52,933 bases of DNA from Nemertoderma westbladi. Its lineage: Eukaryota > Animalia > Xenacoelomorpha. The DNA is taken from assembly GCA_032718475.1 (NCBI GenBank), contig JAUCBJ010002890.1, positions 1-52,933 of the forward strand, given 5' to 3'. Of this stretch, positions 1 through 52,933 are shown piece after piece (position 1 is the stretch's first letter; the number at the start of each line of letters is the position of its first letter). Both the position numbers and the translations under genes were made by a program. The notes under the pieces are model-generated. The model was not told where the DNA came from, searched no databases, and was given only the letters and a program-made list of their open reading frames with translations.

Positions 1-115
1 TCGTGTTAGCCATGAGGGCTCGTCTTAGCTATCATGTGGGCTCGTGTTAGCTATCATGTGGGCTCGTCTTAGCTATCATGAGGACTCGTGATAGCTATCA
101 TGAGGGCTCATGTTG
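1..115. repeat. Short tandem repeat, ~22-23 bp unit (GGGCTCGT(G/C)TTAGCTATCATG), cut by the window edge
   Basis: About five imperfect copies visible from base 1. Confidence 0.8.
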
Positions 116-159
116 GTAACACGTATTTTTTTCATGTCCCCTCCCGGGCTCCGTAAATT

Positions 160-400
160 CTTGAATAAAAAGCAAACAATCAGTGCTGAAATTAAACCAA
201 CGTTTGTACGTATGCAGTCCGTCAAGGGTTTAGAAAAAATCTGATGTTTGTCAATAATGAGTCAGTCTGTCTGTCGGTACCGGTAGTTTCAGACTTTGGA
301 TAAAAACCGAAATAAGTCGGTCAATCATGGAGTAGATGAAATTAAATCAAACTTGGTACGTACGTACTGTCTCGTGCTGTGCGAAGGCCCCACAAACGTG
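160..400 (+). mobile_element. Partial copy (right end) of the HINE/DINE-like non-autonomous element family also at 20077-20387 and 49968-51539
   Basis: Ends TCGTGCTGTGCGAAGGCCCCAC (cf. 51511 CGTGCTGCGCGAAGGCCCCAC). Segments GTTTAGAAAAAATCTGA and AAACTTGGTACGTAC match the reverse complement of 20196-20245. Confidence 0.6.
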
Positions 401-480
401 TTGTATTGTTTTAGGCTATTTACAATAGTTGTGTAGGACTACAATACCGGCACAATAAGTTGACAACTCATGTGTTTGAT

Positions 481-550
481 GGGAGCTCCTTGATAGCTTG
501 ACGGCTCGATGACAGCTCCTTGATAGCTTGACGGCTCGATGACAGCTCCT
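481..550. repeat. 30-bp tandem duplication (~2.3 copies)
   Basis: AGCTCCTTGATAGCTTGACGGCTCGATGAC repeated. Confidence 0.85.
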
Positions 551-857
551 TTCAATCAATTTCTGCGGCTGAGATTTCGTTTGTAGTGCGTAGGCCTACT
601 GTAGAGTGTAGATCACTTTGTTTAACAGGCAAATACAAAAACGTAATTTGAAAATTTCTAGGAAGGATACAACATAATATAACTGCTCTACAGACGGAAA
701 GAGATTTAATAGAAATAAATCATTGTATTTTCTAATATCCAATGCCATATGTGACTGTGACACATGTGTTAAAAGTACTATTGTATTCAGTCCATTTTAT
801 GATCAAGTTTATGAGGTTTCCTCGCTATACAGTATTGGGCCAACCTATTTTATTTAG

Positions 858-986
858 CGACAGACTCTACACCAACCGAATCGGCTTTGACCAACCAATA
901 CGTGTATCGGATCCCTGTGACAAGCTAGACCTACTGCAAGACGTATTCCTCGGCGTGGCCGTGGATACTTCGACGGCACTAATGCG
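858..986 (+). CDS. Possible isolated 129-bp host exon (DRLYTNRIGFDQPIRVSDPCDKLDLLQDVFLGVAVDTSTALM)
   Basis: GC-richer unique island after acceptor-like TTTTATTTAG. One frame is open and it ends at CG|GTTTCT just before satellite A. No recognisable homology. Confidence 0.25.
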
Positions 987-992
987 GTTTCT

Positions 993-3900
993 TGAAGTTC
1001 CGTGGCTACCGGTACCCATGTACCCGGTATATCCCATGTTATCTGAAGTTCCGTGGCTACACCATGTACATCCCATGTTATCTGAAGTTCCGTGGCTACA
1101 CCATGTATAGGTCGATCATATGTTCTCTGGAGTTCCGTGGCTACACCATGTACATATATCCCATGTTATCTGAAGTTCCGTGGCTACACCATGTATATTG
1201 TAAGCGGATTCAATTCCACTTCATTACCCACCAGAAAAAGGGATAGTGGCATTTTCAGCAATATGTTGGAGATACGAGATTACCAATATCAATCTCGTAT
1301 CACAACCAACATTGGGGGGGGGGGGGGGGGGCAACACAAGCCCCAAAGCCACATAGAAAGGAAGGTGAGAGGTATTAAGTGGCACAATTCAGCCACCGTA
1401 CAAACCACCTCGAAGGGAATACAGCTAGTAGAGGCTAGCAGCAGAGGGGAAACACTCCCAGAGAGTGCCAAGGTGACAAGTAGTATATTAGCCAATAGAG
1501 GGGAGGGAAGGGAAGCACGTGATAGGGAACAGGAAAGCATCCATTGGGTAGAAGGCCAAAGTAGAGTAGGAAGTGAAACAATATTCAGTGTATCAGTTAT
1601 ATATTATCAGATTGTTGGATTGGTATATCAGTTGTGTTATTCACTTTGGTGCAGACCGGTAATAATTATTGACTGTCATCGGCACTATCATACCGGTAAC
1701 CAGTTTATCTGTATTTCTGCTGTTATTCAGTGTGCTATCATCGGACATTTTTCTAACATCAAGAGACAACAGTAACTCTATTGTTTTTCCCCAACGGCCT
1801 CGGCCAAAGCTGTTAGCACCATCCCCAAGCAGAACGGTGACGCGTACTACAATTACCCGGTTGGGATCCCTGATCCCGTCACATATATTATTTGTTCTCT
1901 GAAGTTCCGTGGCTACACCATGTATATCACATATTCTCTGAAGTTACGTGGCTACACCATGTATAGGTCGATCATATGTTCTCTGGAGTTCCGTGGCTAC
2001 ACCATGTACATATATCCCATGTTATCTGAAGTTCCGTGGCTACACCATGTATATCATTTGTTCTCTGAAGTTCCGTGGCTACACCATGTATATCACATGT
2101 TCTCTGGAGTTCCGTGGCTACACCATGTATATCACATATTCTCTGAAGTTACGTGGCTACACCATGTATAGGTCGATCATATGTTCTCTGAAGTTCCGTG
2201 GCTACACCATGTATATCACATGTTCTCTGAAGTTACGTGGCTACACCATGTATATGACATGTTCTCTGAAGTTCCGAGGCTACACCATGTATAGGTCGAT
2301 CATATGTTCTCTGGAGTTCCGTGGCTACACCATGTACATATATCCCATGTTATCTGAAGTTCCGTGGCTACACCATGTATATCATTTGTTCTCTGAAGTT
2401 CCGTGGCTACACCATGTATATCACATATTCTCTGAAGTTACGTGGCTACACCATGTATATCCCATGTTATCTGAAGTTCCGTGGCTACACCCTGTATATC
2501 ACATGTTCTCTGAAGTTCCGTGGCTACACCATGTATAGGTCGATCATATGTTCTCTGAAGTTCCGTGGCTACACCATGTATAGGTCGATCATATGTTCTC
2601 TGAAGTTCCGTGGCTACACCATGTGTATCCGATGTTATCTGAAGTTCCGTGGCTACACCATGTATAGGTCGATCATATGTTCTCTGGAGTTCCGTGGCTA
2701 CACCATGTACATAGATCCCATGTTATCTGAAGTTCCGTGGCTACACCATGTATATCCCATGTTCTCTGAAGTTCCCTGGCTACACCATGTATATCCCATG
2801 TTATCTGAAGTTCCGTGGCTACACCATGTATATCACATGTTCTCTGAAGTTCCGTGGCTACACCATGTATATCCCATGTTATCTGAAGTTCCGTGGCTAC
2901 ACCCTGTATATCACATGTTCTCTGAAGTTACGTGGCTACACCATGTATATCACATGTTCTCTGAAGTTCCGTGGCTACACCATGTATATCACATGTTCTC
3001 TGAAGTTCCGTGGCTACACCATGTATATTACATGTTATCTGAAGTTCCGTGGCTACACCATGTATATCACATGTTCTCTGAAGTTCCGTAGCTACACCAT
3101 GTATATCATAATGTTCTCTGAAGTTCCGTGGCTACACCATGTATATCACATGTTCTCTGCTGAAGTTCCGTGGCTACACCATGTTGTATATCACATGTTC
3201 TCTGAAATTCCGTGGCTACGCCATGTATGTGACATGTTCTCTGAAGTTCCATGGCTACACAATGTATATGACATGTTCTCTGAAGTTCCGTGGCTACACC
3301 ATGTATAACACATATTCTCTGAAGTACCGTGGCTACACCATGTTGTATATCACATGTTCTCTGAAATTCCGTGGCTACACCATGTATAACACATATTCTC
3401 TGAAGTACCGTGGCTACACAATGTAAGTACTGCATATCCCATGTTCTCTGAAGTACCGTGGCTACACCATGTAAGTATATCACATGTTCTCTGAAGTTCC
3501 GTGGCTACACCATGTATATCACATGTTTTCTGAAGTACCGTGGCTACACCATGTATATCCCATGTTCTCTGAAGTACCGTGGCTACACCATGTAAGTATA
3601 TCACATGTTCTCTGAAGTTCCGTGGCTACACCATGTATATCACATGTTTTCTGAAGTACCGTGGCTACACCATGTATATCCCATGTTCTCTGAAGTTCCG
3701 TGGCTACACCATGTACATCCCATGTTCTCTGAAGTACCGTGGCTACACCATGTAAGTATATCACATGTTCTCTGAAGTTCCGTGGCCACACCATGTATAT
3801 CCCATGTTCTCTGAAGTACCGTGGCTACACCATGTAAGTATATCACATGTTCTCTGAAGTTCCGTGGCTACACCATGTAAGTATATCCCATGTTCTCTGA

Positions 3901-5240
3901 AGTTCCGTGGCTACACCATGTATATCACATGTTCTCTGAAGTTCCGTGGCTACACCATGTATAGGTCGATCATATGTTCTCTGGAGTTCCGTGGCTACAC
4001 CATGTATAGGTCGATCATATGTTCTCTGAATTTCCGTGGCTACACCATGTATATCCCATGTTCTCTGAAGTTCCCTGGCTACACCATGTATATCACATGT
4101 TCTCTGAAGTTCCGTGGCTACACCATGTAAGTATATCCCATGTTCTCTGAAGTTCCGTGGCTACACCATGTATATCACATGTTCTCTGAAGTTCCGTGGC
4201 TACACCATGTATAGGTCGATCATATGTTCTCTGAAGTACCGTGGCTACACCATGTAAGTATATTACATGTTCTCTGAAGTTCCGTGGCTACACCATGTAA
4301 GTATATCCCATGTTCTCTGAAGTTCCGTGGCTACACCATGTATATCACATGTTCTCTGAAGTTCCGTGGCTAAACCATGTATAGGTCGATCATATGTTCT
4401 CTGAAGTTCCAAGGCTACACCATGTATATCCCATGTTCTCTGAAGTTCCCTGGCTACACCATGTATATCACATGTTCTCTGAAGTTCCGTGGCTACACCA
4501 TGTATATCCCATGTTCTCTGAAGTACCGTGGGTACACCCTGTATATCACATGTTCTCTGGTGTTCCGTGGCTACACCATGTATATCCCATGTTCTCTGAA
4601 GTTCCGTGGCTACACCATGTATATCCCATGTTCTCTGAAGTACCGTGGCTACACCATGTAAGTATATCACATGTTCTCTGGAGTTCCGTGGCTACACCAT
4701 GTATGTATATCACATGTTCTCTGGAGTTCCGTGGCTACACCATGTATGTATATCACATGTTCTCTGGAGTTCCGTGGCTACACCATGTATATCAATCATA
4801 TGTTCTCTAAAGTTTAGTGGCTACACCATGTACATGTTCTCTGAAGTTCCCTGGCTACACCATGTATATCACATGTTCTCTGAAGTTCCCTGGCTACACC
4901 ATGTATATCACATGTTCTCTGAAGTTCCCTGGCTACACCATGTTTATCACATGTTCTCTGGAGTTCCGTGGCTACACCATGTATGTATATCACATGTTCT
5001 CTGGAGTTCCGTGGCTACACCATGTATATCACATGTTCTCTGAAGTTCCCTGGCTACACCATGTATATCACATGTTTTCTGAAGTTCCCTGGCTACACCA
5101 TGTATATCACATGTTCTCTGGAGTTCCGTGGCTACACCATGTATATCCCATGTTCTCTGAAGTTCCCTGGCTACACCATGTATGTATATCACATGTTCTC
5201 TGAAGTTCCTTGGCTACTCCATGTATATCACATGTTCTCT
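993..5240. repeat. Minisatellite A, ~39-bp core unit TGAAGTTCCGTGGCTACACCATGTATATCACATGTTCTC (41-45 bp variants), interrupted by a solo LTR
   Basis: Continuous tandem copies. Explains the FRGYTMY / VPWLHHV ORFs. Confidence 0.97.
1199..1883 (+). mobile_element. Solo LTR (685 bp) of the same family as the element-2 LTRs
   Basis: TGTAAGCGGATTC...GATCCCGTCACA (TG...CA). 5-bp TSD TATAT at 1194-1198 and 1884-1888. Aligns end to end with 32489-33124 and 40866-41480. Confidence 0.95.
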
Positions 5241-5667
5241 CTCTCTCTCGCTTAAACAGTTCCACATCCTAAATACGACCTCCAGTGTCGTTCCGAATTA
5301 TTTTCCTTTATCTCACCGTTTCGTTTATCTCACTGGTAGTCAAAAATATAGATACTGAACTTGATTACTGTATGTTGCCGTTATTCCCGACACCATGGGG
5401 GAAAAACGCCGATGCTGGAGGCGGAACTTTTAGACCACGGAATTCCGGCCAGTCACCGGATATTGGGAGTGGAGAAGGAATACTTTCTTAAATGTAAGAT
5501 CGCGGTTGAGAAAAAGTTGCATTGGTTCGATATAATCTTTAATGTAACTTCCCTACGGTTGAATCTTGATTGAGAATAAGTTGGGCTTCCCCAAACCAAT
5601 ATACACAAAATATTCACAATAATATATGACAATATAAATCCCTACAGTACATTATTTAATTACCCAC

Positions 5668-6774
5668 TGTTCGCTTTAGATTTTAACCTAACTAACGTTC
5701 CCCATTTTCCCTCGGTCCTAGTCTCAGTACCGTAGTGTCGGTGTCGGTCGACCCTGTTGCGTGTCCGTCCCACCCTTGCTGAACCCCGGAAGGATCGGTG
5801 CATCAGGAAAGCGGTACGGCTTGGCTAGGGGTCTGTCAAGTCGGTGGACCCGTTTGCGTGTCCGTCCCACCGTTCCCGAACCCCGAAGGGATCGGTCATC
5901 AGGAAAGCGGTACGGCTTGTCTAGGGGTCCGTCGGTTCATTACAGGGACCCAACCACCTAAGCTTTCCGAATCCTTTTCAGGCTCGTAGTCGCTTCGGTA
6001 GCCGAGAAGCTGCTCCGAACAGTCGGTAGGCCAGTAGAGTCTGGTCCTTTGTCTTTCGACCCCATTGCGTGTCCGTCGCACCCTTCCTGAACCCCGAAGG
6101 GATCGGTCATCAGGAAAGCGGTACGGCTTGGCAAGGGGTCTGTCAGCCCGTCGTGAGTCCCAACGGTTGGTGGTTTTCCGTGTCCTTATTCAGGCTCGTA
6201 CTAACGCCGGTCGTGGAACCCACTCCAGGAAGGCAGTCCTTGTCGAAACCTTCCTCCGTTAGTCGGTCGACCCGTTGCAAGTCCCTGGCGTATGTCGGCA
6301 AGCTTTCCGAGTCCTTATTCAGGCTCGTAATAACTGCCGGCAACCAGGGACCGCTAAGGATCTGTCTGTTGGTTCCTGTTGCAAATCCCTGACACAAGCA
6401 GCAGACTTTCCGAGTCCTTATTCAGGCTCGTAATAACTACTGTTGGCCAGGGACCGCTAAGGGCAGTCCTTGTCCCTAGGCCTAGTGAGTTACCAAATCC
6501 ACCTCTACAGGCAGCAGGAAGTTGGCTAGGCCTAATAGTATTCAGACAAACCTGAGTACTGCTTAACTTTGCCTCCCACCCCTGGCCCTTAAATATCTGA
6601 CATGAGTCCCGTACCCCGTAAGTCGCCCCAATATTCGCCCGTAAATCGTCCCCAGTCCATTGAATGTGCCCGAATTCCATGTTCCCGCACCCAGTATTGA
6701 TATTGGAATATTCATTTCAAATAAATCCAAAAAATATTCAACTCGCGTTAAGAAAAGTTGAAATACCGCGAACA
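5668..6774 (-). repeat. 3' LTR of element 1 (1107 bp) with internal tandem repeats
   Basis: Perfect 7-bp terminal inverted repeat TGTTCGC (5668-5674)...GCGAACA (6768-6774). Preceded on the minus strand by GGGGGGGAC. Contains three ~100-bp repeats (from ~5757, ~5855, ~6066) and four TTCCG..TCCTT(A/T)TTCAGGCTCGTA repeats. Confidence 0.75.
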
Positions 6775-6783
6775 GTCCCCCCC
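6775..6783 (-). other. Polypurine tract (G7AC) of element 1
   Basis: Plus-strand GTCCCCCCC directly abuts the LTR terminus. Confidence 0.7.
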
Positions 6784-6951
6784 AATGACCTTTGTGAGGT
6801 CTATCGGTAGATCGAGCTTGCGTAGGTCATTTCCCATATAAAAAACCCAAATTTTAATATTGCATAGTCTTGATTAATTTTTCCTAGAGTTAGTTTATGT
6901 AAATATACAAATAAATGTTCGATATAAATGTCTCTGGAATATCCTGGTCCT

Positions 6952-9542
6952 CTATTTCTTACTCTGATACGCCTTTCTCCTCATCCCCCTTCTACTCTCG
7001 TCGATCTCCAGTACTGGTAGGGGAGCATCAACGTCCATCGCGATCATCGCTTCAGCTTGTCTCCTGGCGGCTCTTCCCTTAGATGGTAGCGGGATCATAT
7101 CCGTCCGTCTCTCCAACTCGGTAGTGCGTACCTCTAGGAACCACTTTCCGTCACCGAATTCTTCCTTATAGGAGTATAAACGCCTAAGGATCTCGAAGGG
7201 GCCGAATAATCCAGTGCTTAATAATAGATCCACGTAATGGAATGGTAGCGTCGCTGTCCTATGGAGGCATTCTGGGAACGAGAAGTACCCACACGCCATC
7301 TCTTGCGCGATATTTCGAGCGCTTCTCTGCACTTTGGTCTTTATGTGGTTATTGGCGTAGGTTTCGAACATAACCATATTTCCCATAGCTGTTACATCCT
7401 TCTTAGGACACATTATGTTACAACAGGGGCTTGCGGAATGTCCACGGAAGCCGCATTCTGTGCAGAGGTTGTAAAGGATAGGACAAACCGAAACATCGTG
7501 GCCCGATAGGGACAGTAAAGTATCCCAAGGAGCTGGAGGCACGAATCGGTAACCCGATTTCTCCTTCCGGGTGGACACTGCTCCAAACCGCAGTTTCCGC
7601 ACACCTCCAGTTGCATCTCCCGGCTGAAGAATATCGGAATCGGTACGCTGGCGTAATACTCCAGTCGTCGGTCGCTTTTGGGTATACTCGCCGTGGCCGG
7701 TAGCCCGCGGAAAGCTGGGCTTTGGCATAGTATGTTCTCATTTCAATAACCTTCTTTATATCCTGCCGGTCGCATCCCGGGCGCCCGTTTCTGGTGGTGG
7801 ATCCATTCGGTCTGTTCGGCGTACCATCGGGTAAGTCACATAGGGTCTTGTGGAACGGAAGGGGCCGTTGCCACAGCTGGTCGGCGAAGAGGTGCCGGGG
7901 CGTTCGCCGGAGGAATTCCGAGGAGATCTACGGGAGTCGGAGCAATGCTGGGACCCTTTGCAACCTGTATCGCTGAGCGGGTCCGTTGGGTGCTGGTACT
8001 CGGGATCTCCGAAGACCAGTCTTCTCCCCCCGGGAACGGATATGGAGACAACCTCTGGCATATGTTGCCGAAGTCATTCAGCGCGAAGGTGGTTACTAGC
8101 TCCCTAGCAGGACTACCGGAGCCAAGTGGGGTGGATACGCCTGCTTCCGTCGCAGGTTCGGCCGAGGCGAGCCGTTTGGCAGCTGGTTCGTACGCGACTT
8201 CCGGATCGAGTTGTCGCTTTGGGGTGGACAGTAGAACACCTTCCTGTAGCCATAATTCCTCCCCATCCGAAGATATCAGTGGTTCCTCTGCACCGAGGAG
8301 ATCAGCAATCGTAGGGATGTCGAACAGTCCATTCTCGTCCCAGGATGTGATGACGTGGAGCGTTTTCGTCTTTCCCGGTGGAATATTCTCTACCGCTTTG
8401 AACGCGTGGTCGATAACTTCGTTCCACTCATAGTCGATAAAGGATCTAGGAACCGCATTAATGAGATTATCGAGAGTCTTACAGATGAACTTGGCAACTG
8501 TGTATGATTCCATTACGACGTATATATAGTTCCGTCGATCCGGATTCTCCCACTTGTGGTGGATCATCCACTTTCTTTCTACGTCCTTCCAATGACTCTC
8601 TCGCTCACTCTTTATCTCTAATTCCGGGTACCCACCATATATCTTATTATAATCCTGGAATTTCTGAGGTTTAAAGTCTATACCGCCGTTTAGCACCGCG
8701 AGGTAGCCGATACCGGATTTCGTCGGTCTCACCTCCCGGAATCCGCGCATGAATTCTGTGGATCGCAACCATGCTAACAGTGTTTGGGTGTCGACGCAAT
8801 GACTAATGGCGTTGAGATCTTCTCGAAAGTTTCTTCCGAAAGGAGCGTTATTGTAGTTGTTTCGGAGGTCCGCCTTTATATCCGACCCAATTTTAATGAC
8901 ATCGAAATCGAATAGGATCTGTTGGATCTCCGGTGGTAATAGCCAGACCGCTCCGGCTGTCCGCACCTCCTGTTTGGGTGTCGGGAATATTCGACATATC
9001 AACACCAGACCATCTAGGGTTCCGAGGATGATGACCAATGATCGACCGTATTCCTTCGTCCCATACTTCTCCTGGTAGTCGTCGCGATTCTGGATAACTG
9101 ATATACGTTCCTCTCTCAGCGTCGCTGTACACTCCGCTAGGTTTCCCCAGTGGGTGAGGTACATACTCTTGTCATCGACGAAACTTTGGCATCGCGCCAA
9201 CGTAATCGCTTTCGAGGTGGGTGTTGCGTTTCCCTCGTTGTCGTATATCAAGCATCGGGATTTGTAGACGCTTTGCCGGAACGTATCCCAGAACGACAAC
9301 TCCGCTCCTCCGGTTGCCTTTGTGTTCCGAGTTCTTTTCAGGCTCGTACTAACATCGGTCAACTGGAGCTCTCATAGATTACGGGAATCCGGTCCCTCTC
9401 GCCCGGAGAATTTAATGATTCGCATATTCTCGGTTATCAGGGCGTTCCATTCTATATCAAATTTAGGAGATCCAGGCTGTGGATATTCCAGTAAATCTAG
9501 TGTATTACGTAGTTCGCCGAGAATTTGGCGATTTGGGTCCAT
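6952..9542 (-). pseudogene. Accessory ORF of element 1: WRN/EXD-like 3'-5' exonuclease-like domain, acidic/Pro linker and Cys/His zinc-knuckle cluster (~860 codons when repaired)
   Basis: Read by hand, one frame runs from ATG 9542 through the 7836-9362 ORF to CGNCGLEQC...CPY, broken only by TGA at 9372, 7836 and 7743. A frameshift near 7505 leads into GHDVSVCPILYNLCTECGFRGHSASPC. Exonuclease-like motifs: LPPEIQQILFDFDVIKIGSDIKADL, CVDTQTL, GIGYLAVLNGGIDFKP, W..P.RRNYIYVVME. Confidence 0.7.
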
Positions 9543-10096
9543 ATTTTCAATTATGTCCGTTGCAAATTTAAGTAAGTTAATTATAAATCCAGAAAGTCTG
9601 ATTCTATAGTGACTGCAGAATAATTCAGTTTATTTGTAATTCAGTTTATTAATTATTATTGCTATATAGGCATCTACCATCTTATTGCTACTACATTCAG
9701 TATTTACAGTTACTATAGCTATACAATTATATCCAACCAGTTTTGACTTTTTATGTCCTCTTCTTTTTCCAATTATTTTCCTTTCTACATTTTATACATT
9801 TTTTTGTCTTTTTTTTATTTCTCATTTATTACTCATTTCACATTTCATTATTTCTTTCCACATTTCATCATTTATTTCCACATTACATCATTTATTTCAC
9901 ATTTATTACACATTTCATTTATTTCCACATTTCATCATTGGGGTTATATCCCCCCGGCTATCATCATTTGTTATAAGCACAGCACCAGGGTGCGCATCAT
10001 TACATTTTCTTTCAGTTTATAGTAAGGTTGTCTGTTTCTTTTCATCATTTCCAACTACATTCAACCATCTTCTTTGGGAAATTTTCGTTGTTGAAG

Positions 10097-10520
10097 GGGT
10101 GTTACGTGGCAATCTGGGATCTACAGCTGGGCTAGTTACACCGCCTATGCCCCAAACTGCACACGTAACGGACAATGAAGACGCTAGGAGTGAAGTCACG
10201 TGGAATGCACCAGGGACCCACCAGAATAACACTCCCAACAACATAAAGCTCAGCCGACGAAGTCATGTGGGATGGGGTTACGTAACATTCTGGGATCTAC
10301 AGCTGGACTAGTTACACCGCCTACGCCCCAAAATCCACGCAACGGTCCCACCAGAATAAAACGACTGAGAAACATAAAACCTCTATCGGCGAAGTCATAT
10401 GGATGCACCATGGACCCACCAGAATAACGGGATAGAGGGGGTGTTGCATGGCAATCCGGGATCTACAGCTGGACTAGTTACACCGCCTACGCCCCGAACT
10501 GCGCACGCAACGGACAACAC
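10097..10520. repeat. Three ~80-170-bp imperfect direct repeats in the integrase-to-accessory-ORF spacer
   Basis: GGGATCTACAGCTGG(G/A)CTAGTTACACCGCCTA(T/C)GCCCC recurs at ~10116, ~10291 and ~10458. Confidence 0.85.
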
Positions 10521-10789
10521 AATACAACACAATGGATACAATGAATTCCACTTCAAATCTTTTCCATTTCCAATAATCCAATATAGTTGGTCCTGATGAC
10601 CAAAATCAGGGTGAACAATACATAAACTACCCTGTGTCAGTCGAAACATCTGCAGGGTGATGCTGGACTCCACATAACACATGAGGAAACACAAATACCA
10701 TTGCGTGGTTACAGATGGTTTAAGGGGGGTCCATTATTCATTGTCGATAAAGAACATTTTAAAGAGTTTGTCAACAGGATGGGAAGGGT

Positions 10790-12127
10790 TTAAATGGGTT
10801 TAGCATTGTCACCAATGTCTGCAGCAGGATCCGGAGTAGGGAACTTATCACTTCTCGTGGAGTCACCACTGTCATTGCCTTCGAGAAGGCACAGCCTCTG
10901 GATAGGGCGTTGGTAGTGGCCCTTTGCCGTTCGTATTGTCACAGTTCTCGCAAGTCCGTCTTTACTCGGGGTTATTGCCACGACTCGCGCCACAGGCCAG
11001 TGGACGCGGTCTTTAAGGTCTTCCTTAACCAACACCATGTCGCCAATGGCGACATTCCTGTAGGTGTTGTTCCACTTCCTCCTGGTCCAGAGGGTTATGA
11101 GGTACTCTTGGGCCCAGATTCTCCACCAATGCGCTGCCAGCACTTGGGCCTTCTTCCAATTGGTATGTCTCGTGATATCGTTGGGGTCTGGGAACATCGC
11201 CTCTGGAAGAATTTTGGTTTTGGGTCTTCCGAGTAGATGGTTAGGTGTAAGAGGCTCTAGATCTGTGGGGTCGTCGTGGATAGGTACGATGGGCCGGTTG
11301 TTTAGGGTAGCCGTGATCTCGCAGAATGTTGTGCGAAGGGTGTCATGGGTTACCCGGGTATCCCCTAATGCAACGCGCATGGATCGTTTCATCAAGTCGA
11401 TGAGCTTCTCCCATACCCTGCTCGTATGGGGTGCCAAGGGTGTTTGGAAGTGCCATTGTATATGGTGTTCCCTCCAAACTTGGGAAGCGGTGTCTTCGGT
11501 GAACCATCCCTCGATCGCCTCTCTAAGTTCCCTTTCTCCTCCCACGAAGTTTGTACCATTATCGGAGTACATATGACGACATGTTCCATTGTTTGCCACG
11601 AACCGACGCAGGGCGTTGATAAATGCGTGTTGCGTAAGGGTTACTACGAGGTCTAGGTAGATCGCCCTAGACCTAAGGCATGTAAAGATGGCTCCCCAGC
11701 ATTTTATGTTGGATCGTCGCTCGATGACTGTGAATGATCCGAAACAGTCTACTCCAGTTACGTAGAATGGTGGGGAATCGGACTGCAGTCGTGTGGCCGG
11801 TAGGTCGGCCATTCTTTGTGTGCGTGGTGGCGCTAGGTATCTTCTGCAAGGAAAACAACGCTTTAATACTTTCCGGATCAGTGGCTGGATGTGGGTAATC
11901 CAATATCTTTGCCGGATGTTAGCCATAATCCAGTTCTGGCCCGTGTGATGGTTTTCTTCATGACACTGTTGGATTAATAGCTTGGCTAGTGTTGACGTTC
12001 CGGGCAGAAGCGCTGGGTATTTGACTTTGTATTCGACCGGGGCATTTGCCATCCGGGTATTCAGTCGAATCAGTCCATCTTCTCCCATCATGGGTCTCAA
12101 TTGGTAGACTGGACTGTCCGGTTTCAA
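10790..12127 (-). CDS. BEL/Pao integrase (HHCC zinc finger, DDE core and BEL-type C-terminal domain), frameshifted from upstream pol
   Basis: CHEENHHTG...CFPC, GVDCFG, SDNGTNFVG, PLAPH..VWE, LNNRP, LTPNHLL, FW-like WWRIWAQEYL, GDMVLVKE..WPVARV...DGLARTV...YQRPIQRLCLL. Confidence 0.93.
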   Translation of the reverse strand: MKPDSPVYQLRPMMGEDGLIRLNTRMANAPVEYKVKYPALLPGTSTLAKLLIQQCHEENHHTGQNWIMANIRQRYWITHIQPLIRKVLKRCFPCRRYLAPPRTQRMADLPATRLQSDSPPFYVTGVDCFGSFTVIERRSNIKCWGAIFTCLRSRAIYLDLVVTLTQHAFINALRRFVANNGTCRHMYSDNGTNFVGGERELREAIEGWFTEDTASQVWREHHIQWHFQTPLAPHTSRVWEKLIDLMKRSMRVALGDTRVTHDTLRTTFCEITATLNNRPIVPIHDDPTDLEPLTPNHLLGRPKTKILPEAMFPDPNDITRHTNWKKAQVLAAHWWRIWAQEYLITLWTRRKWNNTYRNVAIGDMVLVKEDLKDRVHWPVARVVAITPSKDGLARTVTIRTAKGHYQRPIQRLCLLEGNDSGDSTRSDKFPTPDPAADIGDNAKPI

Positions 12128-12495
12128 AGTCTTGCCCGCACTGAGCTGTTCCCACTCATCGGGAAACTTTCTTTCTGGACATATCTAACAATACATTTCT
12201 CCGCAATAATGAGTTCTTGTATACTTCGTCGAACTATCGGTTTGTTATCCTTCTACAGTAGGAAGTTGCGAAGAGTTATGACATGGTGGATGAGACGTCT
12301 CATTGAGGAGGTTCGCTCTATCAATAGTTGTAAAGACGCCGCTGGTTGTGTGATAGTCGCGATATTATAGCGCCTGCCCGAGTCCTTTGCAGGCTCGGTC
12401 AGACAACTATAGATCTCCACTGTGGCGCTTCTATGGACTTTACGGATCTCCTTGTCGTCTTCGGAGTATTTTCCGCTATCTAGTTCGGGATCGAA

Positions 12496-13500
12496 TCAGG
12501 TACTCCAGGTTAATTGTGGCTGCTGTAGGAATTCCGGGCCTGTGAGCCAAAGTTTACTCTTACCGAGCTGTCGTGGGGTGGCGCCTCTGCTCGATAAGTC
12601 CGCTGGGTTTTCTTTCCCGTTTACATGGTGCCACTGTTCTCGGCCAGTACACTGTTTTATCTCCATGGCTCGGTTCGCTACAAACGTGGTATGACGCCAT
12701 GATGGTGAGTGGAGGTAGTAGAGTACAATACTCGAATCGACCCAGAAATGCTGCGATTCGATGGGGATTCTTAAGTTCCGCATGATCATGCGGTTCTGCC
12801 TCACTGCCCAAACTGCGGCCTGTAGCTCGAGTCTCAGTATCGTTGCTACGAATTCCCCGGATACCGTCTTAGCCTTAGAGAATAAGAAGCTCGTATCGCC
12901 GTTTCCATCCTGACTTAGTCTTCTTAGGAAGGTAACTACGCCGATTCCAGTATTCGATGCATCCGAGAAAGTATGGAGCTGGAATATATCGGTGGGTAGT
13001 TTATCGAGAAAGAACGGTCGAGGGATCCGCATAAGATGTAGATGTTCGAGTTGTTCCGTCCACTTTCTCCATTTGGCACTGAGGTGTGGGGGGAGTTCCT
13101 CATCCCATCCCAGTCCTGTTATCCACATCTCTTTGATCAGATTCATTCCAGCCAATATTACTGGGGATATGAAGTTTAGTGGATCAAATATTGCACTCTT
13201 TATAGACAAACATCCCCTTTTTGTCATGGGCTTGGGTAGGGGGTTATATTTGAAGATGAACTCATCCAATTCTATGTCCCATTCGATACCGAGTACACGG
13301 TGATCCACGCCCTCGGAATACATTTTATTGTCATCCAGTCTGATTTCCTCCGGAAACTTTTCCATAAGTTCCTTATCGTGGGATCTAAACTTTATGAGAG
13401 GGAAGCCTCCTCTCTTTAAACATTCCACCATTCCCATCGCCAGCTGATATGCCTCATTGACATTATCGGCACCGGCGCATCCGTCGCCTACGTAGAAGCA
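12496..13500 (-). pseudogene. RT C-terminus and RNase H region of BEL/Pao pol
   Basis: In frame with 13501-15426 after a TGA. CFYVGDG (YVDD degenerated to YVGD), VLGIEWD, TKRGCLS..IFDPL, LHTFSDAS, TILRLELQAA, FWVDS, FVANR, WHHVNGKENPADLSSRG, LWLTGPEFL. Confidence 0.92.
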
Positions 13501-15426
13501 TCATTGGATGGTCTCTATGACTGCCGGAGGGAACTCGTTTTCGCACATAGCCGCTGTTTTCTTCAGCATGTCACTATATGCCACCGGCGAGTCCTTAGCG
13601 CCGAAGATCCTGACAATCATGCGCATTACGTCCACATCCTTCAAGGTGAGTTGATTTATCTCCTGTGGAGTTAATGTTTTATCTGTCCATAATATGCGTA
13701 GACAATCTGAGTCTCTTGGTAGTGTTCGGACCTGGTGGAACATCGCTTTGATGTCGCATGTGAAAGCTATTCGGTTTTCCCTGAACCTGATCAACATGCC
13801 GATGAGTGTACTGTATATGTTGGGCCCTGTATAGAGTTGACTGTTCAGGGATTCTCCCTGATACGTAGCCGCAGCATCGTTTACTACCCGGATTTTAACA
13901 CCCTTCCGGGCTTCTACCACATAGTGGGTTGGGAGATAATACGTCCATCTACCCCCTTGCAGTTCATTCTGGGGTACCATTTCTGCCAATCCATCTTCTA
14001 GATATCCTTTAATTACATTATTGTATTTCTCCTTTATCTTGGGTAGGTCGTTTAACCGGCATAGGATTCCTTTGAGCCGCATAAGGGCCATGCTGGTAAT
14101 ATTCGCCATTGGTCTATCTGGATCTTTCCACAGCATGGGCGAACACCAATGTCCGTCTTTGAACGTTGCCTGATCAAGGATGTCGATACAATATTGGTCT
14201 TTCTCGGACGGGTTCTCGTCCTTCTCAGCAAACTCTTGGGTCTCTAGGTTGAAGTACTTGGTCATCTCCTGCTGGGTTTTTTCGGTTTCTAGGAATAAAT
14301 CCTCGTCCAGGTCGGTGGCTGAACAGTAACCCACGGATGTTGCATTCTCTTTAATCTGGCATTTAGGGAGATATGTATAGGTGTCGGCAGTCTCCTCTTT
14401 GATGCCGCAGAGTGTCCATCCCATGATGGTGCGTTCTGCATAAAAGCCATCGTCCGGCTTTACGGATCGGGCTACGTCTCCGGTTGGTATATGTAACTCC
14501 GGTGTATCAAGTCCGATTAGTAGGGTAATTCGGTTCACGTCCAACGGCGGGCATTGTAGATCTACATCTTCCCGGTCTAGCTGTATGAGGGGTGCGTATT
14601 CAGATGATTGTCGGAACCACACTCGGAGATCGGTGTGTACTAGAGCGTTCTTGATCGTCAGTTTGACTGTCTCGTAACCCTTCATAACCCCTTCTATCTT
14701 GAGTTGTACCTCCCCGGACTCTACTTCTCTATGGTTGGTGATAGTTTGTATGGGCCGCTTGCAAGGTTCGTAATCTAGGCCTAGTTGTTCGAGGAAATCC
14801 TGGTCGATGATGGTTCCGTCCGAACCGTTGTCAAGGAATGCGAGCATTGTTAAGGATTTCCCGACCCATTGAATTCTTACTGGGATCACTTTGGCGAAGA
14901 CCATGTAATGGCGGTTTATAAGATTGATCGTAGCCGAGATATTTGTCACATGTGATACATCGGTGGCGGTCTTAAACGGATTGGTTTCCCTCCGTTGAAT
15001 CGTCCGGGTACCCTTAGAGACGTGATTCGTTTCTCCTCTCCGTTTGGATTCAATCCGGAATGGTAGGGTAGTAAAATCGAAGTTCGCAGGGATGTGGAGG
15101 AGTGTGTGATGGCGTAGGTCATTACAGACCGTGCAGCACGATCTTTGGTCACAATCCTGAACATAGTGACCTGTTCCGAGACACCGGAAGCATCCTCGGT
15201 GTTTCATTATCGCCTCGAAGCATGGAACGAGTTCAGCAAACTGGAACTTTCTGCAGAATTCCACCTTGTGTTTCTCTCTGAAGAAGAGACATAGAAGGGA
15301 GGTTGTGGTGCCTTCCCTTTCGGGTGCCCAATTCGCTAGATAACACGCCCATTCCTCGGCTGATGTCGGTTCCTCGTAGTCCTCATCGTCGGAATCCTTG
15401 GCCATAGTGATGGCCATCGTACTCAC
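13501..15426 (-). pseudogene. Gag zinc knuckles, aspartic protease and RT N-terminal part of the BEL/Pao polyprotein
   Basis: CFRCLGTGHYVQDC, CTVCNDLRHHTLLH, AFLDNGSDGTII, RTIMGWTLCG, YYLPTHYV, KIRVVNDAA, SLNSQLYTGP, DIKAMFHQV, FGAKDSP. Confidence 0.93.
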
Positions 15427-16150
15427 CGCAGGGGGACGGAATCTCGGTTTCGGAGTGGGTGCCTGCTCCTAGAGTTGTTCTTTACTCCGTCTAATTTGGA
15501 GAGACTTTGTTTGGAGAACATCGAGTCATTCATGGCTTTGGAGATATCATCTAGGAATGCCGACATTTCGAGGAAACTGGGATCCCGATCTGGGTGTCTG
15601 CGTCGTAGATCTACGCATTTATACGCCCATTTGCTTTGCAGCCATCCGGGGAACTTTCGGGCAATCTGTCGGAGGTTTAAAATGTTGTTTACTTGTTCCT
15701 CCTTGTTTAATGGTTTTAAAGTGTAGTAGGCATCTTTCATAGAATCCGAGAACTCTTGGATATTCTGTGGATCCCCTAGGGATCCAGCGTCCTGTATCAG
15801 ATTCTCGAGCGTCTTATTAATTATAGTTCCGATGTTTCCGTACCTTTTATCTAGAGTTTTCCATGCGTCGTGGTACGCTTCGTGAGATCCTCCTTCAAAC
15901 ATTTAATGATTCGACGTGGTTTGTCGCCTAGGTATTGGGATAAATATACCAGCAGTTTTTGTGCGTCGGTTATATCCGTTGACCCGATCTGAGCGAAGAA
16001 CCGTTTCTTAAATCCGAGGTAATCGACGGGGTCTCCCTCGAAGGTGCGGATCTCCATCTTGGGCATAGCCAGGCGGTTTTCCAAGGCTCGGATGATGCCG
16101 ACGTCGTCTGAACTGGAATGACTAGGAGGATTGTAATTACTAACACTCTC
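15423..16150 (-). pseudogene. BEL/Pao gag (DUF1759-like region), frameshifted and 5'-truncated
   Basis: MPKMEIRTFEGDPVDYLGFKKRF, QKLLVYLSQYLGD, AYHDAWKTLDKRYG, KFPGWLQSKW, PSFLEMSAFL. Confidence 0.88.
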
Positions 16151-16970
16151 ATTTGTGTGCGTCTTTCTGGCTCCTGCTAATGCAGTACAACTTTCGACAA
16201 TGTGTTTCTCGGATTGTGGGCAACCGCAACCAGAAATGCGAGACTTGTAATCACTGCGGGACCAACGTCCAATCTTCACCGGCAGCCGGGTAGATGATAG
16301 ACGAAAGCGGGTCCAGGAAAGTCTGTGTAACTCATTAGAGGTGTTATTTGTCCAGTAAGTCATAGGGGTTGTCAGGCGCGCGTTTACAGACTTGTACAGT
16401 ACTAGTCTAGTCCTGGTACTAGCCATGATACGGGCCTTTGTGGCAGAGCAGCTTGACACTAGTGGAGATTCGGGCAAAGACAGGAGCTCGTCAATTTTTC
16501 TGGCCATTGGAGTGCAGGCTTCCCTACCGAGGTCGAGTACAAACATGAGAGGAACGTGCCGATCACGGCTTGTCGAAATGGTTACAAGGAAACTGCGTTG
16601 TCGATCCCTTATAAATGTGTCAGCGTCTGCAAACCCAGACTCAATGTGTAAAATTTCTCTACACGTCTGTCGTCTTACACCAAGTGCTGCGCAGAGCAGT
16701 ATTATCATACATTGTGGTCAACTTAATAGGTGAACTCCCAATCCAAGTTTCACAGCCGTAAAATACTGCTGAAATTAGTGCTGCACGAAAAATATATAAT
16801 TTCAACCACACTGGCATTAATTAAGGCGTGCTTAGATAATAAACCAAAATACTTTGGGCAATGATTATGTTTATCCTGCTGCTGCAGAATAAACACAGAG
16901 CTAAGTTTACCATTCTGAGTTATGGGAGAACCTAGATGTGTATATGAGTCGCAGTGACTTATTGAAATAG
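16150..16970 (-). pseudogene. Fragment of non-LTR retrotransposon (LINE) ORF2, RT thumb to C-terminal Cys/His region
   Basis: Hand translation gives SYTHLGSPITQNG, LKLYIFRAALISAVFYGCETW, LGVRRQT....IESG and TRFRLSSTRLPVKIGRW...GCGCPQSEKHIVESC, typical LINE ORF2 3' motifs with frameshifts. Confidence 0.8.
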
Positions 16971-17096
16971 TAGGGATATACCAAATACCCGAAATAGTTA
17001 TATCCGATTTCCGTCTGAGAAATATTTCCCAATTACCATAAATTTAGTTTTCTTTACGTGTAGTTCCATGTACACTGCTGTAGGCCTATATTTAAG

Positions 17097-18710
17097 AGGT
17101 AGAATAAAACGTCTGTCCTTATCTGATCTGATCTGATCTGATCTGACAGCATCTGATCCTATAACCAATCAGGAGAAAGAGATATAATATTTACCTAACT
17201 GTCTGTTAGGTAAATAGCCAATAGCTGAATAGTGGATCACGTTTCACGTTGCCTGTTTATGTATCAGTATCATCATATGACGTACCAGGTAGCAGTACAG
17301 GCATACCGGTATGCATCATGCATCTAATGCACAAAGGCATATTATTATATATTAAAAATGCGATATAGGATGAAGGATGGCGGGTATGAAAGTTCTGTGA
17401 TTGTCCCAGCAAAGATGGATAGTTTCAGATGTAAACAACTTTCGCATATTTAGTTGGTGTTGAAACATTAAACATTTATTAAAATCAATACAGCCTTTGC
17501 TGCAATATTTTCGTAAATCTTTCTTGTTAATAGTTATCATTATTAATAGTTAAAGTTAATTATATTAATTATAATTAATATTATTAATTAAGTAATGATA
17601 CTCATTAATAAAATAGATACGCCCCCAATCGGGGCAAAATCGAGAAATACCTGCACAGAAATTGACATTAAACGGCACGGAATATTAGTAGGAACAATAA
17701 TTATTAATATTATTAATATGTATTATTATTAATAATATTAATAGTTAAAGTTAATTATATTAATTATAATTAATATTATTAATTAAGAATGATACTTATT
17801 AATACATTACATTTAAAATATTTATTGTTTGTTTGTTACGCTAAACAGCTAAAGGGAAGGCAGGAAGGGGTATCTCTCTAGGCCTACTGTGTAGTGTGTA
17901 TATGACGAAACACTTAACATGCCCCATATTGCCAGCTGATACAGTGGAGTTTATACTCAGACGATGAAGGAATATGGGAAGGTGGATGGGAATGTGGGAA
18001 TTAATAAACGCTGTTGTTACCTTCCAATTGAAGGAAAAGAGCAGGTTACAGCGGCTGTAATTTCTAACCAAAACAATAAACGAATGTTACCACGGCGGCT
18101 TGTTTACACCCACCTTCTTACTAACCGTCCGACTGACTGATCAATAGACTGATAGATCATCTGATCATCCCCTCAAAAAATAAAGGACATCGCGCACGCG
18201 CAGTACACTTAATAAAGATAAATTTAATAAAAAATAGCGACCAATAAAAAAAATTTGGCACCAGCCGCTAACAGCTAAAAACAAATTTAAGATTTCTAGC
18301 TTATTTTATTTGAATTCCTTTTAGTTCGTTTCAGTTAGTCTTTTAGTTAGTATCGTTAGTTTCAGAGCGGGAGGTGTTATATTGACCCCCCCCCCCCCCC
18401 CCCCCCGGGTTTAAGGGGAATACCGGGGAAACTTCACACGCTGGTCGACATAGGCAGAAAGTCCAGTACTCATTTAGCTACCATTTAAGGATACAAGGCA
18501 GAGATGCCTCGCTAAACCCTTCAAAACATACGTGCCGAAACGAAAACTACCTTGGCCCCCACGCCGGGGTTGAACCCACAACCTCCGAGATATGTGAATT
18601 CAATATAACCACTACACCAAGGTGCGCTCTGAACCAAGTTGGAACAAGTGTCAGATACCGTCAGATCAGATCAGATCAGATCAGATAAGGACAGACGTTT
18701 TAGCCTTCCT
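17097..18710. mobile_element. Non-autonomous TIR-bounded element, copy 1; termini contain (TCTGA)n
   Basis: Left AGGTAGAATAAAACGTCTGTCCTTA(TCTGA)n and right (TCAGA)nTAAGGACAGACGTTTTAGCCTTCCT are inverted repeats. Internal blocks match copy 2. Confidence 0.7.
18462..18625 (-). mobile_element. tRNA-derived SINE (head and body)
   Basis: Minus strand has A-box TGGTGTAGTGG and B-box GGTTCAACCCC. Second diverged copy at 48903-49046. Confidence 0.7.
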
Positions 18711-20076
18711 ATACATTTAATGTGTCATCTTGTGCCGAGGTAGAATAAAACGTCTGTCCTTATCTGATCTGATCTGATCTGACGGCATCTGATCCTATAA
18801 CCAATCCTGAGAAAGAGATAGATAACATTTGCCTAACTGTCTGTTAGGTAAAGAGGTAATAGGGGATCAGGTTGCCCTGTTACTTATCACAGTATCATCA
18901 TATGACATAGCACATAGCAGTACAGGCATACCGCTAGGCCTATGCATGCAGCCAATGCAGCAAGACATGTTATTATATATTAAAAATGCGATATAGGATG
19001 AAGGATGGCGGGTATTGTGTAGTATTGTTTGCGGGTGTGTGATTGGCTGATTGCCCCAACAAAGATGGATAGTTTCAGATGTAAACAACTTTCGTAGATT
19101 TAGTTGGTGTTGAAAAATTAATCATTATTAAAAAGTAAAAACAATACAGCCTTTGATGGAATATTTTATAAATCTTTATTGTTAATAGTTAAAGATAATT
19201 ATATCAATTATAATGAATATTATAAAATTGTTATTAACCAATTAATCGGGTTTTTCCGATATTAGTACTTATTAAAAATAACTAGATTAACATAGAGTTC
19301 TATTGCTAAGTTATTCTTTCCCGGGGAATAATAACTGCTGAGTAATCATTCTGTATCATTGTCAGATCAGTACATGCAGTAAGCTTACTAGCGGTACTAA
19401 TTTGTTTAGTTTTAATTATAGTAAAATAGACATTCTAGAATATATATTGTTACAATTGCAGTTAAGTATTTAAAAACGTAAATGATGCTAAAAAATATAC
19501 CATCACCTGAATCTCCTTTGCAATATTATTTGTTTGGTTCCAGTCAATTTTGGGGCCCTTAAGTTCAGTAGTGCCGATATTTTTTATGTTAGCTAGTGTT
19601 TTTTTTTTCTAGCTAGTATATCTTGAAAAATAAATAATATTGTTTTTTTAGTGTTTTTTAATATTGGTGAATGTTCTAGAACCTTAGCAGATATTTTCAA
19701 TGGTAGCTAGTAGATTACTAGCTAGTAATTTTTGAAAATAAAAAAATGTAACCTATTACAATAAATATCATTAATATTTTTGGTCATATTTTTTGGTCAG
19801 CAACAACTGCTTAAACCTGAAATACCAATGTTATCACATATTTTTTATAATAATTTAAAACTACTAGCTAGTAAAAAAACATTACAGAGCTACCATAAAA
19901 AATATATATATATACTAATGTTTTAGAAAACAATAACAAAAGACAAAAAAATACAGTATTTTTTAAAGTTCAAATATGGTCACACAGGCTACACTAGTGC
20001 CTACCGTAGATATAATTTAACTTAGTTAAACTCTATAAAATATATATACTACAGTATATAATCTAAGTTGAACTTA

Positions 20077-20387
20077 AACGTTCGTGGGGTCTTCACGCAG
20101 CACGACGTGAGCGAAGCCTTAGCATATAGGGGACCCATTAACGAGTTGTCTGTCGGTAATTTGCCTCGTTGCGTTCGTTCGTTTTCTACCAAAATTCAGA
20201 TTTTTTCTAAACTTTTGCCGGACTATATACAGTACGTACCAAGTTTCGTTTAATTTAATCAAGGAATGACCGAGTTATTAGCGATCAAAAATTTACGACG
20301 ACGACAGACGACGACGACAGGTAACTCGTTAATGACACCCATATATATGCTAAGGCTTCGCTCACTTCGTGGCTCGCCCCGCAAGCG
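20077..20387 (-). mobile_element. Short HINE/MITE-like element with ~50-bp internal inverted repeat and (GAC)n microsatellite
   Basis: Ends match the reverse complements of the 49968-51539 termini. 20107-20155 is an inverted repeat of 20315-20365. Confidence 0.7.
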
Positions 20388-20839
20388 AATTCTTTCTTGA
20401 CAAGATGGTGGCGGTGGCGGGATGGACTGGGTGGGGGTTGATATATGGTGGTGGGATGTTTAGATGTATTAGAGATTCAATTGGATATAATTGGACGATT
20501 TTAAAATTTTGAAGAAGGGGCTAATTGGATGTGTACACCACTTATGTTATCAATACCGGTACTCTTTATTGCCTATTATGCATAGTACTTTAGTTGTCGA
20601 ACTGGACAGGAAATGCGGGACATGAATGTCGGTGATATTCATCACCAATTCAGTTATTTCTCCCCAGGGAATAATAACCGTCTTGAAATAAAATATAATA
20701 CACATAAAGAATTACAAAATTGAAAATATATTATATTTGTACCCCCAAAATATCCAAGCCCCATTTTAATACTTCTGCCCCCAAACTAAAGCCCTTTTAG
20801 AAATGTGGGAAACCTGGTAAAATTGGTTAATAACTCACT

Positions 20840-20971
20840 TATTACCAGGTTATTTAGTTATTTTCCTCATTATTTACCCTCGGGCCAGTTATAAACCCTC
20901 GGCTTCGCCTCGGGTCTATAACATGTCCCTCGGGTAAATAACTCGTAAAATAACTAAATAACCTGGTAATA
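20840..20971. mobile_element. Palindromic (fold-back) MITE
   Basis: Perfect 25-bp inverted termini TATTACCAGGTTATTTAGTTATTTT / AAAATAACTAAATAACCTGGTAATA with central CCTCGGCTTCGCCTCGG. Confidence 0.75.
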
Positions 20972-22884
20972 AATTATGATATTTAGTAGTATATTAGGCT
21001 ACATTTAAAATATTTATTTTATGTTTGTTACGCTAAAGCGCTAAAGGGAAGGCAGGAAGGGGAATTCTGTACTGCCGAATATCTGAATATGGCGAAACAT
21101 TTAACATGCCCCATATTGCCCTGATTGCCAGCTGATACTGCGAAGTTTACAGGTTTATACTTATACCCAGACGATGAAGGAAGATGGGAAGGTGGATGGG
21201 AATGTGGGAAGATAGGGCAGCCAGGCAGTTGGAATGTGGAAAGGTTGATTGGAATGTGGGAATCAATAAACGCTGTTGTTACCTTCCAATTGAAGGAAAA
21301 GAGCAGGAACAGCGGCGGAAATTTCTAACCAAAACAATATAACATGTTTGTTACTTATAAATGAAAGGGAAAGGAGCAGGTTACAGGGTCGGGCTTTTCT
21401 AACCAAAACAATAAACTTTGCTAATAACTTACCAATTGAGGGTAAGGAGCAGGTTACCGATGCTGTTTTTCAAAACAATAAACAACCATCCGACCACCTC
21501 ACCACATTCCCATACACCCACCTTCTCATCTTCCCAAATGCCCATCCAACCACCTTCCCATAAGCTCATCCCCACCTTATTCCCACATCCCCACCGGCCA
21601 CCATCCACTTGTTACTAACCGTCGCGTCCGACTGACTGATCAACAGATCATCCCCTCAAAAAATAAAGGAAATCTCGAAAATACGAATAATTCCCTAATG
21701 ATAGTGAATGGGCCAAATTCATTTCTGATGTGTTTATTATTCGCTGGGCAATGGAATCCTGTGAAACTTCACATGGCCGCATTTACCTAACACTGATCAG
21801 CTGAATCCAAATACTGTACGTCCGTTATTTTATCCTGAGTCACAGTTTTGGTTTTATTGGCGTTATAAAACTCGAAACATACTGTACTCGTTTTGTCTGT
21901 TCGTACCTTTCTGCCTTGTTCATATACTGTAAGTATAAACTAATAGTATAGGGATAGGGCCTAAACCACAAGACTAAGGCTGTAAGGTGGAAAAAGTGTC
22001 AGATACCCTCAGATCAGATCAGATACGGACAGACGTTTTAGCCATCCTACAAAGACCAGTGCACTACCGTAACTGTTGTATTACCGGTATACTGGTATAG
22101 GCCTAGTACAGTAGTAGGCCTAGTCCTTGCCAGTTGCCATAACTGACTGACTACAGGACTAACTGCAAACTGACTCATGTCTGATGGATGAGTGATAGTC
22201 AGATACCGTTAGGATTTCAGTTCTTTCATATTGTAACTGGGATTGGAATATCGGTATACCTACAGACCTAGGAATATAATTCTGAAATTGCTGAATTGTG
22301 TCGGGCATTCCACATTCGGTTAACAAACAGGGTAGCGGGAACACTGGCAGACTGGGATGTCATTATGTCAGGTTAGTTTTTTTTTTAACTTTTACCGACC
22401 TTACGCTTACACTCGATAGGGCCTAGCTGCCTAGACCCTAAATAAAATGTCACGAGAATCTGAGAATAGGCCTACCGGCTGACCGGGTGGCCTAGTGAAA
22501 AAGTTCTACTTTTTCCCATGCAATAAACAGATAAATAGGAATAGTAATGTGGGCCAGCCCTTTTTCTGAATGACTGACTAGGCCTGGCTGGCTGTCTGGC
22601 CTACTCAACCAACTGCTTCAAAAAAAACGAACAATTGGTTTAGATCGGAATTTGTGGGCTAACACCTAAATTCATGACGTACCGGTATCTTGCTTAGCCT
22701 ATTGCTGCTCAGAGTTTAAAAACCAATAGGCCTAACTGAAGTTCAATGGCAGTGAATTTAGTAATTATTAATTACATGTAAAATTACATGTAAACCAGTA
22801 AAATTCATGGTTTTCAAGTTTAAATTTTACATTACTTATTGATTTCTAATTTTTAATTTTCACCTCCTTTACATGTTATTGGAG

Positions 22885-22953
22885 TTGGAGGCCCCAAAAA
22901 GTCGGGGGCCCCTAGGCTATAGCCTAGCTAGCCTAGGCCTTAATCCAGCCCTG
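22885..22953. mobile_element. Isolated hAT-like MITE terminus
   Basis: GGGGCCCC and CTAGGCTATAGCCTAG palindromes, ending ...TTAATCCAGCCCTG (reverse complement CAGGGCTGGATTAA). Partner end not found. Confidence 0.4.
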
Positions 22954-23377
22954 TACCGGTAATACAGTAATAGGCCTACCGCATGGCAGTATCAAGTATG
23001 GCATACCGCTTATTCGGTTATTTAGAATACAGATTACCTATCTGACTATAGATAGATATACTAGCCTACCGGTCTGCCGGTAGCGGTCCTATATGGAATA
23101 CTGACAAAAAGCGCGCCACACGCGTTCTGGTTATACGAAAATCGCGCCAGCCATGATATCTAATGCGCGCCAAGCCAACAATTGACTATGAAATTTTGCA
23201 GTAATTGCTTAATTTTAATAATTTATCAGTTTATAATGCTGTAGCCCTACAGTAACAGTAGGCCTATTTTAACATTAAAATGCGAGCGTAGCGAGCAAGG
23301 AAATTTTCCAATTATGTTAAACATAAATACAGTCTGACAGTAATAGTCAGATAGTGCTGTAGTTGTATAGTAGTAGG

Positions 23378-24286
23378 CCAGGTTGGAATTCATGCATGAG
23401 CGCGCAGGTACGCTTTGTTGTTTTGAAATCACCGCGCACCTGAAATTGGCTCGTCGCGCACCTCATCATATGTCATAATCCAAACAAAATCGCGCAGCTC
23501 ATGTCATGCATATCTCAAAAAATCGCACAGTCTGACAGTTCATAAGAACAATTTTACATTCCTATTTTACAAGTTTGAGCGTTTTAAGCTTATCTTTACG
23601 TCTGTCTGTCTGTACGTTGAATCTAGGCTTACATAATAAATGTAATTTTTGCAACATCAAAATTGTTAATATTAAAAAATATTTTTTTAATCCACTACTA
23701 TGGTGGCCCATCGGGCTCACTGCTTTTATAACAGAAAATATTATTTTAGATTACAAACAAAACATGTACCGGTAATTTCAAAAAAACGAATATTGAAATA
23801 GGTACCAGTCTGCCAATAATACTTTGTATAGGCCTACCTAACAATTAGGCTTAAACATACAGTTGGCTTATAATTAAGTCATACTTATAATACATTGTTA
23901 CTTTCAGACTTTACCTGTTTACTAACGTAACATCGGCATAGCATAGACCTAATAACAATACAACAATAGAGTACTGTAGTTAAAATAAATAGACAAATTC
24001 AGCTCCGGTTGCCGGTATTACAGTATTATGGTGAAGTGATTTGACTGTTTGAAGAATTGGAAATGAGGAACTAATGCGAGCGCAGCGAGCGAAATTTTTT
24101 GTGTATTTTCGTGATTTCAATTAATTTGTGGTGCGCATCAGAGGCAGAGCTGCGCGCTGAGGCGCAACGCGCACCTGTCTCACACCCGAACGCGCACCTG
24201 TCTCACCCAAACGCGCAACGCGCATCTGGTTTGCGGTCATTCGCGCAGGTACGCGTCCGAGTTTTGCAGCATGAATTCCAACCTGG
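23378..24286. mobile_element. Non-autonomous DNA transposon (909 bp) with 18-bp TIR and 8-bp TSD (hAT-like TSD length)
   Basis: CCAGGTTGGAATTCATGC...GCATGAATTCCAACCTGG flanked by GTAGTAGG (23370-23377 and 24287-24294). Subterminal CGCGCA repeats. A related right end at ~24891-24906. Confidence 0.85.
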
Positions 24287-25047
24287 GTAGTAGGTCAACG
24301 TCAACTGACTGTTTATAAATGCAGATGTGATCAAGATGCGAGCGTAGCGAGCACGAAAATTTTAACATTTCAGCATTTAAAGTAGGCAAACCGACTGTTT
24401 TCAAATGCAGATGTCATTAAATTGCGAGCTGACGAGCGTAGCGAGCACGGAAATTCTGCTGAATCATGCAGGCTGTCATGATTTTATTGGTTTGAAGAAT
24501 CTGACAATTGGAAAACTTTTGAAACAAGTCATGTTTTTAATGGTCATGCTCAATCTGTCTGTTTCCATTTGTCCACAGCGAGACAGTGCTAAGAGTAGGC
24601 TTACAGTATAAATGCGAGCGAAGCGAGCGGACATTTTTCAATCTTTTTAAACCTATGGAATAATTTCAAATAGAGCTGTAGAGTGGGATGTGTTGCTAGT
24701 GCACTGCTACGCAACCTCCTACTGTCCTAACCTAACCCTACATCCATATTCGCGCCAGGAACGCCAGGATCCTCAATGCGCGCCACACGCCCCTGTCACT
24801 ACGCGCCAGGATCCTTAATCCGCGCCACACGCCCCTGTCACTACGCGCCAGGATCCTTAATCCGCGCCACACATGTTGAGCAAACTCTACATAAATTCCA
24901 ACCTGGGTAGCGGTAGGCCTACCTACTCGTTTTTATATGGGTTCTTGGCTCTTGCTGTTTGTTGAAAGTGCAGTTAGAGTTAATGCACAGTACAGCAGTA
25001 TATATTTTTTTGATTTGCGTTTTATACTTTCTATTCTACTGTTCTAG

Positions 25048-25968
25048 GCCGTACTCAAAGGACGTCGAGGCTGCAATCAAGGCAAACCGCGAAACAGAAC
25101 GCTAACAAACCGCCGATTTCGGGCAGAACTGCCAACTCAAAACCAACGCCATCCAAATCTCCCGGGGCAGGAAAAGTTAATTCGGACTTTGTGCACTCTA
25201 AACCACGCAAAGCGACACCCCTCCAGTCACCCGGAACTAATGTCGGCACTTCCGATCGTGTAACCCGGAACCGCGGGAAACTCCCAGCGGTCGGTACGCG
25301 GTCCTCCAGTCGCCGCGCAGCAGCTGTCCTCGGAACTCCTTCCAGCGCTCATACATTCTCCATCGAGTGTCGCAACAGCGAGAAAACCACCCCAGTGAAG
25401 CAGAACAGCCGTAAGACGCGTAACGCGTCTGCGGCACGTCTGGACGGTATTACGCCAAACGAGAAAGTCAGTCGTTGGTTGGAGAAGAGTTTATCGAAAG
25501 AAAGTAAAGTGGACGACGCGGTGGATGCAGCTGATCTAGCAGAAGTTGTTGGAGAGATACCATCACCTGCGGTTGGGTCTCCTGGTGTCGATGTCCTGGA
25601 AGATTCCCAGTTGTGGCGGAGGAGACGGGCTGGTTCCGAGGCGCCATCTAGTGATAGCTTTCCGTACACACAGGAAGCGAGGGAACGAATGCAACGCGAA
25701 TTAATGGATAGGAAGACGGCGGCCAAAGCGCTGCCTAAGAAACGAGTTGGGGGCATTATAGACGATGTTTACGAGTTTGAGGCGAGCCAACCGGGAGTAG
25801 AAGAGGGTCGGTCTAAACGGGCGCGGGGAGCTGCGCCGGCTCCGAGACGTTCTGTAGCGCCGCGTAAATCGGCGACCGAAAAGGCGAGACTAGCGGAGAT
25901 CGCCGATATTAGCAGGGAAATACGGGAGTGTGAGAAGTATCGGCTGGTGACGAACGAAACGAGAAAAC
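25048..25968 (+). CDS. Internal host exon (phase 1/1) encoding a Ser/Arg/Lys-rich, probably disordered segment with SQ motifs
   Basis: Acceptor TTCTACTGTTCTAG|, open frame throughout, donor C|GTGAGT at 25969. Splices in frame to 28577. Confidence 0.75.
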
Positions 25969-26181
25969 GTGAGTAACCAATATTCCGCATCCAATAATAT
26001 TAATTCATATTATAAGTAAATACTTTTGAACTTTGTGGTTTTAAGTATTCTGAATAGTTCGGACGAAAATATCAATAGAGGGGTCGCACGTTGTGGATCG
26101 AATTAGATGAAGCTAACAATTCCTAAGGCGAATCGTTTTACGACCTCGTCTTGTCGATTTAGAGTTTTTACTATTATTGTT

Positions 26182-28471
26182 CAGGTGAGTGGGAATGCAG
26201 CTCGGCAGCAGGTGAGTGGGAATGCAGCTCGGCAGTAGGTGAGTGGGAATGCAGCTCTGAAACAGTGAGTGGGAATGCAGCTCTGTAGCTGGTGAGTGGG
26301 AATGCAGCTCTCAAGCAGGTGCGTGGGAATGCAGCCCTGTAGCAGGTGAGTGGGAATGCAGCTCTCTAGCAGGTGAGTGGGAATGCAGCTCTCTAGCAGG
26401 TGAGTGGGAATGCAGCTCTGTAGCAGGTGAGTGGGAATGCAGCTCTGAAACAGTGAGTGGGAATGCAGCTCTGTAGCAGGTGAGTGGGAATGCAGCTCTG
26501 TAGCAGGTGAGTGGAATGCAGCTCTGTTAGCAGGTGAGTGGCAATGTAGCTCTCTAGCAGGTGCGTGGGAATGCAGCACTGTAGCAGGTGAGTGGGAATG
26601 TAGCTCTGTAGCAGGTGAGTGGGAATGCAGCTCTGTAGCAGGTGAGTGGAATGCAGCTCTGTTAGCAGGTGAGTGGGAATGCAGCTCTGAAACAGTGAGT
26701 GGGAATGCAGCTCTGTAGCAGGTGAGTGGGAATGCAGCTCTGTAGCAGGTGAGTGGAATGCAGCTCTGTAGCAGGTGAGTGGGAATGCAGCTCTGAAACA
26801 GTGAGTGGGAATGCAGCTCTGTAGCAGGTGAGTGCGAATGCAGCTCTGTAGCAGGTGAGTGGAATGCAGCTCTGTAGCAGGTGAGTGGGAATGCAGCTCT
26901 GAAACAGTGAGTGGGAATACAGCTCTGTAGCAGGTGAGTGGGAATGCAGCTCTGTAGCAGGTGAGTGGAATGCAGCTCTGTTAGCAGGTGAGTGGCAATG
27001 TAGCTCTCTAGCAGGTGCGTGGGAATGCAGCACTGTAGCAGGTGAGTGGGAATGCAGCACTGTAGCAGGTGAGTGGGAATGTAGCTCTGTAGCAGCAGCA
27101 GGTGAGTGGGAATGCAGCTCTCTAGCAGGTGAGTGGGAATGCAGCTCTCTAGCAGGTGGTGAGTGGGAATGCAGCTCTGTAGCAGGTGAGTGGGAATGCA
27201 GCTCTGTAGCAGGTGAGTGGAATGCAGCTCTGTTAGCAGGTGAGTGGCAATGTAGCTTTCTAGCAGGTGCGTGGGAATGCAGCTCTCTAGCAGGTGCGTG
27301 GGAATGCAGCACTGTAGCAGGTGAGTGGGAATGTAGCTCTGTAGCAGCGGCAGGTGAGTGGGAATGCAGCTCTCTAGCAGGTGAGTGGGAATGCAGCTCT
27401 CTAGCAGGTGAGTGGGAATGCAGCTCTGTAGCAGGTGAGTGGGAATGCAGCTCTGAAACAGTGAGTGGGAATACAGCTCTGTAGCAGGTGAGTGGGAATG
27501 CAGCTCTGTAGCAGGTGAGTGGAATGCAGCTCTGTTAGCAGGTGAGTGGGAATCTAGCTCTGTAGCAGGTGGGTGGGAATGCAGCTCTGTAGCATGTGAG
27601 TGGGAATGCAGCTCTGTAGCTGGTGAGTGGGAATGTAGCTCTGTAGCAGGTGAGTGGGAATGCAGCTCTATAGCAGGTGAGTGGGAATGCAGCTCTGTAG
27701 CAGGTGAGTGGGAATGCAGCTCTGTAGCAGGTGAGTGGGAATGCACCTTGTAGCAGGTGAGTGGGAATGCAGCTCTGTAGCAGGTGAGTGGGAATGCAGG
27801 TCTGTAGTAGGTGAGTGGGAATGCAGCTCTGTTGCAGGTGAGTGGCAATGCAGCTCTGTAGCAGGTGAGTGGGAATGAAGCTCTGTAGCAGGTGAGTGGG
27901 AATGCAGCTCTGTAGCAGGTGAGTGGGAATGCAGCTATGTAGCAGGTGAGTGGGAATGCAGCTCTGTAGCTGGTGAGTGGGAATACAGCTCTGTAGCAGG
28001 TGAGTGGAATGCAGCTCTGTAGCTGGTGAGTGGGAATGCAGCTCTGTAACAGGTGAGTTGGAATGCAGCTCTGTAGCAGGGGAGTGGGAATGCAGCTCTG
28101 ATACAGTGTGTGGGAATGCAGCTCTCTAGCAGGTGAGTGGCAATGCAGCTCTGTTGCAGGTGAGTGGCAATGCAGCTCTGTAGCAGGTGAGTGGGAATGC
28201 AGCTCTGTAGCAGGTGAGTGGGAATGCAGCTATGTAGCAGGTGAGTGGGAATGCAGCTCTGTAGCTGGTGAGTGGGAATACAGCTCTGTAGCAGGTGAGT
28301 GGGAATGCAGCTCTATAGCAGGTGAGTGGAATGCAGCTCTGTAGCTGGTGAGTGGGAATGCAGCTCTGTAGCAGGTGAGTTGGAATGCAGCTCTGTAGCA
28401 GGGGAGTGGGAATGCAGCTCTGATACAGTGTGTGGGAATGCAGCTCTCTAGCAGGTGAGTAGGAATGCAGC
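26182..28471. repeat. Minisatellite B, 27-bp unit GCAGGTGAGTGGGAATGCAGCTCTGTA, intronic
   Basis: Continuous tandem array with 26-30 bp variants, lying between the two host exons. Confidence 0.97.
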
Positions 28472-28576
28472 CAAACAAGACAGAACAGACATGAAAATTT
28501 AATAAACAAATTCCGAATGAAATGAATTCAATTATTACCAATATTGTACGACATTAATCTGATTAATTATTTTCAG

Positions 28577-29606
28577 CTCCGACGAGGTCCGAGGTGCCCC
28601 AACAGGATCCAGTCTTCCCACCCGAGTACTCGCGCTCTAACAGCAGTCGTCAACGGTCCTCCAGGTCAGCTAATAGGAACCAATCAGGTAACAGCAAACA
28701 AACACCAATCAACCAATCGGAGGCCATCAAGCAATCACCAATACGAAATACAAAATCGAAGAAGCAAACAAATACAAATAAACAATCAAATTTGGTTCAA
28801 TCAGAGACCGACAAACTTCGACATACAAATGAACTCAACCAATCCGATGTTAGGACACCGCTCTTGGTGGACAAATCCACTACCAGCAAACAATCGCCGC
28901 AGAGTAATCAGCGGCGGGTTACGTTTGAGAGCGATAAAATAATGGATGATTGGTTTGGTTTCTGCGACCCACCTAAATCAACTCGAACAGACGTTGCGGT
29001 ACCGCAGTCGGTGATTCGAACAGCTGTTATTCAACCAGTTACTACAACAACTGTGAATAAAGCCGTTAACACAACTGTTTCAACCACAGCTGTGAATAAA
29101 TCCGCTAAAGTAACAGCTGCTAAACTCGACTCAACAGATGTTGCGATTAAACCCGTCGCAGTGTCCAATTGCGATGTATTTGAGTTCGAAGCAAGTCAAC
29201 CGATAGGTGAGGAGGTGCGGGCCAAACCCGGTAGAAAATGTTCCTCAAGACCCCGGTCTGTAACAGCTGCCACAATTAAAACAGTTTCGGTAACAACAGC
29301 TGATGTAACTCACTCAGTTACAACAACGACTTCTAAGGAAAGCACCGGAACTTCTAAATGTCGTCTCCTTGACAAATTTAAAGATTCACATGTTGAAGAA
29401 TTCGAAAGTCCTTGTGTCTATAAACCTGGCGTCATTGTAACTGGTAAAATATATCCAAAGGAGGCCGGTTTGGTTAATAGAGATATGGAGTTGCGGCAGA
29501 CACGTCCCACTAGATCGCGACGCAGACGAACTAAGGCCTTGGATTTAACCGACTCCTCTTTGCACGAAGGACATGACGTCACTGCGCTGTCATTGGGGAA
29601 CAAAAG
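28577..29606 (+). CDS. Next host exon (phase 1/2), Ser/Thr/Gln-rich, probably disordered
   Basis: Acceptor TTATTTTCAG|CT continues the phase-1 frame into the 28594 ORF. Probable donor AAG|GTTGGT at 29607. Shares the DV(Y/F)EFEASQP motif with the previous exon. Confidence 0.72.
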
Positions 29607-30214
29607 GTTGGTGATTTTCTCTCCGTTATAAGCAAATGGTTTTTTTGACGATTGATGTTTCAATTTGATAAATAGTTAGATTAATTCAAAATAGATTAGA
29701 ACTACTTTACTTCACAATTACCCATCAAATAGTATAATCACGTCCCTGAAGCCGAACAACCCCGTATTATTTTTAATCAAATCTTACCATATAGTAGCGT
29801 CGTCCATCGAATTTGTAAAATATGTCGATCGATTATCTATAACTTTCGATTATTGCAAATATAATAATATATTTAAATATTTGTTACATTTTTTACTGGA
29901 TATTTGTAAAAGGTCTTTGTAAAATGAAGCTAATAAATACTTGGTGTGAAAATAATGAAAAATGTTGGCTTTAATAAATCAATGGAGTGAGTCAGTATAC
30001 CAATGCAATGCACAAATTAGAACTTTTTTCCAAAATTTATCATTACAAAATTACACAAAAATTTTAATTATTAACAAACTGGATTTAAAACTTTTTTTGT
30101 TAAAGAAAAATAACGTTTTATTCTATATGGCAGAAAGTTATAATTCATTAGTAAAAATTAATCGAAAATAAGAAAGAAAATTAGATTGATTAATCGACTT
30201 ATTTTCTATCAATT

Positions 30215-32390
30215 TTCGACAACCCTAAACAACCCTACCATCTATACTCCGACAACCCTACCATCTATACTCCGACAACCCTACCATCTATACTCCGACA
30301 ACCCTACCATCTATACTCCGACAACCCTACCATCTATACTCCGACAACCCTACCATCTATACTCCGACAACCCTACCATCTATACTCCGACAACCCTACC
30401 ATCTATACTCCGACAACCCTACCATCTATACTCCGACAACCCTACCATCTATACTCCGACAACCCTACCATCTATACTCCGACAACCCTACCATCTCCGC
30501 CAACCCTACCATCTATACTCCGACAACCCTACCATCTATACTCGGACAACCCTACCACATATACTCCGACAACCCTACCATCTATACTCCGACAACCCTA
30601 CCATATATACTCCGACAACCCTACCATCTATACTCCGACAACCCTACCATCTATACTCCGACAACCCTACCATATATACTCCGACAACCCTACCATCTAT
30701 ACTCCGACAACCCTACCATCTATACTCCGACAACCCTACCATCTATACTCCGACAACCCTACCATCTATACTCCGACAACCCTACCATCTATACTCCGAC
30801 AACCCTACCATCTATACTCCGACAACCCTACCATCTATACTCCGACAACCCTACCATCTATACTCCGACAACCCTACCATCTATACTCCGACAACCCTAC
30901 CATCTATACTCCGACAACCCTACCATCTATACTCCGACAACCCTACCATCTATACTCCGACAACCCTACCATCTATACTCCGACAACCCTACCATCTATA
31001 CTCCGACAACCCTACCATATATACTCCGACAACCCTACCATCTATACTCCGACAACCCTACCATCTATACTCCGACAACCCTACCATCTATACTCTGACA
31101 ACCCTACCATCTATACTCCGATAACCCTACCATCTATACTCCGACAACCCTACCATCTATACTCCGACAACCCTACCATCTCCGCCAACCCTACCATCTA
31201 TACTCCGACAACCCTACCATCTATACTCCGACAACCCTACCATATATACTCCGACAACCCTACCATCTATACTCCGACAACCCTACCATCTATACTCCGA
31301 CAACCCTACCATCTATACTCCGACAACCCTACCATATATACTCCGACAACCCTACCATCTATACTCCGACAACCCTACCATCTATACTCCGACAACCCTA
31401 CCATCTATACTCCGACAACCCTACCATATATACTCCGACAACCCTACCATCTATACTCCGACAACCCTACCATCTATACTCCGACAACCCTACCATCTAT
31501 ACTCTGACAACCCTACCATCTATACTCCGATAACCCTACCATCTATACTCCGACAACCCTACCATCTATACTCCGACAACCCTACCATCTCCGCCAACCC
31601 TACCATCTATACTCCGACAACCCTACCATCTATACTCCGACAACCCTACCATATATACTCCGACAACCCTACCATCTATACTCCGACAACCCTACCATCT
31701 ATACTCCGACAACCCTACCATCTCCGCCAACCCTACCATCTATACTCCGACAACCCTACCATCTATACTCCGACAACCCTACCATCTATACTCCGACAAC
31801 CCTACCATCTATACTCCGACAACCCTACCATATATACTCCGACAACCCTACCATCTATACTCTGATAACCCTACCATCTATACTCCGACAACCCTACCAT
31901 CTATACTCCGACAACCCTACCATCTCCGCCAACCCTACCATCTATACTCCGACAACCCTACCATCTATACTCCGACAACCCTACCATCTATACTCCGACA
32001 ACCCTACCATCTATACTCCGACAACCCTACCATCTATACTCCGACAACCCTACCATCTCCGCCAACCCTACCATCTATACTCCGACAACCCTACCATCTA
32101 TACTCCGACAACCCTACCATCTCCGCCAACCCTACCATCTATACTCCGACAACCCTACCATCTATACTCCGACAACCCTACCATATATACTCCGACAACC
32201 CTACCATCTATACTCCGACAACCCTACCATCTATACTCCGACAACCCTACCATCTATACTCTGACAACCCTACCATCTATATTCCGACAACCCTACCATC
32301 TATACTCCGACAACCCTACCATCTATACTCCGCCAACCCTACCATCTATACTCCGACAACCCTACCATCTATACTCAACCCTACCATCTT
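30215..32390. repeat. Minisatellite C, 23-bp unit TACTCCGACAACCCTACCATCTA, very homogeneous
   Basis: Near-identical tandem copies with occasional 18-bp deletion variants. Confidence 0.97.
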
Positions 32391-32488
32391 TACCCTTTGA
32401 TATTTTCGTTACTCGTACCGTTAGGAAGCTGCCTTACAAGGATTGTCTGCCATGACATCTAGGATATCAGAATGCGGTTAGACCTATA

Positions 32489-33124
32489 TGTAAGCGGATT
32501 CAATTCCACTTCATTACCCACCAGAAAATGGGACTAGTGGCATTTTAGCAATATGTTGGGGATACGAGATTACCAATATTAATCTCGTCTCATAACCAAC
32601 ATTGGGGGGGGGGGGGACCCAAGCCCCAAAGCCACAGAGAAAGGTGAGAGGTCAAACCACCTTGGAGGGGATACAGCTAGTAGAGGCTAGCAGTGGAGGG
32701 GAAACACTCCCAGGGAGTGCCAAAGTGACAAGTAGTATATTAGCCAGTAGTGGGGAGGGAAGCACGTGATAGGGGACAGGAAAGCATCCATTGGGTAGAG
32801 GGCCAAAGGTAGAGTAGGATGTATTCAATGTATTAATCAGATATTATCTTACATTACTGGTTTACCGGTCAGTTGTGTTATTCAGTTCAGTGAGTGCAGA
32901 CAGGTCATAGTTAATGACCGCCACCGCCATACCAGTAACAATTAATCTGTATTTTCTGCCTTTATCTAACTACGTGCTATTATCGTCCATATTAATTAAT
33001 ATCGAAAGACAACAGGAACTTTCACTGTTTTCCTGAATGGCCTCGGCCAAAGCTAGTAGCACGATCCCAGCAGAACGGTGACGCGTACATTTCTAACCCG
33101 GTCGGGATCTCCGATCCCGTCACA
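32489..33124 (+). repeat. 5' LTR of element 2
   Basis: TGTAAGCGG...CCCGTCACA, highly similar to the 3' LTR. Confidence 0.95.
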
Positions 33125-33180
33125 GTCATTAACTCTACCTCCTGCCAATAAACTGTGACTGCAAGAACAAAGAGATCGAG

Positions 33181-35510
33181 ATGAGCGATAGGGAGCCCCG
33201 ATTATCAGAGGGAGAGAGGACGCCGTCGCGGACCCTGGACGATACCAACCAAACGATCCGTGAGGCCACGACGAAATGGTATCGGCCTGCCACGCCGACG
33301 AGAGACGATCCGGCTACCCAAGCGGAGGGCGGCCGTCAACCACAAGGGAGAGACGAGTTGACGCACGACGGCGGTCGGGGTACCGAAGTCGCCAGCCAGC
33401 CACAGGCCAAGGGCAACGGATGGCCCACCGGAACGGTGACGGTGGGGCCGCCGGTACGACGCCGGACGAGGACGGGAGGGGGAGTCGGCGAAGAGGACAT
33501 CGGGACGAGTGATCAGCTACGATGGGCCTTCAACTCCACCAAGAAACTGCTCAAGGAGGCAAAGAAGGGAGAAAGGTAGCCCAGCCTAAACTACATCAGA
33601 GGCTAGGTGAATCGAATAAACATTTTCGATATTTAGTCCGTTTTGGACAGAGAGAACTGGCAAGTGAGAGAGCAAGGGGGGTCGCCACGGAACTGTTTGA
33701 ATTGTGGCGATCCAGGGTAATGGAGCCTGAGGTAGTGTACGTAGGGCCCTACTTAGTGGATGCTAGGGGAATTAAGTGGCGCTGGATCAGCAGGAGTTGG
33801 AGAGGCAACTGGAAGAGGGAACCGCGTTATAAGAGAAAGAGAGAGAGTTAGCGAGGGTATGTAGAGAGAGGGCTGAGAGGGTGACGAGGAACTGTAGGGA
33901 GTGGGAGGAGAGAGAGATAAACAAGCGGGAGGCGAGAATAGAGAAAGAGCGCAAAGAGCGAGAAGCGGAAGAGGCAGCAAGGATAGGGAGGGAAACGAAC
34001 GAACGTAAAGAGCGAGAAGCGAGAGAGGTAGCGAGGGCAAAGAGAGAAACGAACGAGCGTAGAGAGCGGGAGGCGAGGGAGGCAGAATTAGCGAACCAAA
34101 GTTTGCGAGAGGATATAGAGAGAGAGAGCGGGAAAGCGTATGCGGGATGATATGCATGCCCGGTTAAGGGGGCTTATGCAATACCAGGCAAAGCAAAAGC
34201 GCCGATTAGAACTGGCGCAGTTGGGATTATCTGAGAGTGAGGCCGGTTTGGGTAGTATTTATGAGGGATACGAACTCAACGCATCGAATAACATCACCAC
34301 GATAGCGCTGGCACTGCCAATCTGGCTACGGAACAAATGGAGGAAGATCGCCTTCTCCACCCGGGAGAAGAAAGGTGCGGAACCGGGCCTAGAGGAAATT
34401 TCGAACTTCCACAATTACGAAGCGGAGTTGATTACAGACCCAGTCTACAGTGAGGATAGTTTGGGGAAGGCGCTGAAGACCGAATACAACAGGCCTAAAC
34501 CCGAACATAATCCGGCAGATGCATTCCCGAGAGTGAGACAGTCGCTACCACATGCGGCCACGCAGGGGACTACAAGTCCACAGTTAGCTGGGAGTAGGGC
34601 CACACCGTGGCAGGGACAGAAACAAAATAACAACACGAACAAACGTAATCCCAACACACCCAGTAGGCCGAGTCCAAATAATCAAAACACTAAACTGGTA
34701 GATATGAACCTACACGCGATACGTGAAGGGCTGTACAAGGAACGCTACAATCCAGGATACGAATGTCAATTACATAGGGATGGAACCCATAAGACCATGA
34801 GTTGTAAGCATTGGCAAGCGTTGCCTAAACAAGATCGGGTAGCCTACGCGAATACAAACGGACTATGTCATCGATGCGTGGTAGAAGGACACAGATTCGG
34901 AGAGTGTAGAGAAACACCAATAGGAGATGATGAGACTGGAGGCCAAACAATGGCTACGAGCACGATGGGAGCAATGAGAAAGAGGAAAGTACTACTCGGG
35001 GTAGTACCAGTGAGGATAACAGGAAAGGGCAGTCGATCAGTCACGACACTGATGCTGGTCGACAGCGGAGCAGCCTTCACGCTGGTGGAGAATTGGGTGG
35101 CCGAGGAGATAGGGTTACAGACGAGGCCGAGTAGGATGGCAGTAACTACTATCTCGATTAAGGATGAGGTCCTGGAGATGAGAACGGGATGTTGCGAGAT
35201 ATCAGCAATAGCACCAGGATGTGATTATGGGGCGACCATCGACCCCATTCAGATAATAGAATCGATTAATATAAACGCCAGGCGACCCACCAGGATCGAG
35301 GTCGAGCAATACCGGTTCCTGGACGATCTCGATTTCTCAATACCGGAAGTGGATGTCTCGAAGGTATCCATCATAGTCGGAATGGATTGTCCGACGGCCC
35401 ACGAGAGAGTAAGGATCATGTTGTCGGAGACATCAGGGTGCATGCTATCAGGCACTGTTAAGGACGTAAGAGGAGAAACCAGAGACGGGCGATGGGGAGG
35501 TCCCATGTGA
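33181..35510 (+). pseudogene. Decayed gag-protease of element 2
   Basis: ATG at 33181, then stops and frameshifts. R/E coiled coil, LPIWLRNKW...PGLEEISNF, CQLHRDGTHKTMSC, LCHRCVVEGHRFGEC, LLGVVPVRI...MLVDSGAAFTLV, VSIIVGMDCP. Homology to pol ends near SETSGCMLSG (~35455). Confidence 0.85.
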
Positions 35511-36319
35511 GAAGCGGCCCGGGGAAGGATACCAGGAGTTGGGTATGGATCTGGAACCACGCATAGTGGAGTGTGGTGAAAGCATAGAGGATAGTTCCGG
35601 AGAAATACCGTCGGTAGATAAGTTAGGAGGGGAAGTAACAGCAAGAGAGTGGGCGGAGGAGAATGGATTCGACGCGGAAGACTTAGAGATGATGGGATGG
35701 AACAAGGATGTTCCTGGCAACTATCGGTATGAGGATGGAGAAGAGTGGACAGCGAGATGTCCGGAGAAGTGTCTGGAGGAGACGCTGCTCCAGTTGAGAG
35801 CCATACCGAAAAGGGGAAGGTCAAATAAGAAGACAGGGTGGAAAGGGATAGGATTACTATTATCCATTCTGTTTTATCTATTCTTTCGATTTCTTTTCAT
35901 TCTACCGCCAGGTGACGACAAGATGAAGGGTGGCATTTTGCAGCCAGGGGACCATGAGGAAATCAAGAAGGCGACTGGAAGACCCGATTTTAGGGTGGTG
36001 GAGGAGGGAGAATCAATTCCTAGAGAGTTTGAATTAACAAGGAGAGTGGGGCGAAGGATAAGAGGACCTACAGGGAGTCAGTGGGAGAGTGCCTGCTGGA
36101 AGAATCGATGGAAGATCGAGGAATCCCTTGAAGTTTAGTCGTCCAATATGTTGGACTGAGGGGGGTGGGAATGAGGGCGAGTCGCCCTTCCCACACAAAT
36201 ATAAATACGCCCTTCCCACACAAATATAAATAATAAGAAAATAATAAAAATAAGTAGTGAGATAATAGAAAGTTAGAAAGTAATAGTAGTAGATAGTATG
36301 TAGCACTAAGTAAGTAGGC

Positions 36320-37060
36320 AGAAGTTAGGGAGTGTGGTACATTGATGTACCACGAGAGTAGTAGGGTACATAGTACCGTAGGCAGAAGTCAGGGAGTGTG
36401 GTATATTGACATACCACGAGAGTAGTGGCAGGGTACATAGTACCGCTGGTAGGAGTTAGAAGTATAGGGAGTGTGGTATATAAACATACCACGAGAGTAG
36501 TGGCAGGGTACATAGTACCGCTTGTAGAAGTTAGGGAGTGTGGTATATAAACATACCACGAGAGTAGTGGCAGGGTACATAGTACCACTGGTAGAAGTAA
36601 GAGTTAGAAGTTAGTAAGAGTAAGAGGCTCGTTAGAAGTTAGAGAATAGGGAGTGTGGTATATAGACATACCACGAGAGTAGTAGTGGGGTACATAGTAC
36701 CGAGAGAGTTAGAGGTTGTGGGCACCGAAAGCGCCACGTAGTAAGAGTGTAGAGGGTATGATATGTAGGTATACCATAGAAGTAGTAGCAGAGGGGTCGT
36801 GGGCACCGAAAGCGCCACGTAGAAGGAGAGTAGAGGGTATGGTATATAGGTATACCATAGAGGTAGTAGCAGAGGGGTTGTGCGCACCGAAAGCGCCACG
36901 TGGTGAGAGAGTGAAGGGTGTGGTATTTTGGTATACCATAGTAGCAGTATTAGGGTACATAGTACCATAGAAGTTAGAAGTTGTGGGCACCGAGAGTGCC
37001 ACGTAGTAAGAAAGTAAAGGGTATGTAGGCATAGCATAGTAGTGGTAGGGTACATAGTAA
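36320..37060 (+). repeat. Purine-rich array of ~60-80-bp units containing short hairpins, inside element 2
   Basis: Recurrent GTGGTAT-n6-ATACCAC, GGTAC-ATA-GTACC, GTGGGCACCGAAAGCGCCAC and TATGGTATA-TAGG-TATACCATA. Confidence 0.8.
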
Positions 37061-37144
37061 GAAGGAAGTAGCAAGGTAGATAGGATGATAGCACAGACAG
37101 GGATAACATGAGAAAAATAAATAAAACCAAGAAAAATTGGCACT

Positions 37145-38608
37145 TTGGGAGTGGTAGAGAACACAGGACATTGTGGAGCAGTGGGGATGGGCCAGCTCAT
37201 GGGCCTTGTCTGCCACAAGCCGATGGACTGGGGCAAGTTCCGGGAAGAGCATGGAGCGGGCACAGGACATTGTGAAGCAGTGGCGATGGGCCAGCTCATG
37301 AGGCTTGTCTGCCACAAGCCAATGGACTGGGGTAAATTCAGGGAGGAGTACGGAGCGAAGCTGGTGAACTCGCTGAAGTAGGGAGCGAGGCCAGGGAAAC
37401 AGGAGGTGTATCAGTTCCGAAGGGGAGCGTTAAAGATATATCAGAAGAGATATATCCTACAGGAGGATTGGGTAATGATAGGTTTACTAAACCTATTCAT
37501 GGCTGTGGTTATTGGAAAAGAGCCGACGGCGTTTCTGCTATCAGGAGCACCTCTAAACTACAGAAGAGCCTTTAAGGTGGCCTTCGAAGGTCTGGTAGAC
37601 CACCCGGGGCTGAAGGGCGAATCGGTGTACTACAACAGCCGGCACCTAGTAGACAGGGAGGTGGATACACCATACAAGAGATGGGAGAAGCTGGAAGCGG
37701 ATAGACTTGAGGAGAAGCGACTGGAAGAAGTCACCAGGCGAGAAAGGAGGGAGGCAGATGAGAGAGAGGCGGATGCTTGGGGAGAGGATTACAGATTCGA
37801 GGCCCAGAACTTGGACGAGCTGAGGTGGGGATCAGGGAGCTCGGGCGAGTTTCTGGGGGAGGAGCTAGGATGGACGGAAGAGTCGCCGAAACAGTCGACA
37901 TCGGGATTGCAAGCGATGCCCATGCCAGCGGGCTCTGAGGGCGATTTCGTGAGAAAGCATACAGACTGGGTTGGCGGGAGTGTGGTGACGGCCAGCGGGG
38001 CGAGGGCCTTCTCGGATAAACCCGGCAAGCAGACCTGGGTGCACGAGGAGCTGGCGATGGATTTCGTGGGGAGCATCATCAGGTTTGGCGAGCAACCGGG
38101 AACGGCACCACGGGTAGTGTTTGGAGAGACGATGCCAAGGCGGGATGAGGACGTGGATATGGATAGAGACGTTAATATCCAGAAGTTTGCCTACCAACGG
38201 CTCCACAGACCTAGGAGACCGCTCGGGGCAAAAGACGACTTGGGGCGGGATGCGTTGATACACGGCTGTGATTACTGCGGGAGGCTGACTCACCAGGAAA
38301 AGAGCTGTTTGTATCGATTTCAGAAGGGGGCGAGTTGCCTCTACTGCTGCGAGTCGAGCCACAGGATGGGAGCATGTCCGAGGTTGCACAACCACTGCTC
38401 AAAGTGTAACTTCCGAGGGCACTATGGGTGCCAGTGCGACTGGATGGACGACGAGGAGAAGTTTAAGATCTTCGAGGAGTGGGCCGACGTCGGCGTTATG
38501 ACGCGACAGAGAATGAAGGCCCAGGAGGTCCGGTGGGGTTTCTTCAACATCAATCAGGAAGCTCATCTGGAGATTATCAAGAGGAGACTGCCATTTACAT
38601 ATCAATAG
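37145..38608 (+). pseudogene. Accessory ORF of element 2: C-terminal half of the exonuclease-like domain, acidic linker and zinc-knuckle cluster; homologue of 6952-9542
   Basis: ORFs 37145-37381 and 37406-38608 share a frame across one TAG. Motifs GLVCHKPMDWGKFREEYG, LKIYQKRYILQED and CDYC..H..C..CLYC..HRMGACPRLHNHCSKCNFRGHYGCQC..FEEWA..WGFF. In-frame 99-bp duplication at 37162/37261. Confidence 0.7.
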
Positions 38609-39424
38609 GTAGCGACAGCGGCGTCGTATGGAGGAGTAATCAACACGCAGATGTATTTGGATAGATGGACGCCAGAAAACAGAGGAGAGTTTAGGACTCG
38701 GAGAGGGAGATGTGGGCGTGCCTGGAAGGCACCACATGTGAAATAATACGAACTCCTAAGTGCAAAATAATTAAGTGCAATTAGTATGTACCGGTACGTT
38801 ACGTATGTAATAATCAATATAAATAGAATATAATTAGAATGAATATAATCAAAGTAAGTACTATAGTCATAAATAACCTTTTTCCATCTAGCTAGTGGGA
38901 CTGGGGACCAATTGACTATGACAGGAGGACGGGACAATAGACGAATCACACTTCTTCAGTGCGACGGCACAAAAAAGGGGGGCGAGGCTCGTCAGGGGTG
39001 AGTGGAGTGAAACAAGCGTGGGTTGAGTATAGGAATATGAGGGAAGTATGGAGAGGAAGTGTTGTGAAAGGAGTGCAATTCAAGTGTGGGGAGCGAGCAG
39101 TAAGAGAGAGAGAGTAAGGGACAACAGGGTCCGTGAGAGAAAGAGTAGAGTGAGATTAGAGTGAATTCAGAGCGAAATCATATAAAATTGTGTGGAAAGA
39201 GAGTCCACAATTGTCTCGAACAGAGACATCAAATATCTTGGTGCAACATAGCTCGCGATTGCACCAAGGATGGGTAGCAATAACATACCCAAGGAAACAT
39301 ACCCTGGAAAGCCAACCCCGATAAAAGAACTCCACCCCACACCCAATAGTAGATTGGGTTCCAGCGGAATTGAAGCGCACTTGAGGTTGATGCTATCTTC
39401 TCACCGGGAAGATAGCATGGGGGG

Positions 39425-40850
39425 TAGAGTGTTTCATAAAAATTTTTTTTTTGAAATTACACCTCAACTGTACATTTTTATCCGGGTAGAGCCAAAAAAA
39501 CAATGTAGGCAAAAAATTGGCTCATGACAGTGACTTTTAGGGGTCGCCCACCCAGGATCTTGAAATTAAAGATTAGCGATATATGGACTGAGCGCATAGT
39601 TTCCGCGGTTTTCAATATATTGTTATGAGTTAAATATATTTATGTGCGACATATTGGTTTCAAATGCCTAATTAATGGGGATCATTTTGAATGGTCACAA
39701 GCCATGGTTTGGATCAGTGGAGTGCCAAAATGTCTATAGCCTAATGGCATATTAGCGCTATAAGTAATGACCGCATAGTTTTCGCGGTGTTGAATATATT
39801 GTTATAAGTAAAATATATATGTGTACCACATATCTTTTTGAAATGCCAGTTTCATGAGGATTAATTTGAATGGTTACAAGTCATCGTTTAGAGGCAAAAC
39901 ATAAAAGGAATAATAGAAGCTCAACAGCCCGTTTGATGGGTAACTTTACTTTTAATCAACATATTATATTCATTCATTTTAAAGTTGAACAATATTTTGA
40001 TACCTAATATATATATATATATATATTTAGGCCTAGGCCATATTTTGCTCAATAACACAAGAACAGTACTGGTAATAGTTTTCTAGAAAATTAGGCTAAT
40101 TCCTCTCTAGTTACTTTGATTGTGCCAGACATTTTGGAGTTTTTGGTACATTCCCTCGATGTCTTTTCCTATTACTCCTTTCTTCATACTTAATGAGTAT
40201 AGGCTCCAACTTTTTGGAATTCTTGAGTTCACCAACTAATCTCTCAGCAGGTTGATTGGATGCAAGGATGGTATTTGCTATTCGATCAATCGTCTCCCAA
40301 AGAGGATGTTCTATACTAGCATATACGTCAGTTAGTTGTTCTCTAATTGAGGGCAGAATATGAAAAAGAGGTGAGACTTGACAACGGTTCATCCAATTAG
40401 GGTATTCCAGCAAATCATTAATTGACAATGTTACTAGTTTCAGTTTTGGGAATTTCAGAACTATCCTGTTACTAAAGGTTGAACTACAACTCCCATTGAT
40501 TTTAAAAGCAGAATCTGTCACCATAGCTCGATATTCCTTGTCTAATGGAAGGAAAGAAGAGTCTAAGTTATATAGATGTCGTTCTATTGCTGAAAAGTAT
40601 GAAGTTGGCATGTTTAGTTTCACCCCAATATCAGCAAGCATGTTTGTGATTTGAAGGGTGTTCCTAATCATATTGGATCCATAAGTATCGACAGCAATCC
40701 GATGAGCCTGAAAGTGCACCACTGAATACTGCATAAATATATCTCCAAGCTGATTAAGTTTGCTAATGGACAACATTTCCTTTGTATTAAGACATATTGC
40801 TTCATCAGTCTTGGATTTAAAGCATTTGTTCTGTTTCTGTTCTTGTGTTT
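39425..40850 (-). mobile_element. One end of a DNA transposon (hAT/hATm-like) nested antisense at the PPT of element 2
   Basis: Begins TAGAGTGTTTCATAAAAATTTTTTTTTTGAAA (resembles TAG(G/A)GTG hATm termini). Has a ~179-bp subterminal duplication (39592/39771) and a transposase-like ORF cut off at the G-run. Confidence 0.55.
40111..40850 (-). CDS. 5'-truncated transposase-like ORF (C-terminal ~246 aa)
   Basis: Frame open from 40850 to the stop at 40111. IANTILASNQPAERLVGELK resembles the third-acidic-residue motif of hAT-related DDE transposases. Basic C-terminal tail. Confidence 0.5.
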
Positions 40851-40865
40851 GGGGGGGGGGGGGAG

Positions 40866-41480
40866 TGTAAGCGGATTCAATTCCACTTCATTACCCACCA
40901 GAAAATGGTACTAGTGGCATTTTAGCAATATGTTGGGGATACGAGATTACCAATATTAATCTCGCCTCATAACCAACATTGGGGGGGGGGGGGGGACACA
41001 AGCCCCAAAGCCACAGAGAAAGGTGAGAGGTCAAACCACCTCGGAGGAGAAACACTCCCAGGGAGTGCCAAAGTTACAAGTAGTATATTAGCCAATAGAG
41101 GGGAGGGAAGCACGTGATAGGGAACAGGAAAGCATCCATTGGGTAGAGGGCCAAAGGTAGAGTAGGGGGTAAACCAATATTCAATGTATTAATCATATAT
41201 TATCTTACATTACTGGTTTACTGGTCAGTTGTGTTATTCAGTTCAGTGAGTGCAGACAGGTCATAGTTAATGACCGCCAACGCCATACCGGTAACAATTA
41301 ATCTGTATTTTCTGCCTTTATCTAACTACGTGCTATTATCGTCCATATTAATTAATATCGAAAGACAACAGGAACTTTCACTGTTTTCCCGAACGGCCTC
41401 GGCCAAAGCTAGTAGCACGATCCCAGCAGAACGGTGACGCGTACATTTCTAACCCGGTCGGGATCTCCGATTCCGTCACA
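40866..41480 (+). repeat. 3' LTR of element 2
   Basis: Preceded by the PPT, ends TCCGTCACA followed by TSD CTATA. Confidence 0.95.
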
Positions 41481-41689
41481 CTATAGGCGGTGGAATGTTG
41501 CATGTTCGGAATTATAGTTTTGGATTTAGTTCTGGGTGACTTTGTGAGGCGGTATTGCAGGTCGGCTGAAGTGCGCTGTAGCGTTGAACTTTCAACATAA
41601 TTGTAAGGTAATAACTAGACACCGTCCCGTTGGTGGCCAATTCAAAAAGACTTTATCTTCGATTTCTCAATTGGTGTCGCTATGCACCT

Positions 41690-44600
41690 AAGTGTGGTTC
41701 TCTTTGATTGTAGTGTGGTTCTTAAGTTGATTGTTGTAAGTATGGTTTTATTTGATTGTGGAGTGGTGCTATTTGATTGTAAGTGTGGTTCTATATTTGA
41801 TTGTAAGTGTGGTTCTATATTTGATTGTAGTGTGGTTCTATTTAATTGTAGTGGGGTTCTATTTGATTGTATTATGGTTCTATATTTGATTGTAGTGTGG
41901 TTCTATTTGATTGTAGTATGGTTCTATATTTGATTGTAAGTGTGGTTTTATTTGATTGTGGAGTGGTGCTATTTGATTGTAAGTGTGGTACTATTTGATT
42001 GTATTATGGTTCTATTTGATTGTAGTATGGTTCTATATTTGATTGTAAGTGTGGTTTTATTTGATTGTGGAGTGGTGCTATTTGATTGTAAGTGTGGTTC
42101 TATTTGATTGTAAGTGTGGTTTTATTTGATTGTGGAGTGGTGCTATTTGATTGTAAGTGTGGTACTATTTGATTGTATTATGGTTCTATTTGATTGTAGT
42201 ATGGTTCTATATTTGATTGTAAGTGTGGTTTTATTTGATTGTGGAGTGGTGCTATTTGATTGTAGTGTGGTTCTATTTGATTGTATTATGGTTCTATTTG
42301 ATTGTAGTGTGGTTCTATATTTGATTGTAAGTGTGGTTCTATTTAATTGTAGTGGGGTTCTATTTGATTGTATTATGGTTCTCTATTTGATTGTAGTGTG
42401 GTTCTATTTGATTGTAGTATGGTTCTATATTTGATTGTAAGTGTGGTTTTATTTGATTGTGGAGTGGTGCTATTTCATTGTAAGTGTGGTACTATTTGAT
42501 TGTATTATGGTTCTATTTGATTGTAGTATGGTTCTATATTTGATTGTAAGTTTGGTTCTATTTGATTGTAGTGTGGTTATATTTGATTGTAGTATGGTTT
42601 TAGTTGATTGTAGTGTGGTTCTATTTAATTGTAGTGGGGTTCTATTATATTGCAGTGTGGTTCTATAATTGATTGTAAGTGTGGTTCTATTTGATTGTAG
42701 TGTGGTTCTATTTGATTGTAGTATGGTTCTATATTTGATTGTAAGTGTGGTTCTGTTTGATTGTAGTGTGGTTCTATTTGATTGTAGTATGGTTCTATAT
42801 TTGATTGTAAGTGTGGTTTTATTTGATTGTGGAGTGGTGCTATTTGATTGTAGTATGGTTCTGTTTGATTGTAGTATGGTTTTATTTGATTGTAGTATGG
42901 TTCTATATTTGATAGTAAGTGTGGTTCTGTTTGATTGTAGTATGGTTCTATATTTGATTGTAAGTGTGGTTTTATTTGATTGTGGAGTGGTGCTATTTGA
43001 TTGTAGTATGGTTCTGTTTAATTGTAGTGGGGTTTTATTTGATTGTAGTATGGTTCTATATTTGATTGTAAGTGTGGTTCTGTTTGATTGTAGTGTGGTT
43101 CTATTTGATTGTAGTATGGTTCTATATTTGATTGTAAGTGTGGTTTTATTTGATTGTGGAGTGGTGCTATTTGATTGTAGTATGGTTCTGTTTGATTGTA
43201 GTGGGGTTCTATTTGATTTTAGTATGGTTCTATATTTGATTGTAAGTGTGGTTCTGTTTGATTGTAGTGTGGTTCTATTTGATTGTAGTATGGTTCTATA
43301 TTTGATTGTAAGTGTGGTTTTATTTGATTGTGGAGTGGTGCTATTTGATTGTAGTATGGTTCTGTTTGATTGTAGTGGGGTTCTATTTGATTTTAGTATG
43401 GTTCTATATTTGATTGTAAGTGTGGTTCTGTTTGATTGTAGTGTGGTTCTATTTGATTGTAGTATGGTTCTATATTTGATTGTAGTATGGTTCTGTTTAA
43501 TTGTAGTGGGGTTTTATTTGATTGTAGTATGGTTCTATATTTGATTGTAAGTGTGGTTCTGTTTGATTGTAGTGTGGTTCTATTTGATTGTAGTATGGTT
43601 CTATATTTGATTGTAAGTGTGGTTTTATTTGATTGTGGAGTGGTGCTATTTGATTGTAGTATGGTTCTGTTTGATTGTAGTGGGGTTCTATTTGATTTTA
43701 GTATGGTTCTATATTTGATTGTAAGTGTGGTTCTGTTTGATTGTAGTGTGGTTCTATTTGATTGTAGTATGGTTCTATATTTGATTGTAAGTGTGGTTCT
43801 GTTTGATTGTAGTGTGGTTCTATTTGATTGTAGTATGGTTCTATATTTGATTGTAAGTGTGGTTTTATTTGATTGTGGAGTGGTGCTATTTGATTGTAGT
43901 ATGGTTCTGTTTGATTGTAGTGGGGTTCTATTTGATTTTAGTATGGTTCTATATTTGATTGTAAGTGTGGTTCTGTTTGATTGTAGTGTGGTTCTATTTG
44001 ATTGTAGTATGGTTCTATATTTGATTGTAAGTGTGGCTCTGTTTGATTGTAGTGTGGTTCTATTTGATTGTAGTATGGTTCTATATTTGATTGTAAGTGT
44101 GGATTTATTTGATTGTGGACTGGTGCTATTTGATTGTAGTGTGGTTCTATTTGATTCTAGTATGGTTCTATATTTGATTGTAAGTGTGGTTCTGTTTGAT
44201 TGTAGTGTGGTTCTATTTGATTGTAGTATGGTTCTATATTTGATTGTAAGTGTGGTTCTGTTTGATTGTAGTGTGGTTCTATTTAATTGTAGTATGGTTC
44301 TATATTTGATTGTAAGTGTGGATTTATTTGATTGTGGAGTGGTGCTATTTGATTGTAGTGTGGTTCTATTTGATTGTAGTATGGTTCTATATTTGATTGT
44401 AAGTGTGGTTCTGTTTGATTGTAGCATGGTTCTATATTTGATTGTAAGTGTGGTTATATTTGATTGTGGAGTGGTGCTATTTGATTGTAGTATGGTTCTG
44501 TTTGATTGTAGTATGGTTTTATTTGATTGTAGTATGGTTCTATATTTGATAGTAAGTGTGGTTCTGTTTGATTGTAGTATGGTTCTATATTTGATTGTAA

Positions 44601-47600
44601 GTGTGGTTTTATTTGATTGTGGAGTGGTGCTATTTGATTGTAGTATGGTTCTGTTTGATTGTAGTGGGGTTCTATTTGATTGTAGTATGGTTCTATATTT
44701 GATTGTAAGTGTGGTTCTGTTTGATTGTAGTGTAGTTCTATTTCATTGTAGTATGGTTCTATATTTGATTGTAAGTGTGGTTTTATTTGATTGTGGAGTG
44801 GTGCTATTTGATTGTAGTATGGTTCTGTTTGATTGTAGTGGGGTTCTATTTGATTTTAGTATGGTTCTATATTTGATTGTAGTGTGGTTCTGTTTGATTG
44901 TAGTGTGGTTCTATTTGATTGTAGTACGGTTCTATATTTGATTGTAAGTGTGGTTCTGTTTGATTGTAGTGTGGTTCTATTTAATTGTAGTAGGGTGGAT
45001 TTATTTGATTGTGGAGTGGTGCTATTTGATTGTAGTGTGGTTCTATTTGATTGTAGTATGGTTCTATATTTGATTGTAAGTGTGGTTCTGTTTGATTGTA
45101 GCATGGTTCTATATTTGATTGTAAGTGTGGTTTTATTTGATTGTGGAGTGGTGCTATTTGATTGTAGTATGGTTCTGTATTTGATTGTAAGTATGGTTTT
45201 ATTTGATTGTGGAGTGGTGCTATTTGATTGTAGTATGGTTCTATATTTGATTGTAAGTGTGGTTCTATTTGATTGTAGTGTGGTTCTATATTTGATTGTA
45301 AGTGTGGTTCTATTTGATTGTAGTGTGGTTCTATTTGATTGTATTATGGTTCTATATTTGATTGTAGTATGGTTCTATTTGATTGTAGTATGGTTCTATA
45401 TTTGATTGTAAGTGTGGTTTTATTTGATTGTGGAGTGGTGCTATTTGATTGTAAGTGTGGTACTATTTGATTGTATTATGGTTCTATTTGATTGTAGTAT
45501 GGTTCTATATTTGATTGTAAGTGTGGTTTTATTTGATTGTGGAGTGGTGCTATTTGATTGTAAGTGTGGTTCTATTTGATTGTATTATGGTTCTATTTGA
45601 TTGTAGTGTGGTTCTATATTTGATTGTAAGTGTGGTTCTATTTAATTGTAGTGGGGTTCTATTTGATTGTATTATGGTTCTCTATTTGATTGTAGTGTGG
45701 TTCTATTTGATTGTAGTATGGTTCTATATTTGATTGTAAGTGTGGTTTTATTTGATTGTGGAGTGGTGCTATTTGATTGTAAGTGTGGTACTATTTGATT
45801 GTATTATGGTTCTATTTGATTGTAGTATGGTTCTATATTTGATTGTAAGTTTGGTTCTATTTGATTGTAGTGTGGTTATATTTGATTGTAGTATGGTTTT
45901 AGTTGATTGTAGTGTGGTTCTATTTAATTGTAGTGGGGTTCTATTATATTGTAGTGTGGTTCTATAATTGATTGTAAGTGTGGTTCTATTTGATTGTAGT
46001 GTGGTTCTATTTGATTGTAGTATGGTTCTATATTTGATTGTAAGTGTGGTTCTGTTTGATTGTAGTGTGGTTCTATTTGATTGTAGTATGGTTCTATATT
46101 TGATAGTAAGTGTGGTTCTGTTTGATTGTAGTATGGTTCTATATTTGATTGTAAGTGTGGTTTTATTTGATTGTGGAGTGGTGCTATTTGATTGTATTAT
46201 GGTTCTATTTGATTGTAGTATGGTTCTATATTTGATTGTAAGTGTGGTTCTGTTTGATTGTAGTGTGGTTCTATTTGATTGTAGTATGGTTCTATATTTG
46301 ATTGTAAGTGTGGTTTTATTTGATTGTGGAGTGGTGCTATTTGATTGTAGTATGGTTCTGTTTGATTGTAGTGGGGTTCTATTTGATTTTAGTATGGTTC
46401 TATATTTGATTGTAAGTGTGGTTCTGTTTGATTGTAGTGTGGTTCTATTTGATTGTAGTATGGTTCTATATTTGATTGTAAGTGTGGTTCTGTTTGATTG
46501 TAGTGTGGTTCTATTTAATTGTAGTATGGTTCTATATTTGATTGTAAGTGTGGATTTATTTGATTGTGGAGTGGTGCTATTTGATTGTAGTGTGGTTCTA
46601 TTTGATTGTAGTATGGTTCTATATTTGATTGTAAGTGTGGTTCTGTTTGATTGTAGCATGGTTCTATATTTGATTGTAAGTGTGGTTATATTTGATTGTG
46701 GAGTGGTGCTATTTGATTGTAGTATGGTTCTGTTTGATTGTAGTATGGTTTATTTGATTGTAGTATGGTTCTATATTTGATAGTAAGTGTGGTTCTGTTT
46801 GATTGTAGTATGGTTCTATATTTGATTGTAAGTGTGGTTTTATTTGATTGTGGAGTGGTGCTATTTGATTGTAGTATGGTTCTGTTTGATTGTAGTGGGG
46901 TTCTATTTGATTGTAGTATGGTTCTATATTTGATTGTGAGTGTGGTTCTGTTTGATTGTAGTGTAGTTCTATTTCATTGTAGTATGGTTCTATATTTGAT
47001 TGTAAGTGTGGTTTTATTTGATTGTGGAGTGGTGCTATTTGATTGTAGTATGGTTCTGTTTGATTGTAGTGGGGTTCTATTTGATTTTAGTATGGGTTCT
47101 ATATTTGATTGTAGTGTGGTTCTGTTTGATTGTAGTGTGGTTCTATTTGATTGTAGTATGGTTCTATATTTGATTGTAAGTGTGGTTCTGTTTGATTGTA
47201 GTGTGGTTCTATTTAATTGTAGTAGGGTGGGATTTATTTGATTGTGGAGTGGTGCTATTTGATTTTAGTGTGGTTCTATTTGATTGTAGTATGGTTCTAT
47301 ATTTGATTGTAAGTGTGGTTCTGTTTGATTGTAGCATGGTTCTATATTTGATTGTAAGTGTGGTTTTATTTGATTGTGGAGTGGTGCTATTTGATTGTAG
47401 TATGGTTCTGTATTTGATTGTAAGTATGGTTTTATTTGATTGTGGAGTGGTGCTATTTGATTGTAGTATGGTTCTATATTTGATTGTAAGTGTGGTTCTA
47501 TTTGATTGTAGTGTGGTTCTATATTTGATTGTAAGTGTGATTCTATTTGATTGTAGTGTGGTTCTATTTGATTGTAGTATGGTTCTATATTTGATTGTAA

Positions 47601-48600
47601 GTGTATTTTTATTTGATTGTGGAGTGGTGCTATTTGATTGTAGTATGGTTCTATATTTGATTGTAAGTATGGTTTTATTTGATTGTGGAGTGGTGCTATT
47701 TGATTGTAGTATGGTTCTATATTTGATTGTAGTGTGGTTCTATTTGATTGTAGTATGGTTCTATATTTGATTGTAAGTGTGGTTCTATTTGATTGTAGTA
47801 TGGTTCTATATTTGATTGTAAGTATGGTTCTATTTGATTGTAGTATGGTTCTATATATGATTGTAGTGTGGTTCTATTTGATTGTAGTATGGTTCTATAT
47901 TTGATTGTAAGTGTGGTTCTATTTGATTGTAGTATGGTTCTATATTTGATTGTAAGTGTGGTTCTGTTTGATTGTAGTATGGTTCTATTTGATTGTAGTA
48001 TGGTTCTATTTGATTGTAGTGTGGTTCTATTTGATTGTAGTGTGGTTCTATTTGATTGTAGTATGGTTCTATATTTGATTGTAGTGTGGTTCTATTTGAT
48101 TGTAGTATGGTTCTATATTTGATTGTAAGTGTGTTTCTATTTGATTGTAGTATGGTTCTATATTTGATTGTAAGTGTGGTTCTATTTGATTGTTGTGTGG
48201 TTCTATTTGATTGTAGTGTGGTTCTGTAGTTGATTGTAAGTGTGGTTCTATTTTTTTTTGTAGTGTTGTTCTATAATAGTTCATTCTAAGTGTGGGGGTT
48301 CTATTTAATTGATAGTGAGGGTTCTATTTAATTGTAGTGAGGGTTCTATTTGATTGTAGTGTGGTTCAATTTATTGTAGTGTGGTTCTGTAGTTGATTGT
48401 AAGTGTGATTCTATTTTTTTTGTAGTGTTGTTCTATAATAGTTCATTCTAAGTGTGGGGGTTATATTTAATTGATAGTGAGGGTTCTATTTAATTATAGT
48501 GTGGTTCTATTTGATTGTAGTGTGGTTCTTTAGTTGATTGCTTAATTGCATTGTGAGTGGTTCTATTTGATTGCAGTGTGGTTCTATAGTTGATTGTTAG
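41690..48600. repeat. Minisatellite D, 21-24-bp units (TATTTGATTGTAGTGTGGTTC and variants) with higher-order structure
   Basis: About 6.9 kb of tandem copies. Explains the VVLFDCS / LQSNRTT ORFs. Confidence 0.97.
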
Positions 48601-48902
48601 CGGCAGTGTATAGATGGTACTGCTTACTCGAACCCGTACCAATAATTTATGTATATCGTTAACATAGGTACTGTTTTGATCTCGACGGTTATAAGCAGGC
48701 CTACATGTGCAGTGTGCGCCGGTATCTTAGCGGTGCAGTATACACTGCTTTCAGTATGTGAATGACAGTAATTGGTGGTCTATCTGTACCGGCAACGGCA
48801 CAAACTCCTATAAAGTAAAGAATTAAAGGATTTTCTTCGGCAGTTAGGCTAGGGATTACGTACACAATCATATTTCAGTGCAGCCCCCCAGAACTATACA
48901 AC

Positions 48903-49046
48903 TCCAGTACTCATTTAGCTACCATTTATGGATGAAAGGCCGATATGCGCCTTCAAAGTATTCGTGCCGAAACGAAAACTGCACTGGCCCATGCGGGGAT
49001 TGAACCCACGAGAGATGTAGAATCAATGCAACCACTACAACATGGT
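48903..49046 (-). mobile_element. tRNA-derived SINE, second copy
   Basis: Aligns with 18462-18625 (TCCAGTACTCATTTAGCTACCATTTA...CGTGCCGAAACGAAAACT...TTGAACCCAC...AACCACTACA). Confidence 0.7.
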
Positions 49047-49466
49047 GAGACCTACGTACAGTATTCATATGGACGGTCGGTACTGGGTTATCACCCTCCG
49101 TACGTATGGATAAATTCACCCGCCTAATAAAATTGTACATTAGTATACTTCCTGTTACCTACGACGGAGGTATATCATAATATATCCATTTTCTAATAAA
49201 CTTTATTTGTCGAAATACAGAACTAACGATAAAAAGCTAAGTGTGGTAAGTTAGGAAGAAGATATTGGTATCCGTTGTTAATGTTTGTATTGGAAAAATA
49301 TGTTGCATTATTTCTTGAATAAGAGAAGGCAAAATCAACATGTATTTTAATGTTCACGGCACTTCCATTTAATTGCTAAGAAATTACAGCAGATAGTAAA
49401 GGTAAACTATGAATAAAAGATAACGATTGCACAGAATAACATTCAACAGACTATGTTTGTCTCTTA

Positions 49467-49751
49467 GACAAGGGCTACAAGGGTTATCTGGGATCTCAAC
49501 ACGTAATCAAAAATAATAATGTGAGGGCAGAAGTTTTGATAATATTCTTGTGCGCGCTTTGGTACCATAGTGGACTATATAGTAACTTATTGATTCTTAT
49601 ATTTCTTGCACAAAAATTTATGAACAAATATCTATTTTTAGTAGCGGCGATCCCTAGCAATATTTCTTTATTAAATAATATAAAATTCAAAATTTTTTAG
49701 TACTGCACTAGTTTTATTGTCTTTAAATTCATGTTTTAAGTAGCCCTTGTC
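49467..49751. mobile_element. Possible small MITE
   Basis: Perfect 12-bp inverted repeat GACAAGGGCTAC / GTAGCCCTTGTC around an AT-rich core. No clear TSD. Confidence 0.35.
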
Positions 49752-49967
49752 AGTGTAGTGTGCATTGTATCATGTATTACCTACCGTGCGTCTAATGAAA
49801 CGAGGAACTACATTCAGTGGACCAATTCAATGGAAAGTACGATGGTACTAAAACCCAAACACCCGACACGATAACTTAAGTTACATACATCCGCGGCGTA
49901 GGATATTACGCAGTGATTAAATGTGGCCGATGTGAGTTAGCTTAGCCCCCCGGCTCTTCTAATATTA

Positions 49968-51539
49968 ACAATGTGTGGGGCGAGCCACGAAGTTGGCGGA
50001 GCCTTAGCGAATTGACACTGTTAGGGGGTGGGTCAATTTATGCAAATAGTTGTCGTCGTCGTCGTCGTCGTCGTTGTCGTCGTCGTCGTTGTCGTCGTCG
50101 TCGTTGTCGTCGTCGTTACGATTTTGACATGCTAATAACTTTGTCGGATTTAAAGCTGCCAAGTTGAAAATTTGTAGGTATCAATATGAGCAAAAGTTGA
50201 GATTTTTGAGAGACTTTCAGACACCATCAGTGCAATGGTCTCCCGCTAGAGGGCCACATGTCTAAACATTAAATGGCCACCCATTTCTTTGCTTTTAATC
50301 CGTTTAAGCTGAAACTTGGGAAGTATGTACTAGACCATTAGCTGTAAATTTCAAAGGAGGCTAATCTGTCTGCAGTTCTCCAGTCTGCCGCTAGAGGGCG
50401 AAATGTCCCGAATGTGAAATTATTCTTCCATTTAGTTGTTTATGATCTGATTACGCTGAAACTTGTCATATATGTACTAGATGACATCCTGAGTCTTTGT
50501 GTGGATTGTAATCGGTCCGAAGTTTTCCAGTCTCCCGCTAGAGGGCCACATGTCTAAACATTAAATGGCCACCCATTTCTTTGCTTTTAATCCGTTTAAG
50601 CTGAAACTTGGGAAGTATGTACTAGACCATTAGCTGTAAATTTCAAAGGAGGCTAATCTGTCTGCAGTTCTCCAGTCTGCCGCTAGAGGGCGAAATGTCC
50701 CGAATGTGAAATTATTCTTCCATTTAGTTGTTTATGATCTGATTACGCTGAAACTTGTCATATATGTACTAGAAGACATCCTGAGTCTTTGTGTGGATTG
50801 TAATCGGTCCGAAGTTTTCCAGTCTCCCGCTAGAGGGCCACATGTCTAAACATTAAATGGCCACCCATTTCTTTGCTTTTAATCCGTTTAAGCTGAAACT
50901 TGGGAAGTATGTACTAGACCATTAGCTGTAAATTTCAAAGGAGGCTAATCTGTCTGCAGTTCTCCAGTCTGCCGCTAGAGGGCGAAATGTCCCGAATGTG
51001 AAATTATTCTTCCATTTAGTTGTTTATGATCTGATTACGCTGAAACTTGTCATATATGTACTAGAAGACATCCTAAGTCTTTGTGTGGACAGTAATCGGT
51101 CCGGAGTTTTCGAGTCTGCCGCTAGAGGGCGAAATGTAGGAAAGTGATAACCTTTGCGAATTCCTTGATCTTAATCTATTTAAGCTGAATTTTGGAATAT
51201 ACAGTACCGGTATGTACTAGACCACATGCCTCGTCTTTGTGAGGAAGGTGATCGATCCGTAGTTCTTTAATATGCCGCTAGAGGGCTAAATGTATGAAAG
51301 TGAAAACCTTCCAACATTTCGTTATTTATGATCCGTCAATCGGAAACTTGGTAGATATGTAATAGACCATAGGATGTGGCTTTGTAGGGAAACTAATCCT
51401 TCCTTCTTCAGTTACCCAGTCTCCCGCTAGAGGGTTAACGTTTTCCGGGAAAATCTTCTCCTATGTTTTTATAATCCTTTCGAGTTGATACTTAGCATTA
51501 ACTCATTTCACGTGCTGCGCGAAGGCCCCACTTCGTGTA
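49968..51539 (+). mobile_element. HINE/DINE-1-like (Helentron-associated or pearl-like) non-autonomous element with (GTC)n microsatellite and a central 146-bp tandem repeat
   Basis: Left GTGGGGCGAGCCACGAAG...GCCTTAGC, (GTC)n at 50052-50115, 146-bp monomers arranged as 292-bp A/B dimers (starts 50239, 50531, 50823), right GCGAAGGCCCCACTTCGTGT. Same ends at 372-400 and 20077-20387. Confidence 0.72.
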
Positions 51540-52455
51540 CAAAGTATATATATTATAAGGTACCGGTAACACGGATGTGAATGATTTTTAAATAATTTTA
51601 TTTATTTAATTTAAATAAAAAATAATTTTAAACTATTTAAGTAACATAATTAATTTTAACAATTAACTCATGACATCGGCCTCATATTATGCACTTGTAA
51701 TTCAGCTTGATCTATATTAGGGACCGATGCCACACCTGTTGTAATAGTCCCTACGCCACTGATGTAGATAATATAGTAATATATAAATAGACATTGATAA
51801 GCAAAGATTACCCGCTATGCAACATAAACAAGTATTTTATTTAACTAGGTATATAATATAAAGCAAAAATGACCAGAATACCAAATGTGACATTTAATCT
51901 TCTAATTAAAACCGTAATTTGTAATTTTCCCAGTCTAACATTTAATGGCATTACTGTTTAGAGTAAAAAACCTTAGAAACTAAAATATTAAAAACTGAAA
52001 CTAATAAATCATGAAATTGATAGGAAGTATAATGGTGTGCTGGAAAGGTTTAACAAGCCCCCTTGTGACAAATAGAGACTAAATTCATTACTTTGGCCGT
52101 AATTATATACATGACCTGGCAAATTTACATTTACGGAAAAAAATTAACGACAACATACATTATAATAAAAAGTATACTAACATAATGTTAATACATTTTT
52201 ACCAATTCAAGTAAGCAAATATAGCTTATTATTGTTAAAAATTTCATTATCAAAGTATCGGGCTTACATACGAAGAGGATGTCATTTATTGTCTGTTGTT
52301 TATTTTTTGTTCTAAGTCTTCTTCGTAACCTGATACCAATACAAGATTGGAATAAGAGTTATGTCGATAGAAAAGGGTTGCTCAGACATCAATCAAATAA
52401 AAAAACTAACAACAATTATTTTCGATCTATCTTATTAAGTTCTCAATATTATCCA

Positions 52456-52933
52456 TCACTCACTGATGTCCGAAATATCGAGTAAGTCGGCATCGAGTTG
52501 GTCGTCAGACGACGAAGAGAGAGTGTCCGTGTTACAAACTGCGTCATGGATATGGTTACTTGAACTGCAGCACATCTCGAATATGGCATCATCGGCCCAA
52601 GGTGATGCAATAATACTACTGATGGCGTCTATCGTCTTGTCCGTTGCGTAGGAACCTGTTGAGCCTAAAACATCTTCTACAATGCTAACCTTATCTGTAG
52701 TTTCTGTTTCTGAACTCGATACAGACCCATGTTTATCAGTGTCAATAACACATTGATTTTTCGCTAGTAGCTGCTTTCCTGACGATTTTGGCGAGATTAC
52801 AAGGTTATTCTTGTCAACCGTTTTTGATTCCGACTCCGACACGTGTTTTCGCTTTGATATGGTTGATCTGTGTCGCTGTGATGGGCTTGGCTTTGGTTTC
52901 TTTGTTGGTTTCGGTTTGGGGGTTTTCTTCTTG
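52456..52933 (-). CDS. Terminal coding exon of a convergent host gene (Lys/Pro-rich, then Ser/Asp-rich C-terminus), running off the window edge
   Basis: Frame open from the window end (KKTPKPKPTKKPKP...) to TGA at 52456. AT-rich downstream region has minus-strand AATAAA (e.g. ~52285, ~52299). Confidence 0.6.
   Translation of the reverse strand, partial: KKKTPKPKPTKKPKPSPSQRHRSTISKRKHVSESESKTVDKNNLVISPKSSGKQLLAKNQCVIDTDKHGSVSSSETETTDKVSIVEDVLGSTGSYATDKTIDAISSIIASPWADDAIFEMCCSSSNHIHDAVCNTDTLSSSSDDQLDADLLDISDISE

Follow-up and report, generated by a model that had tools for sequence, protein, structure and literature searches.

A possible RNA-binding accessory gene with a probable DEDDy-fold domain and zinc knuckles in a BEL/Pao retrotransposon of Nemertoderma westbladi

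Introduction

Zinc knuckles bind single-stranded RNA, and the rotifer retrotransposons that carry a DEDDy exonuclease gene are of the Ty3/Gypsy type. In the bdelloid LTR retrotransposons Juno and Vesta and in Terminons, this gene (ORF3) occupies the env slot (Rodriguez, Kenefick, Arkhipova 2017, PMC5408684). The DEDDy exonuclease has been called a well-known accessory domain (PMC6338049). For BEL/Pao elements the ICTV profile (PMC8742986) lists just gag and pol, with an env-like gene whose function is unknown; in some members this third gene lies between pol and the 3′ LTR (see also PMC3118150). TbRND, the RNase D of Trypanosoma brucei, has a DEDD 3′–5′ exonuclease domain, a linker and tandem CCHC fingers that bind RNA; domain and fingers act jointly on RNA, and their pairing is termed very unusual (PMC7797062). 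Exonuclease folds also serve RNA binding without need of catalytic residues in Egalitarian and EXD1, which are linked to retrotransposon RNA transport or to piRNAs. The putative catalytic residues of Egalitarian are dispensable for RNA binding (PMC13186709), and the protein is a suggested carrier of HeT-A retrotransposon RNPs (PMC6114517). CERV, an accessory protein of the Caenorhabditis elegans element Cer1, is required for export of element RNA (PMC10309623).

Here, a third gene is described in a BEL/Pao element of Nemertoderma westbladi, located in a 52,933-nt stretch of contig JAUCBJ010002890.1 (assembly GCA_032718475.1), hereafter the window. Like rotifer ORF3, it is a non-env gene past pol with a probable RNase D/WRN-like domain and no membrane anchor apparent from hydropathy. 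It differs in its length of ~860 codons, its long linker and its BEL/Pao host, whereas ORF3 keeps its catalytic residues (DEED) and has no C-terminal CCHC knuckles described in the available part of PMC5408684. TbRND shares the order of domain, linker and fingers, but is a mitochondrial enzyme of the cell, has an intact site and joins its four fingers through a short linker; in the window gene the linker spans ~240 aa, the knuckles number three, the site is altered and a conserved tail is added. This likeness is probably convergent, since the knuckle match is weak (E=0.3). Egalitarian and EXD1 are genes of the host; their partner domains differ, and CCHC knuckles are absent. CERV is element-encoded and combines a disabled enzyme-like domain with a Cys-rich region. 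Homology to CERV was rejected because its domain is described as G-protein-like, not exonuclease-like; the word "exonuclease" is absent from PMC10309623.

Methods

Homologues were sought with phmmer using the first 431 residues of the accessory protein against 1.84 billion representatives. For the active site, the window copy was aligned with its two homologues (P0001 and P0002), RNase D and Pol I. Copies were surveyed in contigs of public DNA runs at 85% likeness, with window region 6700–9800 divided into 30 bins. Runs X1–X3 are three DNA runs from two samples; X5, the fourth, is labelled as the same species. One survey sample may be the source of the window itself. For the variant test in the linker at 7670–7910, 35 rows were considered, 4 in break codons were removed and 30 places were kept.

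Results

Table 1. Coordinates of the BEL/Pao element, its accessory gene and the second LTR element (E2) in the window.
Feature	Position	Strand	Remarks
Gag, frameshifted	15470..16717	-	
Gag knuckle, protease, RT and RNase H regions	12499..15468	-	Broken by stops; Pfam PF05380 (E=4e-38), PF13650, PF17919
Integrase region of pol	10790..12184	-	Pfam PF17921, PF18701
Non-coding gap, pol to accessory ATG	9543..10789	-	1.25 kb; ~3 related repeats (10093-10528) and an A/T-rich stretch
Accessory gene, first frame	7509..9542	-	678 codons, ATG 9542; in-frame TGA at 9374, 7838 and 7745
Probable DEDDy-fold domain	8470..9110	-	ExoI Q-N-R 9092-9084; ExoII D 8870; DTQ 8792; ExoIII Y 8528
Pro/Ser/Ala-rich linker, probably disordered	7620..8340	-	~240 aa
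Three Cys/His knuckles	7420..7601	-	First degenerate, second split by frame change, third CX2CX4HX4C
Frame change, approximate site	7505..7520	-	Frames compared side by side; contig gaps nearby
Accessory gene, second frame	6952..7506	-	184 codons, TAG 6954-6952; end of knuckle 2, knuckle 3, conserved tail
Polypurine-tract-like G7A run	6776..6783	-	From sequence; matching pattern precedes E2 3′ LTR
E2	32489..41480	+	LTRs 32489-33124 and 40866-41480; 5-bp target duplication CTATA
E2 accessory homologue	37121..38740	+	Stops at 37379 and 38606; putative C-terminal half of exonuclease-like domain, linker, three CCHC knuckles, tail

The minus strand of the window carries a decayed BEL/Pao element (Table 1). 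Pfam searches of the minus-strand frames placed protease and a Gag knuckle at 13504–15468, Pao Peptidase_A17 (E=4e-38) with RNase H-like matches at 12499–13500, and Integrase_H2C2 and DUF5641 (E=5e-27) at 10793–12184. Peptidase_A17 and DUF5641 are BEL-associated domains and both pass the curated Pfam cut-off. The pol order, protease-RT-RNase H-integrase, is that of BEL/Pao (Belpaoviridae). No 5′ LTR was found in the window upstream of gag (15470–16717), and the copy appears to be without its 5′ end, presumably lost. At the other end, the G7A run (6783–6776) is followed by TG at 6774, which is the putative 3′ LTR start by analogy with E2. An earlier note on this DNA had named a polypurine tract and 3′ LTR; the run and the TG are putative counterparts, and no LTR pair exists for this copy in the window, where the 3′ region has no second copy. 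The window lies in satellite-rich DNA with many decayed elements.

The accessory gene comprises 862 codons on the sense strand of the element at 9542–6952, 1.25 kb downstream of the integrase. This agrees with the earlier note, which had described a long sense-strand frame after the integrase, repairable to one gene of ~860 codons with three in-frame TGAs and one frameshift, and had quoted motifs that are all present in the sequence. Three stops were observed over the 862 codons, against ~40 expected by base composition (P=4e-14). GC content by codon position resembles that of pol, and no inverted or direct termini were found flanking the gene. Around the frame change at ~7510, an X5 contig spans 7460–7557 with 10 gap letters, and another contig stops at 7519. 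A reading as two separate ORFs, one ending at 7838 and the other starting at 7728, was rejected because the stops are mostly private to the window copy, no indel occurs at 7670–7910 and the variant pattern suits the first frame alone.

The accessory protein is predicted not to be Env-like. A hydropathy scan gave one internal hydrophobic 19-mer (aa 168–186, Kyte-Doolittle score 2.13) and a C-terminal peak of 1.09. The 19-mer aligns with homologue segments directly after ExoI, and this, with the low C-terminal peak, argues against an Env-type anchor. The internal 19-mer qualifies the earlier statement that signal peptide and transmembrane segments are missing.

The phmmer search gave two homologues, both singletons: P0001 has 472 aa (E=1.8e-6) and P0002 has 648 aa (E=2e-5), and their contigs measure 2.2 and 9.4 kb. 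P0002 is an intact protein with an exonuclease-like domain, linker and knuckles in one chain. Its C-terminus matches the second frame of the accessory gene (E=1e-8), though the knuckle half was absent from the query. The two-part design is therefore real: a search with just the N-terminal half retrieved an intact protein that proved to match the C-terminal knuckles as well. Word-based protein searches yielded no relative among 1341 candidates, and P0002 alone among 7990 and among 14. Locus scans detected no relative in metagenome contigs, viral contigs or prokaryote genomes, and no meaningful plasmid match.

Several Cys/His knuckles had been reported for the C-terminal part. Three were located, of which only the third is clean. 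The CX2CX4HX4C pattern is found in the third knuckle of the window copy, the second and third of P0002 and all three of E2. The P0002 knuckles have a match in HIV nucleocapsid structures (E=1e-4) and a weak one in Air2 (0.064); Lin28- and Air2-type knuckles are among the weak matches. A tail of ~60 residues is common to the window protein, P0002 and E2 and contains FE-W/Y-A, T-x-x-R, G-F/Y-F and LPF-x-Y. It matches no known family. In the ESM Atlas, giant-virus clusters appear for the tail at 0.89–0.90, which is a lead only.

E2 is a second LTR element on the plus strand, and its LTRs differ by 18 mismatches plus gaps. Its gag-protease frame (34119–35507) is related to that of the BEL/Pao element (E=1.5e-10, 26% identity). 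No match to RT, RNase H or integrase was found in E2, and it is considered BEL-type from the gag-protease likeness, not from a BEL-specific Pfam match. An accessory homologue lies in sense orientation between the pol remnant and the 3′ LTR and matches the BEL/Pao accessory gene (E=5e-9). All three of its CCHC knuckles are canonical, and the tail motif recurs. P0002 matches the knuckle region with E=2.5e-14, and a window-wide search with P0002 recovered it at 38321–38602 (E=1.4e-12). Further upstream, E2 looks like it encodes the C-terminal half of the exonuclease-like domain, by a weak match: pairwise E=0.004 with P0002, 1/1000 shuffles on a stretch picked by eye and a window-wide E of 1.4.

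The accessory gene is supported as a feature of a multi-copy family. Contigs from X1, X2 and X3 (2455, 1671 and 1642) cover 30/30 bins of 6700–9800, with sequencing depth not equating to copy number. In X5, 9 contigs cover 28/30 bins, and one piece spans 6909–8813. With the homologue in E2, these copies indicate that the gene is not the one-off insertion that the earlier note had named as a refutation. At TGA 9374, 7838 and 7745, 94–100% of contig depth differs from the window copy, so the three stops are largely private to it. Between 7670 and 7910 the listed variants include no indel, and one contig crosses this region without gaps.

Variants among copies were compared by codon position; the earlier note had called for dN/dS among copies. 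The 30 variant places in the linker at 7670–7910 are not independent events. Third codon positions of the first frame account for 19 of them (P=7e-4), against 5/30 and 6/30 when the other frames are used. The changes are 20 synonymous, 10 non-synonymous and 1 nonsense, with ~28% synonymous expected. Across the whole gene, the best-supported 40 of 649 variant rows (2 dropped) have no third-position excess, with 12/33 in the first frame and 0/5 in the second. These 40 rows give no support for selection on the gene. They mostly represent sites where the window copy departs from nearly all others, an enrichment for its own changes that is expected of decay after insertion.

A DEDDy (RNase D/WRN/EXD2) fold is likely for the N-terminal domain; the tests are weak but largely concordant, and none is decisive. 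In the ESM Atlas, 25/30 matches belong to a set headed by a PF01612 3′–5′ exonuclease cluster (0.92), of which 50% of members carry the family. The shared-feature count was 158, lower than the 170 typical of same-family matches. P0002 matched PF01612 below the Pfam cut-off (E=0.048). With a three-sequence profile, the E. coli Pol I exonuclease scored above 2000/2000 shuffles and RNase D above 1993/2000, and hhalign gave E=0.0018 over 99 columns. Both AlphaFold models are of low confidence (pLDDT 31–33). The first 8 Foldseek rows are EXD2 or apPOL exonuclease structures, at E 0.2–1 from this poor input model. VIA-align gave a best Z of 2.9 with no DEDD structure among the listed matches, which excludes nothing with a low-confidence model. 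The accessory protein of the window has no Pfam, NCBIfam or PDB match to a DEDDy family. PDB sequence searches with the exonuclease-like part returned nothing relevant, and PHROGs contained no relevant family. The earlier proposal of a catalytically altered DnaQ-type domain is probable, with Atlas, Foldseek, profile tests and alignment in agreement.

In the active-site alignment, ExoI is Q-N-R in the window copy and D-x-E in P0001 and P0002; the earlier note had found no recognizable DxE. The ExoII Asp (D104) is invariant in 5/5 aligned sequences, the window copy included. ExoIII is Y-x-x-x-D in P0001 and Y-x-x-x-E in P0002, and E2 retains the ExoIII Glu. In the window copy it is Y-x-x-x-V, with Val at +4 and Glu at +6; the YxxxE reported previously takes the second Tyr. 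P0001 and P0002 have all DEDD motifs in order and spacing. By alignment, the window copy is without the ExoI Asp and Glu, and it probably also lacks the ExoIII acidic residue. The loss is read directly for the window copy. For the family we infer it, since the ExoI codons are five base changes from Asp/Glu codons, far above the expected divergence between copies. The window copy is accordingly not classed as an active DEDDy nuclease, and the domain may work like one or derive from one.

Discussion

The window gene is a decayed copy of a third gene in a multi-copy BEL/Pao family and encodes a probable DEDDy-fold domain without most acidic catalytic residues, a long linker and three knuckles. 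Its product may be an adaptor that binds RNA of the element itself without catalysis, a reading that is put forward with reserve; the present observations fit binding of host small RNAs equally well. Because pol and the accessory ATG are 1.25 kb apart, with no coding sequence in between, the gene would be expressed from a spliced or internally started RNA. The knuckles, like those of nucleocapsid, Air2 or TbRND, would bind single-stranded RNA, and the exonuclease-fold domain, like that of Egalitarian, would hold an RNA end or stem but leave it uncut. Full-length element RNA would thereby be protected, exported or delivered to a packaging site. Relatives with acidic residues (P0001 and P0002) may have kept the ability to trim RNA 3′ ends. 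The simplest role for a gene held under selection across copies of an element would be to serve that element. The non-catalytic adaptor is favored for the RNA binding of knuckles and the precedents of TbRND, Egalitarian and CERV, and on this analysis would rank above counter-silencing, active trimming, a passenger and another fold.

Service to the element could also take the form of counter-silencing, in which the protein would bind or shield small RNAs and precursors of these at piRNA/siRNA 3′ ends, or would serve as a decoy for Nibbler/MUT-7/EXD1-type host proteins, so that the element is silenced less strongly. The nearest Foldseek rows include EXD2 and Nibbler exonuclease domains, the weak knuckle matches are Lin28/Air2-like, and the inactive DEDD derivatives Maelstrom and EXD1 act in piRNA biogenesis (PMC5408684). 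The rotifer DEDDy ORF3 showed no clear correlation with copy number (same article), and the window is crowded with decayed elements in satellite-rich DNA; this reading is considered unlikely. An active 3′–5′ exonuclease with shifted acidic residues, trimming element RNA or cDNA ends in replication, would suit the D-x-E, D and ExoIII acid of P0001 and P0002, the ExoIII Glu of E2 and the active DEDD nuclease with CCHC fingers in TbRND (PMC7797062). The window copy also has acids near both sites, D-D-Y-Q-E past the ExoI strand and E two residues beyond the ExoIII position. However, when it is aligned with RNase D and Pol I, its ExoI columns contain Q and R, and activity here is distinctly unlikely.

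That the gene gives no service to the element, being a nested mobile unit or host fragment between pol and LTR, is very unlikely. The repeat-containing 1.25-kb gap, the absent 5′ LTR and a contig survey confined to 6700–9800, short of pol, are compatible with such a passenger. Against it are the same slot and orientation in E2, a distant LTR element with a target-site duplication, as well as the third-position excess among copies, the lack of termini around the gene and GC by codon position like pol. Similarly little probability is given to an N-terminal domain that is not DEDDy-derived, in which the motifs arose by chance and the element would in essence have two nucleocapsid-like proteins, this one with a further domain of unknown kind. 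The window protein stayed under the curated cut-offs in all library searches and the structure models are of low confidence, but the homologues hold all DEDD motifs in order and spacing, the profile beats shuffles for two real DEDDy domains, and Atlas and Foldseek agree.

The earlier note knew of no such architecture in BEL/Pao. Its novelty is overstated: LTR elements of rotifers are on record with a DEDDy gene in the env slot (PMC5408684). No BEL/Pao exonuclease gene was found in the open literature searched, and such an ORF may be on record in Repbase, Dfam, GyDB, subscription journals or supplements. Exonucleases are not mentioned for BEL/Pao in PMC8742986 or PMC3118150, the word has 0 occurrences in PMC6238403, and the available parts of PMC6431247 and PMC8220671 hold nothing further on BEL. 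Apparently new are the occurrence in BEL/Pao, the fused triple knuckle together with its conserved tail, and a set of homologues in which some active sites are intact and others altered.

A conserved non-env gene whose design suits work on RNA, seen in two distant elements within a single genome and as an intact protein from elsewhere, is a candidate for how BEL/Pao elements handle their RNA or cope with host silencing. It is doubtful, but conceivable, that BEL/Pao has its own lineage of exonuclease and triple-knuckle proteins, active and disabled, acting on small RNAs or the piRNA machinery; if true, that lineage would be an element-borne counter-silencing factor, built like trypanosome RNase D by convergence. 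The rotifer pattern of DEDDy cargo would be extended to another LTR superfamily, with a knuckle module added and the active site lost.

The second LTR element in the window, E2, bears a homologue of the accessory gene of the BEL element, a decayed minus-strand BEL/Pao retrotransposon. The E2 copy of the gene has an internal duplication at about 37160-37370. The remaining coding content of E2 is gag-protease only, and no RT, RNase H or integrase was found within the element. E2 is probably internally deleted and non-autonomous. A solo-LTR-like copy related to its LTR sits within a 39-base satellite array (see table).

Repeats and LTR features of the window
Feature	Position	Strand	Details
E2	32489-41480	+	5-bp target duplication
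Solo-LTR-like copy	1194-1883		78% alike to E2 LTR
26-base motif	9348, 6432, 6329, 6200, 5988	-	5 occurrences
Related repeats, several	5740-6460		90-100 bases each; downstream of putative 3′ LTR start
Related repeats, about three	10093-10528		between BEL-element pol and accessory ATG
Dispersed repeat	17097-18782, 21988-22040		45-60-base inverted arms with (GATCT)n
Large tandem arrays	987-5240, 26050-28200, 30114-32450, 41675-47900, 50238-51310

In the BEL element, four of the five copies of the 26-base motif fall in the putative 3′ LTR region, and the fifth lies inside the accessory gene, in its 5′ part; the motif could be a cis-acting signal. The far end of this putative LTR was not found within the window. 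The (GATCT)n-containing dispersed repeat lies a short way upstream of gag, at the place expected for the 5′ LTR.

The knuckle-plus-tail domain, the C-terminal part of the BEL-element accessory gene (6955-7530, minus strand), is matched at 0.89-0.90 by unnamed Nucleocytoviricota protein clusters in the ESM Atlas, a likeness that we treat as a lead only. The surroundings are satellite-rich, with tandem-array periods of about 39, 27, 23, 21 and 146/292 bases.
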